DNA of 64,000 bases from Candidatus Woesearchaeota archaeon (lineage in GTDB: Archaea > Nanobdellota > Nanobdellia > Woesearchaeales > JAZDKJ01). The translations under genes and the position numbers were made by a program. This document shows positions 1-64,000 of the stretch, piece after piece. How positions within the stretch are numbered: position 1 is the first letter of the stretch; the number at the start of each line of letters is the position of its first letter. The notes under the pieces are model-generated. The model did no database searches. It was not told the origin of the DNA and saw only the letters and a list, made by a program, of their open reading frames with translations. The DNA is taken from NCBI GenBank assembly GCA_043803105.1, contig JAZDKJ010000006.1, positions 364,222-428,221 on the forward strand, written 5' to 3'.

Positions 1-738
1 CTCAAGAACTGTCCTTAGGTTTGTTCCTGCAGTGATTATTATGAACTCCGCACCCCTTTTTACTGGAAGCACCTGCCTTATGCCTTTTACTCCCTTGATA
101 TATGCCTCCTTTACCTTCTCTTTTATCTTGTATACCTCGTTCAGGTTCTCGTTCTTTTTCTTGGCTTTGACAATTATTCCGTCTTTTGCAGCCTTGACTG
201 TTCCTTCCTTTAGGCTTTTCTCAAGTACTTTTGTGACCATGCCAAGGTTTAGTCCAAGAATCGACATTTTTTCCTTGCTAAGTTTCACTTCTATTGTTGA
301 TTCTATGACATTGATTAGGAACTCCGATGCTATGTCCTTTAATTTTGTCTCTTTAAGTGAAAGCGCCAGCTCTCTTATGTCCTTGCCCTTGTTGTATGGT
401 GGTTTCAGATAGACTTCCATCATCGGCGTATCAAGCTCTTTTCTTCCGTCGAGAATCTCAATTATTCTTGGCAGGCCCATTGTGACGTTCATCTCTGCAA
501 CTCCAGCAAAGTGGAAGGTGTTGAGTGTCATCTGGGTTCCAGGTTCTCCAATCGACTCAGCCGCAATGATGCCCACGCATTCTCCTGCGTGAATCTTGGA
601 CTGCTCGTACTCCTGGTAAGTGCGCTCCACAATTTTCTTGATCCGTGCCTCGCTTGCGCCTCGCGGCATTTTCTCTTCCAGTTCCTGCAATATCTTTGGT
701 GGAAGTTTTCCGACATATCTTTTTAGTATTGGGTTCAT
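1..738 (-). CDS. rpoA2: DNA-directed RNA polymerase subunit A'' (5' part of gene; continues beyond window start)
   Basis: Not in the ORF track because it runs off the edge. Hand translation from the ATG (complement of 736-738), 3 nt after the rpoA1 stop, stays open to position 1: [100 protein letters not shown]... This is the conserved start of archaeal RpoA''. Confidence 0.9.
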
Positions 739-740
739 TT

Positions 741-3380
741 TCAGGTGTTGTCTATTATGCTCTGGACGTTTAACTTACCTCCCTCTGATTTTGATACGTC
801 CATGCTGTCTTCTCCGTAAAGGAATTGTATGATCTTTCCTGAAGCATCCCGCACAGTGTTGTCATACTCCACCTTCAGGTCCTGCATCGCGTTTGCCAGC
901 CTTCTATAGAGGTATCCTGATTTTGGGGTCCTCAATGCTGTGTCCATGAGTGAATCCCTTCCGGTCATTGAGCCGAAGAAGAATTCTGCTGGGCTTAGCC
1001 CTTTCTTGAATCCATCCCTGATAAATCCGTGCGCGCTTGATCCCAGATCTCCTTTCTTGAAGTGGCTGATAGTCCTTCCCTGGTAGCCCTTGTCAATCCT
1101 CTTTCCCCTCATTGCCTGCTGGCCTACGCATGCTGCCATCTGGGCAAGGTTTAGGGGCGTACCGCGTGCTCCTGATTCTGCCATGATTATCGTGTGAGTT
1201 TTCTTGTCAGCGAATTCTGCCACTATCTCTCCTGTCCTGTTCCTGGTCTTGTTGAGTAGCTCCAATATCTTCAATTCAAGCGTCTCTTTGAGAGTCCTCC
1301 CTGGGAATGTCTCCAGTTTTCCGTCGCGATAGAGCGCAATCAATTGATTTACGTCCTCATCTGCCTTGTTGAGTTCTTGCTCTATCATCTGCCTTGCGTT
1401 CTCTGGCAGGTCAGTATCTGATATTGCAGTTGTGAATCCTCGCTTTGAAAGGACTGCTATTCCAAGCCTGAAGATGTTTTCAAGGATCTTTATTGTCTCA
1501 TAAGGTCCATACTTCTTATGGAATTTCCTGAGCAAGAGTCCTGATCCCTCGCCAAGATTGCTTCTGTCCATCACTCCCTTTGTTAGCTGCCCTTTGCGTA
1601 TCGTAACAACGTTGCTTCCATCCAGGTCTTTGGACTTTGATTTTCCGTCAAAATCGAAGTCATCCGGTAAGAGCACTGAGAACATCTCTTTTCCTGTCAC
1701 CTTTTGCCTGCTTGGTAGCTTCGAGAGGTCTGAGATGCCAATTGAAATCATTAGCTCAACCGCTTGCGTTCTTGGCATTTCCATGAATTTTGTGAGTAGA
1801 TAATTGCCTGAGATTGAGTCCTGGATGCAGCCTATCACAGATAGCCCGTATCTTGGGCTTATGAGCTGGGTCGGGACTGACATAAGTATCTCTGCCTCAG
1901 CCCTTGCTTCCTCTGTCTGAGGTATGTGGAGGTTCATTTCGTCTCCGTCAAAGTCTGCGTTGTATGGATGGCACACTGCTGGATTCAGCCTAAGCGTCTT
2001 TCCAGGCAAGACCCTGACTTGATGGCACATCATGCTCATCCTGTGCAGGCTTGGCTGCCTGTTGAATATTGCGACGTCCCCATCAAGAAGATGCCTTTCA
2101 ACAGAATAACCTGGCTGAAGTTCTTCCAGGCTTGCTTCTTTTGTCTCGTCTGTAATTTTCTTTTTCTTGCCGTCAGGCCTTATGATATAGTTTGCTCCAG
2201 GATATGTTCCGGGGCCCCTCTCTACAAATTTCTTGAGGTAGGCCATATTCCAAGAGTTTACGATTTCAGGCACTGTGAGTTTCATTGCTATTTCCTTTGG
2301 CACCCCGACCTCGCTTAAGTTTAGCATTGGGTCTGGGCTGATCACTGTCCTTGCGCAGAAGTTTGTTCTCTTTCCTGCAAGGTTATGTCGTATCCTTCCT
2401 TCCTTGCTCTTGATTCGCTCAGTGATTGTCTTGAGCGGCTGTCCGCTTCGATGCCTTGCCGGTGGCAATTGTGCTATGTTATTGTCAAAGAATGTGGTGA
2501 CATGGTATTGAAGCAGGTCCCATAGGTCCTCGATAATTATTTCTGGTGCTCCTGCATTTATGTTTTCGAACAGTCTCTGATTGATTCTGACAATGTCTCC
2601 CAATTTGTGTGTGAGATCGTCTTCAGAGCGCTCTCCAGACTCCAGAGTGATTGAGGGTCTCATCGTGACTGGTGGTATTGGCAGGAGTGTTAGCACCATC
2701 CATTCTGGTCTTACAGCCTTGGGATTTATTCCGAAAAGGTCAGCATCATCATCGGGAATCCTCTCCAATCTTGTCCTTACCTCTATCGGATTCAGCCTTC
2801 GCTCGTTTTCCATGAAGGTTGTTGGTTTCTCGAGCAAAACCTTGTGTTGTCGTGCCTTGCAATAAGGGCACTTGTTTGCTGTCTTTAGGCTGTTCACAAT
2901 TTCTTTGATGGCCTTTCTGCGTCCCTCTACGCCAGATTCCTTTTCCACTTTCGCGAGCTGGTCTTGGTAGTATTCAATCTTGTTTTTTGGGATAAGAACT
3001 CTTCCGCAATCCCTGCATGTGCACTTGAGGAGCGTTAGAATCACTCCCACAAACTTCACGTGCATTATCGGCCTTGCAAGTTCTATATAACCGAAGTGTC
3101 CTATGCACTCCTTTAATTTTGATCCGCATGTCTTGCACTTGAGTCCTGGATCAATGACTCCTAGCCTGATATCCATTAGCCCACCGTCAACAGGATAACC
3201 CTCCTTGTCATAAAGCTCAGGCGTGACTATCTTTGCCGAGGCCATCTGCTTTACCATCTTTGGGCTTAGCACTCCAAATACTATGCTGCTTACCTGCTTG
3301 TAAATATATTGCACAGGCTCTTCAGCTAGTTCCACGACCTCTTTTGTTAGTTCAGCTGCTGCTGGTGTTTCGTCTGCCAT
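741..3380 (-). CDS. rpoA1: DNA-directed RNA polymerase subunit A'
   Basis: 879-aa ORF with N-terminal zinc motifs (CKTCG..C..H, CTCRDCG) and the catalytic [13 protein letters not shown] motif. Sits in canonical rpoB-rpoA order. Confidence 0.97.
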
Positions 3381-3384
3381 TTTC

Positions 3385-5187
3385 TCAATATTTGTTTTTC
3401 AATACAAGTTTAGGGTAGATGCATAGTGACTTGAATTCGTCGAGCATCAATTTGAACGCATAGCTCAATTCGATATTGTTTATCTCCACATTCTCTCCGC
3501 AGACAGGGCAGTACTTCTTGTCCTTGTATGCGTCGTATATTGCAATTATTCCGCAGTTCTCGCAGACTGGTACGACTGTCTTGTCTGAGTCGAACCTTTC
3601 TTTGAGGAGTAATGATGCTCCGTGAGCCACAAAGGTGTCCTTTTCCATTTCTCCAAGCCTTAGGCCTCCCTCTTTTGCTCTTCCCTCTGTTGGCTGTCTT
3701 GTGAGCAGTTGTATTGGTCCCCTTGCTCTCGAGTGTATCTTGTTTGCAACCATGTGCCTTAGCTTGAGATAATACATGTTACCGATGAATATCTTTGCCT
3801 CGAACCTCTCTCCAGTCTCCCCATTGTACATGGTCTCTGTCCCATTCTCCCTGAAGCCAAGCCCGAGCAACTCCTTTCTTATGTCTGACTCTTTTTCTGA
3901 GCTGAATGTTGTTCCGTCTACGTATCTTCCTGCCAGTGCTGCAGTTTTTCCTGCCACTAGCTCAAGCAGGTGCGCTATTGTCATTCTGCTCGGTATTCCG
4001 TGCGGTGAGAATAATAGGTCTGGCACTATTCCTGATGCGCTGAATGGCATGTCAGCATGAGGCACGATTAGTCCGATTACCCCCTTCTGTCCATGTCTTG
4101 ATGTGAACTTGTCGCCTATCTCGGGTATTCTCTGGTCTCTTACCCTTACCTGCATGAGTTTGTTTCCCTCTTCGTTTTCTGTTATCAATACAAAGTCCAC
4201 TATTCCCTGCTCACCGTGCTTTAACGCCACTGAGCTCTCCCTTCTTGTGTTTGACGCTAAGCTATACTCATCCATGCCTGAGAGGAATCTTGGTGGGCTG
4301 GTCTTTCCTATGACAACGTCCTCTTCCTTGACTGGCGCTTCAGGGTATACTATTCCGTCAGGCTCAAGGAGCCTATAATCTCTCTCGCTCTTATAGCCCT
4401 TTACATCTTTGTTTGGTATGCAGACATCGTCCATTAGTCCGCCCGAATACCTGAGCTCTTCCGTTATTGATGGTCGATAATATGTGCTTCTTCCCATGCC
4501 CCTGTCTATCGATCCCTTGTTGATTATAATCGCGTCTTCCATGTTATAGCCCTTGTAGCTCATAACCGCAACAACAAGGTTTTGTCCTGCAGGGTGCTTG
4601 TCGTAGTCAGATATTTCGTGGATTATTGATTGCACGAGTGGCATCTGTGGTGTGTGCAGGAGGCTCACGTCCATGTCCATCCTTATGTCAAAGTTGGCAG
4701 CGTACAACCCTATTGCCTGCTTTTGGTTCTTGCTTCCCATGTTCAGCCTTGCTCCCTGGGTAAAGTTACCGAAGGGCACAAGCGCAACTGTTAGTCCGCA
4801 CATTGCCAAGGGTGTTATCTCCAGGTGGGTGTGTTCTGCTGTTACGTCCTCTGGCGTGAAGGCAACAAGGGTGTTCTCTTCCTCCATTGCATCCAGGTAT
4901 TCTATTACTCCTTGCTCTACAAGTTCCTTCCAGCCTATCTCCCCTTTCTGCAGCTGCTTGATGTGTTTTTCAGTTATGAGCGCTACTCCGTCCTTTACCA
5001 CGATTAGCGGCCTTCTTACCCTGCCCCTAAGGCTTTCTATTCTTACCTCGTCGATTTTGTCATTGTAGTATACGTTTACTGAGTCTGAGAGGACTCCCTT
5101 TCTTCTCTCTGCCTTTACCTGCTTTACAAAGTCCTCAGGATTATCGATTGTTCCCACATATTTGCCATTCAAAAAAACTTCGCTCAT
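3385..5187 (-). CDS. rpoB1: DNA-directed RNA polymerase subunit B' (C-terminal half of B)
   Basis: 600-aa ORF with GDKFTSRHGQKGV and LRLGEMEKD motifs and a C-terminal Zn ribbon (CENCG..CPVCG). Overlaps rpoB2 by 4 nt. Confidence 0.97.
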   Translation of the reverse strand: MSEVFLNGKYVGTIDNPEDFVKQVKAERRKGVLSDSVNVYYNDKIDEVRIESLRGRVRRPLIVVKDGVALITEKHIKQLQKGEIGWKELVEQGVIEYLDAMEEENTLVAFTPEDVTAEHTHLEITPLAMCGLTVALVPFGNFTQGARLNMGSKNQKQAIGLYAANFDIRMDMDVSLLHTPQMPLVQSIIHEISDYDKHPAGQNLVVAVMSYKGYNMEDAIIINKGSIDRGMGRSTYYRPSITEELRYSGGLMDDVCIPNKDVKGYKSERDYRLLEPDGIVYPEAPVKEEDVVIGKTSPPRFLSGMDEYSLASNTRRESSVALKHGEQGIVDFVLITENEEGNKLMQVRVRDQRIPEIGDKFTSRHGQKGVIGLIVPHADMPFSASGIVPDLLFSPHGIPSRMTIAHLLELVAGKTAALAGRYVDGTTFSSEKESDIRKELLGLGFRENGTETMYNGETGERFEAKIFIGNMYYLKLRHMVANKIHSRARGPIQLLTRQPTEGRAKEGGLRLGEMEKDTFVAHGASLLLKERFDSDKTVVPVCENCGIIAIYDAYKDKKYCPVCGENVEINNIELSYAFKLMLDEFKSLCIYPKLVLKNKY

Positions 5188-6671
5188 TTGATTACCTTCA
5201 GCCCCAAGCCTTTGAGTGCCTTGAGCACCTCTTCCTCGTTTGTGTCTGCCGAGACGCTTGCGAGTAGCGCAAGGTTCTTTCTTAACCCTATATTTGTTCC
5301 TTCAGGTGTCTCGATAGGGCATAGCCTTCCAAGGTGGGTGCTGTGCAGCTCCCTTGCCGCAAAGTTCTCCTGCGAGGCTGAGAGCGGGCTCACCACCCTT
5401 TGCAGGTGCGAGACTGTCTCCAGGAAGTTTAGCCTCTGAATTCTTTGGCTGATTCCCTTCCTGCCGCCTACCCAGGCTCCTGTTGCCATCGAGCTGTATA
5501 TCCTCTGGGTTAATAGCTTGTCCCTGATTATCACTTTGATGCTTGGGAATTTTCCCCTCTTTACTATTCTCTGGAAATTGTATAGTAGGTCTCCGATCAG
5601 CACTTTAAGGTTTACCCTGAATAGGTCTGCCAATAGGTCTCCTGAGCACTTGAGCCTCTTGTTCTTGTAGTGGTCCTTGTCGTCTTCCTCTACCTCTCCG
5701 TTTGACACAAGGATATATTTCTTGAGCATCTTGCAAAGGTTGTATGCTTTGTATATTCTCTCTTCTTTTTTCATTCCGATATGGGGCATCAGGTAGCGGT
5801 CAATTATCTCGGTTGTTCTTTCGATCCTGATTTCCTTTGCTTGTGTTATGCCTATCCTTTTTGCTATGAAGTCTAATGCGTCTTCACTCGTCTTTATATC
5901 TGCGAAGCTGTATAGGTTCACGACCACCTCATCGAATTGCCTCTCCTTGGATACTGACTTCATTATATCTTCATCGTTCAGGAGGCCAAGTGATTTTATG
6001 ACGATTATTAACGGAATTCTCTTAACTCTTGTAAAGGACAAATAGAAGATTCCATCCTTCATCTTTTCCAGTGTATGAGGTATCTTGTAATACCCATGCT
6101 CTGAGAATAGCTTGCCTGTGTATTCCGAAACCCCAATGTTTTGCTTCTCCACCAAAAGTTGGTTTGATGCGAGGTCTTCGACATCGATTAGTACCTTTTC
6201 TGTTCCGTTGATTATGAAATATCCTCCTGGGTCATCAGGGTCTTCACCCTTTTCTATAATCTCGTCCCTTGACATGTTGTGCAGGTGGCAAAACTTGCTC
6301 CTCAGCATGATTGGTATTGAGCCAACCTGGGTTACAAATGATTCTCTCTGCACATCATTGATATGGGCGCTTACCTCGATGAAGCATGGGCTTGCATAAG
6401 TTATCTTTCTTAGTCTTGCTTCAACAGGGTATATTGCCCTCCTTGAGCCGTCTGCTTCTGTTATCTCCGGCTTTGTGAGCCATATCTTGTCAAGCCTTAT
6501 CTTGAACTTGTCGACATTGCTTGGGATTATTGTGGGCTCTATATCTTTGTTTTCTTCTATAATCTTCTGCAGCTCGTGCTCTATAAAATAATTGTAGGAC
6601 TCTATGTCTGACTTTATGAGGGAATAGCTTTCAAAATATTTTTGTATCAGCAATTTTGCAGTGTTAACCAT
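5184..6671 (-). CDS. rpoB2: DNA-directed RNA polymerase subunit B'' (N-terminal half of B)
   Basis: 495-aa ORF ending in ...CPIETPEGTNIGLRKNLA, the conserved region just before the archaeal B''/B' split point. Confidence 0.95.
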   Translation of the reverse strand: MVNTAKLLIQKYFESYSLIKSDIESYNYFIEHELQKIIEENKDIEPTIIPSNVDKFKIRLDKIWLTKPEITEADGSRRAIYPVEARLRKITYASPCFIEVSAHINDVQRESFVTQVGSIPIMLRSKFCHLHNMSRDEIIEKGEDPDDPGGYFIINGTEKVLIDVEDLASNQLLVEKQNIGVSEYTGKLFSEHGYYKIPHTLEKMKDGIFYLSFTRVKRIPLIIVIKSLGLLNDEDIMKSVSKERQFDEVVVNLYSFADIKTSEDALDFIAKRIGITQAKEIRIERTTEIIDRYLMPHIGMKKEERIYKAYNLCKMLKKYILVSNGEVEEDDKDHYKNKRLKCSGDLLADLFRVNLKVLIGDLLYNFQRIVKRGKFPSIKVIIRDKLLTQRIYSSMATGAWVGGRKGISQRIQRLNFLETVSHLQRVVSPLSASQENFAARELHSTHLGRLCPIETPEGTNIGLRKNLALLASVSADTNEEEVLKALKGLGLKVIK

Positions 6672-6906
6672 TTATCGCACATCTGTAATAGTATGATTCT
6701 CCTGCAGTGCTGCTCTTTCGCGTTATCTTGACGACATCTCTCGGCTTTAGCTTTAGATCAATTACCGCAGGATCCTTGATAAGTAGTTTTGGTAGTTCGT
6801 TCTCAGTAATGTGGAAATGCTCGAGCAGCTGTTTTTTTTCAGCCTCGCTAAGTTTTTTATGCTTAGGCACAAGAATGTGTTTGCTTATGTTGAATGATGG
6901 CTTCAT
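6664..6906 (-). CDS. rpoH: DNA-directed RNA polymerase subunit H (Rpb5 homolog)
   Basis: The ORF-track ORF is 6664..6960, but its first 18 codons overlap the tRNA-Lys 3' exon. Start placed at MKPSFNISKHILVPKHKKLSEAEKKQLLEHF... (ATG = complement of 6904-6906). First gene of the rpoH-B-A operon. Confidence 0.85.
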   Translation of the reverse strand: MKPSFNISKHILVPKHKKLSEAEKKQLLEHFHITENELPKLLIKDPAVIDLKLKPRDVVKITRKSSTAGESYYYRCAING

Positions 6907-6917
6907 TTTAGATTGAA

Positions 6918-7044
6918 TGGGCCGGACGAGATTTTCTTTGTTTTTTTTTCCAAGTTGCATTCGAACTCGCGACCACCTGATTGCTTTGCAGCTTAAAAGT
7001 CAGGTGCTCTATTGCCCTTATACTCCAGGCTGAGCTACCGGCCC
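6918..7044 (-). tRNA. tRNA-Lys: tRNA-Lys(UUU), 127 nt, three introns (D-loop, anticodon loop, T-loop)
   Basis: Hand parse: GGGCCGG TA GCTC AGCCTGG[AGTATAAGGGCAA]TA GAGC A CCTGA CTTTTA[AGCTGCAAAGCA]A TCAGG TGGTC GCGAG TTCGAAT[GCAACTTGGAAAAAAAAACAAAGAAAAT] CTCGT CCGGCCC A. Exact splice points are ambiguous by 1-2 nt. Confidence 0.8.
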
Positions 7045-7059
7045 ATCGTGATTGAAAAA

Positions 7060-7225
7060 CGCCCTGGTCGGGACTTCCAACAACAGACATGCCGTATGAC
7101 ATTTTCAGCTGATTTGAACCCGAGTCGAAGCCTTTTTGCGGTAGCAAACAGTAATTCAACCCTCCCTCTGGTTGAAAAGCCACCTCGACAGGGCTTCATG
7201 ATAGGCCAGACTACACTACCAGGGC
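7060..7225 (-). tRNA. tRNA-Asp: tRNA-Asp(GUC), 166 nt, two introns (anticodon loop about 52 nt, T-loop 39 nt)
   Basis: Hand parse: GCCCTGG TA GTGT AGTCTGGCCTA TCAT G AAGCC CTGTCGA[GGTGGC...CCGCAAAAA region] GGCTT CGAC TCGGG TTCAAAT[CAGCTGAAAATGTCATACGGCATGTCTGTTGTTGGAAGT] CCCGA CCAGGGC G. Confidence 0.8.
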
Positions 7226-7432
7226 TTTGACCTAGTTAAGCCTAATTTAAGCTTTCTAGCCACCAAGCAGTCCACATAGGTCTTCTTAAGCGCATAGAAA
7301 GATTGAATTGGCATGGCCCACCTATCTTCACACCTGTTTATAAAGCTTGTGGTTTTTTCCTGACTTATTCAGGTCTGCTTGAACTTTTGCTTGATTACTT
7401 TCAAATGTTCTGCTCGAATTAAAGCGAGAATA

Positions 7433-7559
7433 TCCCCGAGGCCGGAGTCGAACCAGCAACCTTTCGGTAACGGCTGAGTGTTTTTCACATTCTGCACTGA
7501 GTGCAATATCAAAACACTATCCCTACAGCCGAACGCTCTAGCCATTGAGCTACTCGGGG
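7433..7559 (-). tRNA. tRNA-Tyr: tRNA-Tyr(GUA), 127 nt, one canonical 54-nt anticodon-loop intron
   Basis: Hand parse: CCCCGAG TA GCTC AATGGCTA GAGC G TTCGG CTGTAG[54-nt intron]A CCGAA AGGTT GCTGG TTCGACT CCGGC CTCGGGG A. The C1-G72 pair is the archaeal/eukaryal Tyr identity pair. Confidence 0.85.
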
Positions 7560-7636
7560 AAGCTTTTTTCCTTAGGAAAAAACCTTGGAAAATATGTTTT
7601 TGCCAAGGCAAAAACGCTGCCTTTAAGGCAGCTAAA

Positions 7637-7679
7637 GTTGCGAGCTGACTTTTCAGCTCAGCTATTGAGCTACTCAGGG
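7637..7679 (-). ncRNA. Truncated degenerate copy of the tRNA-Tyr 5' end (nt 1-24), ending within and continued by a conserved 23-nt hairpin
   Basis: CCCTGAGTAGCTCAATAGCTGAGC compared with the genuine CCCCGAGTAGCTCAATGGCTAGAGC (the D-loop GG is reduced to AG). The hairpin GAGCTGAAAAGTCAGCTCGCAAC (7659-7637) starts at the copy's last GAGC. The same hairpin occurs at 29650-29672 and 41291-41313. Confidence 0.6.
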
Positions 7680-7707
7680 ATAATTCAATGAATAACAAAC
7701 AAGGGTC

Positions 7708-7717
7708 TTTTTATAAA
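7708..7717 (-). promoter_or_regulatory. TATA box (TTTATAAAAA) 28 nt upstream of the truncated tRNA-Tyr copy
   Basis: Read directly on the minus strand. No comparable TATA lies between the truncated copy and the full tRNA-Tyr. Confidence 0.5.
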
Positions 7718-7777
7718 CATTTCTTATCTCTGTGTGTGCTTCTTTCTTCGGAACGACTCAGAATTTTGCTATTGCTA

Positions 7778-8137
7778 TTAGTGTACAATTCTCATTTTTC
7801 CAGCCATGACTAAATTGTGCTCAATCTCTAGCTTGTTGAATCTTTTTTCCATCGCTAGGATCTTATCGACTTTTTGCTCTGTTTGCTCTACACCGTTCTT
7901 TATCTTACCTAATTTGTATGCTCCCCCGAGAATCGAAATGCCTCCTCCAAGATATGGTATCATCTCTACCCACACTGGAGAGCGCACAATTCCAAAAACC
8001 TTAAGCAGCGCCCACAGGAGTATTGCCAGTGCTCCTATGACAATCAGGGAATCCCAGAGGTCAAAACTTGCGTTGAAGAGTTTTTTTAGCTTTTGAATTG
8101 TCCTCATGCTGGCAGCAATAATAAAAAGGTCGTTCAT
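7778..8137 (-). CDS. small membrane protein, hypothetical
   Basis: 119-aa ORF with two hydrophobic helices and a C-terminal coiled-coil-like tail. Last gene of the 13050-7778 minus-strand cluster. Confidence 0.5.
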   Translation of the reverse strand: MNDLFIIAASMRTIQKLKKLFNASFDLWDSLIVIGALAILLWALLKVFGIVRSPVWVEMIPYLGGGISILGGAYKLGKIKNGVEQTEQKVDKILAMEKRFNKLEIEHNLVMAGKMRIVH

Positions 8138-8204
8138 AAACTTTTGTCTTCGATAAATCCAGATTGTATGAATGAGCCGTAAATCTTCCGAAAGTCACAA
8201 CATC

Positions 8205-10154
8205 TTATTTCTGCGGTTCGCTCGATGTCCAGTCCTGCTTGCACATGTTGTCGATTGCAGAGTATGCAAAGCTGCCCAGAGTATAGTCGAGAAGTTTCCA
8301 TGTCAAATCTCCTGCCAGGGCCTTGTTTGCCTGCTGTTGGGCTTCCCTCTCTGCTATTGCTTTTTGCTCGGCAGGGTCATTGTATGCTCCTGCAGTCTTC
8401 GCACTCAACACACTGGCGTATACTATTCCATCCGTACCGAGCACTGTTTTTTCCCCACTTAGTGCTATCCTTTCAGACCTGATTGGCCCACCCTCATCAA
8501 ATGTGTACTCTGTAACCATGGCCCCTGCTTGTGCAATATAGGTGCTTGATATTGCTCGTGTTGGAGGTGGAAAACTTTGTGGTGTACACACAGTGGGAGG
8601 AAATCCCTGCTTGACATATGCACCGTAAGGATACTCACTGTTAGGTTCTTGGTATTGGTAGTCCTGTTGTGCAAAATAGACTTGGGTGAGTGTAGGATCC
8701 TGCGCAGCTTGGCTGGCGCTTATGTCTATGATATTTATATCCGGATATATTGTGCTTTTCCAGCAGTTGCAGTTTGTATTGAAATGGTAAGAACCTTCTG
8801 ATGCTATGCTTGATATCTTCCCGTTATACCCGTTTTGGGTTAGGTCAGTTTGGAGTGTAAGATAGCTCATCCCTGATTTTAGGAGAGGGGTGTTGCCCCC
8901 AGCCACAATATAGTAACTGTATTTACCTTCCTTGTCAGTTGCAGATTGGCTATCAATTTTGCTTATTATTATCTGCCCCTTGTTCCCGTCAAAAACAACC
9001 CCTGCCTTCACATCATCAACCGTAACTGAAGGTTTGACTACCTGTCCGTTCTTCGCTACCCCATCATACATTTTGTCTCCATTCTTGTCAACCAATCTGT
9101 AATTATAGGGCACGGGTCTTCCAGACAACCTGTTCTTTATGTCCTCAAAGTGCAGGTCAGTGCATGTTGGTTCATTAAAGCTCGTTGACATCCAGTTCCA
9201 TGACTCTGTTACCTGTGATATCATTCCAGGAATGTTGGTGAGCTCCATCAATTTCAATACGCATTTTGGTATGGCTGCCTGCTTGATGATTTCTCCCAGC
9301 TGGCTTGCAAGGTATTTTGCCAGGATTGACATAAGTATCTTAGCCACAGTCTTTAGTATAGAACCTTTCCAGTACATGCACAGCGCTTCATCTAGTTGTT
9401 TCTCGCATGCCTCTGTTGATATTCCTGCGGTGCACGCCTGTTCGATGCAGCAATTATACACCTGGTAGATTGTCTTGAGCTTTCTTATGTTAAATAGTAT
9501 TGCAACTGGGCACAGGCAGTAAGTTGCAGTGTAGATGTTCTCATAAGGATTCAGGTGGAAATCTCCGATAGCCAGGTTTCCGTACCCTCCGCCTGTTGTT
9601 GTCTTTCCAACTCCAACCGTGTTGCTCAGGCTTTCAGAGTTCTGTCCTAGCACCGGCACGTTCTTCACTATTCCTCCGCATCCAAACTTTCCTGTGCACC
9701 AGCCGCAGCTTACAAGACAGCACAATCCCTGCACTACCGGCAATTTGTACACGCTAGACCATGCCTTAAACACTTTTTGCATTGCTATGCAAAGTTTGGT
9801 GCCAGTGAGTAGTCCAAGCAGGCAGCAGTCCCCTGCCTCGTCTCCTGAGAACCCTATTAAGCTTGATATTGCCGATAGCACGATGTCTATGGCGCTCATT
9901 ACAGTGCATATCATGAGCATTATTGACGCTACGCTCTCAAGCGTTCCTATTACTCCATTGTCAAGCGAGTCAGCTATGCCTGAGCTTTTCTTGTGCTTCT
10001 CAATGCACTGCTGTCCAGCCTCAAGGTCTGTTGTGCCAGTTTCCTCTGTTGCCTTACCAGTAACTGGATTTACCTCTGCAAATGCGATTGAAGTGCAAAA
10101 TGGGATGCTGATTATGAGAAAGATTAGGATTTTGGCTACTTGCTGTTTTATCAT
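8205..10154 (-). CDS. Cys-rich secreted/membrane protein, hypothetical
   Basis: 649-aa ORF with an N-terminal signal peptide (ILIFLIISIPFCTSIAFA-EV). Several hydrophobic helices and clustered Cys (DCCLLG, GLCCLVSCGWCTGKFGCGG, YNCCIEQAC). I recognise no family. Confidence 0.6.
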   Translation of the reverse strand: MIKQQVAKILIFLIISIPFCTSIAFAEVNPVTGKATEETGTTDLEAGQQCIEKHKKSSGIADSLDNGVIGTLESVASIMLMICTVMSAIDIVLSAISSLIGFSGDEAGDCCLLGLLTGTKLCIAMQKVFKAWSSVYKLPVVQGLCCLVSCGWCTGKFGCGGIVKNVPVLGQNSESLSNTVGVGKTTTGGGYGNLAIGDFHLNPYENIYTATYCLCPVAILFNIRKLKTIYQVYNCCIEQACTAGISTEACEKQLDEALCMYWKGSILKTVAKILMSILAKYLASQLGEIIKQAAIPKCVLKLMELTNIPGMISQVTESWNWMSTSFNEPTCTDLHFEDIKNRLSGRPVPYNYRLVDKNGDKMYDGVAKNGQVVKPSVTVDDVKAGVVFDGNKGQIIISKIDSQSATDKEGKYSYYIVAGGNTPLLKSGMSYLTLQTDLTQNGYNGKISSIASEGSYHFNTNCNCWKSTIYPDINIIDISASQAAQDPTLTQVYFAQQDYQYQEPNSEYPYGAYVKQGFPPTVCTPQSFPPPTRAISSTYIAQAGAMVTEYTFDEGGPIRSERIALSGEKTVLGTDGIVYASVLSAKTAGAYNDPAEQKAIAEREAQQQANKALAGDLTWKLLDYTLGSFAYSAIDNMCKQDWTSSEPQK

Positions 10155-10156
10155 TT

Positions 10157-12328
10157 CTAACTTACCTCTGGCGCAACAAACTGTGAATAATCGTTAACTG
10201 TGTAATCTACCTGTTTTGTCTTGCCGTCGCAGTTATCATCGACAGTGATCTTTCCGCTTAGCCTGCTGCCATCAATGACTGTCTCAGTGATGCTGTTTAC
10301 CTCAAGGTTCTGGTCTGAGAGGAAATCCACCATGCAGTAGAATTTTATTTTGCTGCCCCTTAGGCTGGTTGCTTTCCATCCAAAGTTCCCGTTGCCAATT
10401 ATCCAAGGTCCTTCGTAGTTGGAATGCGTCAAGGGATTGTTGTCAAAGTCCACTGTCACTGTGTTGTCTCCTTCTTTATAGGTTGAGGGCTTTATGACCA
10501 CGTTGCCTTTGGCCAGCATTCCCACCCGATAGTTTCCGCTTCCTATTATCATGCTCTTCATTGTTGGGTATAGGACAGTAGGGTTTGCAGACGCCCCGTT
10601 TATTGATATTGTTATCTCGTCTTTTGGCCTTGGCTGGTAGCGTGTTTCCTGCAACATTTCTTCAGGTGTTTTTCCGCAGCTGCTTCGTAAATATCCATTT
10701 GTCAGATAATAGTTCTCCAGGAATTTTCTTGCAAGCACAAGCTCCACTTCAATGCTGTAATTCTTCAGTTTCTCCAGTTTGTATTCGCTTTTTACAGCAT
10801 CAACAATCGTGCTGTAACCTGCCTTCTGCAACTTAAGCTGGAGCCCTGCGCATTTCGGCAGCTTTAAGGAGGCTCTGCCGCTGGAGGCTGTCTCTCCTGC
10901 ATCGCATTCGTTGATTGTGTTGTTGCATTGGAATCTGACACCAACTCCAGGCAATAATCCTGTTTCATTCGTTGTGACTACACTAGCCTGCGTGCTTACG
11001 TTGTTGCAGTCAAAGACACTTTTCATGGTCTCGCTTCCGAAAAATGCTGTCAGGTTCACTTCGCTATATGGATTCTGTCCAGTGCACTGCCTGTTCTGGT
11101 TTCCGCACAGGAAGAGTTGCATCGGGAAATAAAACGAGAAGCCCTGTTTTTCCTGCACCAAATTACCAATAATCTTGGCAGAATCGCTGTCTGTGATTTT
11201 TATCACCACAGGATGTGTCAAGAAGTACTTGAACCTGTAATCATAAATGCAGAAGCTTGGGAGGAATGGTATGCTTGTCTGCGATTCCTTGTCCGGGCTA
11301 ATCACGTTGCCGCTTGTGGGTTTGATGTCAAATTTGTTATCTGATTGTGCAGGGTAACTGAATTCTACGCTTATTGAGCTAAGATTTTCGAAATAATTCC
11401 TGATAAAGCTGTCATAAACTCCCTGGACTGAAGCGTCGTTTGAAATCACTCTTTCAAACTTTGTTCCGGCCATCTTTAGGTATGGAAAATTTTTTGAAAG
11501 TATGCCTTCAAGATTTTCCTTGACTTCATCTTTCGTCCATGTTACGTATTTGCAATCTGTGCTTGAGTCAGAGAAGCTGAACGGCGGAAGGTCTTTTGCT
11601 CCCTTTTCTGCCCCGGTATAGCTGTACAGAGAAATCAGTGACTTTGCGTGGTCTTCAAGATAAGTGTCTGCAAACTCTCTTGTGACTAATTCCATAGCTA
11701 TCTCATGGATCAGCGCCAGGTTTACATCCACCTGATAATTGTAGTTGTCCACTTCATACTGTTTTTCGTTCTGTGTGATCTGGATTGGCCAGTGAAGATC
11801 AATTGTTGCCTGTTTGCCGAACCTCACTGTGGTGTTTATTGTTCCAGTCTTGATAACATAACTTTTTTTTCTGAAGACCTCAAAGTCCGTGCATCTCGGC
11901 AGGTTTTCTGTGATGTATCTAGCTAGCTCATTTTGCATGTAATCTGTTGAAGGTACAGAAATCGAATCTTCGGTGATCCAGTAAGGGACCTTGTTCTTTC
12001 CTGTGGCGTCAATAACCTGAATCATGCTCCCAGTTTTAACCACAGTCCTATCGCCGCTTATGCCTGTTGTTTGTAGCTCGGTAGGAATGTATATGAACCC
12101 CGCCTGAAGCCCAAGGATTTCTATTCCTGAATTTGCATAATCACTTAGACACTGTTCCACATATGTCTTAACCTGTTGAGCAGGCTCTGCAAGTTGTAAT
12201 GCCCTTACCTGTTCGACCTGGATTGGCTGCTCTGTTGTTCTTGCCCAGCTAAAGTAGAAGATTGCCGCAGCTATCAGCATGATTATTCCGATGATTATGA
12301 ATATGGTTATCTGTCCTCTTTTTTCCAT
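10157..12328 (-). CDS. large extracellular protein with class III (type IV pilin-like) signal peptide
   Basis: 723-aa ORF. The N-terminus MEKRGQITIFIIIGIIMLIAAAIFYF matches the archaeal prepilin pattern: basic residues, G-Q cleavage site, then a hydrophobic helix. The rest is unrecognised. Confidence 0.6.
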   Translation of the reverse strand: MEKRGQITIFIIIGIIMLIAAAIFYFSWARTTEQPIQVEQVRALQLAEPAQQVKTYVEQCLSDYANSGIEILGLQAGFIYIPTELQTTGISGDRTVVKTGSMIQVIDATGKNKVPYWITEDSISVPSTDYMQNELARYITENLPRCTDFEVFRKKSYVIKTGTINTTVRFGKQATIDLHWPIQITQNEKQYEVDNYNYQVDVNLALIHEIAMELVTREFADTYLEDHAKSLISLYSYTGAEKGAKDLPPFSFSDSSTDCKYVTWTKDEVKENLEGILSKNFPYLKMAGTKFERVISNDASVQGVYDSFIRNYFENLSSISVEFSYPAQSDNKFDIKPTSGNVISPDKESQTSIPFLPSFCIYDYRFKYFLTHPVVIKITDSDSAKIIGNLVQEKQGFSFYFPMQLFLCGNQNRQCTGQNPYSEVNLTAFFGSETMKSVFDCNNVSTQASVVTTNETGLLPGVGVRFQCNNTINECDAGETASSGRASLKLPKCAGLQLKLQKAGYSTIVDAVKSEYKLEKLKNYSIEVELVLARKFLENYYLTNGYLRSSCGKTPEEMLQETRYQPRPKDEITISINGASANPTVLYPTMKSMIIGSGNYRVGMLAKGNVVIKPSTYKEGDNTVTVDFDNNPLTHSNYEGPWIIGNGNFGWKATSLRGSKIKFYCMVDFLSDQNLEVNSITETVIDGSRLSGKITVDDNCDGKTKQVDYTVNDYSQFVAPEVS

Positions 12329-13050
12329 ATGAACCTCTCTGTGTAATGAGCATAATAGTTTCGTGCCCAGCTGATTAGTGGCAGTGCTATCATAACCATC
12401 ACTAACAGCTTGAAGAACTGGTCTAATCTAGGGAGCACAAGAAATCGCAATATCACAACCATGAATCCTATCACCGCGTAGGGAACCACAAATTTATGGA
12501 ACCTGCATCCAGTCCAGAAAAGCGCCTTGATGGATTTTTTTATGCTCCGCGTTCTGGCATAAGAGAAAAGTATAATGGTGTTGAAGTGCAATGTAGCCAT
12601 CCCAATGATGACAAACAGGACATTATTATTCAGTTTGATTATTGAAAACAAGGCAATTACGATTGCGACACATAACAGGCCATAGTTGAGCAACGCCATT
12701 TGCCAGAAGTCTTTCAAGGAAAATCTCGTGCCAACCAGCCTGCTCCATATAATCCCTTTGAAGAGGCTAAACTCCGCTATTGCTGCCACAAAGAACAATC
12801 CTATCAAAATGAACAGCGTCGAAAGAAAACCTGCCAGCATATGTAACTGTTCCTGCGCATGGGCTGGGTCAATTGCTGCATTTAGGTTTACCGGCGTGGT
12901 TGCCCTGACTGTCAATGCCCACACAAGAAAGGTGCAGAATAGCGTAGCATAGAAAAGCAGGTCATAGCCATAGGCCACTAGAATCTTCTTGACTTCAAGA
13001 CTTTGCAGAAGAACCTTAAGTTCCTGCTTAAAATACCCTCTTTCAGTCAC
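12307..13050 (-). CDS. polytopic membrane protein, hypothetical
   Basis: 247-aa ORF with about 6 hydrophobic helices. Overlaps the next gene by 22 nt. Confidence 0.55.
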   Translation of the reverse strand: MTERGYFKQELKVLLQSLEVKKILVAYGYDLLFYATLFCTFLVWALTVRATTPVNLNAAIDPAHAQEQLHMLAGFLSTLFILIGLFFVAAIAEFSLFKGIIWSRLVGTRFSLKDFWQMALLNYGLLCVAIVIALFSIIKLNNNVLFVIIGMATLHFNTIILFSYARTRSIKKSIKALFWTGCRFHKFVVPYAVIGFMVVILRFLVLPRLDQFFKLLVMVMIALPLISWARNYYAHYTERFIWKKEDR

Positions 13051-13076
13051 AGATCTTTCTCAGACTGCAGCCCTAT

Positions 13077-13784
13077 TTATATCTTTTTATGGATGTCCTT
13101 TACCTTGCCGAAATCCAATATTTCTCCATCAGAGACCACATAGGCCTCAAAGTCCCGGATTTTATTGTATGGTCCTAACAAATCATCGCTTGTGATGTCA
13201 GTTCCGTAGCTGGCTGAGCTGAATGATGGCATCACTATCAAGTCTGCCTTGCCATATTTTCCCTTCAGAAAACACTTGTAAGTCTCTGCCCTGGCCCCTT
13301 CCCTGATGGTTATTGCAGGATGCATATGCCCGATTATTATTGTCTTTGCTTTCTTTGGAATCTTCTGCTCGACATGCCCATGCATGAGAAAGACATCATC
13401 TATCATTATGTTGTCCACTATCCGTACATTCTTTTTCTTTGCTATTGGTTCGAGTATGATGTCATGGTTGCCCTTGATTAGCGTGACTTTTGCTGACTTG
13501 CTTAAAAGATCAAGCACCTTCATTGTCTCTCTCCATTCCTGGCTAGACACCTCTCCAAATTCGTGCTTGACGTCGCCATTTATGATGATATGTTCTGGTT
13601 TTGTTTTTGCCATTATCTTTTCGAGTTGTTTCAATAATTCGCGGAGCTGAAACCTAGGTATGAAGAAGCCCTGCTTGTTCAATGCCTCCTCAAAGCCAAT
13701 GTGCAGGTCAGAAATGACCAGTGTCTTACATTTCTTAAGGTGCAAGGCAAGGTCGATTATCTCGATTCCAGGATGTATTTCCAT
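13077..13784 (-). CDS. metallophosphoesterase (archaeal SbcD-related/calcineurin-like)
   Basis: 235-aa ORF with the motifs ISDLHIG, INGDVKHEF, GNHD and MHGH. Confidence 0.8.
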   Translation of the reverse strand: MEIHPGIEIIDLALHLKKCKTLVISDLHIGFEEALNKQGFFIPRFQLRELLKQLEKIMAKTKPEHIIINGDVKHEFGEVSSQEWRETMKVLDLLSKSAKVTLIKGNHDIILEPIAKKKNVRIVDNIMIDDVFLMHGHVEQKIPKKAKTIIIGHMHPAITIREGARAETYKCFLKGKYGKADLIVMPSFSSASYGTDITSDDLLGPYNKIRDFEAYVVSDGEILDFGKVKDIHKKI

Positions 13785-13824
13785 GAGCTGTGCAAAACCA
13801 GGTGGCTATAAAAGCTTTAGTAAA

Positions 13825-13833
13825 AAATATAAA
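13825..13833 (+). promoter_or_regulatory. TATA box (AAATATAAA) 22 nt upstream of the MazG-like ATG
   Basis: Read directly. The spacing fits a leaderless start at 13856. Confidence 0.4.
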
Positions 13834-13855
13834 CCCTGATTGCCCGCCTTGTATT

Positions 13856-14212
13856 ATGAGAGAAACACAGGAGATAATAAAGAAATTCAATGATGAGCGG
13901 GCTTGGAGCACCCCACACAGCATCAAGGACCTGATGCTTAACATGAACGAGGAGATCGGCGAGTTCTGGACCTTGATAAAATAGGTTGACATCCCAACTC
14001 AGCAGAGGCTCATAAAAGAGAACAAAGCTGAGGTCGAGAATTTTGTTGGTGACATGATTTATCTCATCCTCAAGATAGCCTATCTTTGCGAAATAGATTC
14101 CAAAAAGGCCATTGATGATGTAATGCAGGAATATGAGATGCGCTTCCCAAAGGAGCAGACTAAGGGCAGGCACGGCAACAAGCTTGCAGGCGGCATCGAC
14201 CTTAAAGAATAA
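13856..14212 (+). pseudogene. MazG-like NTP pyrophosphohydrolase interrupted by one in-frame TAG (13982-13984)
   Basis: MRETQEIIKKFNDERAWSTPHSIKDLMLNMNEEIGEFWTLIK-TAG-VDIPTQQRLIKENKAEVENFVGDMIYLILKIAYLCEIDSKKAIDDVMQEYEMRFPKEQTKG... is one continuous frame. Both halves carry the EExGE and ExxD helices of the MazG fold. The total of 118 codons is the normal family size. Confidence 0.7.
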
Positions 14213-14214
14213 AT

Positions 14215-14346
14215 TTATTCCAGCACAAAGCCGCACTTCTTGCAGAACAATTCATCATTTTCAAAGACTACGCTGTCGCTTCCGCACTCAGGGCAGGTCT
14301 TCTCCTTGTCCTCGTTCTTCAAGTCATTAAGTGAGTGCTCATTCAT
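14215..14346 (-). CDS. stand-alone TFIIB/TFB-type zinc-ribbon protein (43 aa)
   Basis: Below the ORF-track size cutoff. Hand translation: MNEHSLNDLKNEDKEKTCPECGSDSVVFENDELFCKKCGFVLE. The start overlaps the upstream gene's stop (ATGA). Confidence 0.55.
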   Translation of the reverse strand: MNEHSLNDLKNEDKEKTCPECGSDSVVFENDELFCKKCGFVLE

Positions 14347-14516
14347 TGCTCTTCCTCTTCAAGCATTTTTTTAACCCTTCGTGCCTTTTCTTCGACTTTT
14401 TCCAGGAGCTCAAGGTCGCTGAAATTCTCTTTTGCACAGCTGTCGCAATAATAGTCAGAAGTGTCCTTTATCTGGAACTGGGCATCGGTGCCGCAGATGA
14501 TGCATTTCTTGGGCAT
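14343..14516 (-). CDS. small zinc-ribbon protein, hypothetical
   Basis: The ORF-track ORF is 14343..14612. The likely start is MPKKCIICGTDAQFQIKDTSDYYCDSCAKEN... at 14516, 22 nt downstream of a CTTTTTAAGC TATA box. Two CxxC pairs. Confidence 0.55.
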   Translation of the reverse strand: MPKKCIICGTDAQFQIKDTSDYYCDSCAKENFSDLELLEKVEEKARRVKKMLEEEEQ

Positions 14517-14586
14517 GAGATTCTTACAATGTTTGTGCTGCTTAAAAAGGTTTTGGTTTTGCTTTTGCGGTTTTAAGTCGACAGAA

Positions 14587-14862
14587 TCATTCAAGCCCAA
14601 AGGATTCGACAAACTCTGTGATCAGTTTGTACTTGTTCAGGTATTCGTATCCCTTTTCGGTTAGCGAGTAGGTTCTTCCGTCCTTTGTGGTGTGCTGTAC
14701 CATGAATCCTTTTCCCATGAGTTCAGTCAGGTACTCGTCCATCATGACATGGGAAAGGTTTGATTTGTAGAGTATGTGTGTGGGCTTTATTCTGCCGTCT
14801 CTCTCCCTTATGGCATTCAGGATGTCATGTATTACCTGAAGCCTGTCCCGCTTCTTGCTCAT
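14587..14862 (-). CDS. winged-helix DNA-binding protein
   Basis: 91-aa ORF: DRLQVIHDILNAI...KPTHILYKSNLSHVMMDEYLTELMGKGFMV...GRTYSLTEKG, a typical archaeal wHTH. Confidence 0.65.
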   Translation of the reverse strand: MSKKRDRLQVIHDILNAIRERDGRIKPTHILYKSNLSHVMMDEYLTELMGKGFMVQHTTKDGRTYSLTEKGYEYLNKYKLITEFVESFGLE

Positions 14863-15521
14863 TTTTTTACAATCAAAATAAGATCTATAAGTATCAAGAT
14901 ATATGCTATCATCTCAAGGCCGTGCGCGATGAAGTAAAAAACTGCGTGGTTGACCGAGAAAATAAAGTGTATGCTTCCAAACAGGAGGAATGTAAACGCA
15001 ACAAATACCATCAAGGTTTTTCCTTGCTTGTTTCCAAGAAAATTCATAAGGTAGTGTGATGTCACAAATATCAGAAGTATGCTTGAAATGATGTAGTATG
15101 CATACAGTTTGTTTGCACTGAGCAGAAGCGCAAAAAGGGAGAGCAGGAACACCAAATACCAGAGCTTCGGGCCTCTTGTTTTGAATGACATGTAGACAAG
15201 AGTGACAAGCGCTGTTATGAACAGTAGGATATGCGTGTAAATGCCCACAAAATTGAGAATTGCAACATTGTTCAGCTGTATGAGCCTTGAGATGCCTTCG
15301 TTTAGCTCGGTCATGACTGCGTAATTCATTGCAGATTGCACAAAATACGCAATTGAAAACAGCAAGAACGCTATTCCAAAAAGCCTGGATTGTTTTTGGT
15401 CGGAAAGCTTGTACACCTTAAAGGCAAAGATACTTACTGCCATGGTGATGATAGCAAAAGTGAACTGCAGCGCAACATCGTAACCAAGAAACCAGGCCGG
15501 TATTAGGTAAATATGAGGCAT
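14859..15521 (-). CDS. polytopic membrane protein, hypothetical
   Basis: 220-aa ORF with about 7 hydrophobic helices. 4-nt overlap with the wHTH gene. Confidence 0.55.
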   Translation of the reverse strand: MPHIYLIPAWFLGYDVALQFTFAIITMAVSIFAFKVYKLSDQKQSRLFGIAFLLFSIAYFVQSAMNYAVMTELNEGISRLIQLNNVAILNFVGIYTHILLFITALVTLVYMSFKTRGPKLWYLVFLLSLFALLLSANKLYAYYIISSILLIFVTSHYLMNFLGNKQGKTLMVFVAFTFLLFGSIHFIFSVNHAVFYFIAHGLEMIAYILILIDLILIVKK

Positions 15522-15658
15522 TTATCCTTGATAAACAGTCTGCCTTTTTTAAGGTTTATGGAACATTCTTTCAGAATAATCTTCAGTATAACTCTTTAAC
15601 AACGAATAAATAAAAGCCTTTGCTATTGATTTCTAACAGCTAAATGGAGGTGGGTGTA

Positions 15659-15778
15659 ATGAAAACCCGTCAAGACTATACGCATGAATTGAAGGCCAAG
15701 GAGGCAAGGATATCTGCATATGAGCCTGACTACATCAGGACAATTTATGACTTTGACTTTGAGGAGGTGCAAGCATGA
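15659..15778 (+). CDS. micro-ORF (39 aa), hypothetical
   Basis: GGAGGTG SD 6 nt upstream. MKTRQDYTHELKAKEARISAYEPDYIRTIYDFDFEEVQA. The stop overlaps the next ATG. Confidence 0.4.
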   Translation: MKTRQDYTHELKAKEARISAYEPDYIRTIYDFDFEEVQA

Positions 15779-15894
15779 GGGTCGAGGATTATGAGTTCCT
15801 GCTTGTGGGCGACATATACCATTGGCAGCTGGATGGGCAGGGCCGCATTATGATTATGGAGAACGTCAGCCAAAAGCCTGCTACGTCTTATTAA
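15775..15894 (+). CDS. micro-ORF (39 aa), hypothetical
   Basis: GAGGAGGTG SD upstream. MRVEDYEFLLVGDIYHWQLDGQGRIMIMENVSQKPATSY. Confidence 0.4.
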   Translation: MRVEDYEFLLVGDIYHWQLDGQGRIMIMENVSQKPATSY

Positions 15895-15964
15895 AATTTT
15901 ATTTTTATTGTTCAAACAAAGGCTTATCTATTTGATAAGGTCAAATTGTAGTTGAGGTGAAAAT

Positions 15965-16195
15965 ATGCCTATGATGTATGATTATGGTTACGGCCATGGA
16001 TGGGGATCCTTCGGAGCCTTTTGGATGATAGTCTTTTGGGCTGCATTGATTTGGTTTATTGTCTGGCTCGTAAGGAGGAGCGATTGGCACTCGATGCGCG
16101 GCACAGAATCCTTAGAGATTGTAAGGCAAAGATACGCAAAAGGAGATATAACCAAGAAGCAGTTTGATGAGATGAAAAAGGACCTTAATGGTTAA
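15965..16195 (+). CDS. SHOCT-domain small membrane protein
   Basis: 76-aa ORF with a Trp-rich TM helix followed by LEIVRQRYAKGDITKKQFDEMKKDL (SHOCT motif). GAGGTGA SD. Confidence 0.7.
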   Translation: MPMMYDYGYGHGWGSFGAFWMIVFWAALIWFIVWLVRRSDWHSMRGTESLEIVRQRYAKGDITKKQFDEMKKDLNG

Positions 16196-19049
16196 TTCTT
16201 TGCTTGACCAGTTCTGATAACTCTTTCGGCCATTTTTCAATCTCAGATTTTTTCTTTCTTAAGAATTCAATAAATCCATCTTTAACTTCCCTTCCTTCTA
16301 TCATTTCTGCCAATTGTTCCTTCTCTGTTATTGAAAGCCCCTCGATGTTCCATGCTTGCATCTTAAGGCTGTCGATTTTGTCTTCTTTTTCTGCCTCAAG
16401 TTTTTCTTCCTGCTCTATCCAAAGCTCTTCATAGCTCTTGATTTTGTTCTCTGGCTGCTTCTTTCCCTGTTTCAAAGATATTTTTGCCAGTACCATCTCG
16501 TGCATTCTTTTCAGGAACTCCATCCTGTCCTCGATTTTCAACAGGTCTGTGTAGCCCTGCACTATGAGGTTGAAGGCGAACGGGCTTGGCACTGTTGTTG
16601 CGTATTGCTGGATCTTTATCTTGCCATCTTCGATTTGCTTTAGCACAATGCTTGCGCTTTTTTCGTCCATCAGGTCTTCAAGCACCTCTCTTCGTGCCTC
16701 TTCGAGTATCGGAAATCTTGGGTTTATCCTCCTTACAGCGCTTATAAGTATTGTGGATGATACTTGCTGTCTCCCCACCCTTTGCGTCCTTCCCTTATAT
16801 TGCCTTAGTATCATTAATGCCCTTGTTGCGCAGTGCCTAAACCTTCTTTTCAGTACCTCGCTCGTTTCTATTGCGTTTCTTAACACCAGGTCCAGCTTTT
16901 CTGATTTCAATAGCTCAAAGGCCTTCATCACATTGACCTTCTGATTGGTCATCAGGTAGAATCCATTGTCGTTGATTCCTACTGAAACATCCCTGTGGCT
17001 AACCCTTGATACTGCAAATCCTACCGCCCTTGATAGTGCGTCGTTTACCCTTCTCCCAAACAGGCTGTGCAGCAGGTAGTATGTTTGCTTGCCGTCGTTG
17101 TAGGTTTCCATGATTATTGACTTGTCTGTTGGTATTTCCAGGTACTCTGCCTGTTCTTTGAAATAATTGTATAATGCTTTCGCTGCTTTGCTGTCCACGT
17201 AAAGGTACTGGTTGATGAAGCCCATAACCTCTTCCTCGTTCTGCCTGGCTGAAAATTTCTCTTTGATTAATCTCCTGAATCTGCCTATTTCTAAAGCAAG
17301 GTCAAAGCTTAATGGCAGCATCTCTGAGAACCATGATGGTATTGTTGGCGGCCTATACACTGATGTTCTCACGTACGCAACCATGCCCTTTGCGTACAGG
17401 AACTCATATTTTTCCCCTCCCAAGACAAATACGTCTCCCTTTTTTAGCCTTTCAAGGAAAGCCTCGTCTATCTGTCCTATTGCCTGCTCACCTATCTTCA
17501 CTGTTATGTACATCTCGTCTGGTATCGTTCCTATGTTTGTCATGTAGATTACCCTGCCGAGCCTTCCTTTTTTCCCTATCATATTGCTTTCAGGGTCATA
17601 CCATATCTTTGCGTAGATGTGCCTGTCTTCGAGCGATGTGAACTTTCCCGCAAGGTATTGGAGTATATCGATGTAGTCCTTTCTTTGCAGGTCTTTGAAC
17701 GGGTAGCTCTGCTTGATTATTTTGAAAAGCTCGTCAACATTCCATTTCTGCTCTAAGGCAAAACCATCTATCTGCTGTGCAAGCACGTCAAGGCAGTTTG
17801 TTGGCAGGTGTATCTTGTCAATCTTTTTCTCTATTGCGCACTTTAGCAATACTGAGCATTCCACCAGGTCGTCCCTGTCAAGCACTATTATCCTTGCCTT
17901 GACCTTGTCGTGCAGTTTGTGTCCTGACCTTCCTGCTCTCTGAAGAAATCTTGCTACTGACTTTGGCGAGCCAAGGCAGATTACAAGGTCTATGTATCCT
18001 ATGTCTATGCCAAGCTCCAGGGAGGTGCTTGACACAATGACCTTGAGCTCTCCATTTCTTAGTCTGGTTTCTATGTCATGCCTGAGTGTTTTCGACAATG
18101 ACCCATGGTGCGCTCCTATGTTTGAGGTGTACTTTTGCGGCCACCTGTCCTTGAGATGGTCGATTACTCTCTCTGTTGCCGACCTTGTGTTTGTAAATAT
18201 GAGTGTTGTCCTATGGCTTTGCACCAGGTTGTCTATGAGCTCATACATTTTCTGGTGCATTACGCTGTGAGGCGTGCTTATCAGGTCTTCAACTGGTGAC
18301 ATTACTTTCAGGTCCATTTCCTTTAGGAATTGCACGTCTGCTATTTTGCAGTCTCTTGGTTTATCATCCTTGAAGCCTACCAGGAACAATGCAATCTCTT
18401 CTAATGGTGCGATTGTTGCGGAGAGGCCTATCCTTGTCATGTGCGGAGATAAGTAGTCAAGCCTTTCCAAAGACAATGATAAATGAACACCCCTCTTGTT
18501 CTCCGCTAACGCATGTATTTCGTCTACTACACACCACTCCACTGCCTTGAGGTGGTCCCTAAACTTAGGTGAGGTCAGCATGATGGCAAGGCTTTCAGGT
18601 GTTGTGATCAATATGTGCGGCGGCTTCCTTAGCATCTTTTGCTTTTCCGCTGTCGTTGTGTCTCCTGTCCTGACCCCTACTCTTATCCCAAGCTTTTTTC
18701 CTGCAGCCTCTTCCATTTCTTTCAAAGGTTCCACAAGGTTGTGCTGGATGTCGTTTCCGAGTGCCTTTAGCGGGCTCACGTAAACGCAGTAGATTTTATC
18801 CTGCAAAATTTCCTTTTGGGAGGAGTCTATTAGCTCGTTCAGAATCGATAGAAATGCTGTAAGTGTCTTTGTCGCTCCTGTCGGAGCGCTGACTAGGATG
18901 TTTGCCCTGGAGTGTATCTCCATCACCCCAAAGAGCTGCGGCAGTGAGAACTTCTCGAATTTCTTGAAGAACCATTCCTTAACGATTGGATTGAGGATTT
19001 GTTTCAGTTCTTCTTCAGTATTGGCTTTAACCTTATGCTCTATCATCAA
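16185..19049 (-). CDS. lhr: Lhr-type DEAD/DEAH-box ATP-dependent helicase
   Basis: 954-aa ORF with SAPTGATKT (Walker A), VVDEIH, SSTSLELGIDIG and QRAGRSGH, plus the long C-terminal Lhr-associated region. Confidence 0.85.
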   Translation of the reverse strand: MMIEHKVKANTEEELKQILNPIVKEWFFKKFEKFSLPQLFGVMEIHSRANILVSAPTGATKTLTAFLSILNELIDSSQKEILQDKIYCVYVSPLKALGNDIQHNLVEPLKEMEEAAGKKLGIRVGVRTGDTTTAEKQKMLRKPPHILITTPESLAIMLTSPKFRDHLKAVEWCVVDEIHALAENKRGVHLSLSLERLDYLSPHMTRIGLSATIAPLEEIALFLVGFKDDKPRDCKIADVQFLKEMDLKVMSPVEDLISTPHSVMHQKMYELIDNLVQSHRTTLIFTNTRSATERVIDHLKDRWPQKYTSNIGAHHGSLSKTLRHDIETRLRNGELKVIVSSTSLELGIDIGYIDLVICLGSPKSVARFLQRAGRSGHKLHDKVKARIIVLDRDDLVECSVLLKCAIEKKIDKIHLPTNCLDVLAQQIDGFALEQKWNVDELFKIIKQSYPFKDLQRKDYIDILQYLAGKFTSLEDRHIYAKIWYDPESNMIGKKGRLGRVIYMTNIGTIPDEMYITVKIGEQAIGQIDEAFLERLKKGDVFVLGGEKYEFLYAKGMVAYVRTSVYRPPTIPSWFSEMLPLSFDLALEIGRFRRLIKEKFSARQNEEEVMGFINQYLYVDSKAAKALYNYFKEQAEYLEIPTDKSIIMETYNDGKQTYYLLHSLFGRRVNDALSRAVGFAVSRVSHRDVSVGINDNGFYLMTNQKVNVMKAFELLKSEKLDLVLRNAIETSEVLKRRFRHCATRALMILRQYKGRTQRVGRQQVSSTILISAVRRINPRFPILEEARREVLEDLMDEKSASIVLKQIEDGKIKIQQYATTVPSPFAFNLIVQGYTDLLKIEDRMEFLKRMHEMVLAKISLKQGKKQPENKIKSYEELWIEQEEKLEAEKEDKIDSLKMQAWNIEGLSITEKEQLAEMIEGREVKDGFIEFLRKKKSEIEKWPKELSELVKQRINH

Positions 19050-19158
19050 ATACTCAAGAAATTCTGTTGTTTAAAAAGGTTGGTTTCAATTGGTAATCCA
19101 CAAACTGACTCAAAGTTATGAAAACTTATATATACTGATCATTTGATATAACAAAACC

Positions 19159-19410
19159 ATGAAGAAGGCAATAATCATTTCAATAATGCTGTTGGTAATG
19201 CTGGTTGCCGGATGCAAAGAAAAAACATTAGAAACTGGACCTGAAACACCTTGCACAACTGACAATGACTGCTGGTGTAGGTCTTATACCGGCCTAGGTT
19301 TTATAGCAGGGAAGGGTCCAAGCAGATGTTGCACAGAAGAACTACAAGAAAATATGAACCAAAAAATCTGTCCTGCTGTCAACAAATGCAAGCGATGTTT
19401 ATATCAATAA
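19159..19410 (+). CDS. small Cys-rich lipoprotein, hypothetical
   Basis: 83-aa ORF with a lipobox-like LVAGC and 8 further Cys. Confidence 0.5.
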   Translation: MKKAIIISIMLLVMLVAGCKEKTLETGPETPCTTDNDCWCRSYTGLGFIAGKGPSRCCTEELQENMNQKICPAVNKCKRCLYQ

Positions 19411-19429
19411 TGCTCCTTGGCATCACTTT

Positions 19430-20392
19430 TCACACCAACTCACTTTGCAGTATATTTAACAGATACCCAGTAAAGATTATTGCCAGAGTTGTTATTCCAA
19501 AAAATATTCCTATCAATTTTAGATTCATAGCCCTTCTAAGCATGATTGCTTCAGGCAGGCTTAAGGCAGCTACCGCCATCATGAAAGCCAATGCAGTCCC
19601 CAAAGGGATTCCTTTTTGGAAGAGCACCACTGCAATCGGGACGATTGCTGCACAGCTGCCATACATTGGAACTCCTATCAACGTGGCTATTGGTACTGAA
19701 AAAATGCCTCCCTTGCTTATCAATCCTTGAATCAATTCAGAAGGCACATAGTTGTGGATTGCCGCTCCGACCCCTACTCCAACCAGCACCCATATCCATA
19801 ATTTCTTGGCAATTGATACGGATTCATTGAACCCGAATTGCACTCTTTTTTTGATAGAATCATAATTAATTTCTTTGATATGTTTAGAGTTTGTAGATAT
19901 AAGATCTTTAACAAGATGTTTGTCCAATTTCATGCCGCCAAGTATTAATCCGGATACAACTCCTATCAGAATGCCGCTTAATACATATGCCATAGTGATT
20001 TTCCATCCAAAGAACCCGAGCATTAGGACTACCAAATATTCGTTTATCAGTGGGGAAGTTATTAAGAAGGAAAAAGTCACTCCTAAAGGGATTCCTGCCT
20101 CAAGAAAACTTATGAAAATGGGAATTGAAGAGCATGAACAGAAAGGTGTTATAGCCCCAAACAATGAAGCCAGTACGTTTCCGATGCCTTTTTTCTTTCC
20201 GCTTAGCCATTGCTTGACTTTATTTTGGGGAATGTATGTTCTGATGAAGCCTATTGCAAGGATCATGAAGAACAGAAGGAAGAGTATTTTGATAGAATCA
20301 TAAACAAAATAATTAATGGATTGGATCAGCCTTGAAGAAGAATCAAGTCCTAAAAGGTTGTACAGGATCCAATCAACAATCACTTGCAGCAT
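19430..20392 (-). CDS. permease (COG0701-type predicted permease)
   Basis: 320-aa polytopic ORF with a conserved [14 protein letters not shown] motif. Lies downstream of the ArsR regulator. Confidence 0.7.
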
Positions 20393-20493
20393 GAGTCATC
20401 GCAGCAGCATTTTTTCTCTTTGGATTTCTTTTTGAGTTTCTTGTCCATTTTATCAATAATTTTTCCAATAAAATTCTTCTTCTTTTCGGTCAT
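20380..20493 (-). CDS. Lys- and Cys-rich micro-protein (37 aa)
   Basis: Below the ORF-track cutoff. [37 protein letters not shown]. Its end overlaps the permease start by 13 nt. Confidence 0.4.
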
Positions 20494-20502
20494 GTTTATC
20501 AC

Positions 20503-20790
20503 CTAGCATACAGTTTTCGTGGTTTTATTCTTGCCAATTCCCAGCAATTTGCAGATAGAGTATACCCTCTTGTCCTTAATTGAGTAGAAAATATTCCTGC
20601 CTTTTCTTCTGGATTTCAGGATATTTTCTTTTTCCAGGTCATTCAAGTGTGTTGAGACTGTTGATTGCGCTCTCCCTGTAACCGAAATAAACTCGCATGA
20701 GCACACTTCGCCCTTAAGGAGATGCCTTATTATCTTGAGTTTTGTCTCATCACCCAAGATTCTCAAGAATACAGCACTTTCCTTTAGCAT
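20503..20790 (-). CDS. ArsR/SmtB-family transcriptional regulator
   Basis: The ORF-track ORF is 20503..20838. The start is likely MLKESAVFLRILGDETKLKIIRHLLKGEVCSCEF...STVSTHLNDLEKENIL at 20790, just downstream of TTTATATA (20810-20817). Confidence 0.8.
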   Translation of the reverse strand: MLKESAVFLRILGDETKLKIIRHLLKGEVCSCEFISVTGRAQSTVSTHLNDLEKENILKSRRKGRNIFYSIKDKRVYSICKLLGIGKNKTTKTVC

Positions 20791-20939
20791 AAATATCGAT
20801 AAATGTAGATATATAAATAATTTTCGGATGGACAGCACTTATGTTCCCTCTCAGGTTCCTTTTATAAACTGAAGTCGCCCCGAATGTAAGAACGGACAGA
20901 ACAATAATCTTTATATATCACTTTAGAGTTACTATTGGA

Positions 20940-21191
20940 ATGCAGCACCAAGTTAACGTGTTTTATGATCCGAAAACAATGGATATAGGTTTGTTGCAGA
21001 AGTTTTACTCAGCGTACGGTCTCGCTTCCCCGTCAGAAGACGCGTTAAGATTTCCTCTGTTTCGCCGCAACGGCGATGGATTGGAAACAGCCCTGGCAAA
21101 ATATGAGTTCTTGACAAAGGCTCAAGCTATGGAATTGATAAGTGCTGTTAGTGATTTCAAGAATATCCAAACAGAGATGTCTGACCTTTAG
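20940..21191 (+). CDS. hypothetical protein
   Basis: 83-aa ORF with no recognised motif. Confidence 0.35.
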   Translation: MQHQVNVFYDPKTMDIGLLQKFYSAYGLASPSEDALRFPLFRRNGDGLETALAKYEFLTKAQAMELISAVSDFKNIQTEMSDL

Positions 21192-21272
21192 TGCTTCACC
21201 TAATTTTATATTGTAATTCTTCACCAATTTCTCATATAACTGTCTCTTGTATGAGCTTTATAGAATTCCAAC

Positions 21273-21818
21273 TTATTTCTTCCTTACCTTTTCCGGATTC
21301 AACTTCTTGTATCCCATCCATATAAGTATTGCCAGAGTCAAGCCTAAAATTATGACCCTGAGATAGTTTGAGGCATTGCTCCAGTACCTTATGATGCCAT
21401 ATATTATTGATATTACTCCTCCACCCATCAGCCCTGAGGAAACGCTCTCAAGCTTGAGGATAAATCCTCCTAAGGCCACTGCTATTAACCCTAATATTGT
21501 TGCTGCAATGAATACATTTTTTGTATAGCCTTTGTCTGCATCCTCGTATTGTTTTTGACATTTTGAATACATGTCGCAAAAACCCTGTGGGCACTCAATT
21601 ACTCCAGGTTCGCACTTCTGCTTACTTGGATATGGGTTCCAAACCCCTCCTGTTGCATTGCAGGCTGCCTCAGTCATTGTTGGTGGTGTTGCAACATTCT
21701 TGCAATAGTCATTATATTCTGGTCCTGGTTTGACAGCATGAATTGAGAATCCTACGAAAAGCGCAAGCACGATCGCTATCGCGACCCCAAGGATTGTTTG
21801 CTTGACTTTGGATACCAT
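21273..21818 (-). CDS. membrane protein with Cys-rich extracellular segment, hypothetical
   Basis: 181-aa ORF with an N-terminal TM helix, a Cys-rich middle and 3 C-terminal TM helices. Confidence 0.5.
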   Translation of the reverse strand: MVSKVKQTILGVAIAIVLALFVGFSIHAVKPGPEYNDYCKNVATPPTMTEAACNATGGVWNPYPSKQKCEPGVIECPQGFCDMYSKCQKQYEDADKGYTKNVFIAATILGLIAVALGGFILKLESVSSGLMGGGVISIIYGIIRYWSNASNYLRVIILGLTLAILIWMGYKKLNPEKVRKK

Positions 21819-21907
21819 ACATCTGCCTAAGGTTGCCTATTATTTAAATTTATTGATTTGAGGCAGTTATGTAGGTAATCAAAGAATCTTGTTTCCATGA
21901 ATTGCCC

Positions 21908-22654
21908 CTACCTTTTAGTCCTGTAAAAACATGCGTGGTCAAAATCCCCTGGCACGATCTTTGCTGTATGGTCAGTAGCCACTTGAAGAAAAAACATCTT
22001 CCTGAATGCGTCTGAATGACTGCCTTTTTCATTGTGTCTGCCGATTCTGACAGACCATTCCTGTTTGTTATCTTCATATTTGTGGTACAGCTGGTCAAGT
22101 TTTTCCATATAATGCAAGAATACTTGCTTAATCTCTTGACCGTTTTTGAAAGCCTTGAAGTCTTCTCTTGGGCGTATATCCCTTACCAGGTAGCGTCCTC
22201 CTTCAGTAAGGTTGGGCATGATCATAAAGGTTCCGTGAGTGCTCGGGTACCATTGGGCTTTACCCTCTTTGTTCTTTAAGCACCCAGAAATTGCGGGTAT
22301 ATCAAACCCAAATTCTTGATATAGGAAGGTCATCATATCGTGCTGCTTTGGCGTATAGTTCGGCGACAAGTGCATCACATAATATTTCTTGAACTTGAAA
22401 TGGTTGGCCGCTTTCGCCACCCAGCGATCATCAAGCTTGATAACCAACTGTCCCTCACCGCGATTTAAGTATCGCCTTGAGTCAGTGCGGAGGTAGAACT
22501 CATCGCTTAGAAAGTCTTCAATGAGGTCAGTTGTGTCGCACCCGCATGCCGCGCACCATTCTGCATGAAACTTTCTTCTGGCAGCAACTATTTCTTCAGT
22601 CCTGTTCTGCGCTATTATCTCTTCGAGTTTTCCTATTTGTTCTGTAAAGGGCAT
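21908..22654 (-). CDS. hypothetical protein
   Basis: 248-aa ORF with coding-like composition. No family recognised. Confidence 0.5.
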   Translation of the reverse strand: MPFTEQIGKLEEIIAQNRTEEIVAARRKFHAEWCAACGCDTTDLIEDFLSDEFYLRTDSRRYLNRGEGQLVIKLDDRWVAKAANHFKFKKYYVMHLSPNYTPKQHDMMTFLYQEFGFDIPAISGCLKNKEGKAQWYPSTHGTFMIMPNLTEGGRYLVRDIRPREDFKAFKNGQEIKQVFLHYMEKLDQLYHKYEDNKQEWSVRIGRHNEKGSHSDAFRKMFFLQVATDHTAKIVPGDFDHACFYRTKR

Positions 22655-22736
22655 TAGTAGGTGCAGTTGCTTCTGGATTCTTAAGATTAATGGCTGCTAG
22701 CGCCTCACTCCTGATCCATCTGAAAGGATTAAATAC

Positions 22737-23132
22737 TTGGAAAACAATCTGTGCCCTGTGAAACCATTCATTATCATCTTACTGATTATATTCTTGCCCA
22801 TTCTGGCCTGCTCTCAACAGCAAGGCATCATTCAAGGTAAGGTTAGCATCGGCCCTTTGTGCCCTGTTGAGAGAAATCCTCCTGACCCAAATTGTCAGCC
22901 TACTCTTGAGACCTTTCGCAATTGGCCTATTGGGGTTTATTCAGAAAACACAAAGGTAGGTGATATCATGCCTGATTCAAGCGGTACATACACTCTTGAT
23001 TTGAACCCTGGTGTCTACACAGTCAAGCTTGAGCTAAACCAGGGCATAGGTCGCAACCTGCCGATGGAAATTGTTGTGAAATCTGGCGAGACAACATCCC
23101 TTGATGTGAATATCGATACTGGCATCAGATGA
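22737..23132 (+). CDS. small secreted protein/lipoprotein, hypothetical
   Basis: 131-aa ORF with a signal/lipobox (LPILACSQQ) and a beta-rich body. Confidence 0.5.
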   Translation: MENNLCPVKPFIIILLIIFLPILACSQQQGIIQGKVSIGPLCPVERNPPDPNCQPTLETFRNWPIGVYSENTKVGDIMPDSSGTYTLDLNPGVYTVKLELNQGIGRNLPMEIVVKSGETTSLDVNIDTGIR

Positions 23133-23193
23133 ATTTACACTATTTCTTTTCCATATGGAAAACTATTTAAATGCCCGACCCTGACCAAACCAC

Positions 23194-23511
23194 ATGCCCC
23201 GAGGTCGTCCTGTTTATAGTGAAGTCCGCCAGAACATGGTTGAGATTCTTGCAGCCCTAAAAAAAGGGTGCGGTTATGACATCTATAGAGTGTACCGCAA
23301 TATCTATCCCAAGATTACTCTGCGCCTTGTTTACTACCATTTGAAGAAGGGCGTTGTTCTGGGTGAGTTCAAGGTCCACACTGTTGTATCTGAAAAGGGT
23401 GATTACAGCTGGGGTCCAGAAGCTCAGAAGATTTATTATTCGCTTGGGGAAAAAGCCACTCCTAAAGGAGATCCCAGAGTGACCAAATATATAGACAGAA
23501 AAACAAAGTAA
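23194..23511 (+). CDS. winged-helix DNA-binding protein
   Basis: 105-aa ORF: VEILAALKKGCGYDIYRVYRNIYPKITLRLVYYHLKKGVVLGEF. Confidence 0.55.
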   Translation: MPRGRPVYSEVRQNMVEILAALKKGCGYDIYRVYRNIYPKITLRLVYYHLKKGVVLGEFKVHTVVSEKGDYSWGPEAQKIYYSLGEKATPKGDPRVTKYIDRKTK

Positions 23512-23778
23512 CTATCTTTTCTTTGCGCTTAAAGAGGTTAGCTTATGCACAACCTGTTTCAGGCTCTCTATGTCCTTTCTCACTTCAACCAAGTCAAAGA
23601 ACTTGATGTATTTCAGGTAAGGAAGGAGCATTAAGACAAAGATTAAGCTGACCATGAAGAATGCGAACTTGTCTGTCTTCAGTGGCATAACATCAAATAC
23701 GTGAAGGATCATCAGAACATAAAGCGTGAAAACGAGCAAGATAAACGGCAGCGGGTTCTTGGCTATCTTGTCTTCCAT
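23512..23778 (-). CDS. small membrane protein, hypothetical
   Basis: 88-aa ORF with 2 TM helices. Confidence 0.4.
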   Translation of the reverse strand: MEDKIAKNPLPFILLVFTLYVLMILHVFDVMPLKTDKFAFFMVSLIFVLMLLPYLKYIKFFDLVEVRKDIESLKQVVHKLTSLSAKKR

Positions 23779-23813
23779 GGTATTGCCCCCTCTTTGGAAC
23801 TTTATAATTGTTT

Positions 23814-24050
23814 CTATTTGTGCATCCCTTCAATCATTTTCTTCTCAAGAAATCTTGACATGTTGATGTTCTTCTCTGTGCAATACGCCTTGAACCTTCT
23901 AAGTACATTCTCGTCAATCGTTATATTGAGCCTCTTCCTCCTGTAAAGTTTTGGAAGTTTTTTGGTTCTCTCATACTCCAGGAGACTCTCAAATACTTCG
24001 GGATATTTGCGTATTATTTCCAGTCCTTTTGCTACTTCCCGTTTTCCCAT
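23814..24050 (-). CDS. ribbon-helix-helix (CopG-like) protein
   Basis: 78-aa ORF. The C-terminal KRLNITIDENVLRRFKAYCTEKNINMSRFLEKKM is a typical RHH. Confidence 0.55.
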   Translation of the reverse strand: MGKREVAKGLEIIRKYPEVFESLLEYERTKKLPKLYRRKRLNITIDENVLRRFKAYCTEKNINMSRFLEKKMIEGMHK

Positions 24051-24106
24051 TTGACTGTTGGCTTCATACGTACATATACGTATAAATATTTAAGCCTTAT
24101 GATTTA

Positions 24107-24790
24107 TTATTTAATCCGCTTAAAGAACCCAAAGAGCGCAAAAGCCTCTCTTTTGGTTAGGAAGCTCTTATTAAGAATTCGTTTCCATACCTTTCTCTGT
24201 GTTTCCTTTTTTTCTTTTGTAGGGAATTTCATCTTGCCGAGCACCTTGTCCACAAGCTTTAGCAGCAAGTCCTTTTCTTTCTTTGTTGCCAGCACAAATT
24301 TTTCTTCAGTCTGCTTTTCTGATTCCGCCCTTCTTAGTTCATAAAGCAATATTGCCACTGCGTGGCTTATGTTTAGTGTCGGATGCTTAGAGGCAGTTGG
24401 TATGTGCACAATGAAATCACAGTCCTGCACTTCTTTGTTTGTCAGCCCTATTCCTTCTCTCCCGAACAGTAGCGCAATCCTTGTCTTGCGCGGAATTACG
24501 CTTGCGAGTTGTCTCGGTGTTATCGGGCTCCTTGGAAGGTTGTAGTCAGTACCCAATCGTGCAGTTGTTCCAATGATATAGTCATATTCCTTCAGAAGTC
24601 TCTTTTTCCCAATAATTGCGTTAGCCAATATCCTGTTTCCGAACTTTGAGCGCGCAATCGCCTCAGAACTTTTGATGTCGCACTTTGGGTCAATCAGAAC
24701 AAGTCTTCCATATCTAAAATTGTGTAAAACCCTTGCTATCGCTCCAACATTGCCTGCGTTCTCCGGCTGCATAAGCACAATGTCTATCAT
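24107..24790 (-). CDS. SpoU/TrmH-family RNA 2'-O-methyltransferase (TrmJ-like)
   Basis: The ORF-track ORF is 24107..24898. The start is likely MIDIVLMQPENAGNVGAIARVLHNF... at 24790. Also contains LLFGREGIGL and NISHAVAILLYE motifs. Confidence 0.8.
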   Translation of the reverse strand: MIDIVLMQPENAGNVGAIARVLHNFRYGRLVLIDPKCDIKSSEAIARSKFGNRILANAIIGKKRLLKEYDYIIGTTARLGTDYNLPRSPITPRQLASVIPRKTRIALLFGREGIGLTNKEVQDCDFIVHIPTASKHPTLNISHAVAILLYELRRAESEKQTEEKFVLATKKEKDLLLKLVDKVLGKMKFPTKEKKETQRKVWKRILNKSFLTKREAFALFGFFKRIK

Positions 24791-24828
24791 GCTAACAATG
24801 GATTGTATGGCGAATTTAAAGCTTTTTG

Positions 24829-26013
24829 TTATCTTGTGAATCCAAAGAAGACATTGACTAAGATAAGCGTAATGAAAAATGCGCTGATAAGCATCCAATA
24901 GAATCTTGCCTTTTTCTGGTCGAAGTATTTCTCAAGGGTTGTGAGCATCATTCTGCCTCCATCCACCGGTCCTAAAGGCAGCAGGTTGAACAGCCCTATT
25001 CCAACACTTAGAAGGTAAAGCCAATAAAGTAATCCTAGCAACCAGACTATTGCCTCAGGTAGGAACCCCCCTATAGAGTTCTGCACTCCTGGCTTCAGTA
25101 TGCTGTTCTGTCGGACGAATATCCCGAGGTATGGGGCGCTAAGGTTTGATGGGTTTGCTGCCAAGATCATATCATATCCTGTTTTATTGGTTGTGATATG
25201 CAGGTTCTCACCAGGTGTTTTCATCTTGAGTGCCTGCACAAAGCTTTCAATATCTGTGATGGAGTTATTATCAAGTCCTGTAACTATCTCCCCTGGCTTT
25301 ATCCCTGATGTCTCTGCAGGGAATTTGGCTGTTGAGTTGATGAAGCCAGTTACCTGAACCCCGTTGTATTGGTATAATGCCCCAGTTATCGGACCGGCAA
25401 ACGCGAAAAGCAGCAACAGCGCAATTGCCCCTAGTATAATGTTCGAAAATGGGCCTGCTGCAAAGACCGATAGTTGCTGCTTGACTTTTCTTTTTGACAC
25501 CTCTTTTTCATCTGGCTCAACAAAGGCCGCTGGTAGTATAGGAATAATAATTCCGAGAAATGCGATTCCGCTGGATTTTATCTTCATCTTGTATGCCCTG
25601 GCGATTAGCCCATGTGAGAATTCGTGCACTGCTGCGATGATCATGATTGAGATAATCCAGTAAAAGAACGGCACATAAAATGTTCCCGGTACCTTTACAG
25701 GAAGCACGAGCTGTACCCCAGGCAATGCGGTTGGGTTGGTCAGAAGTTTTACCAGGTTTTGCACCAGCGCAAACGCTATAAGTGCCATCCCAAGAAAACC
25801 GATAAAAATGCCTGCTGTTGCAAGCCATTTCAGCAGTTTTGGCAACCTGGATGCCCAGCTGTCCATTGCTTTTAAGCCTACTTTGGAACGGTACATCAGC
25901 ACGTACAGCACTGGGAAGAAGATTTTCTGCAACCTTAGCCTGTCTCTCCTTGCGTACAAGAAAACTCCCAAAAGAACAACAAAGAGAATGGCACTTGTTG
26001 TCTGGAAATCCAT
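24829..26013 (-). CDS. site-2 protease (M50 family) with PDZ domain
   Basis: 394-aa polytopic ORF with HEFSHG and FNLLPLGPVDGG motifs. Confidence 0.85.
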   Translation of the reverse strand: MDFQTTSAILFVVLLGVFLYARRDRLRLQKIFFPVLYVLMYRSKVGLKAMDSWASRLPKLLKWLATAGIFIGFLGMALIAFALVQNLVKLLTNPTALPGVQLVLPVKVPGTFYVPFFYWIISIMIIAAVHEFSHGLIARAYKMKIKSSGIAFLGIIIPILPAAFVEPDEKEVSKRKVKQQLSVFAAGPFSNIILGAIALLLLFAFAGPITGALYQYNGVQVTGFINSTAKFPAETSGIKPGEIVTGLDNNSITDIESFVQALKMKTPGENLHITTNKTGYDMILAANPSNLSAPYLGIFVRQNSILKPGVQNSIGGFLPEAIVWLLGLLYWLYLLSVGIGLFNLLPLGPVDGGRMMLTTLEKYFDQKKARFYWMLISAFFITLILVNVFFGFTR

Positions 26014-26015
26014 TT

Positions 26016-26177
26016 TTACTTCTTTCTAACAGGCCTAAGTGCTTTGCTCCCGCACTTTCTGCAGCTGATCCTTTTTTGGATCACTGCCATTGAAGGTGCT
26101 TTCACAACAGTCTTGCACTTTCTGCAGACAAAATGATTTTTGAACATTCGCGCTTCTGCTTCTGGGAATTTAACCAT
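26016..26177 (-). CDS. rpl40e: 50S ribosomal protein L40e
   Basis: Below the ORF-track cutoff. MVKFPEAEARMFKNHFVCRKCKTVVKAPSMAVIQKRISCRKCGSKALRPVRKK. Confidence 0.85.
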   Translation of the reverse strand: MVKFPEAEARMFKNHFVCRKCKTVVKAPSMAVIQKRISCRKCGSKALRPVRKK

Positions 26178-26186
26178 TTCTCACAC

Positions 26187-26588
26187 CTAATCAGGTTTAA
26201 TCTGTTTCATTATCTTGTCATTCAGCACTACCCAATACAAGATAATTTTTCCTTCCTTTAATTCTGCTTTCAATTCATCTGGAATCTTTAGGTCAAAGGT
26301 CTCGTATGTCTGGCTGTCCATCACGTTTGCCATTTCTCCGGTTATTGATAGCACTTGTGCGTCTCTTTTCTCGATTATGGGGACTTCCACAGTGTCGTGT
26401 CCTGGCATGACCACTTCCCTTTTCTTGTCATCGATCATGCCTATGCCCACAATCCTGACCTTTGCGTGTCCGTGCTTTCCAGGTCTTGATATTTGTAGGT
26501 CACTTACAACGCAAGCTGCTCCGTCCATTACTAGGTAGCTTCCTTTCTTGAGGGTACCTGCACTTGCGTTTTTTGTCTCTCCCATCAA
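26187..26588 (-). CDS. eif5a: translation initiation factor 5A (aIF5A)
   Basis: 133-aa ORF with the hypusination loop SRPGKHGHAK. Confidence 0.93.
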   Translation of the reverse strand: MMGETKNASAGTLKKGSYLVMDGAACVVSDLQISRPGKHGHAKVRIVGIGMIDDKKREVVMPGHDTVEVPIIEKRDAQVLSITGEMANVMDSQTYETFDLKIPDELKAELKEGKIILYWVVLNDKIMKQIKPD

Positions 26589-26672
26589 ATCACCGTGATT
26601 ATCAGAGACTATAGGCTATTTATAAAGGTTATGGTGGCATGCTGCCTTAGACAATTAGTTTTTTAAGGCGCA

Positions 26673-27659
26673 TTGTATTTGCAGCTGGGTATGGATGCGT
26701 CAAACGAATACTATGCTTTTGTTATCACTTCATGCCGTGGCAATCGCCTCAAGGAGTTTTGCCTGACACCTGCGAAGCGCCTTGTCACCTCACGCGTTTG
26801 TGTCAAAGCAAGCTTGGTTGACTACCAACATAAGCTTGCAGCTCGAGCTGTCTATAATTATAGGGTCGGAGATTCTGTTCTTGTACCGAGTGCAAGCATA
26901 GACAGTTTGACTGACGTTGTCAGCGAGTCCTGGGATGAATTCGTTGTGAATCTTGGGCCATGTTTGAAAAAGGGTGACCATGTCCAGGCGCCAGGGCATA
27001 AAACTTCTCGTGGTTACCATCAGAGCAATTCAGACATAAAGTCAGTTTTTCACACCTCGGTTTCGTTTGGTGGCCTTGATTTGTACTGCAGTCTTTTGCT
27101 CAAGAATACAAAGATTACAGAGGTCATCGAGACTAGGCAGCCCTTCGATTGCCGAGTTAAGAAAGTGGCTAAGTCAAAGAACATCGAGCACGGCACAGTT
27201 GTTGTTGCAGAGCCTGTTGACGAGAACCTCAAATACAAGGGCAATGAAGTTTTTGTCGCGAATATGGGAGGTTTTTTCGTGCGTGATGGCAAGGCTTATA
27301 ATGGCTTGGCGGAATCGCTGACTCCTACCTTTTTGCATATGAAATACCCTGCCCTTGAAAGAGTCAACACTTATGTTCTTGTTGATAAAGAAGATGACTC
27401 CGCATTCCATGCGGCAAAAGGGGTCTATATTCTTGAGAATTGTGGGGTCACAGTGCTCAAGGAAAATTTAAACGATGAGGAACTGAGATATTTTTTGCAT
27501 TTTTTGCAGGAGATGTTTACCTTGCACAAAGGAAGGGATCATCCGTTTGTTGTGGTGCGTAACTGTCCAGCATACAAGGAGCCTGAACATCTCTTGGAGC
27601 ATTTTGGTTTTGATGCAGTGCGGCTGAGCCCGACCAAGTATTCTGATGTGTTCTATTAG
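26673..27659 (+). CDS. hypothetical protein
   Basis: 328-aa ORF. The true start may be the ATG at 26691 (MDASNEYY). No family recognised. Confidence 0.5.
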   Translation: MYLQLGMDASNEYYAFVITSCRGNRLKEFCLTPAKRLVTSRVCVKASLVDYQHKLAARAVYNYRVGDSVLVPSASIDSLTDVVSESWDEFVVNLGPCLKKGDHVQAPGHKTSRGYHQSNSDIKSVFHTSVSFGGLDLYCSLLLKNTKITEVIETRQPFDCRVKKVAKSKNIEHGTVVVAEPVDENLKYKGNEVFVANMGGFFVRDGKAYNGLAESLTPTFLHMKYPALERVNTYVLVDKEDDSAFHAAKGVYILENCGVTVLKENLNDEELRYFLHFLQEMFTLHKGRDHPFVVVRNCPAYKEPEHLLEHFGFDAVRLSPTKYSDVFY

Positions 27660-27717
27660 CCAGTCAATTTGATGACTGGCTGCAGTGTATCGAATCCTGG
27701 GTTAAATTGTTGAATAA

Positions 27718-28371
27718 TCAACCGAAGAAATCTATAATGCTCTTGCGTGTTATCCTTCTTATCTTCCTTTCTATCTCCTCAGCATTTTCAAATTCCTTTT
27801 CCTTTTCCTTGAAAACCCTTGAGTGATAGAGGTTGCTCTTGGTGTTTGCCTTGTATTGCAGCTTCTTATGCAATAGTTCGTGATACATTACATAATCAAT
27901 TGCATCATCCCCGACCTTTCTCAGTATAGGACTTATGCTTATAGTGTTTGTGTGAAAGTTATAGCTACCCAATGTTCTCCTTGAGCCTTTTCCGAACAAG
28001 AGATTTGGTGCCTCCATCAATCCATAGAAATACTTTTTGTTAACCCGAAAGAAAGAATCAACCAATATTGGGTCCATCCGTGTTGCCGGAACCACTGTTC
28101 CAAGGTTTTTGATAAAGTGGTGATACAAGTCGATGTTAGTGCTTTTTGCAGGCTTTTTGAAAACCTTCACGAGCAGGCTCTGTACCAACCCTATCTGGAT
28201 GTCTTCGCTCACAGTCTTCCATTTCGAGCTCAATTGCATACTCAAGCTGCTTCTAGAAAATCTTACCCTTGCATTGTACGCCTTAAGCCGTCCGTATTCA
28301 AGCTTTGTTTCATAACCGGCAAGCTCTTTGTGATAGAGTCCTGAAAATGCTGCTTTGATTAGGTCGCTCAT
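27718..28371 (-). CDS. DUF45/YgjP-like metal-dependent hydrolase
   Basis: 217-aa ORF with a C-terminal IDYVMYHELLH (HExxH) followed by HSRVF, as in the family. Confidence 0.6.
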   Translation of the reverse strand: MSDLIKAAFSGLYHKELAGYETKLEYGRLKAYNARVRFSRSSLSMQLSSKWKTVSEDIQIGLVQSLLVKVFKKPAKSTNIDLYHHFIKNLGTVVPATRMDPILVDSFFRVNKKYFYGLMEAPNLLFGKGSRRTLGSYNFHTNTISISPILRKVGDDAIDYVMYHELLHKKLQYKANTKSNLYHSRVFKEKEKEFENAEEIERKIRRITRKSIIDFFG

Positions 28372-29468
28372 CCCTGCAATTCATACCTTAGGATTGCTGC
28401 CACTTTGCCAAGGTCTCGCAATTGTACCCCTTCTCTTGTCTCTGTGGAGATTATCTTTACTTCGCTTCCCATCTCCTGCGCCTTTTTGTCTAGTTCTGTC
28501 ACAGTGTTCTCGTCAAGCGCGTCTGACACAAGTAGTGTGTTTACCATCCCTATCTCCAGGGCATGGCGTACTTCCTTTAGCCCATAGGCGACCATTCCTT
28601 GCTTTGTTGCTAGTAATTCAAAGAACCTTGCCATTATCTTTTTCTCGTCAGCTATTTCCTCATTTGCTAGCACATCCTGGCTTTTGTCAAGAAGTTCCTG
28701 AAGCCCGAAATCCCCAGTATAGGATAAGTCCTTTATAGCGATTATCTTTTTCTTCACCTCGTTTGTGATAAAATCTCCGTCAACAAACTCATATTTTGTT
28801 GGCCCAGGCCCTCCCACAAGTATTCCCTTTATTTCGCTCTTCCCAAGGAATGCGTCTTTTGCCATCTCCCCAATCTTTTGGTAGAATTCCTTCGCTGAAT
28901 CCTCCCTTATCCTCATGAATCTTGCTGCTGATTGCCCTCCTGCCCTTGTCTTTCCAGGAACGTTTGATTTGGCAGAAGCGATTGGTATTATGCTTTTTCC
29001 TTTGAGCATTGCCACATCTCCATCGCGCCTATCCAAGACTATCATACCGAAAGCGTCCTTGATATCAGTCATGTCCCTCAGCAAGTCAAGCACGAATTCC
29101 TTGTCGCACCTGTAAATCCTTGTTTTAAGCGGCTCTGGGGGCTCAATGCTCCACACCCTGAAATCTTGCCCTCCCTCCCGTTCTGATACGTTTCCGGAAA
29201 AAACCGCCAATCCATCGGGAGGTGTTCTCTTGAAAAGCTTAAGGTGCTGTATCATTTTTTCCAGCGCATCCTGCACATTCTTGCGTGTTGCTGAAGACTT
29301 TATGTTTGACGCAGTGCCCTGCTCCTGAGAAAGATGGTTTATTATCTTGTTCAAGTCATAGTCTGCTGGCACGTAAACGCTCACAAGCTCAGTGTGCCTA
29401 CCCTTGTATTTTTCCAGTTCCTTCACAAACTTCTGAAGGTCATATCTTTGTTTTGCAGTTAATGTCAT
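28368..29468 (-). CDS. prf1: peptide chain release factor aRF1
   Basis: 366-aa ORF with TASNIKS and GGQSAARF motifs. Confidence 0.93.
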   Translation of the reverse strand: MTLTAKQRYDLQKFVKELEKYKGRHTELVSVYVPADYDLNKIINHLSQEQGTASNIKSSATRKNVQDALEKMIQHLKLFKRTPPDGLAVFSGNVSEREGGQDFRVWSIEPPEPLKTRIYRCDKEFVLDLLRDMTDIKDAFGMIVLDRRDGDVAMLKGKSIIPIASAKSNVPGKTRAGGQSAARFMRIREDSAKEFYQKIGEMAKDAFLGKSEIKGILVGGPGPTKYEFVDGDFITNEVKKKIIAIKDLSYTGDFGLQELLDKSQDVLANEEIADEKKIMARFFELLATKQGMVAYGLKEVRHALEIGMVNTLLVSDALDENTVTELDKKAQEMGSEVKIISTETREGVQLRDLGKVAAILRYELQG

Positions 29469-29572
29469 GATTCAAACTAACTTATCAGGGTATTTAAAAA
29501 TTGTGTTGTGTTCATGCCTGCAAAAAGCTGCCTTGCCAGTCAGATTGACAGGCTCAGGCAAAAAGCATTAAC

Positions 29573-29580
29573 TTTATAAA
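29573..29580 (+). promoter_or_regulatory. TATA box (TTTATAAA) upstream of the tRNA-Pro locus
   Basis: Read directly. Lies 57 nt before the truncated copy at 29638. Confidence 0.4.
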
Positions 29581-29637
29581 TCACTGGTCGGCTCTGTACA
29601 ATAATCAAGGAGCAGTACACTTGACCTTACAATCATT

Positions 29638-29672
29638 GGGGCTGCGGGGGAGCTGCGAAGTCAGCTCGCACC
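29638..29672 (+). ncRNA. Truncated degenerate copy of the tRNA-Pro 5' end plus conserved 23-nt hairpin
   Basis: GGGGCTGCGGGGG compared with the genuine GGGGCTGTGGGGT (U8 replaced by C). The hairpin is GAGCTGCGAAGTCAGCTCGCACC (29650-29672). The leader ACAATCATT matches ACAATCAAT before the real tRNA. Confidence 0.6.
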
Positions 29673-29710
29673 TTCGTGGGACATAAAGTCCCCCTGACAT
29701 CACAATCAAT

Positions 29711-29827
29711 GGGGCTGTGGGGTAGCTTGGTCTAGCCTATCTGGTTTGGGGCAATGCAAAAAACCAGATGACCCCGGTTCGAAAGTTTTATAAAAGGCTG
29801 ATTAACTCGAAAATCCGGGCAGCCCCA
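29711..29827 (+). tRNA. tRNA-Pro: tRNA-Pro(UGG), 117 nt, two introns (12-nt anticodon loop, 30-nt T-loop)
   Basis: Hand parse: GGGGCTG TG GGGT AGCTTGGTCTA GCCT A TCTGG TTTGGG[12 nt] CCAGA TGAC CCCGG TTCGAAA[GTTTTATAAAAGGCTGATTAACTCGAAAAT] CCGGG CAGCCCC A. The mature length is 75 nt. Confidence 0.85.
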
Positions 29828-29905
29828 CTCATGTTCGTGGTTGGTCTTCCCAATGGGAAGACGCACCCTTTAGGGTGCCGATGCAGTCAACAGGCATTTC
29901 TGTTG

Positions 29906-29921
29906 ATCCGGGCCGCCCCCA
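29906..29921 (+). other. Degenerate duplicate of the tRNA-Pro 3' end
   Basis: ATCCGGGCCGCCCCCA compared with the genuine ATCCGGGCAGCCCCA (29813-29827). Preceded by three hairpins (29828-29905). Confidence 0.45.
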
Positions 29922-29977
29922 CTCAGTTTTGTTGGCTAAAAACATGGGAAAACGCTGCACAAAGGGCAATTCGCAAA

Positions 29978-30286
29978 ATGGGAGAAAAACAATTCGGTTC
30001 AATCAAGAGGTTTGGAGCAAGGTACGGTCGTACTGTCAAACATAACCTCGCAAAGATAGAGGAAGGATTAAGGAATTTCCAGAAGTGCCCGTACTGTTTT
30101 GCAGTCAAGGTCAAGAGAGTATCTTCTGGAGTGTGGCATTGCCGCAAGTGCGATGCCAAGTTTACAGGCAAGGCATATATTGTTTCAGGCAAGCTAAAAC
30201 CTATTGTCCTTGCAAAACCTATCGAGGAAGTTGATGAGGAGATGTCTTTAGGGAAAAAGAAGGAAAAGGTTTCTGAGGAAGAATGA
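29978..30286 (+). CDS. rpl37ae: 50S ribosomal protein L37Ae (L43e)
   Basis: Internal Met of the ORF-track ORF 29768..30286: MGEKQFGSIKRFGARYGRTVKHNLAKIEE...CPYC...CRKC. The longer ORF overlaps the tRNA. Confidence 0.9.
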   Translation: MGEKQFGSIKRFGARYGRTVKHNLAKIEEGLRNFQKCPYCFAVKVKRVSSGVWHCRKCDAKFTGKAYIVSGKLKPIVLAKPIEEVDEEMSLGKKKEKVSEEE

Positions 30287-30420
30287 CAAAATACAAGTGT
30301 TTTAATTGCAATAAAAGGGTGAGCGAGGAGTATGTAGGCAAAAGGGTTAGATGCCCTTATTGCGGAAGCAAGATGCTGTTTAAGCCTCGCAGCGTGCTGA
30401 CCAAGGTCAAAGCCCGATAA
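30283..30420 (+). CDS. rpoP: DNA-directed RNA polymerase subunit P (Rpb12 homolog)
   Basis: Below the ORF-track cutoff. MTKYKCFNCNKRVSEEYVGKRVRCPYCGSKMLFKPRSVLTKVKAR. ATGA overlap with rpl37ae, which is the conserved gene order. Confidence 0.85.
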   Translation: MTKYKCFNCNKRVSEEYVGKRVRCPYCGSKMLFKPRSVLTKVKAR

Positions 30421-30767
30421 TGAAAATTGACAAGGATGTTGAGCAGAAGATTAAGCGCCTTCAGCTCTATGAACAAAACATGCAGGCGCTTGCTTCACAA
30501 AAGCAGCAGTTCCAAAACCAGCTTGTTGAGATTGAATCAGCATTGGCTGAGCTGGAAACCGCAGAAGTCTCGTACAAAATCATAGCAAATATCATGGTGA
30601 AGTCAGAGAAGCCCGCATTGAAGGCTGAGCTGGAGCAGAAAAAGGAGATGCTCGAGCTTCACATCAAGACCCTGGACAAACAAGAGTCCAGCATTCGCGA
30701 CAAGTCAAAGCAGATTCAGCAGGAAGTTCTAGGCACGATCAAAAATGAAGAAGACAAACCCAAGTGA
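30420..30767 (+). CDS. pfdB: prefoldin beta subunit
   Basis: 115-aa coiled-coil ORF in the conserved context after rpl37ae-rpoP. Confidence 0.8.
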   Translation: MKIDKDVEQKIKRLQLYEQNMQALASQKQQFQNQLVEIESALAELETAEVSYKIIANIMVKSEKPALKAELEQKKEMLELHIKTLDKQESSIRDKSKQIQQEVLGTIKNEEDKPK

Positions 30768-30999
30768 TCTGGAGCTCATTTTCTTAGCACTCCAAGAGTT
30801 GATTGATGATACAACTGTTCCCAGGAACGTTAAGTCAAAGGTTGAGGCAGTGCAAAAGATTTTGAAGGAAGAATGCGGGCTGTCCACCCGAGTAAACAAG
30901 GCCTTGAACGAGCTGGAGGAGATTGCTAACGACACGAACATGCAGGCTTACACAAGAACCCAGCTCTGGAATGTTGTCAGCCTTCTTGAAAAGCTTTAG
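30745..30999 (+). CDS. UPF0147-family protein
   Basis: 84-aa ORF (IDDTTVPRNVK...ANDTNMQAYTRTQLWNVVS). Usual neighbour of pfdB in archaea. Confidence 0.7.
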   Translation: MKKTNPSDLELIFLALQELIDDTTVPRNVKSKVEAVQKILKEECGLSTRVNKALNELEEIANDTNMQAYTRTQLWNVVSLLEKL

Positions 31000-31531
31000 A
31001 TAATGTAGCGTTCGGAACATAAATCTTATCTCCAGTTTCTGTTTCTATGAGTGTCTCTGTCATTCCTATGTGCTCAAGCCTTCCGTGCAATCCCTTGAGC
31101 CTTAGCCTTTTGCCTTTGGCTGGATATTTCTTCTTGAGTTTAAACCCTGCTACCAGGTTTGGAAAAAAACTTCTTAGTCCAAGGAATGTTGAGATGATTA
31201 AGATTATCAGGAGTGCTGAGGCGCTCAAGAACAATACCGGCCTTGTCAGGCCTAACTGGTTTAATGCTGCTATGATTGCAATGAAGTAAATGGTTAAGGT
31301 GCACAATGTTCCTATGAGAGCATCTGGCGCCACCTTCAGGTGCATTTTCTTCGACAATGTTTTCAGCTCTGCCTCTTTGAGTATCCTTTGTACAAGCCTT
31401 CCCACCACCTTGCCTACTATGATGCCTATAAGTATTATGAGCACAGCAAGGACCATTCGTGCTAAAATGCCCGAGAATATTCTTGTGACCCATGGAAACT
31501 GGGTTATTGCAAGGAGTTCAGCTTCTGCCAT
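30977..31531 (-). CDS. small mechanosensitive-channel-like membrane protein
   Basis: 184-aa ORF with 3 TM helices and a C-terminal beta domain (GRLEHIGMTETLIETETGDKIYVPNATL). Confidence 0.5.
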   Translation of the reverse strand: MAEAELLAITQFPWVTRIFSGILARMVLAVLIILIGIIVGKVVGRLVQRILKEAELKTLSKKMHLKVAPDALIGTLCTLTIYFIAIIAALNQLGLTRPVLFLSASALLIILIISTFLGLRSFFPNLVAGFKLKKKYPAKGKRLRLKGLHGRLEHIGMTETLIETETGDKIYVPNATLSKAFQEG

Positions 31532-31613
31532 GCCTGTTCAAAGCATTTCAAGATTATTTAAAACTTGTGTTGAGACCAAAACATTTTAATTCTTCGCTGT
31601 TAAACTGTGGCTA

Positions 31614-32708
31614 ATGGATGAAATCTCCAGGAATATCCTGCCTCAGAAGATAAAGGAGTTGGAAGACGAGCTCGCCAAGACCAAGTACAACAAGCGAACA
31701 CAGCATGCCATTGGGCTCCTCAAGGCAAAGATTGCCTTATTGAAGGAGAAGCATGAGCAAAAGTCAAAGAAGGGCGGCCCACTCTATGGCTTTGCTGTAA
31801 AGAAGACTGGCGACGCTACCGTAGTTTTTTTCGGCTATCCCTCTGTCGGCAAAAGCACTCTTCTCAATAGGTTGACAAACGCAAAGTCAGCTGTTGCAGG
31901 TTATGCCTTTACCACAGTATCAGTCATTCCAGGATTGATGGATTACAACAACACCAAGATCCAGCTTCTTGACATCCCGGGCATTATTGCTGGCGCTGCC
32001 ACAGGTTCTGGCCGCGGTAGGGAAGTTCTTGCCATTGTCAGGAATGCTGACCTTCTTGTCATTATTGTTGAAGCACTTCACACTGAGCAAATCAATATAC
32101 TAAAGGATGAGTTGTACAGGTCAGGCGTACGGATAAATCAAAAACCTCCTCAAGTGAAGATTACTAATACCATGCAAGGTGGTATAGTGGTGGATTCTAC
32201 AATCAAGCTCTCAAAGCTAGGTCGTGATACAATAAGGGATATATTGAGGGAATTCAGGATAATGAACGGACATGTGCTCATAAGGGAGGACATCTCTACT
32301 GACCAGTTGATTGATGTGCTTACAGCCAATTGCAAATATCTTCCCTGCATCGTTGTGGCAAACAAGAGCGACCTTCTCAGTCAAAAGCAGCACATCAAGG
32401 GTTGCGACCTCATGATTTCTGCAAAGCATGACCCTAGTCTGGAAGAGCTGCGCAAGCTGATTTTTCTAAGACTCGAACTTATTCGCGTTTTCTGCAAAGA
32501 GGCTGGCAAGCCTGCAGATATGCAGGTTCCGCTGATTCTGAAGAAAGGCAGCAATGTTGAGGATGTTTGCCTCAAGCTTCACAGGGATTTTGTGCCCAGG
32601 TTCAAGATTGCCAAGGTCTGGGGGAAGAGCGCTAAGTTCCCTGGCCAGCAGCTTGGTATAAATCATGTTGTGCAAGATATGGACATAGTTGAGCTTCATC
32701 TGCACTAG
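31614..32708 (+). CDS. DRG/Obg-family GTPase with TGS domain
   Basis: 364-aa ORF with GYPSVGKSTLLN, DIPGII and NKSD motifs, plus a C-terminal TGS-like segment. Confidence 0.88.
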   Translation: MDEISRNILPQKIKELEDELAKTKYNKRTQHAIGLLKAKIALLKEKHEQKSKKGGPLYGFAVKKTGDATVVFFGYPSVGKSTLLNRLTNAKSAVAGYAFTTVSVIPGLMDYNNTKIQLLDIPGIIAGAATGSGRGREVLAIVRNADLLVIIVEALHTEQINILKDELYRSGVRINQKPPQVKITNTMQGGIVVDSTIKLSKLGRDTIRDILREFRIMNGHVLIREDISTDQLIDVLTANCKYLPCIVVANKSDLLSQKQHIKGCDLMISAKHDPSLEELRKLIFLRLELIRVFCKEAGKPADMQVPLILKKGSNVEDVCLKLHRDFVPRFKIAKVWGKSAKFPGQQLGINHVVQDMDIVELHLH

Positions 32709-32738
32709 CTTTAAATACATCCTGCAAACTGCAAAGAC

Positions 32739-34040
32739 TTGATGAAACCAATAACCATAATTGCATTATTGTGCCTTTTCCTTGTTGCCTGCTCCGTCCA
32801 ACAGCCTGTACAATCTCCTACAGCCAAGGACCTTGGAGAAAGGCAAGTTAAGACCACCATTCCTGATAAGCAAACTATTCCCGAAAAGCAGACCATCGTT
32901 GCCCTTCCAAACACAAATTTCTCTCTTAGGCAAATTGAGTCTTTGATTTACTCTCTCTCAGCCGTGGACTATGAGTTCAGCCAAGACCTTACTGATGAGC
33001 CAATCGTTTCAGAACTAAGAAAAAAACAGCAATTCCTCGCAATGTCCGAAAATACAAACAAGTTTTTTGTTGTCCAACAGCTCAAGCAAGGCAAGCTACA
33101 GACACTCTCAGATTTCTATAACTTCGAGAAGAGTCCGGATTGGCAGCTTTGGCGTTATTATATTAATGAGACAAAGTGGCACTGGGCTTACAAGCCACTC
33201 AGCCAGAAAGAACTTGCTAGGTTGCTTCCAGGTTATTCCTATTTGTCTTATACTGCTCCCGACTCTGATTGGATTGATGTGGATATTTTCGAGCAGCCGG
33301 TCATGACAAGCCTTGGCCCGATCCTGGAGTACAGGATGTTCTTGACAAAGTATAACCAGTTTGGTTTTGCCCAGGATGAGTGGCAGCCTGCAGTGATTTT
33401 ATATAAGGTTCCGTGCTCAGAATCAACAGTCTTTTACCTGAGGCCAAAAAGAGGCCTTGACTTTGGTTATGCTGTGCAGCTTAACCAGAAAAAGTCTGAT
33501 TATCTTCACAACTGGGACAGGGAAATCTTAAAAAAACAGCCATTGATGATAAATTATAGTGAATCAATAATGCGTGCCTGCGGCTTAAACAGATCATCCT
33601 TCACCTCCGCAAATCCATCAACTTATGAGGACCATTTTAGTTTGGTAGTGAACAACAAGGTCTATTTCAAGAAGTTGTTCAATTTTTCAATGGATGCTAG
33701 GGTCTCGCTCAGGGAAAAGCCGCCTTATGATGCTTATCACATTGAAGACCTCAATCTGAGTTTTGTCTATTCAGACAAGTTCATGAGGATCACCGATTAT
33801 CATGTGAGCGTGAAGATTTTGATCAATGATTCAGGATGGATTAAGGACTATGCTGAGTACCAGATTGTTGGTGACCCTGTTCCTTTCGGTAGGCAGGTCC
33901 AGAGGAATTTCAGTGTCTTCAAGGACATCACTTTTGGCCCTAACGCAACCATTATACTGATTCCCTATCTTGGCACAGTGGACACTTTTGAGGCATGGCG
34001 CTATTATATTGGTGAGCCTATAGCCAGGAAGATAAGCTGA
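32739..34040 (+). CDS. lipoprotein, hypothetical
   Basis: 433-aa ORF with a signal/lipobox LFLVACS. Confidence 0.55.
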   Translation: MMKPITIIALLCLFLVACSVQQPVQSPTAKDLGERQVKTTIPDKQTIPEKQTIVALPNTNFSLRQIESLIYSLSAVDYEFSQDLTDEPIVSELRKKQQFLAMSENTNKFFVVQQLKQGKLQTLSDFYNFEKSPDWQLWRYYINETKWHWAYKPLSQKELARLLPGYSYLSYTAPDSDWIDVDIFEQPVMTSLGPILEYRMFLTKYNQFGFAQDEWQPAVILYKVPCSESTVFYLRPKRGLDFGYAVQLNQKKSDYLHNWDREILKKQPLMINYSESIMRACGLNRSSFTSANPSTYEDHFSLVVNNKVYFKKLFNFSMDARVSLREKPPYDAYHIEDLNLSFVYSDKFMRITDYHVSVKILINDSGWIKDYAEYQIVGDPVPFGRQVQRNFSVFKDITFGPNATIILIPYLGTVDTFEAWRYYIGEPIARKIS

Positions 34041-34088
34041 CGAAAGCATTAAATACGAACCAAGAAACAAGGTTCAAAGGTGAGATTT

Positions 34089-34316
34089 ATGGCAAAGAAG
34101 AATGAATCAAGCAATGACGAGCAAATCGGTTTTCACAAGGGTGCCCTTTCCACACTCGCAAAGGAGCGTGAGGAGATGGCAAAGATTCTGTCCATTGTCG
34201 AGCAGCTTATGCAGATGCACGTCAAGGCTCTAAAGGAACTTGGTGTTGACCTTGCTGCCCAGGCAAAGGAGTTTGAGGCAAAGCAGAAATCCAAGAAGAT
34301 TGATGATATGTTATGA
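34089..34316 (+). CDS. small coiled-coil protein, hypothetical
   Basis: The ORF-track ORF starts at 34080. The ATG at 34089 (MAKKNESS) has an AGGTGA SD 6 nt upstream. Confidence 0.45.
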   Translation: MAKKNESSNDEQIGFHKGALSTLAKEREEMAKILSIVEQLMQMHVKALKELGVDLAAQAKEFEAKQKSKKIDDML

Positions 34317-34702
34317 AGGTTTCTTTTTCTGCTTTTGGCCATCCCAACATCACTGCAACCCACAAGACCACTTTAGAGATAACAAGCGATTCTGAAGTCT
34401 CAGCTTCAGGAACGTGCATTATCGGAGTTAGGGCAAAGATTCCTGACCTGAGATGTTTTCTTGACAAGCCCTCGATTATCATATTGCTCAAGGTAGCTGG
34501 ACTGGAGGACAAGATAAGATGTGTGCCGAACCCCTCGTTTCAAAGTGATAAAGAGCTGGTTGTTAGGATGGGAGAATTCAAGTCACCAAGGACATTTGGG
34601 TTAAGGGCTGACAAGGCTTCAAGACACATTGACCGGAGGATTGCGCAATTGCTCAAGGATAGTTCAATGCGCCTTCAAATTGAGGTGACTGATGAGGCGT
34701 AA
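34313..34702 (+). CDS. DUF371-domain protein
   Basis: 129-aa ORF: FGHPNITATHKTTLEIT...GTCIIGV. Confidence 0.7.
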   Translation: MKVSFSAFGHPNITATHKTTLEITSDSEVSASGTCIIGVRAKIPDLRCFLDKPSIIILLKVAGLEDKIRCVPNPSFQSDKELVVRMGEFKSPRTFGLRADKASRHIDRRIAQLLKDSSMRLQIEVTDEA

Positions 34703-35150
34703 GCAGCTCAGTAAGGCAGAGATAAAGGAGTTCGCAGATAAGCTCTGTGCCCTATACCCTGGTTATCAGCTTTCAAAAAAAGACCAGGTCGAGTTGGTTG
34801 ACGAGAAGATCATTCTTATCAACAGGCAATCCTCTTTCTTCCTGCGTGAAGGCGTTCCTGTTCCAACTCTCAGGCTGCTTTTGAAGAATCAATTTCTTAA
34901 GACCTTAGTGGTTGATATGGGCGCTGTTGGGTTTGTTGCCGAAGGCGCTGATGTGATGCGGCCAGGAATAGTTGGTTTCGACAATGACATAACTGAAGGC
35001 GAGTTTGTTGCAGTCGTTGACTTGCAGAACCGAAAACCGCTTGCTGTTTGCCAGGCTGTTATGTCCTCAGAACAATTGAAGTCGACCGGCTCGGGCAAGT
35101 CGTGCAAGAACCTGCATCATGTAGGGGATGAGATCTGGTCCGTTACTTGA
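34692..35150 (+). CDS. PUA-domain RNA-binding protein (MCT-1/Tma20-like)
   Basis: 152-aa ORF with a pre-PUA plus PUA layout (GADVMRPGIV...GEFVAVVD). Confidence 0.7.
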   Translation: MRRKQLSKAEIKEFADKLCALYPGYQLSKKDQVELVDEKIILINRQSSFFLREGVPVPTLRLLLKNQFLKTLVVDMGAVGFVAEGADVMRPGIVGFDNDITEGEFVAVVDLQNRKPLAVCQAVMSSEQLKSTGSGKSCKNLHHVGDEIWSVT

Positions 35151-35586
35151 TGCGTCTTGTCTTTGGCACATAGTTCAATATCCTTCCCTGTCTTGCGCTT
35201 CCGCAGCCAAGATAATGTTCCTTATGTTTCACGATCACAAATCCGTCCTGGCATTCCTTTTCTAAGTCAAAGCCTTTCAGCCAGCTCATTTCTTCCTGTT
35301 CATTCACTTCAACAATATTTTTTGTTGCGCCTGGGCCTATGATTTGGCTTCCTTCCATTGACAGCCTAAGCCTTTCGTGTGTTATCTCTCCGAAATAAAG
35401 CCCTACAGAATTGATTCGTAGCGCCTTTAGCTCTATCAACCCAAAATCCCGAGTGGTTAGGAAAATCCTTGACTTGTTGTTCATCAGGAATACGTACTCA
35501 AGTTTTGCCTTGAATCCCCATTGGTCTTCAAGGAGCACAGCTATCTTCTTTATTTCATGGGTGTTTAATATACTAAGGTTGTCCAT
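35143..35586 (-). CDS. NIP7-like (UPF0113) PUA-domain protein
   Basis: 147-aa ORF with a C-terminal PUA-like GFVIVKHKEHYLGCG. Confidence 0.55.
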   Translation of the reverse strand: MDNLSILNTHEIKKIAVLLEDQWGFKAKLEYVFLMNNKSRIFLTTRDFGLIELKALRINSVGLYFGEITHERLRLSMEGSQIIGPGATKNIVEVNEQEEMSWLKGFDLEKECQDGFVIVKHKEHYLGCGSARQGRILNYVPKTRRIK

Positions 35587-35590
35587 AATT

Positions 35591-35791
35591 CTATGAGTTT
35601 AGCATTCCATCCATTGTGTCATGTACAACTTCCTTGAAAGTCCTGTACTCGTTAGGGTCTATAGCCTTCTGATAGAGCGCTTCAAGCACAGCACAACCCA
35701 CAGACATCCCATATTTAATGCTACCTGCTTCAGGAAGCGCTGCCAGCACAGCCACTGAGTTCACTATTGCTGCTTCAAGGTTTACATCCAT
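35591..35791 (-). CDS. hypothetical protein
   Basis: 66-aa ORF, co-directional and adjacent to the NIP7-like gene. Confidence 0.35.
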   Translation of the reverse strand: MDVNLEAAIVNSVAVLAALPEAGSIKYGMSVGCAVLEALYQKAIDPNEYRTFKEVVHDTMDGMLNS

Positions 35792-35877
35792 ACAAACCTT
35801 TCTCTCAGTGTGATATTTAAATATTTAGTTTCATTCAAACATAAAAGCTTAAATATCCATTTTAACAGTATATCCTT

Positions 35878-36495
35878 ATGAAGAAGCTGGTTGCCTTTGC
35901 CTTTCTCCTTGTCCTTTTGGCCTGCGTTGTGAAAGCTGCAGGAATCTCAGTCACTTATGCCTATATCGAGCTGAACGTGACTAATGAGCCTCCGAGCATT
36001 GTCTCTCTATCTGTTGGAGACCCTGTGGTGTACGAGGACTCGGAAATTGTCTGCAACGCCACGGCTTTAGACAGGGAAAATAATGATATCAATTATCATT
36101 ATTCTTGGTCTATAAACAATCAGCCTGTTGCAGAAACCGGCCGCGTGTTTCATACCGGAGCGTTAAAGCCAGGCGATTCTGTGAGTTGCATTGCTGTTCC
36201 TTTTGACATGTTTGCAAACGGCACTTCTGCTGTTGCCTCAACAACAATCCAAGACATGCCTGTCGCAGTGAGGGCAGTTAAGCAAGGTCTCTCCCTTGTT
36301 GGAGTTGACGCAAAAGCACAAGCAATCTCTGGAGCTACACAAAGAGGCCTGCTCGCCACAACCGGTTTTGTTGCTGGACAGGTTTCTTCAAGCACTGCCG
36401 GCTCTGTTGGTTTGCTCCTTGCCATTGTTGCTTTTCTTGTTTTCCTGAACCTTAACCTTGCCCTAAGGTTGAAAAAGAAGCTTTCTCGGGGTTAG
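35878..36495 (+). CDS. secreted protein with C-terminal membrane anchor, hypothetical
   Basis: 205-aa ORF with a signal peptide, a C-terminal TM helix and a basic tail. Confidence 0.5.
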   Translation: MKKLVAFAFLLVLLACVVKAAGISVTYAYIELNVTNEPPSIVSLSVGDPVVYEDSEIVCNATALDRENNDINYHYSWSINNQPVAETGRVFHTGALKPGDSVSCIAVPFDMFANGTSAVASTTIQDMPVAVRAVKQGLSLVGVDAKAQAISGATQRGLLATTGFVAGQVSSSTAGSVGLLLAIVAFLVFLNLNLALRLKKKLSRG

Positions 36496-36526
36496 CTTTA
36501 TAACAACAAGCGCACTGCCAAGATTC

Positions 36527-36874
36527 ATGGGTATCGATAATATTGCAAACGAGATTATGAAATCACACTTTACAGTTATTGACCTTGGCAAGGAAACTGA
36601 TATCTCAAAACTCTGGGAAACACTTCTTATCATAGCTGCTTCTAAAAAACCTGTTTATATCCTCAAAGAAGCAGGCTTTGAAGGAGCAATTCCAGGCGGC
36701 TTGCTTATCAAGCGCATGATTACCTATGAGGGTCCCGAAGACTCGGCATCACATAAAGAAGCTAGCAGGCAGCTCGAGTCATGGGCAAGGATAGAGACCA
36801 ATGCAGAACCTATCAGGGAATTGTTTGACCATTTCCCTGCATGCCTGTTGCACAAAAAGCTTATATACCATTAG
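36527..36874 (+). CDS. hypothetical protein
   Basis: 115-aa ORF. Confidence 0.4.
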   Translation: MGIDNIANEIMKSHFTVIDLGKETDISKLWETLLIIAASKKPVYILKEAGFEGAIPGGLLIKRMITYEGPEDSASHKEASRQLESWARIETNAEPIRELFDHFPACLLHKKLIYH

Positions 36875-36889
36875 GCTTTTTGTTCTGCC

Positions 36890-37201
36890 ATGGCGATTTC
36901 TTACAAGCAAAGATGCATGCGGTGCAAAAAGAATATGGTCATGGTGACTTCAAGGACTTTTTTCCCAGTCTGTTACGATTGTGAAAAGAATGATTTGCAT
37001 GGTCTGGTCAAGAACCCTAAGATGAAAAAGCTCTTTAATATTCCAGAATCCTTCTATGTAGAGAATACTTTCCTGCGCTCAATAAAGATCAATTACCTGA
37101 AGTTTGGCAGCCTCTCAGAAAAGCAGATTGCAAGCTTCAAGAAGACTGTGGAAGAGTTAAAGAAAAAACCCGTAAGCCTCATACCCCCCAGACAGGGTTA
37201 G
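36890..37201 (+). CDS. zinc-ribbon protein, hypothetical
   Basis: 103-aa ORF with CMRC...CYDC. Confidence 0.45.
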   Translation: MAISYKQRCMRCKKNMVMVTSRTFFPVCYDCEKNDLHGLVKNPKMKKLFNIPESFYVENTFLRSIKINYLKFGSLSEKQIASFKKTVEELKKKPVSLIPPRQG

Positions 37202-38942
37202 ATTTTCTCATTATTATGGCTATCTCTTTCAAGACCTCAGTCTCTTCACGGCCAAGAAGCTTCCTGTACTCCTTTAGTTTTCGGAAATCATCCTCAGGCA
37301 CCGAGCTGTAAAGTGTGTCTCCTTCTTTTATCTGTCTTCCAACAGTGAGGTGCTCAAGGCTCACCGCAACCTGCTTTCCCCGCTCAGCTTTCTCAAGGTT
37401 TTCCTGCTCTGCTTGTATGCTTTTTATCCTGCTAATCTCCTTGCCTTGCGCGTTCATTACAGGCATTCCTGTTCTTATTGTCCCTGCCTCCACCTCTACT
37501 CCTACTACTGCAGGATTGTTTTGCCTGAAAACATAGCCTTTCATGAGTTTGAATTTTGCCGGCCTGACCACCTTGTCCAGTTCTCCCAGCTCTTGTTTCT
37601 TTGACATCTCCTGTTTCCATGCCTCAAGGTCTTCCAGCAGTTTATAGATTATGTCGTGGACTATCACCTTCACATGGTCCAGGCACAACCCTGATTCGTC
37701 CTTGACATTGAACCCGAGCACCACTGCCATCAGCGGATCTTTTTCATAGTTGCTTTCCGCTTCCATAAGGTCTTTTCTCGTTATCGGCCCAACCCCTGCC
37801 TTTCTTATCTCGACTCCGCCGTCCTTCAGGAGCTTGACCATAGCCTCCATGCTGCCAAGCGTGTCTGCCTTTACTATTATTCCTTCCTTGTTTGTTTCAA
37901 TTAGTGCCTCGCTTATCTCGCGCATTATTTCTCTGCTGGTTTTCTCCAGGTTCTGCTGGCTTGTTGCCCTGATTGGCATTCCTGCTATCGCTGTCTCAAT
38001 GTCCGGTGCAGCAATCTTTACCCCTGTCGCTGCAACTGCTTTTCTGACCTTTGTGTATTTTGCCTTTTTGTCTCGCATCTCTTCAAGTGGCAATGGTTCA
38101 AGAAGAGCCTTAACTTTTGTTATGATGGGTTTCTCTATGCCCCCAATTACTATGATATCATTTACCTTGAGGATCCCATCGTATATGATCACATCGATTG
38201 TTGTACCAAAACCACGTTCCTCCTTCACCTCGAGGATTGTTCCCTTGGCTGGTCCGCTTGCATCAATTTTTAGGTTGGTTTCAAGGTATCTTTGAGCTAG
38301 GCCTGTTAGCATTACGAGGAGTTCTGGTATGCCCTCTCCTGTTTTTGCAGATACTGGGACGATGATTATTTGTTTTGTAAAGTCCTCTACTCTGTCATAT
38401 CTTTCAGAATTAAGGCCGAGCTTGCTTAATTCTCCCAGTATCTGATAGACTCTCTTGTCAAGCTGCTCTTGCACTGAACTGCTCTGCTTGCTTATGTTCT
38501 CCAGCAAATGCTCTGCCTTATGCTGCCAGCCTGCAATTAAGTCTATCTTGTTCGCAGCGACAATAAATGGTGTCTTGCTATGCTTGAGTATCTCTATTGC
38601 CTCGACTGTCTGTGGCTTGAATCCCTCGTTGACATCGATAACCACAATTGCGATGTCAGCTAGGCTGCCTCCTCTCTTTCTTAGGCTTGTGAATGCAGCA
38701 TGCCCTGGAGTGTCAATGAAAAGAAGGCCTGGTATCGTGAATTTTGTGTTGAGCGCTTCCAGCAATGGGCCGCATATCTTCTTTATGACTTCAAGCGGTA
38801 TTATTGAAGCGCCTATTGCCTGTGTTATCCTTCCCGCTTCTGTCTCAACTATGGCAGTGCCCCTGATCTTGTCTAGCAGGCTTGATTTTCCATGGTCCAC
38901 ATGCCCAAGCACTGTGCATATTGGGCTTCTTATCTCTGGCAT
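37179..38942 (-). CDS. infB: translation initiation factor aIF5B
   Basis: 587-aa ORF with GHVDHGKSSLLD, DTPGH and NKID motifs. A TATA box (CTTTAAATAC) lies about 22 nt upstream. Confidence 0.95.
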   Translation of the reverse strand: MPEIRSPICTVLGHVDHGKSSLLDKIRGTAIVETEAGRITQAIGASIIPLEVIKKICGPLLEALNTKFTIPGLLFIDTPGHAAFTSLRKRGGSLADIAIVVIDVNEGFKPQTVEAIEILKHSKTPFIVAANKIDLIAGWQHKAEHLLENISKQSSSVQEQLDKRVYQILGELSKLGLNSERYDRVEDFTKQIIIVPVSAKTGEGIPELLVMLTGLAQRYLETNLKIDASGPAKGTILEVKEERGFGTTIDVIIYDGILKVNDIIVIGGIEKPIITKVKALLEPLPLEEMRDKKAKYTKVRKAVAATGVKIAAPDIETAIAGMPIRATSQQNLEKTSREIMREISEALIETNKEGIIVKADTLGSMEAMVKLLKDGGVEIRKAGVGPITRKDLMEAESNYEKDPLMAVVLGFNVKDESGLCLDHVKVIVHDIIYKLLEDLEAWKQEMSKKQELGELDKVVRPAKFKLMKGYVFRQNNPAVVGVEVEAGTIRTGMPVMNAQGKEISRIKSIQAEQENLEKAERGKQVAVSLEHLTVGRQIKEGDTLYSSVPEDDFRKLKEYRKLLGREETEVLKEIAIIMRKSNPVWGV

Positions 38943-39088
38943 ATTCTCTGCATATTTTGGGCTGTATTTAAAGGTTTTCAGGATACAAGGAAAGTTAGGA
39001 TTTCATGTCCTTTTGTAATTTCTTCAGAAGGCAATCCACACCTTGTAATATATTATCTTCTTGAGGTTTTCAATATCGATAAATTTTG

Positions 39089-39242
39089 CGCCCGGTCAGG
39101 GATTTTCACTTGATGAGATTTGAACTGTCAGAAATTCACTGAATTTCTGAGCATGCTCGGAAACATAGTTTCCGACACCTGGAGACCTGTGATGGTCAAT
39201 TGCTTTTCAGGCAACCGCGATACCCGATTACGCTAGCCCGGC
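39089..39242 (-). tRNA. tRNA-Phe: tRNA-Phe(GAA)-like, multi-intron, imperfect acceptor stem
   Basis: GCCGGGC TA GCGT AATCGGGTA TCGC G GTTGC CTGAAAA GCAAT TGAC...[hairpin-rich insert]...G TTCAAAT[CTCATCAAGTGAAAAT] CCCTG ACCGGGC G. The acceptor pairs only 5/7 and the T-stem 5' strand needs a further intron. Confidence 0.4.
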
Positions 39243-39360
39243 CTCGCACATTTCTAAATTGACCTGAACCTTAATATGTTCAATTGAGAATTTTCCGTAA
39301 GTTCTGCGACAAAACCGAGCAAAATCTTATATACCAGAATGCTTACAAACTTTATGACCT

Positions 39361-39389
39361 GCGATTTAATTACCTGATTACGCGAGCCC
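39361..39389 (-). other. Partial duplicate of the tRNA-Phe-like acceptor 3' end plus D arm
   Basis: GGGCTCGCGTAATCAGGTA[ATTAAA]TCGC compared with GGGCTAGCGTAATCGGGTATCGC (17 of the first 19 nt identical). A TATATAAAAA box abuts it at 39390-39399. Confidence 0.5.
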
Positions 39390-39452
39390 TTTTTATATAG
39401 TATTTTCTGTAGATTTGACCAATGGCTCAAGTAGCCTTGGCCAGAAATAAAA

Positions 39453-39654
39453 TGGGGCTGCTGGGATTTCCATGCTTCTAGGACGGTCTTTTGGCATCAG
39501 CCAAAAGCCTTTTCCCAGGTTTTTGCATATTGCAAAAAGCTGTTTGGACCCAGATTAGGAGGTTTTCCGCTGAAAACCTTAGGTCAAATGCCCCGAACCT
39601 CCAGTGATAGTTTCTCGAAGAGTTTCTCTCTTCTCCAAGTTACACTACAGCCCC
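39453..39654 (-). tRNA. tRNA-Pro: tRNA-Pro(CGG), 202 nt, three introns (D-loop 25 nt, anticodon loop 28 nt, T-loop about 76 nt)
   Basis: GGGGCTG TA GTGT AACTTGG[AGAAGAGAGAAACTCTTCGAGAAAC]TA TCAC T GGAGG TTCGGG[28 nt] CCTCC TAAT CTGGG TCCAAAC[AGCTTTTTGC...GCATGGAAAT] CCCAG CAGCCCC A. Confidence 0.7.
39635..39654 (-). repeat. 20-nt perfect direct repeat, copy 1 (first 20 nt of tRNA-Pro(CGG))
   Basis: GGGGCTGTAGTGTAACTTGG, identical to 41164-41183. The flanking bases differ on both sides. Confidence 0.9.
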
Positions 39655-39809
39655 ATAGGTTGAACTGGAAAGCCACACTGTTGTATGACCTTCCTATAAC
39701 TGCTAAACAGCAGGGTGTTAAAAAGGTTGCGATGGAACGTAACGATGTGATATATTAGAATTTTATGTGCCTCTTACCCTTCAGCAATGTGCAGATTCTG
39801 CTAATTAAA

Positions 39810-39821
39810 TTTATATATAAA
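39810..39821 (+). promoter_or_regulatory. TATA box (TTTATATATAAA) upstream of tyrS
   Basis: Read directly. Ends 34 nt before the ATG at 39856. Confidence 0.45.
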
Positions 39822-39855
39822 GAACTGTTTTATTGTTGCAATCGCTTGCATCACT

Positions 39856-40989
39856 ATGGATAACAGAGCAAAATTTGAACTTATAACGAGAAATTTAGAA
39901 GAAGTACTAACACCTGCAGATTTAATGAAACTCATTGAAAATGATGAGCCTTTAAAGCATTATATTGGTTTTGAAATAAGTGGTAAGGTGCATCTTGGAA
40001 CTGGACTTATGTGTATGTCCAAAATTAAAGACTTCATGGATGCAGGTGCGGATGTTTCTGTGTTTCTTGCTGACTGGCATAGTTGGATTAATGATAAACT
40101 TGGTGGAGACAGAGAAGTTATCAAAAAAATTGCCGTCGGATATTTCAAAGAAGCGATGAAGGCTAGCCTTCTTTGTCTTGGTGGTAATCCTGAAAAAATA
40201 AGATTTGTACTTGGTACAGAACTTTATCACAATAATGACGATTATTGGGCAACCATGATTGATGTAAGTAAAAATACGACTCTAGGCAGGATGACTCGGA
40301 GCATTACAATCCTTGGAAGAAAAGAAGGGGAGGGAGTTGATTTTGCAAAATTGATCTATCCTGCAATGCAGGTTTCAGATATTTTTGTTCAGAAATTGAA
40401 CATACCTCATGCAGGAATTGATCAAAGGAAAGCGCAAGTTATTGCAAGAGAAGTTGCTTTAAAAATGAAAGTAAGTCAAATTACTGATAAAGAGGGTAAT
40501 AAAATTAAACCCGTTGCCCTGCATCATCATCTGTTACTAGGTCTTGGCAAACCCCCGGTATGGCCTGTTCCTCAAGATAAATTACAGGATTTATGGTCAT
40601 CAATGAAGATGAGCAAGTCCAAGCCGGACACTTGTGTTTTTGTTCACGATAGTCCTGATGAAATTAAAAGAAAGATTGCAAAGGCATTCTGCCCTGAAGG
40701 TGAAACTGTGTTCAATCCAGTACTTGATTGGGCTAAATATTTATTGTTCAGAGAGACGACTGATGAACTTATAGTAAAAAGGCCTGAAAAATTCGGTGGA
40801 ACTGTTATATATACAACTTACGAAAAACTTGAAAAAGATTTTGCAGACAAAAAAGTTCATCCAATGGACCTTAAAGATTCAGTTGCTGAAAGTTTAATTA
40901 AACTACTTGAACCTGCAAGAATCCATTTTGAAAAACCTGAAATCAAAAAGACGTTGGATCAGCTTAACAAGCTCATAACCACAAGGTGA
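39856..40989 (+). CDS. tyrS: tyrosyl-tRNA synthetase (archaeal type)
   Basis: 377-aa ORF, recalled as collinear with M. jannaschii TyrRS: IGFEISGKVHLGT, LADWHSWIN, IYPAMQVSD, KMSKS, RPEKFGG and HPMDLK. Markedly more A+T-rich than its neighbours. Confidence 0.9.
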   Translation: MDNRAKFELITRNLEEVLTPADLMKLIENDEPLKHYIGFEISGKVHLGTGLMCMSKIKDFMDAGADVSVFLADWHSWINDKLGGDREVIKKIAVGYFKEAMKASLLCLGGNPEKIRFVLGTELYHNNDDYWATMIDVSKNTTLGRMTRSITILGRKEGEGVDFAKLIYPAMQVSDIFVQKLNIPHAGIDQRKAQVIAREVALKMKVSQITDKEGNKIKPVALHHHLLLGLGKPPVWPVPQDKLQDLWSSMKMSKSKPDTCVFVHDSPDEIKRKIAKAFCPEGETVFNPVLDWAKYLLFRETTDELIVKRPEKFGGTVIYTTYEKLEKDFADKKVHPMDLKDSVAESLIKLLEPARIHFEKPEIKKTLDQLNKLITTR

Positions 40990-41074
40990 TTTTATTCCTT
41001 TTTGTATGTTTATTCTAGATAGTTAATATTAGAATACAAAATTTCAGGATTAGCCTAAAATGTTTTATGCTTCT

Positions 41075-41183
41075 TTTCGAATTCCGGTCGGACGCATTCT
41101 GGTTTCATCCTCAAGCGTAAGTGATAGTTGCTTCAGGCAACCGAGCGAACTGGTTGGCGCTGGCCAAGTTACACTACAGCCCC
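41075..41183 (-). pseudogene. Truncated tRNA: Pro-like body, anticodon GAG, no 3' acceptor strand nearby
   Basis: GGGGCTG TA GTGT AACTTGG[37-nt insert ending AAGCAAC]TA TCAC T TACGC TTGAGG[12 nt] GCGTC CGAC CGGAA TTCGAAA... No CAGCCCC follows before the tyrS stop. Confidence 0.5.
41164..41183 (-). repeat. 20-nt perfect direct repeat, copy 2
   Basis: GGGGCTGTAGTGTAACTTGG, identical to 39635-39654. Confidence 0.9.
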
Positions 41184-41290
41184 GTTGATTGTTATTGTTT
41201 CGCGAAGCTCACAAGAAACCTGATAGTTTCTTGGGAGTCCCAAAAAACTTCAAGTTTTTTGTGACGAAAGGCGACTGAAAGGAGTGTAAA

Positions 41291-41330
41291 GGTGCCAGCT
41301 GACTTCTCAGCTGAGTAGCACTACAGCCCC
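41291..41330 (-). ncRNA. Truncated tRNA 5' copy (GGGGCTGTAGTG...) plus conserved 23-nt hairpin
   Basis: GGGGCTGTAGTGCTACTCAGCTGAGAAGTCAGCTGGCACC. The hairpin CAGCTGAGAAGTCAGCTGGCACC (41313-41291) carries a compensatory C1/G18 change relative to the other two copies. Confidence 0.6.
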
Positions 41331-41358
41331 AATTACTCAAACCAATTCGGTCGATTGC

Positions 41359-41366
41359 TTAAAAAA
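41359..41366 (-). promoter_or_regulatory. TATA-like box (TTTTTTAA) 28 nt upstream of the truncated copy
   Basis: Read directly. The spacing is the same 28 nt seen at the tRNA-Tyr locus. Confidence 0.4.
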
Positions 41367-41374
41367 TTTGTGCT

Positions 41375-41920
41375 TTGCCAAGCTTTTTAAGGGTTTTAGA
41401 TACTCCGTCCTGCATGGAGAGGGCACCACAGCAAAAACCTAGCCGTGAGTTGTTGATAGAAAAATTCCTCCAGGACAACCAGTTTAATCTCGAAGATGTG
41501 ATATCCAAGGACGAGATTTTCCAAAGCGCGAATGACCTTGCTTCAGCTATATACAAGAAGAGACCATCATACATAACCTTCAAGGATTATAATTTAGGTA
41601 TAACAAGCAGGTTTCCACAGACACCAGAATTTGAGGTCATGATGCTTTACCAGGTCCACGAGACTGCTTTGAAGTTCAAGCAGCAAGGATACAACGAACT
41701 TAGCTGGAACCAGCTTAAATCAGCATACCTAAAAGTCCACTTACAATCAAGGCATGACGCTGCTGGACGCCATGCCAGGTACAACTCACATTTTCCAAAA
41801 GCCCCAAAAGAGTTTGTTAGAGGCAAACATCCTGTGCACAGCATGCTGCTTACCTTGGACAGCATGGCTGTAGATATACTCCTCCATTATGCCACTTTGC
41901 GAATATACAAGAAAAGATAG
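41375..41920 (+). CDS. hypothetical protein
   Basis: 181-aa ORF. The true start may be the ATG at 41414 (MERAPQQ). Confidence 0.45.
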   Translation: MPSFLRVLDTPSCMERAPQQKPSRELLIEKFLQDNQFNLEDVISKDEIFQSANDLASAIYKKRPSYITFKDYNLGITSRFPQTPEFEVMMLYQVHETALKFKQQGYNELSWNQLKSAYLKVHLQSRHDAAGRHARYNSHFPKAPKEFVRGKHPVHSMLLTLDSMAVDILLHYATLRIYKKR

Positions 41921-41926
41921 AAAATA

Positions 41927-42529
41927 TTGGTCTGGCAGAAAATATTAAATAGTTGCGTTTCAGGTTCATTGTTTATGGACAAGCTGGAACAGGCAGGTTT
42001 CTTCCAGGCAGCGCTTATCAATCTATTGCTTGGAAACTTTATACTTGGCGGGCTTCTGGCGTCGATTTTCTTTCTTTTCTTTGAAGCTATTATTGTGCAA
42101 TTTATTTGTATAGCATTAGTTGGCTTATACAGTGGTTGGCTGACAATCTCTGTGATGGCCGGCTTTGAAATGAACTCAAGCCAAAAAGTCCTTGCAGGAG
42201 CGCTTTGCCCTATTCCTGTTGTTTGCCTGTTATTTGTCGAGCAATTCATTTTCAGCAGGCTTGGAGCACAGCTTCAGATGCTTGGAGCCCCTGTGCAGAG
42301 CACTGCTGCATCAATTTCGAATATTTTTGGCCATCCCTCTCTGCAGGTCACCATTATCTTCATTTCTGTCTACTATCTTGCATTCAATTTCTTTGCGATA
42401 CGGGAGATTGACCGAGCAAAACAATTCAGTTCTTTAGGTTGGTACTCATTCGGCTTGATTTTGTTGACATTGATTGTTCTATTAGCAAGGTTCCTGGCTG
42501 CATCAGTCACCGGTGCCAAAGTGTCCTGA
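41927..42529 (+). CDS. polytopic membrane protein, hypothetical
   Basis: 200-aa ORF with about 5 TM helices. Confidence 0.5.
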   Translation: MVWQKILNSCVSGSLFMDKLEQAGFFQAALINLLLGNFILGGLLASIFFLFFEAIIVQFICIALVGLYSGWLTISVMAGFEMNSSQKVLAGALCPIPVVCLLFVEQFIFSRLGAQLQMLGAPVQSTAASISNIFGHPSLQVTIIFISVYYLAFNFFAIREIDRAKQFSSLGWYSFGLILLTLIVLLARFLAASVTGAKVS

Positions 42530-42569
42530 TTTGGCAACTTTTATATATTGAAGTTTGTGATAATGTGTT

Positions 42570-43121
42570 GTGCCAAGAAAAAAGAGGGTTGTTCAGCATA
42601 ATGTGCTTGAGTACCTATACATGATGATATTTATTGCCTCTGTTGCGCTGGTGGTATTTATCCTTTTTTCTGGAGGTCTTAGAGCAAAGTCAGAGGAGCT
42701 TCGCAGGCTTAAGGTGATTGATGATTTCAAGACCTCGCTTAACCTTGAGAGGCAGGCTTGCGGTTATAAGTGCGACACAGCCTGGTCTTCTGGCTGCGAA
42801 GAAGATTCTGTTGCCCAGTTCTGTTTAATTTCAGTAGAGCTCGATGTTGAGCACAATGGAAAGTTTGACTACAGTGAAAATATTATCCCGGGAACAGGCG
42901 TTTGCGAAGACAAGGTCTTTTGCTCCCAGCTTGTCAGTTGCGATTGTGTCCAAGGGATGAGAGAATGCATTGATTTCCTGTGCCATTACTGGAAGGAGAG
43001 AGACATGGACGGTTCCAAGGCATTGAACATGAACCTTGTTCCTGGCTCATGCGATTACCTTAACGAGCCTTTGCATTGGTACAATCAATTGAGAACCTCT
43101 GAAGGCTTGGCCTGCAGTTAA
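42570..43121 (+). CDS. membrane-anchored Cys-rich protein, hypothetical
   Basis: 183-aa ORF with an N-terminal TM helix followed by a Cys-rich ectodomain. Confidence 0.5.
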   Translation: MPRKKRVVQHNVLEYLYMMIFIASVALVVFILFSGGLRAKSEELRRLKVIDDFKTSLNLERQACGYKCDTAWSSGCEEDSVAQFCLISVELDVEHNGKFDYSENIIPGTGVCEDKVFCSQLVSCDCVQGMRECIDFLCHYWKERDMDGSKALNMNLVPGSCDYLNEPLHWYNQLRTSEGLACS

Positions 43122-43456
43122 CGCTTCTGTTCCCTTAAGAGCCGCACAGTGTCCCTTAGTGCTGCAGTAAGTTCGTCTTTTCCACTGGATTTATCGAACA
43201 CAACTGACTCTCTCATCTCTCTGATGATATCATTTCTTGCTGCCCTGATGGCATTTACTGCTTCTCCCTGCTGCCCTGTCTGCTGGAGTATGTTCGTAAC
43301 CTTCTCTTCAAAATCCTTCAGCGCCTTGAAGATGTAGCTGTGCTGGCTATGTATCAGCTGGTGAGTGCTATTTAGGTCAAGCTTGTCTATCTTGTGGTGC
43401 AATGCCTCTATGCTTCTAGAGAGGTTTGCGATTTGTTCCTCAACCGCTAATGGCAT
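43118..43456 (-). CDS. coiled-coil protein, hypothetical
   Basis: 112-aa ORF. Confidence 0.4.
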   Translation of the reverse strand: MPLAVEEQIANLSRSIEALHHKIDKLDLNSTHQLIHSQHSYIFKALKDFEEKVTNILQQTGQQGEAVNAIRAARNDIIREMRESVVFDKSSGKDELTAALRDTVRLLREQKR

Positions 43457-43503
43457 GTGCGCTCCTCCTGTTTGCGCTTATATAAACTTTTGTAATCACT
43501 TCT

Positions 43504-44031
43504 CTAAGGTATTCTTCTCAATTGCCTGACAAGGTAATTTTGCGAGTCATCAGGCAGCTTATGTCTTGCCTCTTCCTGCACAATTGGCTTTGCCTCTTCT
43601 TTTTTGGCGAACGGATTCTCTGCCAAGGGCTTGAGGATAAGTTCTACAGTTGACATTTCCTCTTCGCTTAGCTGTTTCGTCTTCCACTCAAGGTTAAGGC
43701 CGTCGTTCTCCATCCTTGGTATTATCTGGATCGTGAAATGTGCGTACATTTGTCCAGCAGCAACTCCATTGTTGACAAGGATATTTGTGCCGTGCATGCC
43801 CAGGCTTTCGAACACTGAGGTTGATATCTTGTTTGCCATAACAAAGAGTTTTTCGAGCTCGTCGTCCGGCACCTGTTCGAGTATTGTATAATGCTTTTTC
43901 GGGAAGAGAAGTACCTGGCCTGGAGTGCTCGGTTTGTCATGGAGCACCGCCTTCATCATGTCATCTTCATAGACAGTGAATTCTGCCCTGCCCAAGGCAA
44001 GGTTGCATATTGTACAATCTTCTTTGTTCAT
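43504..44031 (-). CDS. HIT-family protein with degenerate histidine triad
   Basis: 175-aa ORF with an N-terminal CTIC. The triad position reads AHFTIQIIPR instead of HxHxHxx. Confidence 0.7.
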   Translation of the reverse strand: MNKEDCTICNLALGRAEFTVYEDDMMKAVLHDKPSTPGQVLLFPKKHYTILEQVPDDELEKLFVMANKISTSVFESLGMHGTNILVNNGVAAGQMYAHFTIQIIPRMENDGLNLEWKTKQLSEEEMSTVELILKPLAENPFAKKEEAKPIVQEEARHKLPDDSQNYLVRQLRRIP

Positions 44032-44657
44032 TTGAATAGTCTGCTTATTGAGTCAAGGTCTGTTTGCCCGGCATCTGTTTTAGCAGGTTTTTCTGCAGGT
44101 TTTTTCTCTTCTACATGGCTCGTTTCTCTTTTTGCAGGCAGTTCCTCAGTTACCATATCCTTCACTCCCAAGATTTCATAGAGCCGCTTCTTTATCCTTT
44201 TCTGCACTTCATGCATGTCGTTTGCAGTCATCTGCTTTGCGGGAAGCTTGAACTCGATTCCATCGTCTGCCATTCTCGGTATGACATGCATCATGAAGTG
44301 CTGCGCCTTCTGGCCTGCCACTAATCCGTTGGCAATAAATACTGTGGTTCCTCCTGCCTTAAGGCCTTTCAAGATTGCGTTTGACAATCCCTTGGCTACT
44401 CTGGAGAGTTTTCCAGTAGTCTTGTCTGGGATCAAGGGCATTATTGCGTAATGCTCGTTTGGTAATAGCAAGATGTGTCCAGGATTTGCAGGATTGATGT
44501 CAAGGACTGCAGTGCAGTCATCGTCTGAGAAAAGCTTTCTTGATTGTACCTTGCTGGAAATTATTTGGCAGAAAATGCATTGCTTTTTTTGGAACTCCTT
44601 GAGCTCTTCTGGAGACATGTTCTTGATTTTTTCCTCATACTCCTGCTGCGGGTCCAT
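44028..44657 (-). CDS. HIT-family protein with partial histidine triad
   Basis: Internal start MDPQQEYEEK... (44657) of the ORF-track ORF 44028..45026. Contains CIFC and a triad position reading QHFMMHVIPR. Acidic/Lys-rich C-terminal tail. Confidence 0.7.
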   Translation of the reverse strand: MDPQQEYEEKIKNMSPEELKEFQKKQCIFCQIISSKVQSRKLFSDDDCTAVLDINPANPGHILLLPNEHYAIMPLIPDKTTGKLSRVAKGLSNAILKGLKAGGTTVFIANGLVAGQKAQHFMMHVIPRMADDGIEFKLPAKQMTANDMHEVQKRIKKRLYEILGVKDMVTEELPAKRETSHVEEKKPAEKPAKTDAGQTDLDSISRLFK

Positions 44658-44712
44658 TATTCTTTTGTCTTCCGAAGAAACTATAAAAATGTTTCCAGAA
44701 AGAATTAAATAG

Positions 44713-45504
44713 GTGGATTCCGATTTTCGGGTTATGGTTGAAATAAAGCTTGACCTGCGAAAATCGGTTGAAGAGAACGCTGGGCTACATTTTGAGAAAG
44801 CGAAAAAGCTAAAGAAAAAACTTGTTGGTGCAAAGGCAACAGTTGAGCGCGTCAGAAAAGAGCTTGATAGGTTTGAGAAAAAGGAGCTGGCTGCTGTTGA
44901 GCTGCCTAAGGTCGACAGGAGAAAACAATGGTTCGAAAAGTTCCGCTGGTTCTTGAGTTCAGAGGGTTTTCTTGTGGTTGGCGGCCGCGACGCAACTACC
45001 AACGAAATAATAATCAAGAAGCACACGGAGCCTGAAGACCTTGTTTTTCATACTGACATGTCAGGCTCTCCTTTTTTCGTTGTTAAGGCTGATGGAAAAC
45101 AACCTGGTGTCCAGACCTTAAGGGAGGCTGCAGACGCCACTTTTTCTTTTAGTCGCAGCTCAAAGACAGGTATGACCACTTCTCCTGTTTTTTACGTTAC
45201 GCCTGCTCAGGTCTCAAGGACTCCTAATCCTGGTGAGTCATTGCCTAAAGGCGCTTTCATCATTCGTGGCAAGACCAATTACATAGAAAACAAGTTTAAT
45301 GTTGCTGTCGGTATCTATAAGGGAGCTGTTATGGCTGGCCCGCTTGAAGCAGTGCAGAAGCATTGCGAAAAATATCTCCAATTGATTCCTGGGGAAAAAA
45401 AGCCTTCTGACATTGCAAAGATGGTTAGGAAGCTTATTGGTGGAGAGCTTGATGAGATAATTAGGGCTCTCCCCAGTGGCAACTGTGACCTGAAGAAACC
45501 TTAA
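44713..45504 (+). CDS. NFACT-R (DUF814) domain protein, short form
   Basis: 263-aa ORF with FEKFRWFLSSEGFLVVGGRDATTNEIIIKKH...DLVFHTDMSGSPFFVV. The start may be the ATG at 44734. Confidence 0.7.
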   Translation: MDSDFRVMVEIKLDLRKSVEENAGLHFEKAKKLKKKLVGAKATVERVRKELDRFEKKELAAVELPKVDRRKQWFEKFRWFLSSEGFLVVGGRDATTNEIIIKKHTEPEDLVFHTDMSGSPFFVVKADGKQPGVQTLREAADATFSFSRSSKTGMTTSPVFYVTPAQVSRTPNPGESLPKGAFIIRGKTNYIENKFNVAVGIYKGAVMAGPLEAVQKHCEKYLQLIPGEKKPSDIAKMVRKLIGGELDEIIRALPSGNCDLKKP

Positions 45505-46063
45505 CACTATCTCCTTTTCTTGCAATATAATGGTAGTTCACATAGAGTTCAACGTTCGTTGCATTCACACCGAGGCCGTTGTGCACCATGATTAATCCAC
45601 TCTTCTCGATTTCTCGCCTTAACGTTCTTGCTTGCCCAAGGTAGGAGGGAATATCAATTGCAAGCTTTAAGAGTCTTCCCCTTTCTCTGAATTCTCTCAT
45701 TGGTCTCATTGGAACGTCTCCGACAAGGTAGCCTCCCGGTTTCAGCACTCGTGCTGTCTCTGTAAAAAGCATGTTCCTGTCATGAACCAGGTCTGCAAGA
45801 TATCCCTGAACCACAACGTCGATGCACTCATCCCTAAAGGGGAGGCGCAGCGCATCTCCTGCAACCGCATCCTTTACAAGCAGTGGTTTTTGCTCTCTGT
45901 AGCAAAGGTCGAGTGCGATAGTCTGTCCTGATGAAGCCAAGTGAAGCGAGCTGTCCAAGGCAAAATATCCAGCTCCAAGGTCAAGCATGCTCTTTGATTC
46001 TAGTTCAGGCACAAATGCCAGAAGCGTCCTGTGGTCATACAAAATCATGCCATGTTGTTCCAT
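45461..46063 (-). CDS. class I SAM-dependent methyltransferase
   Basis: 200-aa ORF with LDLGAG and VLKPGGYLV motifs. Confidence 0.7.
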   Translation of the reverse strand: MEQHGMILYDHRTLLAFVPELESKSMLDLGAGYFALDSSLHLASSGQTIALDLCYREQKPLLVKDAVAGDALRLPFRDECIDVVVQGYLADLVHDRNMLFTETARVLKPGGYLVGDVPMRPMREFRERGRLLKLAIDIPSYLGQARTLRREIEKSGLIMVHNGLGVNATNVELYVNYHYIARKGDSVKVSSGHSCHWGEP

Positions 46064-46206
46064 ATATCACTTTTAAAGCTTGCTGCTGACATCTCGTGCC
46101 AGAGCAATATCATATATCAAAATGTTACTATTCCAGAATAGAAATGCTTTAATAAGGGGCGTCTAAGGTTCTTTGCAGGGTGTTTAGAGAAAAGCGAGGT
46201 GTCTAG

Positions 46207-47511
46207 ATGAAAGTCCTTATTGTAGGTTCAGGAGGTCGGGAGCATGCTCTGGCCTGGAAAATAGCCAAAAGTCCGCTGGTTTCTAAGGTATATTGTGCTC
46301 CAGGTAATGACGGAATTTTGCAGACGCCAAAGGCAGATTGTTTCTCAGAAATCAAGGCAACAGATATTGAAGGCCTTGTTTCCCTGGCGAAAAAGAAAGG
46401 TGTTGATTTCACTCTTTTTGGTCCTGAAGATTCTTTGGTCAACGGCGCCTATGACAGGTTCAGGAAAGAAGGCCGTCTTGCTTTAGGCCCTGATAGCTGG
46501 GGAGCTGATATTGAAGGCAGCAAAGCCTGGACAAAGGACTTGATGCAAAACTATGGTATACCTACTGCCTTTGGCCAGTCAACCTCAAGGATTTCACAAG
46601 CTAAGGATATTGCCAAGGAATTTGTGCAGCATTATGGTGGTGTAGTTGTCAAGGCAGATGGGCCTTGTGGCGGAAAGGGAGTTTTTGTATGCAGAACCTT
46701 GCTTGAAGCCATTTTAGCCATAGACCGGATTATGGTCAAGCGAGTCTTTGGCCCTGCTGGAAAGCGAGTTGTCTTGGAAGAACTGCTTGTTGGCGAGGAA
46801 GCATCATTCATGGCATTGGTAAACAGCGTCGAAGATTATATCTTGCCTTTTGCTTCATCGCAAGACCATAAGAGGCGTGATGATGGAGATAAAGGCCCAA
46901 TGACCGGCGGCATGGGTGCTTATTCGCCTGCGCCTGTAGTAACACCTGTAATTCATAAAATGATAATGAAAGACACCTTGTACCAGACTATGCGCGCTAT
47001 GGCTCAGGAAGGCAGGCCTTATGTTGGGGTCATGTATGCTGGCCTAATGATAGTTAAAGGAAAACCAAAGGTGCTGGAATTCAACTGCCGCTTCGGAGAC
47101 CCAGAGATCCAGCCAATACTAATGAGGATGAAACCTGACATTATGCCTTTGCTCATTGGCTGTGCAGAAGGCAACCTCAGAAAACAGACGGTTGAATGGT
47201 ACGACGACGCTGCGGTCTGCGTAGTTATGGCCTCAAAAGGTTATCCTGAATCAGAGCAATTGAGAGGCCAGCAGATTCACGGCCTTGAGGATGTTACACA
47301 CATGGAAAATGTCTATGCCTTCCATGCAGGCACTGCTTACAAGAATGGTGTTTGGACTAATAAGGGTGGCCGTGTCTTAGGTGTAACTGGCAGAGCGCCC
47401 ACCATAAAGGAGGCACAAGACCTTGCCTATGAAGCAGCCAAAATGATTACATTCAATGGTGCTCATTATCGCACTGACATAGGCAATAAAGCAATCCAGA
47501 AAACAGTCTAG
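46207..47511 (+). CDS. purD: phosphoribosylamine-glycine ligase
   Basis: 434-aa ORF: MKVLIVGSGGREHALAWK...NCRFGDPE. Confidence 0.93.
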   Translation: MKVLIVGSGGREHALAWKIAKSPLVSKVYCAPGNDGILQTPKADCFSEIKATDIEGLVSLAKKKGVDFTLFGPEDSLVNGAYDRFRKEGRLALGPDSWGADIEGSKAWTKDLMQNYGIPTAFGQSTSRISQAKDIAKEFVQHYGGVVVKADGPCGGKGVFVCRTLLEAILAIDRIMVKRVFGPAGKRVVLEELLVGEEASFMALVNSVEDYILPFASSQDHKRRDDGDKGPMTGGMGAYSPAPVVTPVIHKMIMKDTLYQTMRAMAQEGRPYVGVMYAGLMIVKGKPKVLEFNCRFGDPEIQPILMRMKPDIMPLLIGCAEGNLRKQTVEWYDDAAVCVVMASKGYPESEQLRGQQIHGLEDVTHMENVYAFHAGTAYKNGVWTNKGGRVLGVTGRAPTIKEAQDLAYEAAKMITFNGAHYRTDIGNKAIQKTV

Positions 47512-47550
47512 TATTGCGAATAACAGAAAAGCAAGTTAGAGGTATCTCAA

Positions 47551-48504
47551 GTGTCTGATAAACTGTTGCTGATTGGTATGGGTTCGCCTAGTGATTTGAA
47601 GCATTTTGAAAAGCCTTATGCAAGCCTTGACGGCACCATCCCGGAATATCTCTTAAAAAAGGGTGTGAGACTATATTTGAGCCCTGGCACAGGAAAGCCT
47701 CTTGTTACCTCAATACATCGCACCACTGATACAGCAATGAAATTTGCAGATTCTCTTGATAGCTTGGTTGCTATAGAAGGAAGAAATGACAGGTTTGTTG
47801 CCTTATTGTTTGGCGGGCTTGCTTTTCATCTTGGTGGGGCTTTTGCTGGAAAGAATCCTGCAATACCGACGATTGTAGCTGCGATGGATGAGCATGCCTT
47901 CATGAGCGCCTATGCTATGCCTAAAGGAACTCCGGTTGGATTGGTTGGAGTCAACCAGCTTGACAAGGCTGTGATGATGGCAACTAAGATTCTTGACTAT
48001 AACGATTCTAACCGAGCATGGATCATACACCATCATTTCACCAATCCTCCATCGACTGATAGGGAGCATCTCGTAAAGTCTTCATATGATGCTGCCACTC
48101 AGCTTCTGCAAAAGTGCAATGTTTTGTCTTGGGCAGTTGAATTTATTTTTGTCGCGCAGAAGAAATATAAAGGTGTTTCATTAAGCCTGCCAGCGCTGCC
48201 ACAAACCGCAATAGAAATGGACAAGAGGTTAATTTTGGGTTCTGTTTCGTTTGTCAATCCTGCTGCGTTAAGTCCTTGCACCACAGGTCAGTATCAGACC
48301 CTCATGGATGTTGCTGGTCAGCTCAAGAACTCTTTGCTGGTCCATGACCCTTACAACGCAGCCCTTTTTACAATCCAGGTTATCGCAAACAAGTATCCAG
48401 ACTTACGTCTTGGGCTTGACAGGATAAAGGAAGAATCGAGGCTGCCGACTGCGAAGGGTGGGTATTCTCAGTTTTTGCCAATAAAAAAGGATGATTTCAA
48501 GTGA
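47551..48504 (+). CDS. purE: PurE-like (AIR carboxylase/mutase fold) protein, double length
   Basis: 317-aa ORF with a GTG start after an SD. Contains IGMGSPSD, TSIHRTTD, GGLAFHLGG and AMPKGTPVG, which are collinear with E. coli PurE motifs as recalled. The C-terminal half resembles a second, weaker PurE-like repeat. Confidence 0.6.
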   Translation: MSDKLLLIGMGSPSDLKHFEKPYASLDGTIPEYLLKKGVRLYLSPGTGKPLVTSIHRTTDTAMKFADSLDSLVAIEGRNDRFVALLFGGLAFHLGGAFAGKNPAIPTIVAAMDEHAFMSAYAMPKGTPVGLVGVNQLDKAVMMATKILDYNDSNRAWIIHHHFTNPPSTDREHLVKSSYDAATQLLQKCNVLSWAVEFIFVAQKKYKGVSLSLPALPQTAIEMDKRLILGSVSFVNPAALSPCTTGQYQTLMDVAGQLKNSLLVHDPYNAALFTIQVIANKYPDLRLGLDRIKEESRLPTAKGGYSQFLPIKKDDFK

Positions 48505-48515
48505 GGTGAAATAAC

Positions 48516-49796
48516 GTGGGCAGTACAAAAGATTTGGTTACTACAGGAAAGCTTGGTGAGCAATGGTATGCGCCTCCAACCGCTGTCAAGTTTGGTTATG
48601 GACCAATGCAGGTAAAAGGAACCTTCTCTGTGGCAGACTTAAAGAAGCTTATTCCTGAGTCTATCATAAAAAACAAGGCAGAAGCCCTTGCCATGCAGCA
48701 GGCAGCATTTGCAGAGTATCTGCAATATAATCACCCTGAGATCCCAAATTCCTATTATGGTATATTGGACAAAGATTTCAAACGTACTGACGTTCAGCAC
48801 TTGTTGTCTAAGGGAGAAACATCGAGCATCGTAGTCATGAAGCTTGCCCACACGCCAGATAGCTTTTGCGAAGGTAACCTTGATAAATATCGGGCTGCCC
48901 TGCAATCAGGAGAATTACAGTGCGGCGTTGCAGACGTGGAGTCAATCTTCAGGCTGGGCTTTCCGCTCGGCAGCTCGACTTTCGAGGATATTTTCAAGGC
49001 TGTCAGGTTAGGAGAAAAGTACGAGCATTTAGCCACTTACAATGAGACTGCGGCCGAACTCGACAAAATCAGGGCTATGGTTTCCGAGCAAGGTCTTGAC
49101 ATCTTCGAAGGTTTGGAGGAATTGCTTCAAAAAAAAGGCCTGGGCACCACTATTCCGAATCCAGGATTTGTCCTCAAGCATTTTGTTTATGATACAACCA
49201 CAAAATTCGTGAGTTACGGCGACCTTAAGATATCTGAGGAAGATGCTGAGAAACTTAGCGGCCTAAGCCATGAGAGTTATCAGCTCTGGAAGAATGACAT
49301 GTTCCCGAAGATTGCTGCTGCGCAGATAAAATTTTGCATGGAAAGGAACATATTCAATATTGATGGCAAGAGTGAAATCGTGGCATACCATCGCATGCCA
49401 GTTGTTGCCGACTTCCAATGCACTGTTGACGAAAACAGGGAAATGATAGTTGTGGCGGTTGACGGGGTTGAATGGCTGATTCCCAGCAATAAGGAAATAC
49501 AGCGGGCGATTTTCAGAAAAGAGGGAGTTTATGCAGCAAAGGCTGAGGCTTTAAGGCGGTCAGTAAAAGACAAAGGAGTCTTTGACCATTGGAAGGAGTA
49601 TTTTCCGGCTGTCATCAAGGAGCGAAAGATTGATTTGGTGGGTGTTACAGAATTCTCGTGTGATTTGATGGCAAATGCAATCATGGAAGTTGCCAACCGG
49701 ACTCTCGGCCATAGGGTGTTTGATGCAAAGCCGCTTGACTCGTGGGTTAGAGACTTTGTTCCTTATGCTAGTAAGTTACAAAGGCAAGGTGATTAA
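48516..49796 (+). CDS. purC: SAICAR-synthetase-like protein (divergent, long)
   Basis: 426-aa ORF with an N-terminal GSTKDL...FSVADL and a later IDGKSEIV...VADFQCTVDENR that resemble PurC motifs. Operon context. Confidence 0.5.
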   Translation: MGSTKDLVTTGKLGEQWYAPPTAVKFGYGPMQVKGTFSVADLKKLIPESIIKNKAEALAMQQAAFAEYLQYNHPEIPNSYYGILDKDFKRTDVQHLLSKGETSSIVVMKLAHTPDSFCEGNLDKYRAALQSGELQCGVADVESIFRLGFPLGSSTFEDIFKAVRLGEKYEHLATYNETAAELDKIRAMVSEQGLDIFEGLEELLQKKGLGTTIPNPGFVLKHFVYDTTTKFVSYGDLKISEEDAEKLSGLSHESYQLWKNDMFPKIAAAQIKFCMERNIFNIDGKSEIVAYHRMPVVADFQCTVDENREMIVVAVDGVEWLIPSNKEIQRAIFRKEGVYAAKAEALRRSVKDKGVFDHWKEYFPAVIKERKIDLVGVTEFSCDLMANAIMEVANRTLGHRVFDAKPLDSWVRDFVPYASKLQRQGD

Positions 49797-49798
49797 GA

Positions 49799-51751
49799 AT
49801 GGGGCATGTTTTGTTCGGTCGTTATCCAAGCAAGGAGATGAAGGAAATCATCGGTCCTCAACCCAAGGATTACAGGACGCTTTGCTCTCCTGATATGGAA
49901 AATATTTTCTCCAAGGAGTCAAAACATAATGGTTGGGATGACGTTTGGTATGCCCATATGAAAGCACAAAAAGAAACAGGCCTGCCAATACCGCAGGAGC
50001 ATTTGGATGCCTTCCAAGTTATTCTACACAAGATTAATTATCAACGCATGGATGAGATTGAACGAATCCTGAAGCATGATGTTGATTCTGGCAGGAAGCA
50101 TCGTGCTGAAGAATTGGAGAAGGTGTTGGAAGGCTCTTCCGCATGGCTGCATGCTGGTGCAACTAGCTGCACGGTCACAGATAATCAGGAGCTTACTGCA
50201 ATGTATAACGGCTTGCAGCTCTTGGCAGACAAAGGATACAATCTCCTTAACAAGCTTGAGCGTTTTGATTCTGGTCTGATTGTTAACCAGCACAAGTCAG
50301 ATCTAGAATATGCCTTGAATATATTAGACAGCAGGATCAACAACTTCAAGATAAGAGGTGCAAAAGGCACCACAGGCACCCAGGCAAGCTATCTCGAGCT
50401 GTTTGATGGCAATGCAGAAAAGGTCAGCGCTTTCGAACAAGCCTTCATCCAAAGACTTGGGTTTGGTAGGGCATTCACGATAACCGGTCAGACCTATCCA
50501 CGGATTGCGGATTACCAGCTCGTATCAACCTTGGGCGTGCTTGCGACTGCGCTTTCAAACATTGCAGAGTACTCAGTCAGCTTTTCCGAAGAATTAGCTC
50601 ATCCTTTGTCTGATGTGAAGAGCTTTGCAAAAAGCGCTGCGCACATGGCATCCAAGCAGTGGTTGGAGCGAACACTAGATGACTCTGCCCAGAGACGGAT
50701 TATCATCGAAGATTCCTTCAAGGCAGTTGAGTATGTTCTGGATAGGCTGAACTCTGCAGAAATTAACCCGATAGAGATAAGGGACCCTGACTTTCAGCTA
50801 AGCCAGCCATTGTCAGAAACGCTTGAAGGCACTACAGGCAAGGCTCTTGAGCTGTTGCGTGACAAGACTGTGAATACAATTTTCAGAATTCACACATTTG
50901 CAGAGAAGTTCAAGGACCAGCCTTGCATGGCATACACTCATTATCAGGTTGCCCAGCCTACAACTGTAGGCAAGCGGCTTGACCTTTGGGCCTATAATTA
51001 TGTTTTGGCACTTCAGGACATTGAAGACTTTTTGGAGTCTGACAAGAACCTTGAAGTAAGCCAGAATATTGTTGAATATCGCATCGCCACACTGTTAACA
51101 CAGATTGCGGTTGCTGCCCATAAGCAAGCCGCAGATGTCAGGTTGTGCCAGCATGACGGGATAATGACTGAGCCTTTTGCAATTGGCCAAAAAGGTTCAA
51201 GTGCTATGCCTCATAAGCGCAATCCTATGAAGAATGAGCGCATCTGTTCTCTATCTACAGAGTTGATTCAGTATGCTGATTCCAATAATGCCAACCCTTA
51301 TAGCTTTTTGCTAGCTGACTCAGTCTTGAATCTTGCAATGGCTGTTTTTGTTGAGGATACTCCTAAACAAAAGGGCTTTACTGTTAACCCAGAGGTTATT
51401 GCAAAGAATTTCAGGGAATTTCTGCCATATATCTGCCTAGAGCAACTGGTTAACAAAGTGCTCAAGACAGGAAAATACAAGCGCGAGGAGCTGTATGACA
51501 TCGCTTACAATTGCTCAATACAGGCCCGAACCAATGTCGAGGTACACGGCAAGGCAAACAACACGCTTGAATTAGTGTGCGAATACCCTCAATTTGGGCT
51601 CACTCCAGAAATGATTCCTGCGATGCTTGATCCTATGCTCTATATCGGTCTAGCGTCAAAACAGGTAGAATTGTTTGGAAGGGTGCATGTGGACCCCTTG
51701 AAAGAGAAGTACAAATCTGTTCAGGCGTTAGAGTCTGACGTGAAAGTTTAA
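49799..51751 (+). CDS. purB: adenylosuccinate lyase (long form)
   Basis: 650-aa ORF with an N-terminal RYPSKEM and the fumarate-lyase signature GSSAMPHKRNP. Confidence 0.8.
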   Translation: MGHVLFGRYPSKEMKEIIGPQPKDYRTLCSPDMENIFSKESKHNGWDDVWYAHMKAQKETGLPIPQEHLDAFQVILHKINYQRMDEIERILKHDVDSGRKHRAEELEKVLEGSSAWLHAGATSCTVTDNQELTAMYNGLQLLADKGYNLLNKLERFDSGLIVNQHKSDLEYALNILDSRINNFKIRGAKGTTGTQASYLELFDGNAEKVSAFEQAFIQRLGFGRAFTITGQTYPRIADYQLVSTLGVLATALSNIAEYSVSFSEELAHPLSDVKSFAKSAAHMASKQWLERTLDDSAQRRIIIEDSFKAVEYVLDRLNSAEINPIEIRDPDFQLSQPLSETLEGTTGKALELLRDKTVNTIFRIHTFAEKFKDQPCMAYTHYQVAQPTTVGKRLDLWAYNYVLALQDIEDFLESDKNLEVSQNIVEYRIATLLTQIAVAAHKQAADVRLCQHDGIMTEPFAIGQKGSSAMPHKRNPMKNERICSLSTELIQYADSNNANPYSFLLADSVLNLAMAVFVEDTPKQKGFTVNPEVIAKNFREFLPYICLEQLVNKVLKTGKYKREELYDIAYNCSIQARTNVEVHGKANNTLELVCEYPQFGLTPEMIPAMLDPMLYIGLASKQVELFGRVHVDPLKEKYKSVQALESDVKV

Positions 51752-53220
51752 TGCGACCACTAAAAAACGAGCCTTCAAGGAGCTTGAAGGAGTACAGGCT
51801 TCTTACAGGCAGGACTACTGCTAAGACTGTTATGTCTTCTGTCAATCTCAGGACAAGACTCTGCACGAGTCCTAATGGCAAGGACTTTCTCTATCTGAAC
51901 ATTCCATTGATGAGCGCAGCAATGCAGGCTGTTTCAGGAACAAGGTTATCTGTTGCGCTTGCACAGTTTGGAGGCATTTCTGTTTTGCCGTGCTCTATTC
52001 CGGTTCAGGAGCAGGTTGCAATAATCAAGGAAGTGAAGCGCTTCAAGGCAGGCTTCCAGGAGGATGTGACAACCTTTTCCAAGGATGACCTGATTGCCGA
52101 TGCTGTTAAGGTAATGAGTACAAAAGGCTATCACACTTTTCCCATAACAGAAAATGGGAGATCGCACGGGAGGCTCCTTGGCATATTATCAGACAGGAAT
52201 TTTGACCCCAAAGAGCACGTAAAGAATAAGATCGAGAAACACATGGTGAAGAATGTTGTGACAGCAAGGGAGGGCATTTCATTGCCTGATGCAAACAAGG
52301 TGATGATAAAATACGGCAGGAGCATACTACCTATTGTTGACTCAAGGAAAAACCTACGATACGTTGTCTTCAAGAAAGACCTGGAAAAGCACAGGAACTT
52401 TCCTGATGAGCTCGTCGACCATAACAAGCGCTATATGATCGCTGCAGCAGTCTCGACCTTGCCTAGTGACCACTCAAGGATTGATGCCCTGATTAAGGCA
52501 GGAGTTGATGCCTTGATCATTGATTCCTCCGATGGTTTTTCTGATTTCCAAATTGAGACCTTGAGCTATATCCGTAATAAAACAAGGAAGATTCCGGTGA
52601 TTGGGGGAAATATAATCACTAAAGAAGGCTTTTTTCACTTGGCTGAAGCTGGTTTTGATGCAGTTAAGGTCGGAATGGGAATTGGTTCTGGCTGCACGAC
52701 ACAAGAGCAGAAAGGTGTTGGTCGAGGCCAGGCTTCTGCCTTGATTGATGTCTGCGCTGCTCGCGACGAGTTTTATTCAAACACCAACAGATATCTTCCA
52801 ATAATTTCTGATGGCAGCATTTCAAATCCTGGCCAGATTGTAATTGCCTTGGCTCTAGGCGCAGATTCTGTCATGATGGGTCGGTTCTTTGCCCAATTCT
52901 CCGAGTCTGAAGGCGGTGTGAGGAATCATCCTCAATACGGTCCATTGAAAGAATTCTGGATGGAAGCCTCTGCCAGGGCGAGGAGTTATGGCCGCTATGA
53001 AACCAAGCCAGAATTCTTTTTTGAGGAAGGTGTCGAAGGCTATGTTCCGCACATTGGATCAATCTATGATAATCTCGGCCAGACTTTGATCAAGATAAAG
53101 TCTGCCTTGTCCAATGCTGGCTGCAAGAATATAGATGAATTGCACAAGACTGCAGTGCTTGAATTGCAATCAATAGCATCATTGCAGGATGCTGCAGTGC
53201 ATGATATTATAACTAAGTGA
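51751..53220 (+). CDS. guaB: IMP dehydrogenase (with CBS pair)
   Basis: 489-aa ORF with IDSSDG, GIGSGCTTQ and ISDGSI motifs, plus a CBS insert. Confidence 0.85.
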   Translation: MRPLKNEPSRSLKEYRLLTGRTTAKTVMSSVNLRTRLCTSPNGKDFLYLNIPLMSAAMQAVSGTRLSVALAQFGGISVLPCSIPVQEQVAIIKEVKRFKAGFQEDVTTFSKDDLIADAVKVMSTKGYHTFPITENGRSHGRLLGILSDRNFDPKEHVKNKIEKHMVKNVVTAREGISLPDANKVMIKYGRSILPIVDSRKNLRYVVFKKDLEKHRNFPDELVDHNKRYMIAAAVSTLPSDHSRIDALIKAGVDALIIDSSDGFSDFQIETLSYIRNKTRKIPVIGGNIITKEGFFHLAEAGFDAVKVGMGIGSGCTTQEQKGVGRGQASALIDVCAARDEFYSNTNRYLPIISDGSISNPGQIVIALALGADSVMMGRFFAQFSESEGGVRNHPQYGPLKEFWMEASARARSYGRYETKPEFFFEEGVEGYVPHIGSIYDNLGQTLIKIKSALSNAGCKNIDELHKTAVLELQSIASLQDAAVHDIITK

Positions 53221-53230
53221 GGTGTCATAA

Positions 53231-54643
53231 ATGGGTTTTTCAGAATTGGTGTCAGGTAAGCAGACAATTGCTATTGTTTGCAATCAATGGGGTGATTCAG
53301 GCAAGGGAAAGTTTGTCCACTTGTTTAGCGAGTGGGCTGACATTATCGCACGTGGTACTGGAGGTCCGAATGCAGGTCATACTGTTGTAATAAACGACAA
53401 GACATACATCTTCCACACGATCCCTTCTGGAATTTTGTATGACTGCGCTGGAAAGACTAATGTGATGGGACCTGGAATGGTTATTGATTTGAAAGGCCTT
53501 GGTGAAGAGTTGGACACGCTTGACAAAGAGCGTGCCTCATATAATCACTTGGTTATCAGCAATGCAGCAAATGTGATTTTGCCCCAGCACAAGATTCGAG
53601 ATGGTGCTGCTTTCGCATCCATGGCCAAAGGGTCTGTTGGTTCAACCGGCCGAGGCATCGGCCCTTGCTATGCTGATGCGACTGCCAGAACAGGAATTAC
53701 CTTAGCAGATCTGTTTGACAAAGATATATTGGCAAAGAAATTGAGGGAAAACCTCAAGAACTATCCTGATTTGGTTGACAAGCTAGACGTGGACGAGATT
53801 ATTGAAGAGCAGCTCAAACATTTTGAAAGAATAAGACCTTTTGTCCGCGAAACGCATTATCTTATGAACGAGTCCCTTGCTGCAGGAAAGAAGATCCTCC
53901 TGGAAGGTGCACAGGGATTATTGCTGAGCATAATGTTTGGTACCACACGATATCAGACCAGCTCTGATTGCTCTATTATCGGAACAGCTCAAGGTGTAGG
54001 CCTGAATCCAGCAGTCGTTGACTTAACTCTTGGGATAGTCAAGGCACCTTATATGACTCGTGTTGGCAACGGCCCATTCCCTACTGAGTTTGGAGGAGTA
54101 CTGGCTGAAGAGTATTGTGCAGATGTGAGCCACAACAAGAAGGTTGAACTGGCAAATTACAATCTTGAAGCGCTTCTACGCTCTCCACGCGAGTTCGACC
54201 AGGGGTTATATGCGAGAATTAAAGGAAATGAGTATGGGGCCACCACTGGCCGTCCAAGGAGAACCGGATGGATTGACTTGGTTGCCCTTCGCTATGCTGC
54301 CATGATTAACAAGAGCGCAAAGGCGAAAAGGGCTGATGTTATCATAACAAAGCCCGATGTGATGGATGAGTTTGACAAGATAAAATTATGTGTTGGCTAC
54401 ACCCTTGGGGGTGTGATCACCACCAGGTTCCCGCACCGTTCTGAACTGCTTGAACAATGTGCACCTATTTACGTAACCATGGACGGGTGGAAGACCCCAA
54501 TAAGCGACTTCAGGGATTACAATGAAATAAAGAGGAAAGCGCCAAACCTTGCCAACATTCTGTTCTTCATTGAAGAATATGCTGGTGTTAATATCAGGAG
54601 CGTATCTGTTGGCGCTGATAATGACCAAACAATCTTTAGGTGA
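53231..54643 (+). CDS. purA: adenylosuccinate synthetase
   Basis: 470-aa ORF with QWGDSGKGKF, GPNAGHT, TGRGIGPCY and GATTGRPRR motifs. Confidence 0.92.
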   Translation: MGFSELVSGKQTIAIVCNQWGDSGKGKFVHLFSEWADIIARGTGGPNAGHTVVINDKTYIFHTIPSGILYDCAGKTNVMGPGMVIDLKGLGEELDTLDKERASYNHLVISNAANVILPQHKIRDGAAFASMAKGSVGSTGRGIGPCYADATARTGITLADLFDKDILAKKLRENLKNYPDLVDKLDVDEIIEEQLKHFERIRPFVRETHYLMNESLAAGKKILLEGAQGLLLSIMFGTTRYQTSSDCSIIGTAQGVGLNPAVVDLTLGIVKAPYMTRVGNGPFPTEFGGVLAEEYCADVSHNKKVELANYNLEALLRSPREFDQGLYARIKGNEYGATTGRPRRTGWIDLVALRYAAMINKSAKAKRADVIITKPDVMDEFDKIKLCVGYTLGGVITTRFPHRSELLEQCAPIYVTMDGWKTPISDFRDYNEIKRKAPNLANILFFIEEYAGVNIRSVSVGADNDQTIFR

Positions 54644-54652
54644 GGTGTAAAA

Positions 54653-55426
54653 ATGCAAAAAACTTTAATGGATGTTTTAAAAGATTTTCCCTATCTAGGG
54701 AGGTTTGTTCTTATAGGCGTTGACCTCACAGATACATTTAATTTTATAGCCTGTGGCATCCAGGGTCGAAGCCCGCCAAGTAGAGAAAGGTATTATGAAG
54801 AAAGCACTGACAGGAAGACTCTCTCTGTAAAACCTCTTGCGTATGACAAGATGGTCCGTGAATTCCAGGGAGGCAACCTTAGCGCCAATCCAGAACTTCT
54901 GTTATACAATGTGATAAAAGCTCACCTGACCGGCGTTGCAGTCAGCAACGGAAAACAGACTGATTCGATTGCTGACCTTATACAACCTGGCCAAAAGCCA
55001 AAATCCATTCTTGAAAGAGGCTTATCCAATTGGAGTTATGAATCTGATCCTCCAAATAACACTCCAAGAGTTAACGGGGTGGTGAATGATAATCAGGCAT
55101 GCTTGGCAATTCTGAAAAAGGACAAGGATGGATCACGATTGCCACTATATTTTAACGTCCCGATGACAAGAGGCAGAGGCATGTTACTCCCAACTTATAC
55201 AGGGGTTAATATGAATCCTCTTCCTTCGTTTCAAGGCGAGCCTCTGGAATTGGAGCTCACTGCCACAACCCCAACTGAGATGGTGCTTATGCTTTATGGT
55301 GCCTTAGTGCCACAGTCAGGAGATGATTTACGCGTTGCTGTCGGAGCAATGTTCCAGAACAGGATGGACTTTTCCACAATGCTCTACAGCAAGAGCCGTT
55401 ACGAAAAACCAGTCGAGGTGAAATAA
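54653..55426 (+). CDS. purO: IMP cyclohydrolase, archaeal PurO type
   Basis: 257-aa ORF with YLGRFVLIG...GRSPPSR...AVSNGKQTD...TPR, collinear with PurO as recalled. Confidence 0.7.
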   Translation: MQKTLMDVLKDFPYLGRFVLIGVDLTDTFNFIACGIQGRSPPSRERYYEESTDRKTLSVKPLAYDKMVREFQGGNLSANPELLLYNVIKAHLTGVAVSNGKQTDSIADLIQPGQKPKSILERGLSNWSYESDPPNNTPRVNGVVNDNQACLAILKKDKDGSRLPLYFNVPMTRGRGMLLPTYTGVNMNPLPSFQGEPLELELTATTPTEMVLMLYGALVPQSGDDLRVAVGAMFQNRMDFSTMLYSKSRYEKPVEVK

Positions 55427-55427
55427 G

Positions 55428-56891
55428 ATGGCAGCAATGCGAGAAGAGAAGCAGAAGTATTTCAACAGGATGCAGGATAATTTCCCGCAAGCACTCCTGG
55501 TTGGCTTCGCTGATTTGGATGCATCCAAAATACTGGCTGTCAACGTCTCACACCTCAACCAACATGGAGAAACCATAGAGACGACTCTCCAGCCATTAGC
55601 CTACCGCAAAGTGACTTGGACTCTTCCTAATGCAAAAGGTGAGTTGGAAGAGATGGGTTTGCGTTACGGAGACAATCCTGACCAAAAATCTGCTATGTTC
55701 AAATTAGTGGGAGGAAATCTTGCTCTTGCAGCCTGTAAGTTTGTTGGAGCAAATAACGGGCTTGTAAGTGCAATAACTGAGGCTGACATGATCCAAGCAG
55801 GTAAGCATCCAGGTAAAACAAACCTTACTGATGTGGATTCCGCGCTGAATATACTTAGGTATTTGGGTGAAAAACCGGCATGCGCTATAATGAAGCACAA
55901 CAATCCCTCCGGCTTAGCCTATGGAGGTTCTTCTGAAGTGACAGGTGCTGCCTTCGGGTCTGACGTCTCCGAAGCATACAGGAAGGCAAATGATGCTGAC
56001 AGGATAGCTGCTTTTGGTGGGGCTGCTGTTTTCAATAAGCCCATAGATACAGTCACAGCAGAAATGATTAATCGCAATTACCTGGAGGTGGTCTGTGCCC
56101 CGGACTTTGAAAGAGGTGCTGTTGAAATCCTTAAGGGTAGGAAGAACTTGAGAATAATTCGCTTGGACAATATCAATCGCCTAGAGAATTATTCAACCAC
56201 CCAGATTATTGATTTTAAGGCATTGATGGATGGTGGGTTCATAGTCCAGGAGTCCCAGGTGAATAAGGTTCGTTCATTGGCAGACCTGAAAAGAGCCAGT
56301 CACAAAGGTTATCAGACAGAACGGTGGCCCCCAGACCCCAACGAAGTTAGGGACATGATTTTTGGTGTGGCAGTAGAGTGTGGGGTTACATCAAACTCTG
56401 TCCTTTACGTTAAGGACGAAACAACAGTATCTGTTGGGACAGGTCAGCAGGACAGGCTTGATGTTACAGTCTATGCCATAGCTAAAGCGTATAGAAAGCG
56501 CCGTGACAGGGAATGTTTCAAAGAGTTTGGTATTCCCTATCCAGCGCTTGAAACAATGATATTTCACAAAGAGCAAGGCATAGACAGGGATTATGGAAGC
56601 ACTGCGGTCAATAACGCTAACCTGAACGGAGTTGGTATGCTAAGAGAGTGGAAAAAAGAGATAGATGCAAGAGTCAACAGTATACATGGTGGATTGATTG
56701 GCGCGACAAAGGTTTCAGACGCTTTCTTCCCTGAGCCTGACGCCATCGATTACTCGCTTATGGAATTCATTTCCGCAGTTGTGCATCCCGAAGGTTCGGA
56801 TAAGGATTGGGCTACCATTGATGCCTGCAATAAGGCTAAGCCGAGGCCAGTTATTGTGGCGCATACAACTCAGAGATTGTTCAAGCACTGA
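55428..56891 (+). CDS. purH: AICAR transformylase (PurH AICARFT domain only)
   Basis: 487-aa ORF with LRYGDNPDQ, MKHNNPSG and AAFGGAAVFN motifs. Confidence 0.85.
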   Translation: MAAMREEKQKYFNRMQDNFPQALLVGFADLDASKILAVNVSHLNQHGETIETTLQPLAYRKVTWTLPNAKGELEEMGLRYGDNPDQKSAMFKLVGGNLALAACKFVGANNGLVSAITEADMIQAGKHPGKTNLTDVDSALNILRYLGEKPACAIMKHNNPSGLAYGGSSEVTGAAFGSDVSEAYRKANDADRIAAFGGAAVFNKPIDTVTAEMINRNYLEVVCAPDFERGAVEILKGRKNLRIIRLDNINRLENYSTTQIIDFKALMDGGFIVQESQVNKVRSLADLKRASHKGYQTERWPPDPNEVRDMIFGVAVECGVTSNSVLYVKDETTVSVGTGQQDRLDVTVYAIAKAYRKRRDRECFKEFGIPYPALETMIFHKEQGIDRDYGSTAVNNANLNGVGMLREWKKEIDARVNSIHGGLIGATKVSDAFFPEPDAIDYSLMEFISAVVHPEGSDKDWATIDACNKAKPRPVIVAHTTQRLFKH

Positions 56892-56893
56892 GA

Positions 56894-57850
56894 ATGTTAA
56901 ACAACAAAACCCTCGAGTCAGCCCTGTCAATACTTGGCTCTCTTGGTCCAGGACCTGCCTGCCTTATCTATAATGATGGCATGCTCTCGAGTGCTGCATG
57001 CAGCATTTCTGCTGCTGACGCTTTCGAGAAGGCTCGTGATAGTTGCTGGACAGGAACCATTGCAGGCTCTGCATTCTTCAACAGGCCTCTGTGCTTGGAC
57101 ACAGCTAAAATGATTGAAGAGACTGATCTTCTTCAGGTGTACGCTCCTTCATTTGATGATAAGGCAGTGAAGGTTTTAGAGAAGAAGACGATGGTTCCAA
57201 TAAACCTCAATAAAGCGCCAAACACAATTCAACTAATTTGCTTGAATAAGCGGAATAGTCAGTTGCGCACTTCTTTTTCTGCTCAGCAAAATGATTTGTA
57301 CTTGGCCATTGCGTGCATGCAAGATACGCCATCCCGTGCCCTGGTATTAGCCAAGGAAAGCAAGACTGCCGCGATTGTTGCGTCTGAAACACTGGAGGAT
57401 TGTGCTTTGCTTGCGTTGAGGGACGCAGGGAGAAACTATAAGAACATGATTTGTTACAATGATTACCATCTCTCCTATGACTTTCTTGAAAGCAGCATCT
57501 CCTGCGTCGCCCTCAGAGTGATTACAGAGCCAGAGGCAATTGCCAAAATTGAGGATATACAAGCAAGGAGTAAGATCATTGGTGGTGCTGTTAAGGTAGA
57601 AAAGCTTAGTGTAATGGACACCATAAACAAGCTTGCCAATCAAGACAGGTCGGGTCTTAATTACGCTGTTGCAGTCACCAAATGCGAATTTGACATGGCC
57701 ACCCTTAGCTTTCTTGCTGACAAAGGCATAATTGCTGTGGCACAGCCAAGCCATAATCCTGAGATTGAAAAAGGATGCCGTAAATTAGACCTTACTTTGT
57801 TGCTCTATCACATTAATGAAAAGCCAAAATGCTGCGAGGTGCGAATATGA
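56894..57850 (+). CDS. AICARFT-like paralog lacking the KHxNPxG motif
   Basis: 318-aa ORF. AADAFEKARDSCWTGTIAGSAFFNRPLCLDTAKMIEE...VYAPSFDDKAVKVLEKK aligns with the PurH core, but the position of the KH.NP motif reads IYNDGML. Confidence 0.6.
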   Translation: MLNNKTLESALSILGSLGPGPACLIYNDGMLSSAACSISAADAFEKARDSCWTGTIAGSAFFNRPLCLDTAKMIEETDLLQVYAPSFDDKAVKVLEKKTMVPINLNKAPNTIQLICLNKRNSQLRTSFSAQQNDLYLAIACMQDTPSRALVLAKESKTAAIVASETLEDCALLALRDAGRNYKNMICYNDYHLSYDFLESSISCVALRVITEPEAIAKIEDIQARSKIIGGAVKVEKLSVMDTINKLANQDRSGLNYAVAVTKCEFDMATLSFLADKGIIAVAQPSHNPEIEKGCRKLDLTLLLYHINEKPKCCEVRI

Positions 57851-58884
57851 ATGATAAAAAAGAATTTATGACTTACAAAGGTTCAGGTGTGGATGTTGAA
57901 AAAGGTGAGGCTGTTGCAAAAAATCTGGAGGAAGAATTGGGCTCGACTCTTAACGACCATGTGGTTCCAGGAAAGTCTGGATTCAAGAGGTTTTGGAGGG
58001 ACGAAAATCATACTTATGTTGCAGGTGCTGACGGTGTTGGAACAAAGCTCAAGGTTGGATTCTTGCTAAAAAAGATTGACACTGTAGGCATAGACCTGGT
58101 TGCAATGTGCATTAACGATATTGTCAGGGTGGGTGCAGAGCCAATGTTCTTTCTTGATTATCTTGCTACCGGTAAATTGGATGAAGGTGACCATCTTAAG
58201 ATTGTCAGTGGAATCGTAGAAGGCTGCAGGCGTGCAGGGGTTCCTTTGCTGGGAGGCGAGACTGCTGAACTGCCAGGGTTCTACTCGCCTAAAGAATTTG
58301 ATCTTGCAGGTTTTGCAGTTGGCAGAGCGAAACACCAAGATCTGATTGACGGCACCAATATAAAGGTTGGGGCTGCGCTTTTAGGCATTGAGTCATCAGG
58401 CCTGCACAGCAATGGCTACTCTTTGGCGAGAAAGGTGCTTATGGAAAAGCTAGGCCTTGGAATGTTTGATTATGTGGCCAAGCTTAGGTGCACAGTTGGA
58501 CAAGAGCTGATAAGGTCAACCATCATCTACTCCAAGCCAGTTCTTGATCTACTGAGTCACTTTCCTGGCCAGGTTCAGGGAATGGCTCATGTTAGTGGAG
58601 GAGGTATGCCAAACAAGGTTCCAAAATGTTTTCCTGAAGGCTGCGGCGCAGTCATAAATGAGGGCAGCTGGCCTGTGCATCAGATTTTCTCGTACATTGC
58701 AGAGAACGGCCCAGTTGCACCTGAGGAAATGAGAAGGACCTTCAACATGGGTATTGGTATGGTTATGGTAATAAACGACAAGGGTGTGGTGCCAGAGATA
58801 TCTTCGCTTTTGTTGGAAAGCCACAAACTCAAGAGTTATGACATAGGCAACATTGTTGCTGGCAGAGGATTGCAGTATATCTAG
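57847..58884 (+). CDS. purM: phosphoribosylformylglycinamidine cyclo-ligase (AIR synthetase)
   Basis: ATG at 57847 after a GAGGTG SD, with an ATGA overlap with the previous gene. Contains YKGSGVDV, DGVGTKL and GGETAE motifs. Confidence 0.92.
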   Translation: MNDKKEFMTYKGSGVDVEKGEAVAKNLEEELGSTLNDHVVPGKSGFKRFWRDENHTYVAGADGVGTKLKVGFLLKKIDTVGIDLVAMCINDIVRVGAEPMFFLDYLATGKLDEGDHLKIVSGIVEGCRRAGVPLLGGETAELPGFYSPKEFDLAGFAVGRAKHQDLIDGTNIKVGAALLGIESSGLHSNGYSLARKVLMEKLGLGMFDYVAKLRCTVGQELIRSTIIYSKPVLDLLSHFPGQVQGMAHVSGGGMPNKVPKCFPEGCGAVINEGSWPVHQIFSYIAENGPVAPEEMRRTFNMGIGMVMVINDKGVVPEISSLLLESHKLKSYDIGNIVAGRGLQYI

Positions 58885-58905
58885 CACCAAACCTTTTTAA
58901 AGCAA

Positions 58906-59913
58906 GTGCCTTATCGGGCTTTTATGTTCTTAGACAGATTGGGCAAGGTTGAGCACTCCAAGTTCTATGTAGAGCTTGCTATAAGGCACGCTAATGCGCG
59001 ATGCAAGCTCTTGAAGCAGAAACTGCCTGTCAAGGAACGCCTGCTAAGGGAGAAAAAGGTTGGCTCTTACAGGCTGCAGATGATTGACAAGTATTTGGGA
59101 GCAGAGCTTAACAGGCTCATAGCCTGCTTTCCAGACTTTGAGTCTATTCCTGTCTTCTACCTTGAGCTTGTCAAGCTCACAACAGATTATGAGGCGACAA
59201 CGTCAGCATTAAAAAAGCTTGATTGGCTGAGAAGAAGCACGCGCTCATTGGCTAAGGCATATATTGACAGGATTTCAAAACGTAATGACATTAAATTTAT
59301 TCTCTCCAGCGAGAAAGCATTTTATGGCAGGCTTTTCGGCTTAGCAAGGAAGGTCGACCCTAGCTTAGAAGTCCTTGAGACGGTTAGGAAGGTCATGAGA
59401 GAATACCCTGTTGTAAAGACCTCGTTGTTCACTGTTGCTATTGCAGGCTTTCCAAATGTCGGCAAGACCACTCTGCTTTTCAAGCTGACAGGTTCACAGC
59501 CAGAGATAAAGAACTATGCCTTCACAACAAAAGGCATCAACACTGCTTACATGTCTTTTGAGTCAAGGAAGGTTCAGCTTCTTGACACCCCCGGCACTTT
59601 GGACAGGATTGAGAAGATGAACAATCTTGAAAAACAGTCTTTCCTTGCAATACAGCATCTTGCAAACTGCATAGTCTATGTTTTTGATGTTACAGAATCT
59701 TATCCTCTTGATGACCAGATAAAGCTTTACCTCAGGTTAAAGGAGCTTGACAAGCCGATGATTGTGTATGCCTCAAAGACTGACATTTCCAAGGATAACC
59801 TTGCACTGCTTTCAGATTATGAGCCGATCACTGACTTACAGATTCTTCAGGAAAAGTTGAAATCCTTGGCAGAAAAATCCGATATTCTGCCACCGCCATC
59901 TTCAGATTCTTAG
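58906..59913 (+). CDS. NOG1-type GTPase
   Basis: 335-aa ORF with an N-terminal NOG1-like helical domain, followed by GFPNVGKTTLL, DTPG and SKTD motifs. Confidence 0.8.
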   Translation: MPYRAFMFLDRLGKVEHSKFYVELAIRHANARCKLLKQKLPVKERLLREKKVGSYRLQMIDKYLGAELNRLIACFPDFESIPVFYLELVKLTTDYEATTSALKKLDWLRRSTRSLAKAYIDRISKRNDIKFILSSEKAFYGRLFGLARKVDPSLEVLETVRKVMREYPVVKTSLFTVAIAGFPNVGKTTLLFKLTGSQPEIKNYAFTTKGINTAYMSFESRKVQLLDTPGTLDRIEKMNNLEKQSFLAIQHLANCIVYVFDVTESYPLDDQIKLYLRLKELDKPMIVYASKTDISKDNLALLSDYEPITDLQILQEKLKSLAEKSDILPPPSSDS

Positions 59914-60966
59914 CCTCTCATCATCAATGTATATGGTTGGATTTCTGAAGACCTGGTCAAGGTGCGTGCTAGAATACACGCTTCCTCCGAACCATTCGTT
60001 GCTTCCTATGGCTATATGAGCAGTGCCTAATGTTTTCTCATTAATTAGGTTTGGCCCCATTATCTTTGCGTTTGGGTTTATGCCTATGCCAAGCTCCCCT
60101 ATCCTTCTTGTTCCTGCAGGATTTTTCTTTTCTGCAGCACAAAGTGTTTTTTCAAGAAGCTCTGCCTCTTCCCCGCCTTTGATGCTTGTTATCTCTCCCC
60201 TGCTCACGTCCAGCACTATCGGTTCTCTGACAAGGATTGTCTGGTCTTTGATCTTTGCGGAGCCGTCGATTACAACTCGCCCGTCAACTCCCTTTCCGTT
60301 TGGTGCTATGTAAACCTCTCCTGCAGGGATGTTCCCTCCCGATCTCGGCTCATCATAGTTTGCAGTATTGGCTACAGCATATTTCCTGCTTATGTCTATC
60401 GTCACGTCAGTTCCTGCAGGGCTTGTTACCCTTACTGTGTTCCCGTTGTCAAGCTTCTGCTTGATCAATGAGGCCCTCCTCTGCATTTCGCCGTAGTCAA
60501 CATCTATCGCTGCCACCAGGGCGCCAAACTGTTTTGTTGTCAGTTCCTGCAAGCTCACTGTTGTTGCGAATTTATGTGCCTGAGACTTAGCATATCTCCT
60601 GAAGCTTTTGCCCAGCACTTTGGCGCTGCTCAACTTGCCGCTAATCGCTATGGCAAGTGCATTGCACTCATTGAACTCTGACAATGCCTTTACAAGAGGA
60701 TCATCCTCTGTTGAGTGGATCTTTTTGGGCTCCTGTACAACAAGGCTGTACTTTAGCCCTAGTCTTTTTGCTGCCAGGAGATAGCATCCGGTCATGATGG
60801 CAGATGCTCGCCTGTCTTCATAGCCATAGTCTCCGATTATCAGGAGGTACTCCTTCCTTAGCCCAAGTGATTTTGTAAGAAGGGATTCAAATACAGGATA
60901 GTGCCGTTCTGCAACATGAAATAGGCTGTTTTCCTTTAGCCACTGCACAAATTCTTGGGGTGTCAT
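59902..60966 (-). CDS. M29-family aminopeptidase (aminopeptidase T-like)
   Basis: The ORF-track ORF runs to 61026. The start is likely MTPQEF at 60966, 26 nt downstream of TATAAAAA (60993-61000). C-terminal GTAHIAIGSN...STHLD. Confidence 0.75.
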   Translation of the reverse strand: MTPQEFVQWLKENSLFHVAERHYPVFESLLTKSLGLRKEYLLIIGDYGYEDRRASAIMTGCYLLAAKRLGLKYSLVVQEPKKIHSTEDDPLVKALSEFNECNALAIAISGKLSSAKVLGKSFRRYAKSQAHKFATTVSLQELTTKQFGALVAAIDVDYGEMQRRASLIKQKLDNGNTVRVTSPAGTDVTIDISRKYAVANTANYDEPRSGGNIPAGEVYIAPNGKGVDGRVVIDGSAKIKDQTILVREPIVLDVSRGEITSIKGGEEAELLEKTLCAAEKKNPAGTRRIGELGIGINPNAKIMGPNLINEKTLGTAHIAIGSNEWFGGSVYSSTHLDQVFRNPTIYIDDERLRI

Positions 60967-61045
60967 CTCTCTGCCTTTGTTCTGTGAGGGGGTTTTTATA
61001 CTTTTTCCCAAAATTACAGTACACAACGTGCCCCGATTACAAAGG

Positions 61046-61053
61046 TTTTTAAA
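61046..61053 (+). promoter_or_regulatory. TATA box (TTTTTAAA) 22 nt upstream of the rpl21e ATG
   Basis: Read directly. Leaderless spacing. Confidence 0.45.
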
Positions 61054-61075
61054 GACTCACAAATTTTTTTAACCT

Positions 61076-61366
61076 ATGACCAAGCGCATAGGCAAGGGCC
61101 GAAAAGGCACCAGGCACATCTACAGGAAAAAGCCTGCTTTGCGTGGAAAGGTTCCTATAAGAAAGTTCATGCAGAAATTTGCTGTAGGAGACAAAGTGAT
61201 GCTAAAGCTCGATCCTTTCTACCAGAAAGGTGTTTATTTCCCAAGGGTTCATTGTAAGGTCGGTGTAGTCAAAGGCAGCACAGGCAGGTGCTATCGAGTG
61301 GAGATTTCTGACAGGAAAAAACAAAAGATTTTTATTGTCAATCCAGTTCATCTGAAGAAGGTGTAA
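61076..61366 (+). CDS. rpl21e: 50S ribosomal protein L21e
   Basis: 96-aa ORF: GKGRKGTRHIYRKK...GDKV...GRCYRVEI. Confidence 0.92.
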   Translation: MTKRIGKGRKGTRHIYRKKPALRGKVPIRKFMQKFAVGDKVMLKLDPFYQKGVYFPRVHCKVGVVKGSTGRCYRVEISDRKKQKIFIVNPVHLKKV

Positions 61367-61368
61367 TT

Positions 61369-61719
61369 TTGGCAAGACTTGAAGTTTTCAGCGAAACTCC
61401 CATATCGTATTCTGTGCTAGCTTCTGAACTTAAGAGGATAAAGAAGCGCGACAAGGAATTGAGTTTTCGCGCCCTGAAGACTGAGGAATACCTTCAGCAA
61501 ATCATTGTTCTTGAAGAGGATAAGGCCAAGGAGTTATTGGAAAAGCTTAACAAGCTAAATGTCCCAAGGCTTAAGGAAAACCACATGATAAAGCTCATTG
61601 ACCTCCTGCCGACCTCACCCGAAGAGGTTAAGCTTATTCTCCAGGGATATACCATCACAGTCAATCAAGATAATCTGAAGAAGATTTCAAAGACATTTGA
61701 AGAGTTTATGGCCAAGTGA
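61369..61719 (+). CDS. rpoF: RNA polymerase subunit F (Rpb4 homolog)
   Basis: 116-aa ORF with a TTG start. Conserved rpl21e-rpoF-DUF655 gene order. Confidence 0.75.
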   Translation: MARLEVFSETPISYSVLASELKRIKKRDKELSFRALKTEEYLQQIIVLEEDKAKELLEKLNKLNVPRLKENHMIKLIDLLPTSPEEVKLILQGYTITVNQDNLKKISKTFEEFMAK

Positions 61720-61808
61720 ATACTGCCATAAGGGGTTTTCTTGCTAGCTTTTAGCATAAGGTTTATATAGTCAGCCGGTTGTGATTCCTTGCAATTAGGG
61801 GGATTGTA

Positions 61809-62372
61809 ATGGAAAAGCAGACGATTAGAGAAGAGACAGCTGTAGTGTTAGACTCCCTGCCGAACGGCTATCCCTTTGACACGCGCCCCAGCCACATCAA
61901 GACCCCTATAGTCCAGGCGCTTGGCAAGACTCATTTTTCCCTGCTCGAGCTTGTGCCCAAGAAGGGTGTTTCTATCAAGCCTAATGAGGATATTTACATC
62001 GGTGAGGGCAAGAGGGATAAGATACATCATATCCTCGGAAAGCTTCCATTTTCCAAGCTAACAAGTACCGCAAAGTCTGAGCTCGAGTTTGTTGTTGCAG
62101 ACATAGTCGCGAAGGATGAGCAGCATTTCGTTGACTTCTTTAATACTGCTCAGCCCCTAACAATGAGGATGCACCAGCTTGAGCTTCTGCCAGGTGTGGG
62201 GAAGAAGCACATGTGGGAGATCCTGGCAAAGCGGGACGAGTTGAAGTTCGCAAGCTTTGACGACATCAAGTATAGGGTAAAGCTGATGCCTGACCCAAAG
62301 AAGACAATCGTCAAAAGGATTATCATAGAAATTGAAGGCTCGGAAAAGCATCATATTTTCATAGACTCATAA
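61809..62372 (+). CDS. DUF655-family RNA-binding protein
   Basis: 187-aa ORF: AVVLDSLPNGYP...HHILGKL...LELLPGVGKKHMWEIL. Confidence 0.8.
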   Translation: MEKQTIREETAVVLDSLPNGYPFDTRPSHIKTPIVQALGKTHFSLLELVPKKGVSIKPNEDIYIGEGKRDKIHHILGKLPFSKLTSTAKSELEFVVADIVAKDEQHFVDFFNTAQPLTMRMHQLELLPGVGKKHMWEILAKRDELKFASFDDIKYRVKLMPDPKKTIVKRIIIEIEGSEKHHIFIDS

Positions 62373-62387
62373 AAAAAGAGGTGCAGT

Positions 62388-62777
62388 ATGGCAAATGAGA
62401 GTGTTGACGACTTGGAAGTTCCGCTCTTCCCACGTCCATCTGATAATATACCAAAACCTGGATTCTTTACAAAGCTTTTCAACAGACGCAAGACTGCAGA
62501 GCCTCAGCCAGAGCTGGCTGTGCCATCAGTAGTACCTCCTCAAGAGGAATCTAAAGCGCTTGAGGTAGTGCTCCCGCAGATTAAGATGCTTGAGATCAAC
62601 AGTCAGGCGTTGAAAAAAGAGGCAAAAAAGAAAGCTAAAAAGCAGGAGATAAAACCTCCGCTTGATGCAAAACAAGCTGCACTCCAGACCAAGATTAAGT
62701 CTTTTGATGAGGAGCTTTCCAGTATAAACACTGATATTGCAAAGCTTAACGATGAGCTGACAAAGACTAAGGTTTAA
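62388..62777 (+). CDS. coiled-coil protein, hypothetical
   Basis: 129-aa ORF with a GAGGTG SD. Confidence 0.45.
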   Translation: MANESVDDLEVPLFPRPSDNIPKPGFFTKLFNRRKTAEPQPELAVPSVVPPQEESKALEVVLPQIKMLEINSQALKKEAKKKAKKQEIKPPLDAKQAALQTKIKSFDEELSSINTDIAKLNDELTKTKV

Positions 62778-62841
62778 GGAAATAATATTGCATTATTGTA
62801 CCTTCACGATAAATTTCTTCTGCAATATCTGCATAAATCAA

Positions 62842-63465
62842 TTATGAGAACAGTAGCCCTTTAAGGGCTCTGACAGTGCTTGCCTCAAAATCAGCCTTCA
62901 CATTGTCAAACCTGTCCCACTTTGCAAGGACTGACTTAATCCTAAGCGTTTTGCAGGCAGTCACATCTTCTCTGCTATTGCCAATATAGCAGGTTGGCTT
63001 GCCGTATCTCGCAGTAAAACGCCTTAACAGGACTAGTTTTGAAGGTTTCTCGTGGAGTGGCTGCAGAAATACTATATCAAATAAGGCTCCAGATGCTTTC
63101 AACAAAGGTTTGACAACATCTTCTGGGGAAGTGGTCACTAAGGCTGTTCTGTATTTTTTCCTTAAGGTTTTCAGGAGTTGGGTCATATCCTTGACCAAAA
63201 TGTCATGTTCTTGTGCTTTGCCCAGGAGAATCAGCTGGTAAAGGTTCCTTGCAAGCTTGACAAGGACTACCTTGTCTTGAATTCCAGTATATCTCTTTGT
63301 TATTGTAATTACTGATCCCATAAAATCTTTTTTCCCTGCAAGCCTAACTACCTTAGGGTCTTTGAGGAGTATTGACATTATCCTGTACCAATCCTTGTGC
63401 GCCTCTTCGCTAATCGCCGACTTTATCGTTGTGCCGTCAAAGTCAAATGCTATTATTGGTTTCAT
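62842..63465 (-). CDS. HAD-superfamily hydrolase
   Basis: 207-aa ORF with an N-terminal FDFDGT, then VTTS and IGNSREDV. Confidence 0.75.
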   Translation of the reverse strand: MKPIIAFDFDGTTIKSAISEEAHKDWYRIMSILLKDPKVVRLAGKKDFMGSVITITKRYTGIQDKVVLVKLARNLYQLILLGKAQEHDILVKDMTQLLKTLRKKYRTALVTTSPEDVVKPLLKASGALFDIVFLQPLHEKPSKLVLLRRFTARYGKPTCYIGNSREDVTACKTLRIKSVLAKWDRFDNVKADFEASTVRALKGLLFS

Positions 63466-63842
63466 TGCTTCTTTGCTTTTTTCTTTTTTGGCTGTTCCTC
63501 TTGTGCCGGTTGCTCGATGCTTGTCTCATCTGCTTTTTGGTCTTTTTTTTCATGTTCTTTTTCAAGCTCTTCCACATAGTTCACCTGCAGCTGTGTAATC
63601 GCACCTGACAGCAGGCTTTCTTCTGCCCTTGAAAGGTTTCCCCTGGTCTTTTTCTGCAGCATTACAAGAACATCTATTGTCTGTTTTGCAGCAGCAAGAT
63701 TTTTTTCCTGTTTTCCCGTTATTGGATTGGCGATCTTTCCAAGAAGCATCCATGTGCTTCCTTGAAGCCCCATTACCAGCTGCATGAATTCTGATTCAAA
63801 ATTTTCATCCATCTTATCACCCCGGGATGATGGTCTTTGCAT
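63462..63842 (-). CDS. DUF1844-domain protein
   Basis: 126-aa ORF: FMQLVMGLQGSTWMLLGKIANPITGK...AKQTIDVLVMLQKKTRGNL. Confidence 0.7.
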   Translation of the reverse strand: MQRPSSRGDKMDENFESEFMQLVMGLQGSTWMLLGKIANPITGKQEKNLAAAKQTIDVLVMLQKKTRGNLSRAEESLLSGAITQLQVNYVEELEKEHEKKDQKADETSIEQPAQEEQPKKKKAKKQ

Positions 63843-63935
63843 TCATATTTAAGATTTGTTGCAAAAGTCAAGTTTTATAAACCATTCAAGAAACCTTGAC
63901 CTCGCTGAGTCATACTGGCTCGGGAGGTAACACCT

Positions 63936-64000
63936 ATGGCTGAATTCAAGCTTGTTTTGTCAACAAAGGATGGCAAGAGCCACCAACGTGATGTTAAAGA
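63936..64000 (+). CDS. rps6e: 30S ribosomal protein S6e (first 21 codons; continues past window end)
   Basis: A GGAGGT SD, then MAEFKLVLSTKDGKSHQRDVK..., the typical S6e N-terminus. Confidence 0.7.
   Translation, partial: MAEFKLVLSTKDGKSHQRDVK

Follow-up and report, generated by a model that had tools for sequence, protein, structure and literature searches.

One to three short introns, probably removed by an archaeal splicing endonuclease, interrupt each intact tRNA gene in a stretch of Woesearchaeal DNA

The adjacent tRNA-Asp and tRNA-Lys genes at this locus hold blocks of extra nucleotides in more than one loop of the predicted cloverleaf, which raises the question of whether these blocks are introns spliced from working tRNAs, insertions in broken genes, or a product of the way in which the cloverleaf was drawn. 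The window, that is, the whole stretch of 64 kb that was analyzed, derives from a member of the Woesearchaeota (DPANN), as judged from the relatives of its RpoB''. The host has a G+C content of about 44% and a split RpoB, which confirms a statement of the original prediction. All five intact tRNA genes in the window are interrupted, each by one to three short introns, and the insertion sites lie in the D-loop, the anticodon loop, and the T-loop (Table 1). The five genes contain 11 introns in total, corresponding to 2.2 introns per gene in this window (n = 5), and four of them have an intron at position 59/60. The interruption of tRNA genes, previously described as a habit of the genome, is general within the window. 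The finding of tRNA genes with multiple introns is real and well supported, and the interpretation of the inserts as archaeal endonuclease-spliced introns is supported by the comparison of sequences described below.

Table 1. Intact tRNA genes of the window and their introns, with base pairs formed in the central and outer helices at each exon-intron junction
Feature	Coordinates	Strand	Length (nt)	Position and form	Central helix	Outer helix
tRNA-Lys(UUU) gene	6918..7044	-	127	three introns; mature 74 nt; CCA not encoded		
Lys intron 1	7012..7024	-	13	D-loop after G19 (19/20); relaxed hBH without inner helix	GCCU/GGGC 4/4	3/4
Lys intron 2	6982..6993	-	12	canonical 37/38; relaxed hBH	CUUU/AAAG 4/4	4/4
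Lys intron 3	6932..6959	-	28	T-loop 59/60; 5' bulge enlarged	UUCG/AGAA 3/4	4/4 (= T-stem)
tRNA-Asp(GUC) gene	7060..7225	-	166	two introns; mature 75 nt; 15 nt upstream of tRNA-Lys		
Asp intron 1	7134..7185	-	52	37/38; hBHBh'-shaped; 6-bp inner helix GGUGGC/GCUACC	3/4	4/4
Asp intron 2	7074..7112	-	39	T-loop 59/60	UUCA/UGGA 4/4	4/4
tRNA-Tyr(GUA) gene	7433..7559	-	127	one canonical intron		
Tyr intron	7469..7522	-	54	37/38; 5' bulge enlarged	3/4	4/4
tRNA-Pro(UGG) gene	29711..29827	+	117	two introns; mature 75 nt		
Pro(UGG) intron 1	29751..29762	+	12	37/38; hBH	UUUG/CAAA 4/4	4/4
Pro(UGG) intron 2	29784..29813	+	30	T-loop 59/60	UUCG/CGAA 4/4	4/4
tRNA-Pro(CGG) gene	39453..39654	-	202	three introns; mature 74-76 nt		
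Pro(CGG) intron 1	39612..39633	-	22	D-loop after G18-G19; inner helix 5 bp; alternative boundary 39611-39634 (24 nt)	CUUG/CGAG 4/4	3/4
Pro(CGG) intron 2	39564..39591	-	28	37/38	UUCG/CGGA 4/4	4/4
Pro(CGG) intron 3	39467..39542	-	76	T-loop 59/60	UCCA/UGGA 4/4	4/4

The lengths of the Lys and Asp genes and the lengths and positions of their inserts, as originally proposed, were confirmed to the nucleotide. D-loop introns had been attributed to both genes; this is correct for Lys, but the Asp gene has introns in the anticodon loop and T-loop only. A D-loop intron is present in 13 of 50 Asp orthologues from relatives, though it is absent from the Asp gene of the window. The other non-canonical sites are also shared, with introns at 19/20 and at 59/60 each found in 22 Lys genes and the intron at 59/60 found in 28 Asp genes, the genes of the window included in each count. 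The unspliced Lys gene gave no match with ARAGORN or with Rfam. Its spliced product (74 nt) is typed by ARAGORN as tRNA-Lys(ttt) and aligns without gaps to intronless orthologues, and the spliced Asp product (75 nt) is typed as tRNA-Asp(gtc) and has 72 of 75 identities to the intronless orthologue L027.

The Tyr gene was scored at 54.6 bits by the Rfam tRNA model and was reported by ARAGORN in intron mode as tRNA-Tyr(gta) with an intron i(39,54). The recurrence of the architecture at 29711-29827 and 39453-39654, also claimed at the outset, was borne out at both places: the former is tRNA-Pro(UGG), and the latter is tRNA-Pro(CGG), which can be recognized on the minus strand alone. After splicing, ARAGORN types the two as tRNA-Pro(tgg) and tRNA-Pro(cgg), and their acceptor stems are identical. 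The plus-strand reading of 39453-39654 was rejected, having no Rfam match and giving no coherent tRNA when bulge-helix-bulge (BHB) candidates and T-arm candidates were enumerated; the minimum free energy of this strand is very low (z = -5.5), yet the handedness of its bulges is wrong for a BHB. The T-loop of Pro(CGG) has the sequence UCCAAAU, which places C at position 55. U55 is nearly universal in tRNA, and Pro(CGG), with C55 in its place, could be a weakly functional copy. Orthologues of Pro(CGG) were sought through the neighboring class I Trp/Tyr-type aminoacyl-tRNA synthetase, but none of 80 metagenome loci contained a homologue; the synteny is not conserved.

A scan of the window for T-arm and acceptor pairs, and for GC-rich acceptor pairs in the intergenic gaps, returned only the five genes and tRNA debris, although a gene whose introns lie at other T-loop positions or within the acceptor stem could escape this procedure. 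The debris includes a 3'-truncated Pro-like tRNA fragment at 41183 and three elements that each consist of a copy of a tRNA 5' end and a palindromic hairpin. It is possible that the fragment represents the 5' part of a tRNA that is split at 59/60; the only partial match to a corresponding 3' piece, at 35199, falls within an open reading frame and is due to chance. The elements with hairpins could be scars left by an element that targets tRNA genes.

At all 11 junctions in the window, the central helix has three or four of four possible pairs, as does the outer helix, in the register that gives the mature tRNA. In the strict hBHBh' form, a 4-bp helix lies between two 3-nt bulges and is accompanied by helices on both the outer and the inner side. 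Only two of the 11 introns have an inner helix that begins immediately after a 5' bulge of 3 nt; of the others, four are without an inner helix, and in five the 5' bulge is enlarged. In the orthologous introns, the strict form accounts for about half. The positions and the motif type of the introns in the window are established for archaeal tRNA introns (PMC4090602).

The scoring rule used for the BHB is permissive in highly structured RNA, as illustrated by 74 matches on one 202-nt strand. The rule by itself does not define introns, and the argument rests on comparative evidence. Among 144 introns of Asp and Lys genes, all four central-helix pairs form (H = 4) in 71%, and at least three pairs in the central helix (H) combined with at least three in the outer helix (h) are found in 81%, as compared with 1.6% and 2.6%, respectively, when the 3' site is shifted by 2-12 nt. 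Across 52 T-loop junctions, 95.8% of cells pair versus 24-57% when the pairing partner is slid. The central helix of these junctions also includes compensatory changes, from U55-A to C55-G and from A57-U to G57-C, so that two of its four pairs have changed on both sides; none of 500 shuffles reached the covariation score observed. This covariation spans about 50 Woesearchaeota genomes. The outer helix is weaker at D-loop junctions, with 3/4 pairs in Lys and 2/4 in the Asp orthologues.

Orthologues of the Asp and Lys genes, located upstream of rpoH-rpoB'' in about 50 species-level genomes, contain zero, one, two, or three introns, and the syntenic pair is interrupted in most of these genomes. 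Insertions in the two genes are confined to four hot spots, 19/20-20/20a, 30/31, 37/38, and 59/60. The contiguous intronless orthologues, which score 50-72 bits with the Rfam tRNA model, align without gaps to the spliced Lys and Asp products with a mean column identity of 90-94%. ARAGORN assigns the correct type to 104 of 106 spliced Asp and Lys genes, comprising the two from the window and 104 orthologues. Exons are retained while the inserts differ: the Lys exons of the window and of the relative L001 are identical at 74 of 74 positions, and their introns are different. More generally, introns that occupy the same hot spot in different orthologues are unrelated in sequence and length, and some orthologous T-loop introns are as long as 104-161 nt. 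All-against-all comparison of about 160 introns by blastn-short gave three weak pairs, none involving an intron of the window, in a search that has little power with such short, AT-rich sequences; transposition of these introns appears to have no support. With zero to three introns at four fixed hot spots, these genes from about 50 genomes offer compact natural material in which to study how introns are gained and lost and how tRNA genes co-evolve with the specificity of the splicing endonuclease (EndA).

Standard gene finders perform poorly on these genes. From the five genes in the window, ARAGORN recovered none with default settings and one in intron mode, and the Rfam tRNA model found one. 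Of the 53 Asp and Lys genes that have at least two introns, a number that includes both from the window, ARAGORN misses 52, and some interrupted genes are wrongly assigned by it to tRNA-Stop, Ile, Asn, or Met. Because two standard finders fail on multi-intron genes, tRNAs that seem to be missing from DPANN metagenome bins may in part be absent only as an artefact, and such gaps feed into estimates of completeness and into arguments about host dependence. The BHB models of tRNAscan-SE 2.0 were reportedly trained only on Crenarchaeota/Euryarchaeota and Thaumarchaeota.

Failure of the finders on four of the five genes is also what would be seen if the genes were decaying pseudogenes that had been disrupted by insertions, with functional copies elsewhere in the genome, and the debris in the window (the truncated Pro-like fragment and the partial 5'-end copies) and the atypical C55 of Pro(CGG) can be read in the same way. 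We regard this as very improbable, given that the exons are strongly constrained and the inserts diverge freely, as in the comparison of Lys with L001, and that inserts are found only where a BHB forms in the right register with a helix that covaries. Every intact tRNA gene in the 64 kb is interrupted. Genomes of the host group are about 1 Mb in size, and interruption of the syntenic Asp-Lys pair in most of about 50 such genomes is not expected of pseudogenes. Errors in the cloverleaves themselves, whether from chance, over-fitting of the removed blocks, or misassembly of a metagenome bin, were a concern in that the boundaries were set initially by eye and the BHB rule matches often in structured RNA. 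However, the predicted products agree base by base with independent orthologues that have no introns, the same architecture is found in more than 50 independently assembled genomes, and the signal collapses in the offset and slide controls. The intronless orthologues appear in effect to refute an origin of this kind, the probability of which we consider negligible.

The inserts might, alternatively, be genuine but of a different nature: self-splicing group I or group II introns, expansion segments retained in the mature RNA, or hosts of small RNAs such as C/D box guides. Group I introns are known in the rRNA genes of Woesearchaeota (PMC6125680), the longer orthologous T-loop introns are of 104-161 nt, and a snoU49 C/D match below threshold (16.5 bits, E = 3.1) overlies the T-loop intron of Asp on the opposite strand. 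The introns in the window, in contrast, are 12-76 nt in length, much too short for ribozymes, which extend over hundreds of bases, and no Rfam intron or small RNA family matches them above threshold. A search of the introns for C/D box guide RNAs gave only sub-threshold Rfam matches, and inspection by eye identified no convincing pair of C and D boxes. Inserts retained in the D-loop or T-loop would disrupt the tertiary contact between G18G19 and ψ55C56, which argues against expansion segments, and the combination of BHB register and covariation would be accounted for only by recognition by an endonuclease. There is accordingly little chance that the inserts belong to any of these classes.

Removal by protein enzymes is the reading that we prefer. 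We consider it highly probable, from the sequence comparisons, that the tRNA genes of this Woesearchaeon are functional and that proteins excise the one to three short introns present in each of their primary transcripts. In the proposed mechanism, the pre-tRNA would fold locally at each exon-intron junction into a BHB or a relaxed hBH motif. The central helix would be formed by the four exon bases that end two before the 5' cut and the four intron bases that end two before the 3' cut, and the outer helix beside it would be either one of the cloverleaf stems (D, anticodon, or T) or an alternative pairing. EndA would then cleave between the second and third bases of each 3-nt bulge, and an RtcB-type ligase would join the exons to generate standard tRNAs of 74-76 nt, to which CCA would be added post-transcriptionally.

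EndA and the ligase, the presumed agents of splicing, are not encoded in the window: a Pfam search of about 60 open reading frames of at least 120 amino acids found no EndA or RtcB gene in the 64 kb, and tblastn with the EndA of M. jannaschii (PDB 1a79) produced no match over the whole window and 142 loci. The EndA of this lineage is probably of broad specificity because nine of the 11 introns in the window lack the strict hBHBh' form. The classical α4 and α'2 forms of EndA have been reported to leave relaxed motifs uncut, whether these lack an inner helix or have a 5' bulge that is enlarged. For DPANN, Kaneta et al. 2018 suggest that an α4-type EndA with an L3 loop is the only endonuclease (PMC5829648). 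A more far-reaching proposal is that the tRNA-intron load of this clade is the densest of any known organism and that a sole α4 EndA with an L3 loop would demonstrate broad specificity in a homotetramer; we consider this speculative and rather unlikely. It could be extended by the fragment at 41183, if that is the 5' piece of a split tRNA, and by the hairpin elements, if these are scars. If such an enzyme does act on junctions that are mostly of the relaxed hBH type even at 37/38, the lineage would provide a natural system for a homotetrameric EndA of broad specificity.

Similar tRNA genes are found in the Thermoproteales (Pyrobaculum, Thermofilum, Caldivirga), which, like the window, have up to three introns per gene and relaxed hBH or HBh' motifs. 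Their EndA is an (αβ)2 enzyme with a crenarchaeal loop. Intron transposition has been reported in that group, whereas in the set analyzed here introns from different genes showed no resemblance of the kind that would point to it. As compared with the Thermoproteales, insertion here is restricted to a small number of sites that recur strongly, namely four hot spots across the Asp and Lys genes. As in the Woesearchaeota set, the Thermoproteales introns occupy non-canonical positions that include 20/21, 30/31, and 59/60 (PMC4090602). They average 0.84 introns per gene, and the highest published value for a whole gene set, 1.54, comes from Pyrobaculum calidifontis, with 71 introns in 46 genes (PMC8450103). 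The local density is higher here, at 2.2 per gene for the five genes of the window and 1.62 for the Asp and Lys genes of close relatives. The original prediction contrasted this genome with Thermoproteales-type crenarchaea. The host is indeed a distant lineage, a mesophilic DPANN archaeon with about 44% G+C and a split RpoB, but the contrast is weaker than claimed because disrupted tRNA genes have already been published for DPANN (PMC3239211 and PMC5829648).

One of these cases is Candidatus Micrarchaeum acidiphilum ARMAN-2, also a DPANN archaeon but belonging to the Micrarchaeota rather than the Woesearchaeota, in which 56% of tRNA genes are disrupted, the EndA is of the ε2 type, tRNA-Pro has T-loop introns, and a 13-nt hBH intron at 59/60 is cut in vitro by the organism's own EndA (PMC3239211). 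The double T-loop arrangement of ARMAN-2, at 53/54 and 59/60, is not seen in the present set. Split and permuted tRNA genes, as in Nanoarchaeum equitans, Caldivirga, and Thermofilum, share the logic of BHB processing, and the places at which they are split fall on intron hot spots such as 30/31 and 37/38 (PMC4090602); the five genes of the window, unlike these, are contiguous and colinear.

EndA type and tRNA-gene disruption were surveyed in 46 archaea, including one Woesearchaeon (RBG_13_36_6) and one Pacearchaeon, by Kaneta et al. 2018, who take incomplete DPANN tRNA sets to indicate undetected disrupted genes (PMC5829648), in agreement with the behavior of ARAGORN and Rfam here. The survey is a genome-level tally made with tRNAscan-SE 2.0, and its accessible part reports neither the positions nor the motif types of introns in Woesearchaeota, nor their comparative dynamics. 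To this, the present analysis adds the four hot spots, the covariation, the clade-restricted density, and the presence or absence of introns in about 50 genomes. Three points are notable in the window: introns are dense, most motifs are of a relaxed form, and ARAGORN and Rfam overlook four of the five genes. Genes of this kind are not new, and those of the window are a further, unusually dense case of a known archaeal habit, which extends the phenomenon described in the Thermoproteales and ARMAN-2 and overturns nothing.

All five intact tRNA genes located in the window are interrupted, and together they contain 11 introns, with four of the five genes carrying an intron at position 59/60. A scan for acceptor and T-arm pairs found no further intact tRNA gene in the window. 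When the blocks named in the original prediction are excised, with their boundaries fixed by the bulge-helix-bulge (BHB) rule described below, tRNA-Lys loses 13, 12, and 28 nt to give a 74-nt sequence that ARAGORN draws as a canonical tRNA-Lys(UUU), and tRNA-Asp loses 52 and 39 nt to give a 75-nt sequence that it calls tRNA-Asp(GUC); the predicted lengths and positions of the inserts are therefore correct. The 19/20 intron of tRNA-Lys is in the D-loop, after G18G19, and its 59/60 intron is in the T-loop. D-loop introns had been claimed for both genes, which holds for Lys (13 nt) but not for Asp, whose copy in the window has none. The proposed recurrence of this architecture at two other places is borne out by genes for tRNA-Pro(UGG), with two introns, and tRNA-Pro(CGG), with three. 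Every attempt to read the latter locus as a plus-strand tRNA failed; because its acceptor stem is the same on either strand, the minus strand was tried and yielded tRNA-Pro(CGG), which has an acceptor stem identical to that of tRNA-Pro(UGG). Its D-loop intron is 22 nt long, or 24 nt with an alternative boundary.

Positions (window coordinates) of the interrupted tRNA genes and of the adjoining rpoH gene
Feature	Position	Strand	Description
tRNA-Asp	7225→7060	minus	166 nt; introns at 37/38 and 59/60
tRNA-Lys	7044→6918	minus	127 nt; introns at 19/20, 37/38, and 59/60
tRNA-Tyr	7433-7559	minus	Rfam match; one 54-nt canonical intron
tRNA-Pro(UGG)	29711-29827	plus	12-nt intron at 37/38, 30-nt intron at 59/60
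tRNA-Pro(CGG)	39453-39654	minus	28-nt intron at 37/38, 76-nt intron at 59/60, and one in the D-loop
rpoH	6664-6906	minus	Rpb5 C-terminal domain, 97.5 bits; starts 11 nt past the tRNA-Lys 3' end

The window also contains a sixth tRNA-like locus (approximately 41075-41183, minus strand). Its first 20 nt are identical to those of the tRNA-Pro(CGG) gene and are followed, in order, by a 37-nt D-loop insert; TATCAC; an anticodon arm that carries a 12-nt insert and would have GAG as its anticodon on a Pro-like body; CGAC; CGGAA as the 5' strand of the T-stem; and UUCGAA as the beginning of the T-loop. Neither a 3' T-stem strand nor an acceptor strand for it was found after the fragment or elsewhere in the window, and the locus represents a truncated pseudogene or else the 5' part of a tRNA that is split at 59/60. 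A gene for a class I Trp/Tyr-type aminoacyl-tRNA synthetase (39856-40989, plus strand) lies between this fragment and the intact tRNA-Pro(CGG). A two-part element is present in three copies, at 7639-7679 (minus), 29638-29670 (plus), and 41293-41330 (minus), which are 120, 73, and 147 nt, respectively, upstream of a tRNA 5' end. The first part copies the initial 12-20 nt of the downstream tRNA-like gene (18/20 matches for Tyr, 11/12 for Pro(UGG), and 12/12 for the Pro(CGG)-like 5' end), and the second is a palindromic hairpin, [G/C]AGCUG-NN-AAGU-CAGCU[C/G]-GCA, with three matches as compared with 0.03 expected by chance and a compensatory stem change (G..C to C..G) in the third copy. Searches of 142 related loci with the exact and two degenerate hairpin patterns gave no matches. 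The elements could be scars of a tRNA-gene-targeting element or an upstream regulatory palindrome.

The gene order is tRNA-Tyr, tRNA-Asp, tRNA-Lys, rpoH, rpoB'', rpoB', rpoA', so that genes for RpoH, RpoB, and RpoA' directly follow the tRNAs, and RpoB is split into B' and B'' as predicted. An RpoB'' search of a species-representative genome collection returned 62 loci (L001-L062). The best 56 of these have 48-86% identity and are labeled nearly all as Woesearchaeota, Nanoarchaeota, or Nanoarchaeia, with a few under other labels, and matches further off are from Iainarchaeota and Micrarchaeota; the source organism is thus a DPANN archaeon, not a crenarchaeon. In almost all of the RpoB'' loci the Asp/Lys pair is upstream of rpoB'', an arrangement kept across Woesearchaeota. 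The 15-nt spacing between tRNA-Asp and tRNA-Lys, together with a TATA-like CTTAAATT approximately 20-25 nt upstream of tRNA-Asp, suggests that the two may be co-transcribed. Elsewhere in the window, a contiguous purine biosynthesis cluster (46207-58884, plus strand) encodes GARS, an AIR carboxylase-like protein, adenylosuccinate lyase, IMP dehydrogenase, adenylosuccinate synthetase, IMP cyclohydrolase, AICARFT, and AIR synthase; DPANN archaea are generally described as lacking nucleotide synthesis, and such a cluster is unusual for them. A sub-threshold match to the C/D box RNA SNORD29 (Rfam 31.4 bits, E = 0.03) at 11905-11968 (plus strand) is antisense to a 723-residue open reading frame (10157-12328) that has no Pfam match.

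The spliced Asp and Lys sequences of the window were aligned to each related locus with long gaps left unpenalized, and each gap was then moved, among the positions equivalent in sequence, to the one giving the best BHB register. The 54 Lys orthologues comprise 12 intronless genes, 14 with a single intron, 18 with two, and 10 with three; the corresponding numbers for 50 Asp orthologues are 10, 17, 16, and 7. ARAGORN typed 104 of 106 spliced products (the 104 orthologues and the two genes of the window) as Lys(ttt) or Asp(gtc). With the window's own introns included, Lys is interrupted at 19/20 in 22 genes, at 30/31 in 10, at 37/38 in 18, and at 59/60 in 22, and Asp at 20/20a in 13, at 37/38 in 19, and at 59/60 in 28. 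A few additional sites with 1-4 occurrences each fit the BHB rule poorly and most likely reflect slight misplacement of boundaries. Intron sequences at any one site are completely different, with lengths of 12-161 nt, but the exons are highly conserved (74/74 identical for Lys between the window and L001). In genomes whose RpoB'' is at least 64% identical to that of the window, an Asp/Lys gene carries 1.62 introns on average (89 genes, 11 intronless), as compared with 0.40 in more distant Woesearchaeota (15 genes, 11 intronless). The Asp 59/60 introns of L001 (242-376), L006, L014, and L029 are 104-161 nt long, far above what splicing needs, with room for a small RNA or its remnant. The strongest similarity between introns of different genes, 20 nt at 95% identity (E = 4.5e-5) between L030 Asp 59/60 and L014 Lys 59/60, involves different tRNA genes and genomes; it may hint weakly at intron exchange or may be coincidental.

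A rule for the splice-site geometry, drawn from canonical 37/38 introns and from what is generally known of the BHB motif, was put to the test. In the central helix (H), a block of four exon bases ending two before the 5' cut is paired with an intron block of the same size ending two before the 3' cut; exon bases on both sides form the outer helix (h), and each cut would fall between the second and third bases of a 3-nt bulge. The rule holds for all 11 introns of the window, with 3-4 of 4 pairs in both H and h and a register that gives exactly the mature tRNA. Of the 144 introns in site classes with at least four occupants, the window's own among them, 71% have a perfect H and 81% have at least three pairs in both H and h; in controls with the 3' site displaced by 2-12 nt, these values are 1.6% and 2.6%. 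The T-loop pairs with the intron tail as UUCG with CGAA, UUCA with UGAA, and UCCG or UCCA with UGGA; pairs at the D-loop junction include GCCU/GGGC and GCUU/GAGC, and those at Lys 30/31 are CACC with GGUG and CAUC with GAUG. Across 52 T-loop junctions, 95.8% of cells are paired, as compared with 24-57% when the partner is slid, double changes occur at two of the four central helix pairs, and none of 500 shuffles reaches the observed covariation score. Precursor folding energies are modestly better than those of shuffles (z = -2.5 and -2.9), and the minimum free energy structure of pre-tRNA-Lys includes the D-loop central helix. The 30/31 introns of Lys, found in L006, L009, L011, L012, L014, L015, L025, L029, L030, and L044 but not in the window, have an outer helix that is an alternative pairing of the D-stem 3' strand (UAGAG) with the anticodon loop (CUUUU), so the cloverleaf must refold for cleavage. 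Position 55, the pseudouridine site, is near-universally U, but a C55 T-loop (UCCAAAU or UCCGAAN) is present in tRNA-Pro(CGG) of the window, in Asp of L007, in Lys of L014, L025, and L029, and in Leu of the related loci L079 and L105. In C55 genes interrupted at 59/60, the change is mostly matched by the tail of the intron (UGGA or AGGA), although not fully in L029. C55 is thereby a recurring feature of several tRNAs in Woesearchaeota.

The possibility that the cloverleaves result from over-fitting is excluded by the existence of intronless orthologues. These align without gaps to the predicted mature Asp and Lys sequences of the window and have Rfam tRNA scores of 50-72 bits, which is the most direct proof available that the gene consists of the proposed exons without the inserts. 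The size of the inserts, the lack of Rfam matches, and the BHB register exclude self-splicing introns and retained expansions. Pseudogenes are excluded as an explanation because the exons are conserved while the introns diverge freely, the splice helix covaries, and the same interrupted syntenic genes recur in approximately 50 genomes.

With default settings ARAGORN reported no tRNA in the whole 64-kb window, and the only Rfam tRNA match there is tRNA-Tyr, so the Asp and Lys genes are invisible to two standard tRNA finders. Among the 53 Asp/Lys genes with at least two introns, the window's two included, default ARAGORN misses 52; its intron mode misses 48 and mistypes or misbounds four. Types assigned in intron mode to interrupted orthologues in L001-L062 include tRNA-Stop(tta), Ile(aat), Asn(gtt), Met(cat), Leu, Val, and Pro. 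These failures are a practical warning, and automated annotation of the bins holding these loci is likely to contain errors in addition to gaps. tRNAscan-SE 2.0 models BHB introns and was trained on Crenarchaeota/Euryarchaeota and Thaumarchaeota only (PMC8450103).

The strict hBHBh' motif, with outer and inner helices, accounts for only two of the 11 window introns; four, including both 12-nt canonical introns, lack the inner helix (hBH or "BHL" type), and five have an enlarged 5' bulge. According to published accounts, the strict α4 and α'2 endonucleases do not cut relaxed motifs, whereas the (αβ)2 and ε2 enzymes do (PMC3239211, PMC5829648). Taken with these specificities, the predominance of relaxed motifs in the window points to a predicted broad-specificity splicing endonuclease (EndA) in this lineage. 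No genes for EndA or the RNA ligase RtcB were found in the window or in any fetched related locus.

Multi-intron tRNA genes are a known phenomenon. In Crenarchaeota and Nanoarchaeota, up to three introns per gene at non-canonical sites including 20/21, 30/31, and 59/60 are textbook knowledge (PMC4090602), and in DPANN archaea they are known at survey level. The DPANN archaeon ARMAN-2 has disruptions in 56% of its tRNA genes, and its ε2 EndA cleaves a 13-nt hBH intron at 59/60 in vitro (PMC3239211). The survey of Kaneta et al. (2018) covers tRNA disruption in 46 archaea, one Woesearchaeon and one Pacearchaeon among them, and states that incomplete DPANN tRNA sets imply undetected disrupted genes (PMC5829648). 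Our literature search found no paper on tRNA introns in Woesearchaeota beyond mentions in the works cited here. The new points are the four strongly recurrent hot spots used in the Woesearchaeota lineage, the formal covariation support for the splice helix, and the clade effect on intron number per Asp/Lys gene between close and distant relatives, together with the annotation warning and the local intron density. Published values are 0.21 introns per gene for all archaea studied and 0.84 for Thermoproteales, the highest count being 71 introns among 46 genes (PMC8450103); the local density in the window, 2.2 introns per gene for five genes, would, if representative, be above this record.

Follow-up and report, generated by a model that had tools for sequence, protein, structure and literature searches.

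The tRNA-Tyr Locus and Its Upstream Hairpins

On the minus strand of the window, that is, the whole stretch of 64,000 nucleotides of woesearchaeotal DNA that was analysed, an intact tRNA-Tyr gene is preceded by a row of four hairpins, a decayed copy of its own 5' end and a TATA-like box. In the direction of transcription, the features of this locus (7433-7717) are as follows.

7708-7717, minus strand: TATA-like box TTTATAAAAA within TGTTTATAAAAAGA, read from the sequence
7660-7679, minus strand: X(A), decayed direct-repeat copy of tRNA-Tyr nt 1-20, CCCTGAGTAGCTCAATAGCT, found by sequence match to 7540-7559
7637-7659, minus strand: hairpin 1, GAGCTGAAAAGTCAGCTC (GAGCTG-AAAAGT-CAGCTC), with GCAAC; conserved left end of the element designated E
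7616-7632, minus strand: hairpin 2 (GCTGCC-TTAAA-GGCAGC), GC-rich
7596-7615, minus strand: hairpin 3 (GTTTTTGCC..GGCAAAAAC)
within the block 7564-7615, minus strand: linker ATATTTTCCAAGG between hairpins 3 and 4
7564-7582, minus strand: hairpin 4 (TTTTTTCC..GGAAAAAA), then GCTT
7433-7559, minus strand: intact tRNA-Tyr(GTA) with a 54-nt canonical intron, its first 20 nt being X(B); Rfam RF00005 at 54.6 bits, and ARAGORN with introns allowed

The TATA box that an initial annotation of this DNA had placed upstream of a tRNA-Tyr copy is present on the minus strand, with a gap of 28 nt between TTTATAAAAA and the partial copy CCCTGAGTAGCTCAATAGCT. The longer sequence TGTTTATAAAAAGA is kept at the syntenic locus L081 (6937-6950), and this strong TATA-like box is probably the ancestral tRNA-Tyr promoter. 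The near copy of the tRNA-Tyr 5' end with an altered D-loop, likewise described before, is borne out as nt 1-20, of which 18 of 20 bases are identical to those at 7540-7559, the changes being C4 to T and G18 to A, and it adjoins hairpin 1. The order of fragment, hairpin, further hairpins and intact tRNA-Tyr also holds; three more hairpins do exist after the first, but they are not all A/T-stem hairpins as had been stated, the first of them (GCTGCCTTAAAGGCAGC) being GC-rich.

Less secure is the claim that no TATA box lies between the fragment and the tRNA, since a BRE/TATA-like stretch, CAAAAACATATTTTCC, can be read from the sequence about 30-36 nt upstream of tRNA-Tyr, its function being putative. 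This stretch lies inside the block 7564-7615, together with runs of T5 and T6. Such runs are typical archaeal termination signals, usually stopping archaeal RNA polymerase, and their presence between the fragment and tRNA-Tyr appears to weaken the suggestion that the tRNA is made from a leader transcript of 125 nt. Rfam 15, searched at gathering and at permissive thresholds over the locus and the whole window, yields nothing beyond tRNA-Tyr, the best non-tRNA matches in 7380-7780 having E values of 0.59 or worse.

Related Copies in the Window

A degenerate motif pattern, SAGCTGNNAAGTCAGCTSGCANC, has exactly three matches in the window, at 7637-7659 (minus), 29650-29672 (plus) and 41291-41313 (minus), with 0 expected by chance. 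The second and third had been annotated as the same 23-mer; they are related copies, but the three differ at 3-4 positions, and the exact 23-mer finds only two matches in the window with up to three mismatches allowed. The features at these two loci are given below.

29630-29649, plus strand: X(A) of locus 2, CAATCATTGGGGCTGCGGGG, 8 nt of upstream flank and tRNA-Pro nt 1-12, with U8 changed to C
29650-29694, plus strand: element E of locus 2, hairpin 1 GAGCTGCGAAGTCAGCTC, GCACC, hairpin 2 GTGGGACATAAAGTCCCCC
29711-29827, plus strand: tRNA-Pro(UGG) with a canonical intron and a T-loop intron, read by hand; X(B) at 29703-29722
29832-29925, minus strand: second, antisense insert 3' of tRNA-Pro, with further hairpins
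29888-29905, minus strand: hairpin-1 variant CAACAGAAATGCCTGTTG of the insert 3' of tRNA-Pro
41314-41330, minus strand: X(A) of locus 3, GGGGCTGTAGTGCTACT, with A14 changed to T
41296-41313, minus strand: hairpin 1 of locus 3, CAGCTGAGAAGTCAGCTG
41291-41295, minus strand: GCACC after hairpin 1 of locus 3
41075-41183, minus strand: tRNA-like sequence with a D-loop insert, its first 20 nt common to tRNA-Pro(CGG)

That the other copies lie at tRNA loci is true of the second, which stands before a complete tRNA-Pro(UGG), but the third precedes a tRNA-like sequence for which no matching acceptor 3' strand was found downstream of 41183; the sole CAGCCCCA downstream belongs to tRNA-Pro(CGG), at 39453-39467. 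The tRNA-like sequence is truncated, or possibly split. The compensatory double change from G1/C18 to C1/G18 reported in the third copy is real. The hairpin-1 variant in the antisense insert 3' of tRNA-Pro is flanked on both sides by copies of the tRNA-Pro 3' end, and is identical to the hairpin at 7006 of L081 (CAACAG-AAATGC-CTGTTG), where it belongs to a tRNA-Tyr array; hence one module is shared by different targets in different genomes.

The window fragments upstream of the tRNAs are altered at G18, U8 and A14, all of them universally conserved tRNA positions, whereas the corresponding downstream copies are intact, and on these grounds the fragments are best read as dead relics, not as alternative exons. 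Several tRNAs of the window have an adjoining partial copy. Rfam and ARAGORN together call only 1 of at least 6 window tRNA genes, both missing tRNA-Pro(UGG) at 29711-29827. The tRNA genes of these DPANN genomes are badly under-called, and partial tRNA copies could be wrongly annotated as tRNA genes. A Pfam scan of 20 ORFs around the three loci revealed no transposase, integrase or recombinase domain; the ORFs are housekeeping genes (eRF1, aIF5B, a class I tRNA synthetase and the Lhr helicase among them) or match no Pfam family. The protein of the ORF next to the tRNA-Tyr locus (8205-10154) is identical to one from a Candidatus Woesearchaeota archaeon MAG.

Anatomy and Covariation of Element E

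Element E opens with a 6-bp hairpin whose hexaloop is NNAWGY, continues with GCAMC and carries at least one further hairpin. It measures about 55-130 nt and codes for no protein; the inserts between repeats range from about 55 nt to about 200 nt. After GCACC follow TTC or TTG and then hairpin 2, which varies in sequence between copies with its pairing kept. Stem positions S1 and S18 are concordant (G..C or C..G) in 52/52 unique archaeal copies, and mixed combinations occur in chance matches only.

The most informative relative of the tRNA-Tyr locus is L081, a contig with a neighbouring protein 46% identical to that of the window and the same gene order, namely two hypothetical genes, a tRNA-Tyr/Asp/Lys cluster, rpoH and rpoB; two other homologues of this protein (L082, L083) show no synteny for the tRNA cluster. 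Upstream of its tRNA-Tyr, L081 carries three partial 5' copies that break off after nt 16, 20 and 22, each with its own hairpin 1 (CAACAG-AAATGC-CTGTTG, GAGCTG-AGAAGT-CAGCTC and GAGCGT-AAATGT-ACGCTC) and its own hairpins 2-4. RNAalifold, applied to the window unit and two L081 units, recovers four hairpins with 6 pairs altered on both sides and still pairing. The different paired stems in these units mean that the stem of hairpin 1 covaries fully, and hairpin 2 at 7616-7632 covaries with GCCACC/GGTGGC and GCCCTTC/GAAGGGC of the L081 units, while the NNAWGY hexaloop and the GCAMC or ATCAC that follows stay similar across units. The block of hairpin 3, linker and hairpin 4 is seen only upstream of tRNA-Tyr copies, a restriction that local tandem duplication or a locus-specific function would fit equally as well as repeated insertion.

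Distribution, Targets and Orientation

The census of the motif consists of pattern scans of two large collections and a generic stem-loop scan. The motif does occur elsewhere, in about 70 archaeal loci, almost all of them in Woesearchaeota/Nanoarchaeota (DPANN). Among the GTDB representatives (one genome per species), SAGCTGNNAAGTCAGCTSGCANC matches 40 loci, 32/40 of which bear a Woesearchaeota or Nanoarchaeota label; 3 are assigned to Methanosarcinales and 1 to Omnitrophota, and a typical E is present at each of these four. The 4 remaining loci, bacterial singletons, are taken as chance matches, as the sequence around them is ordinary and holds no element or target repeat. The metagenome scan gave another 40 loci, about 9 of them being chance matches in coding sequence, mostly GC-rich, whereas the pattern scan of the 2.9 million viral contigs of IMG/VR gave 0. 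In one metagenome-assembled genome, JACQXV01, about 20 copies of the motif are found, many at contig ends, and the ORFs beside the multi-copy instances are ordinary or spurious only. The hairpin of this genome lies within a MITE-like repeat of about 140 nt. The literature searched, the coverage of which is incomplete, contains no description of element E.

A direct-repeat test shows that repeats of tRNA ends flank the inserts, one copy completing the gene. The repeats are 13 to >57 nt long; the truncated target copy is always beside hairpin 1, ending 0-5 nt from it, and the complete copy always follows the variable tail. The outer edge of the repeat usually lies a few nucleotides past the gene end, or about 40 nt past it in L038, and tRNAs are broken within the D-arm or T-arm region, which is also a site of introns in this lineage. 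For copies with no repeat nearby, a search of each entire locus with the 40 nt that precede hairpin 1 gave no distant repeat, including at kb scale.

The initial annotation proposed a test of whether every instance follows a tRNA 5' fragment. This is the arrangement of the sense inserts upstream of tRNAs (the three window loci, L016, L019, L022, L064 and L081), in which the partial 5' copy stands beside hairpin 1, the complete tRNA beginning 79-228 nt further on. It is not general, as E also occurs antisense at tRNA 3' ends, in introns and at non-tRNA targets. In antisense inserts, the reverse complement of a partial tRNA 3' copy stands beside hairpin 1. A complete tRNA lies on the opposite strand, 63-105 nt downstream of E, in 11 distinct loci, and on the same strand in 5. 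Non-tRNA targets include the 3' coding end of SRP54 in L003, where targets and elements form a tandem X-E-X-E-X, TATA-like regions upstream of genes in L005, and others in L009, L014, L025, L034 and L068. Serial arrays are seen in L003, L016, L053 and L064, as well as at the tRNA-Tyr locus of L081 with its three partial copies.

The Intron Form in Relatives

In relatives, E is also found within tRNA genes, in sense orientation and without duplication, inside T-loops (L060, L062, L071, L073/75, L077, L078) and inside D-loops (L037, L046, L048). In five T-loop cases (L060, L062, L071, L077, L078), deletion of 80-96 nt from hairpin 1 restores a tRNA recognised by ARAGORN, and only a narrow range of deletion lengths does so; the deletion scans are ambiguous for the D-loop cases L046 and L048, and for L037 and L075 ARAGORN finds no tRNA at any deletion length. 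When the T-loop relatives are folded, the T-stem is closed and the 5' end of the intron pairs with an inverted copy in the tail. Judged by eye, UUCR of the T-loop pairs with UGAA/UCGAA of the tail, with two bulges of about 3 nt, giving a near-canonical bulge-helix-bulge (BHB) in 4/6, the central helix having 4 bp in 4/6 and 3 bp in 2/6. The inverted tail is confined to the intron-form copies, and the window copies have neither this tail nor the GAAAG 3' motif used by the intron form. All three copies in the window stand before the tRNA body rather than within a tRNA gene, and so do not belong to the introns.

Weighing the Explanations

We regard it as somewhat probable that E constitutes a family of small structured insertion elements, non-autonomous, intron-related and inserting at the DNA level with duplication of the target, in which the hairpin is the conserved left end, and that one of them landed at the D-loop position of tRNA-Tyr at 7560-7717. 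Among the readings offered initially, a scar of a small mobile or intron-like element is therefore the one we favour, the same hairpin module being an intron inside D-loops and T-loops elsewhere. Anatomy, covariation, distribution, orientation rules, arrays and fragment decay are observed features of E, and it is from the distribution that we infer its mobility; occurrence in both orientations and at non-tRNA targets suggests that such movement takes place at the DNA level. The main rival reading is the decay of a larger, integrase-borne element. A plasmid or virus with a tyrosine recombinase of the SSV or pNOB8 type would have integrated through a tRNA-like attP, giving rise to the direct repeats, and later lost its bulk, so that between attL and attR only the core-adjacent arm, that is, the hairpin module, was left. 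Archaeal integrative elements are classically recognised by direct repeats of a tRNA 5' or 3' end in one partial and one complete copy (PMC3293823, PMC9897764), and a repeat edge usually just beyond the gene end and serial arrays at one site agree with this origin, as does the proposal of Sugahara et al. (PMC3293823) that tRNA introns are gained via an intron-bearing attP. However, 0 of the approximately 70 archaeal loci have a kb-scale element or an integrase between the repeats, the hairpin motif has no match in the 2.9 million viral contigs, no integrase lies near the window loci, and the same hairpin module stands beside many targets, including SRP54 and promoter-like regions, which a fixed attP would forbid; we consider such scars unlikely. 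Against the mobile-element reading itself it must be said that, to our knowledge, no transposition mechanism produces target duplications of 13 to >57 nt whose outer edge tends to lie just past the gene end, and that no enzyme is associated with E, in the window among the 20 ORFs around the loci.

Alternatively, a cellular RNA function could underlie the compensatory changes that keep all four hairpins in genomes with only 46% identity in a neighbouring protein. The fragment and hairpins would then be transcribed from a strong promoter as a cis-acting or small RNA, serving as a leader, a processing signal, a decoy against integrating elements or a small RNA ending at the T-runs. This agrees with the strong TATA box conserved before the first fragment in the window and in L081, with the T5/T6 runs after hairpin 2, which would end an RNA of about 70 nt, and with the partial copies beside several window tRNAs. 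Since hairpins fold on either DNA strand, however, covariation is no proof of an RNA role, and the tRNA fragments are not conserved, but decaying at invariant positions. Moreover, at 11 or more distinct loci E stands downstream of a tRNA in antisense orientation, and elsewhere it forms an intron within a tRNA or lies in a promoter-like region or at the end of a protein gene, so that the structured processing leader considered initially fails as a general explanation, and a functional RNA of any of these kinds seems to us quite improbable. Scarcely credible is the remaining suggestion, an alternative 5' exon or split-tRNA piece joined in cis or trans to the 3' part of the tRNA, with the hairpins and the downstream 5' copy spliced out. 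It is true that the acceptor strand of the fragment can still pair with CTCGGGG via one U-G pair, that the fragment ends at D-loop positions where the lineage has real introns, and that the tRNA-like sequence after the third locus lacks a 3' end. Nevertheless, all three fragments are changed at the conserved G18, U8 and A14, with intact copies downstream, the window inserts are devoid of the inverted tail and GAAAG 3' motif that draw the splice sites together in the intron form, and the same architecture is found antisense to tRNAs.

Several known types of element were considered and rejected. A transposon-derived MITE is contradicted by extragenic copies with no right-hand inverted repeat and duplications of 13 to >57 nt rather than of fixed length, and an integron attC or a casposon by the variable duplication and the lack of terminal inverted repeats (in extragenic copies) and of a core-site motif. 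A guide-RNA scaffold (TnpB/IscB omega-RNA or CRISPR-like), formed by the hairpins with the fragment as its guide, would not account for the lack of a shared motif beside the second repeat copy at about 17 loci, of a nuclease gene nearby and of an Rfam family match. A large element was rejected because the 40 nt that precede hairpin 1 have no distant repeat in the loci searched, and a recombinase-carrying insert on account of the size of the inserts (about 55 to about 200 nt), the lack of kb-scale repeats, the 20 ORFs with no recombinase domain and the 0 viral matches.

A Possible Mechanism of Insertion

If E is a small insertion element, it may move via a single-stranded or circular intermediate dependent on its hairpins and integrate by recombination with a copy of its target. 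A small intermediate already carrying a target copy beside hairpin 1 would integrate in the manner of Campbell-type recombination, which accounts for repeats of differing length, for arrays and for a junction fixed at hairpin 1 better than transposition by staggered cuts does. In an extragenic insert, the target to the left of the insertion point is repeated to the right of the element, leaving the gene intact; at tRNA-Tyr, the 20-nt upstream mimic would be the displaced, decaying target copy and the downstream copy would belong to the working gene. The role of E there is probably that of a passenger, lost together with the 5' leader or bypassed through its own promoter-like stretch.

No parts of a tRNA gene are as conserved or as palindromic as the T-loop and D-loop sequences, a property that could explain both the target preference and the duplicated TTCGAA as the central helix of a splice site. 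More tentatively, and with doubts that outweigh our confidence, E may represent a DNA-level mobile form of the archaeal non-canonical tRNA introns, hairpin-dependent, protein-less and integrating with a copy of its target. An element landing in sense orientation in a loop that is palindromic, for instance TTCGAA, would then gain from the duplicated loop the central helix of a splice-competent BHB and survive as an intron, whereas other landings would survive only where the duplication rebuilds the gene, leaving tRNA fragments and arrays.

Relation to Known Systems and Significance

Small, gene-less elements with a conserved hairpin that move as single strands are exemplified by the IS200/IS605-derived PATEs and the bacterial REP/REPIN elements, which insert beside a short fixed motif without target duplication. 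E appears to resemble them in being small, gene-less, hairpin-dominated and multi-copy per genome; it differs in duplicating its target, and no Y1 transposase is linked to it.

E seems closest to the spread of introns in Thermoproteales, in which, according to Fujishima et al. 2010 as represented in a later review (PMC4090602), near-identical short non-canonical BHB introns occupy different positions, including the D-loop and T-loop, of different tRNA genes. Spread at the DNA level was proposed for them, and its mechanism is still called unknown in that review (PMC4090602). Ultrasmall archaea have a broad-specificity splicing endonuclease of the epsilon2 type (PMC3239211), and the hosts of E and of the Thermoproteales introns are alike in possessing a broad-specificity enzyme; the two are also alike in occurring at different positions across tRNA genes and in encoding no protein. 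In contrast, E resides in another lineage, the DPANN archaea, and occurs also outside genes, in either orientation, at non-tRNA targets, with partial target duplications and sometimes in arrays; no report of extragenic, target-duplicating or array features was found for the Thermoproteales introns in the literature searched. The window copies, moreover, are not themselves introns.

The second closest parallel appears to be the tRNA-fragment repeats of integrating elements. Integrase-mediated archaeal insertions (SSV, pNOB8; PMC3293823, PMC9897764) and E are both flanked by one partial and one complete tRNA end, with repeats of tens of nucleotides, and intron gain is possible in both. However, E measures about 55 to about 200 nt as against 2-25 kb, has no integrase, and uses many targets with one conserved hairpin always beside the truncated copy. 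E differs from both parallels in existing both as an intron and as an extragenic insert that duplicates its target and may point either way, in its tiny size and in its conserved terminal hairpin.

The reading that fits is that of intron-related mobile DNA at archaeal tRNA genes. The origin of new archaeal tRNA intron positions has been an open question since intron transposition was inferred in Thermoproteales. One module found in two states, as an intron of the D-loop or T-loop and as an extragenic insert with target duplication, makes the chemistry of insertion directly studiable. If the mobile-intron reading of E is true, it would provide a concrete mechanism for tRNA intron gain, as well as a route to split and fragmented tRNA genes. 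Thus, E may show how archaeal tRNA introns spread, and may offer a handle on how they are gained.

Intron-rich tRNA Genes and a tRNA-like Sequence

The window also carries at least five further tRNA genes, each with two or three introns in the D-loop, anticodon-loop and T-loop, none of which was detected by Rfam or ARAGORN:

about 6918-7044, minus strand: tRNA-Lys(UUU), missed by both
about 7060-7225, minus strand: tRNA-Asp(GUC), missed by both
29711-29827, plus strand: tRNA-Pro(UGG), missed by both
about 39087-39245, minus strand: one more tRNA gene, missed by both
39453-39654, minus strand: tRNA-Pro(CGG) with a T-loop intron of roughly 77 nt, missed by both

Several T-loop introns in the window terminate in GGAA(A)G or GAAAA, immediately before the 3' exon. 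A tRNA-like sequence at 41075-41183 (minus strand) has its first 20 nt and D-arm in common with tRNA-Pro(CGG), and contains an insert in the D-loop as well as the anticodon loop TTGAGGA. It breaks off within the T-loop, and no acceptor 3' strand is found nearby. Its two candidate identities are a truncated pseudogene and the 5' part of a split tRNA.

Hairpins, Partial Copies and Other Inserts

The generic stem-loop pattern also matched a perfect 6-bp hairpin, ATACGT-ATATGT-ACGTAT, at 24066-24083 (minus strand). Since neither a following GCAMC nor an adjoining repeat is present, this is probably a chance match.

In many copies of a MITE-like repeat of roughly 140 nt, found at 3465-3612 of motif-bearing locus L006 and at many loci of the metagenome-assembled genome JACQXV01 (L017, L027, L029, L035), the internal hairpin GTAAGTTAAGCCGCTTAC has given way to the hairpin-1 module together with some 70 nt of further sequence. 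Terminal inverted repeats, TATTTGTTTAGC/GCTAAACAAATA, bound the MITE-like repeat, and the assembly is broken at this composite at many contig ends. Typical elements in DPANN-like tRNA contexts also occur in assemblies labelled Methanosarcinales (loci L003, L014, L034) and Omnitrophota (L039, CP070655.1, a complete chromosome according to its description), which suggests mis-binned contigs or transfer.

Serial arrays are present at loci L016 (minus strand) and L053: three copies of one tRNA end are separated by two inserts that differ from each other. One of these inserts is devoid of hairpin 1 and retains a hairpin-2-like stem, GGGTTTCGC..GCTCAAGCCC. Within the window, a further partial tRNA 5' copy lies about 130 nt upstream of the tRNA bearing the matching sequence:

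39371-39389, minus strand: partial tRNA 5' copy, GGGCTCGCGTAATCAGGTA
39221-39239, minus strand: matching tRNA sequence, GGGCTAGCGTAATCGGGTA

The insert separating them lacks the hairpin-1 motif, and thus more than one type of insert is associated with the partial duplications beside the tRNA genes of this genome.

Follow-up and report, generated by a model that had tools for sequence, protein, structure and literature searches.

Four closely packed genes on one strand of a Candidatus Woesearchaeota metagenome-assembled genome raise the question whether they form a unit, and what their products might do at the surface of the cell. The genes lie in a stretch of 64 kb (the window, to which all positions refer) of a contig of 542,637 bp that bears the locus tags V1837_04025-04035. 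A first-pass annotation had described them as a four-gene surface cluster and a candidate apparatus for attachment or cell-cell contact, with a large pilin-signal protein and a Cys-rich partner. Here we describe the conservation of the genes, the properties of their products, and the readings that these allow. Genes and proteins are called G1, G2, G3 and g4.

Gene layout and conservation of the G1-G2-G3 module

All four open reading frames were found on the minus strand, and the co-directional, close-packed arrangement of the first-pass annotation agreed with our check in coordinates, strand and spacing. G1 (12307..13050), the first gene of the unit, starts with GTG and encodes a 247-aa polytopic membrane protein. 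It is followed by G2 (10157..12328), encoding a 723-aa exported protein, and by G3 (8205..10154), encoding a 649-aa Sec-exported Cys-rich protein. The 119-aa ORF g4 (7778..8137) adjoins this module and lies outside the conserved unit. G1 and G2 overlap by 22 nt, whereas gaps of 2 nt and 67 nt separate G2 from G3 and G3 from g4. A putative TATA-like box, ATATAAATA (13074..13082, minus strand), was read directly from the sequence. It is centered ca. 28 nt upstream of the G1 start codon and shares sequence with the stop codon of the phosphoesterase gene that lies upstream; this position would fit a leaderless G1-G2-G3 transcript. The GC content of the module is similar to that of its flanks.

Homologue searches gave 24 sequences for G2, down to ca. 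21% identity, and 24 for G3, down to ca. 27%, and a G3 profile matched 350 representative clusters. The reading frames are real genes rather than chance ORFs, as these homologues and clusters show for G2 and G3. The family was found solely in Woesearchaeota/Nanoarchaeota MAGs. A G3-family gene directly follows G2 in 31 of 33 cases, drawn from 26 non-redundant loci, with a gap of −4 to 157 nt. The flanking genes vary among loci and include rpoB/rpoH, RNR, MetRS, PolD, MCM and PPDK. Distant G2 homologues, too, have G1-like proteins and very large secreted Cys-rich proteins as neighbors. Furthermore, two clades of G2 pair with two architectures of G3 without exception (30/30). G2 and G3 are obligate neighbors throughout the family, and among paralogous copies the two have diverged pair by pair. 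The proposed linkage of the signal protein to a Cys-rich partner was thus substantiated by both adjacency and co-divergence. Conservation as a unit, whose absence the first-pass annotation would have counted as refuting its proposal, was found for three genes, which recur in different genomic contexts.

The fourth gene does not share this conservation. No homologue of g4 was present in any related locus, that of the closest relative (L001) included, and no comparable ORF occupies the syntenic position in L001. We therefore rejected g4 as a member of the module, and the four-gene cluster is reduced to G1, G2 and G3. The description of g4 as a small protein with two transmembrane (TM) segments also held in part: one TM segment is clear, whereas the second is a weak Gly-rich hydrophobic stretch, and the protein ends in a coiled-coil-like tail.

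The exported proteins G2 and G3

The N-terminus of G2 reads MEKRG followed by QITIFIIIGIIMLIAAAIFYF, with Lys/Arg at position −2, Gly at −1 and a hydrophobic stretch next, which is the pattern of a class III signal. Signal and hydrophobic helix together (MEKRG followed by QITIFIIIGIIMLIAAAIFYFSW; 12245..12328, minus strand) comprise the leader M1-G5, after which a prepilin peptidase is predicted to cut, Q6, and a helix extending to about residue 30. Hydropathy analysis gave one N-terminal hydrophobic segment, residues 7-25, directly after MEKRG-Q. The class III signal that had been noticed on this protein is a family-wide property: a [KR][GAS]Q start that leads into a hydrophobic helix occurs in 30 of the 33 G2 locus copies, and Q6 is invariant in an alignment of 24 sequences, in agreement with the +1 Gln of EppA-type substrates. 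At +5 all family members have Phe or some other hydrophobic residue in place of Glu. Among the ORFs of the window, G2 is the sole one with a [KR][GAS]Q-type start. Short signals with a final Gly and a Gln at +1 have been described for EppA-type substrates, and the pilin-like proteins of M. maripaludis carry leaders of 5-13 aa of this kind; Glu at +5 is present in bacterial and Methanococcus pilins but not in those of Sulfolobus or Haloferax, and hence is not universal in archaea (PMC3875500).

The hydrophobic helix of G2 is followed by a linker (residues 33-44) that is poorly conserved and modeled with low confidence. Four domains come after it: D1 (48-235) and D2 (236-420) are alpha/beta domains that gave no fold match, D3 (ca. 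440-532) is a transthyretin/carboxypeptidase-regulatory-like beta-sandwich, and D4 (533-723) is beta-rich. In the model, a long helix (48-74) follows the linker and precedes four beta-strands (87-115). The fold search with G2 returned generic beta-sandwiches only, of a kind that surface proteins such as SlaB and Gram-positive pilins also have; a pilin or archaellin fold was not found in it. Two cysteines (C60 and C146) are invariant in the alignment and two more (C441 and C475) nearly so.

G3 starts with a signal peptide (residues 1-26) that ends in a Sec-type cleavage site, A-F-A/E, after residue 26. The protein has 24 cysteines, with CC doublets at 110/111, 145/146 and 235/236. The family alignment delimits a Cys-rich helical base domain (residues 45-340; 9135..10022, minus strand) with sixteen invariant or near-invariant cysteines and the core motif SPYENIYTAxxCLCPVAILFNLRKLKTIYQxYxCCIEEAC. 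Across the family, residues 201-250 have a mean identity of 71-72% to the window copy. Family-averaged hydropathy gave, after the signal peptide, two helices of borderline TM hydrophobicity (75-93 and 269-287), which contain charged residues in several homologues. The dense Cys clusters with CC doublets of the first-pass annotation were retained, whereas its several TM helices come down to these two borderline ones. The AlphaFold2 model of G3 (pLDDT 53) has an all-helical base of low confidence, and a fold search gave no match for the base.

The middle of G3 (residues 341-590; 8385..9134, minus strand) is hypervariable in both length and sequence, with mostly 5-10% identity to the window copy across the family. 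In the closest homologue the middle is 28% identical to that of the window and the base 62%, and the length of G3 homologues ranges from 260 to ca. 1800 aa. Conservation returns in a C-terminal helix with the motif AYxLTWxLLDxTLGxFAYxKIDxMCK (residues 591-649; 8208..8384, minus strand). In split versions of G3 a second polypeptide carries this motif, and its beginning (signal peptide, signal anchor or three TM segments) puts the motif on the extracellular side. Type-B paralogues have 700-900 residues free of TM-grade segments ahead of their Cys-rich base. G3 could conceivably have two TM helices and keep its Cys-rich loop in the cytoplasm instead. Six long G3 relatives contained no informative domains, apart from MopE Cu-binding repeats in one of them. 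Some G3 proteins have an ITGxAV motif soon after the signal peptide, which is too loose and infrequent to interpret.

N-glycosylation sequons are strongly avoided in the body of G3, with 137 observed against 473 expected (ratio 0.29). The reverse-motif control gave 0.99 for whole G3 proteins. The sequon ratio was 1.03 for neighboring genes and 0.85-1.02 for the flanking segments of G3, and avoidance was not seen in G2 either. This pattern implies that the G3 body is exposed to oligosaccharyltransferase and has been selected against modification.

The membrane protein G1 and searches for known families

The hydropathy profile of G1 has six hydrophobic segments, in accordance with its initial description as a 6-TM protein. 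Since a homologue search with G1 gave two sequences only, its family was assembled from synteny. Alignments revealed a single invariant Asp (D30) in the motif DLLFY of the first segment, and two conserved motifs, KGLIW behind segment 2 and, at the C-terminus, W-x-R-x-Y-F. G1 homologues lie directly upstream of G2 in nine loci and elsewhere beside the pair in others, for example downstream of G3 in L020, L025 and L027. Overall, G1 accompanies the G2-G3 pair in about half of the loci and is absent beside about half of the pairs. No Pfam family was consistent among 13 members, even at E<=5. Prepilin peptidases of family A24 are polytopic membrane proteins whose catalysis relies on a pair of Asp residues, of which the second belongs to a GxGD-type motif. 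With one invariant Asp, no GxGD and no Pfam match among the 13 members, G1 was rejected as such a peptidase (PF01478). Likewise, one invariant Asp and the lack of conserved Cys/His motifs led us to reject a CPBP protease, VKOR or DsbD-like enzyme.

None of the four proteins scored above background in Pfam, NCBIfam, PHROGs or PADLOC, which bears out the earlier statement that no family is recognizable. PDB sequence profiles contained no relatives of G2 or G3, and the Pfam Class_IIIsignal model did not match G2. The literature held nothing specific on this family or on Woesearchaeal surface proteins. No G3 relative occurs in the viral contigs of IMG/VR; on this and the PHROGs result we rejected a viral or mobile origin, and with the PADLOC result also an identity as phage, virus or defense-system proteins. 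Integrase or mobile-element families were absent from the precomputed Pfam gene tables of the loci that were looked up.

The first-pass annotation had also suggested a search of the genome for a pilus ATPase and a prepilin peptidase. Neither these (Peptidase_A24 for the latter) nor a platform protein was found among the scanned ORFs of the 64-kb window, and the precomputed Pfam tables of L001-L008 and L030-L032 listed none of the three. Near the modules of L001-L029 just two Walker-A ORFs were seen, MCM and Cdc6. For the G3 base, neither a VirB6-like polytopic fold nor an adjacent VirB4-type ATPase was found, and an identity as a VirB6/TrbL-type conjugation or DNA-import protein was not adopted.

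Proposed mechanism and alternative readings

The best reading of these results is that G1, G2 and G3 form a conserved, uncharacterized and lineage-specific surface complex. In its specific form, we consider the genes a chromosomal cell-envelope module of DPANN archaea of the Woesearchaeales type whose products cooperate at the surface by the mechanism below, and we give this form about an even chance. Evidence for the surface location assumed earlier comes from the signals, the even number of conserved cysteines, the beta-sandwich ectodomains and the sequon statistics. The attachment or cell-cell contact function had been derived from architecture, and profile searches detected no functional domain, be it of an adhesin, lectin, enzyme or other kind, in any member. 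The most likely role of the module would be surface recognition or attachment, and a part in host contact is a plausible possibility.

In the proposed mechanism, G2 would be exported, and a prepilin-type peptidase whose gene lies elsewhere would cleave its class III-type signal behind Gly5. The N-terminal hydrophobic helix would then hold an ectodomain of ca. 690 residues and four domains at the membrane via a short flexible tether, so that G2 would be the membrane-tethered partner, disulfide-containing and glycosylatable. G3 would be exported by the Sec pathway and cut after Ala26. Its base and C-terminal helix may together act as a conserved foot, docking onto G2 and perhaps onto the membrane as well, while the hypervariable middle would be displayed outward. 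Docking by these conserved N- and C-terminal parts is put forward as a conjecture because the G3 model is poor. Selection would keep the whole G3 body free of N-glycans, which would make it the glycan-free displayed partner, and G1 may act as a membrane-embedded partner in assembly or anchoring. The interaction of G2 and G3, their processing and their localization are predictions from sequence.

Class III signals are found on type IV pilins, archaellins and EppA-dependent DUF361 pilins, and also on non-filament proteins such as the sugar-binding proteins of Sulfolobus. G2 shares with such archaeal proteins the short basic leader ending in Gly, the +1 Gln and ca. 20 hydrophobic residues. It differs from the pilins in lacking the +5 Glu, in that the fold search found no pilin or archaellin fold, in being ca. 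10 times larger than structural pilins, in the flexible linker after the helix, and in having no assembly machinery in sight nearby; its cleavage is a prediction. In an alternative that we regard as unlikely, G2 is a modular minor pilin decorating the tip or shaft of a type IV-like pilus with machinery encoded elsewhere, G3 is pilus-associated and the module is an adhesive head. The family-conserved signal, in which Gly at −1 precedes Gln at +1, agrees with such a role, pilin genes often lie away from machinery genes, and in the G2 model the helix 48-74 with the four strands that follow may loosely recall a pilin head. Bacteria have large modular pilins with adhesin modules, such as PilB of Streptococcus sanguinis, which resembles G2 in combining a pilin-type N-terminus with a large module, proposed to be adhesive in PilB; PilB, however, is bacterial, lies in a pilus locus and has a recognizable adhesin domain, whereas G2 has neither such a domain nor pilus genes nearby (PMC8179133). 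Very unlikely, in our view, is an envelope lattice with G2 as membrane-anchored stalk and G3 as canopy, by analogy to SlaB and SlaA of the Sulfolobales S-layer. The likeness is generic and without sequence homology, the anchor of SlaB is C-terminal and that of G2 at the opposite end, and the G3 base is helical, Cys-rich and depleted in sequons. With neither homology nor a specific fold match, and no glycosylated canopy, membership in a two-component SlaA/SlaB-like S-layer was not assigned.

We consider it similarly improbable that G3 is secreted to insert into or pass through the membrane of another cell, as a pore, fusogen or effector, with G2 presenting it at the surface and G1 protecting or maturing it in the membrane of the producer. 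Its helical base has one or two hydrophobic helices rather than robust TM segments, its body lacks glycosylation sites, unlike the appended N- and C-terminal segments, as membrane insertion or channel passage would need, and G1 is small, fast-evolving and polytopic. The cytoplasmic bridges between DPANN archaea and their hosts moreover use proteins that are still unknown (PMC11420986). However, the sixteen conserved cysteines suggest a rigid, disulfide-locked domain that fits poorly with large refolding, the conserved base and hypervariable middle are the reverse of polymorphic toxins, the base resembles no known pore-former or fusogen in its fold, and no host is known for these organisms. That the genes are unrelated neighbors, or a virus or mobile-element insertion without a cellular unit, is hardly credible. 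The lack of functional annotation for every gene would allow it, and g4 truly is an unrelated neighbor, but synteny largely refutes it, since G2 and G3 are adjacent in nearly every case and diverge together; against an insertion speak the viral and mobile-element searches and the GC content described above.

DPANN archaea are thought to be attached to other cells. In Nanobdellota YN1 an attachment organelle mediates host contact and its components are explicitly unknown (PMC11420986), which makes lineage-specific modules such as G1-G3 candidates of the right kind. The module might even be a Woesearchaeales host-contact device in which tethered G2 presents the disulfide-stabilized, glycan-free G3, whose hydrophobic helices and hypervariable recognition region bind and penetrate the membrane or envelope of a partner. 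We consider this rather unlikely; if true, it would put names to the first proteins of a DPANN cell-cell bridge and account for the need of G3, and of G3 only, to stay clear of N-glycosylation.

We know of no cultured Woesearchaeota, and the module is among the few lineage-wide, strictly linked surface-protein gene sets in this group. It offers testable properties, i.e., the pilin-type processing site of G2, the co-divergence of the G2-G3 pair and the selection on G3 to stay unglycosylated, together with a new Cys-rich domain family of ca. 350 representative clusters that is open to annotation. Even if G2 and G3 are merely a structural envelope pair, they would still be the first candidate for a Woesearchaeal cell-surface scaffold.

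Gene organization and synteny of the module

The three genes of the module are arranged on the minus strand in the order G1 (12307-13050, 247 aa, GTG start), G2 (10157-12328, 723 aa) and G3 (8205-10154, 649 aa), with an adjacent fourth ORF, g4 (7778-8137, 119 aa). The coordinates of all four minus-strand ORFs agree with those of the surface cluster proposed in the first-pass annotation. The overlap between G1 and G2 is 22 nt, and gaps of 2 nt and 67 nt separate G2 from G3 and G3 from g4. The three module proteins are 100% identical to the hypothetical proteins V1837_04035, V1837_04030 and V1837_04025, respectively, encoded on a contig of 542,637 bp in a Candidatus Woesearchaeota MAG. A ATATAAATA box is located ca. 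28 nt 5' of the G1 start and overlaps the stop codon of the preceding gene, a position that would fit a leaderless operon transcript. The other genes of the window are housekeeping genes (split rpoB, rpoH, rpoA', Lhr helicase, aIF2, eRF1, TyrRS and a purine-synthesis operon) and the GC content is even throughout. A calcineurin-like phosphoesterase gene (TIGR00024, SbcD-related archaeal family, E 4.5e-52; 13077-13784, minus strand) ends 26 nt before G1. Because this gene precedes the module only in the window and in the closest relative (L001) and not in other loci, it is probably a mere neighbour.

Several tRNA-related sequences occur near the module. A tRNA detected with Rfam at 7559-7433 (minus strand) carries an intron of ca. 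57 nt and was missed by ARAGORN. The first 21 nt of this tRNA (acceptor strand and D arm) recur with 90% identity 120 nt 5' of it, at 7680-7660, and short hairpins follow this copy. In L001 (11950-12562) such a tRNA-5'-fragment unit is present three to four times in tandem ahead of the tRNA with a spacing of 120-128 nt. These units may represent halves of split tRNAs or duplicates that have decayed. Two further tRNA-like sequences were recognized by eye at 6962-7226 (minus strand), with no Rfam call even at E ≤ 1. In the one at ca. 7226-7058 the acceptor ends match and ca. 95 nt are inserted; the other, resembling tRNA-Lys(UUU), at ca. 7044-6962, stops in the T loop and its TTCGAATG overlaps the rpoH start codon.

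For synteny analysis 32 related loci were gathered, of which 29 were distinct. Local HMMs served to map the first 29 loci together with the window, and removal of duplicates left 26 non-redundant loci. In these, 31 of the 33 G2 genes are directly followed on the same strand by a G3-family gene, so that this pair passes the test of conservation as a unit set by the first-pass annotation. The spacing between G2 and G3 varies from −4 to 157 nt; a 4-nt overlap, typical of translational coupling, is shared by eight pairs. The flanks vary by locus and include rpoH/rpoB, an intein-containing RNR, MetRS, PPDK, PolD, MCM and Cdc6. Homologues of G1 are found directly 5' of G2 in nine loci and elsewhere adjoining the pair in others, including three loci with the homologue 3' of G3. 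Very distant G2 homologues (ca. 21-26% identity) likewise have giant secreted proteins rich in Cys, and G1-like proteins, as neighbours. No g4 homologue was detected in any related locus, and in the closest relative a tRNA gene and tRNA-related sequence occupy the syntenic interval, where no comparable ORF is present. The proposed four-gene unit thus reduces to the G2-G3 pair, often accompanied by G1. The g4 product has one TM segment and a coiled-coil-like tail and matches no family; g4 may be a young or fast-evolving orphan gene.

A fourth recurrent family, F2 (270-430 aa), is encoded beside the module but on the other strand in 17 of the 26 loci, e.g. in L003 (9228-10376), L008 (10417-11610) and L007 (3664-4887), these three on the minus strand. 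F2 proteins begin with a cytoplasmic helical domain, followed by a single TM segment, a beta domain and C-terminal Cys repeats; many members also have CxDGxxNQxExxxDCGGxC motifs. The two members scanned (L003, L015) matched no Pfam family. No F2 gene lies near the module in the window or in its closest relative.

Searches of Pfam, NCBIfam, PHROGs and PADLOC gave no significant match for G1, G2, G3 or g4, in line with the earlier failure to recognize a family, and profile searches of the PDB from the G2 and G3 alignments gave no matches. Membership of the module in S-layer, VirB6-like, peptidase, viral and defence families was considered and rejected for each. All named homologues come from Woesearchaeota or Nanoarchaeota MAGs, with taxonomy taken from record titles. 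When 1.84 billion representatives were searched with the G3-family profile, 350 clusters matched at E ≤ 0.001; the family is therefore small and lineage-restricted, and its conserved Cys-rich base is a domain family without prior description.

The G1 and G2 proteins and the co-divergence of G2 with G3

TM segments of the module proteins were called from hydropathy. For G2 this gave a single N-terminal segment directly after MEKRG-Q, an N-terminus found in no other ORF of the window. The G2 alignment starts with x(1-20)-[KR]-[GAS]-Q followed by ca. 20 hydrophobic residues, with Q6 invariant. This class-III-type motif is present in 30 of the 33 locus copies, so that the pilin-type signal described for the window protein extends to the family; the remaining copies have HAQ, are truncated at a contig end or probably have a mis-called start (one each). 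Pilin-like proteins of M. maripaludis that are predicted EppA substrates share with G2 a leader (5-13 aa) ending in Gly and a Gln at +1, and the +5 Glu that G2 lacks is also absent from Sulfolobus and Haloferax pilins (PMC3875500). G2 and its module resemble archaeal surface proteins with class III signals, a likeness from which pilin or archaellin membership is not demonstrable. The AlphaFold2 model of G2 was good (pLDDT 83.9). In it the hydrophobic helix leads into a linker (residues 33-44) of low confidence and poor conservation; two alpha/beta domains come next, and then a sandwich of seven strands (ca. 440-532) and a beta domain of larger size. Of the Cys residues, C60 and C146 are invariant and C441 and C475 near-invariant.

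G1 has six hydrophobic segments and belongs to a highly divergent family (15-35% identity) without a Pfam match. An Asp in the first hydrophobic segment is invariant, and KGLIW and W-x-R-x-Y-F motifs are conserved. Assignment as an A24 peptidase was rejected since the two-Asp signature is missing; G1 is treated as a putative membrane partner.

Many genomes contain two modules, and tandem G2-G3 modules occur among L003, L008, L016, L020, L025, L027, L029 and L030. G3 proteins have either the Cys-rich base at the N-terminus (type A, including the window G3) or, in proteins of ca. 1000 aa, a divergent base near the C-terminus (type B). The second G3 of tandem loci is of the latter form in most such relatives. 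Several genomes encode the first G3 in two pieces, and the second of these genes begins with a signal peptide or three TMs. G2 sequences form two clades, and in 30 of 30 pairs the clade corresponds to the type of the partner G3. It follows that the two genes of a pair have diverged together ever since the duplication, an argument for G2 and G3 being specific partners.

Topology and sequon avoidance of G3

Behind its Sec-type signal (AFA|E), G3 comprises a helical base (45-340), a middle that is hypervariable, and a C-terminal helix that is again conserved. It contains 24 Cys, including three CC doublets, and 16 Cys of the base, which has a very conserved core, are invariant or near-invariant. 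Mean family identity to the window protein is 71-72% over residues 201-250 and falls to 5-10% in most of the middle. The length of homologues varies between 260 and ca. 1800 aa. The structural model was poor (pLDDT 53) and gave no fold assignment. A minority of G3 proteins, and a small number of other secreted proteins encoded nearby, share a loose [IV]-T-G-x-A-[VT] motif (VTGKAT in the window G3, residues 31-36). It closely follows the signal peptide (within the first ca. 60 residues) or the final TM and is too weak to interpret.

Hydropathy indicated a signal-peptide-like segment and one strong internal segment. In five split versions the C-terminal motif is on a second polypeptide. This starts with a signal peptide, with a signal anchor, or with three TMs whose charges put the C-terminus outside. 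The C-terminal motif is therefore extracellular, and a fused G3 must contain either no TM or two beyond its signal peptide. Both candidate helices are of borderline hydrophobicity in the family average and include charged residues in several homologues, so that of the earlier description the signal peptide, Cys clusters and CC doublets stand but the several TM helices are overstated. In type B proteins, 700-900 residues without a TM-grade segment precede the base. For these reasons we favour a base that would lie entirely outside the cell, be disulfide-bonded and perhaps associate with the membrane surface; a possible alternative is a two-TM hairpin whose loop would be cytoplasmic.

The window G3 has no N-x-S/T sequon in 649 residues (4.2 expected). 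An alignment of 23 G3 sequences contains 28 against 102 expected, all but one in the pre-base linker or in extensions past the C-terminal motif. Over 119 representatives the observed/expected ratio was 0.46 as compared to 0.99 for the reverse motif S/T-x-N. Inside the profile envelope 137 sequons were present against 473 expected (0.29); ratios were 1.02 and 0.85 in the flanking segments, 0.92-0.95 in G2 and 1.03 in other neighbouring proteins. Long relatives have up to ca. 1,500 consecutive residues without a sequon. All these counts come from mutually related sequences and are not independent trials. The depletion set comprised the window G3 and relatives P0025-P0182 and L001-L032. Since cytoplasmic proteins are expected to be neutral in this respect, the depletion implies that the G3 body meets oligosaccharyltransferase, in agreement with an extracellular location, and that selection acts against its modification. 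Possible causes are tight packing, membrane insertion, channel passage and glycan binding.

A candidate surface complex

The gene linkage, the co-divergence and the sequence signals were observed directly. The best-supported reading, with about an even chance, is that G1, G2 and G3 form a lineage-specific surface complex; processing, docking and function belong to the inferred part of this picture. In such a complex, G2 would be the membrane-tethered partner, probably processed by a prepilin peptidase. We infer that G3 may dock through its conserved base and C-terminal helix and display a hypervariable, glycan-free region, with G1 as the putative membrane component.

Other explanations appear less probable. 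The class III signal would also suit a modular minor pilin or tip adhesin of a pilus whose assembly genes lie far away; we consider this role of G2 unlikely. Among the scanned ORFs of the 64-kb window, none encodes an ATPase or platform protein of type IV filaments or an A24 peptidase. An S-layer-like stalk-and-canopy pair of G2 and G3 is more doubtful still; both the avoidance of sequons by G3 and its variable length weaken this reading. Similarly low odds apply to G3 as a membrane-active protein delivered to another cell; membrane insertion and channel passage are among the candidate causes of sequon avoidance. Adjacency through chance or a mobile element is largely refuted and, beside the recurrent G2-G3 order at varied flanks, highly improbable.

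The module matters because the proteins of DPANN host-contact structures are unknown (PMC11420986), and it provides defined candidates for such proteins with testable predictions.
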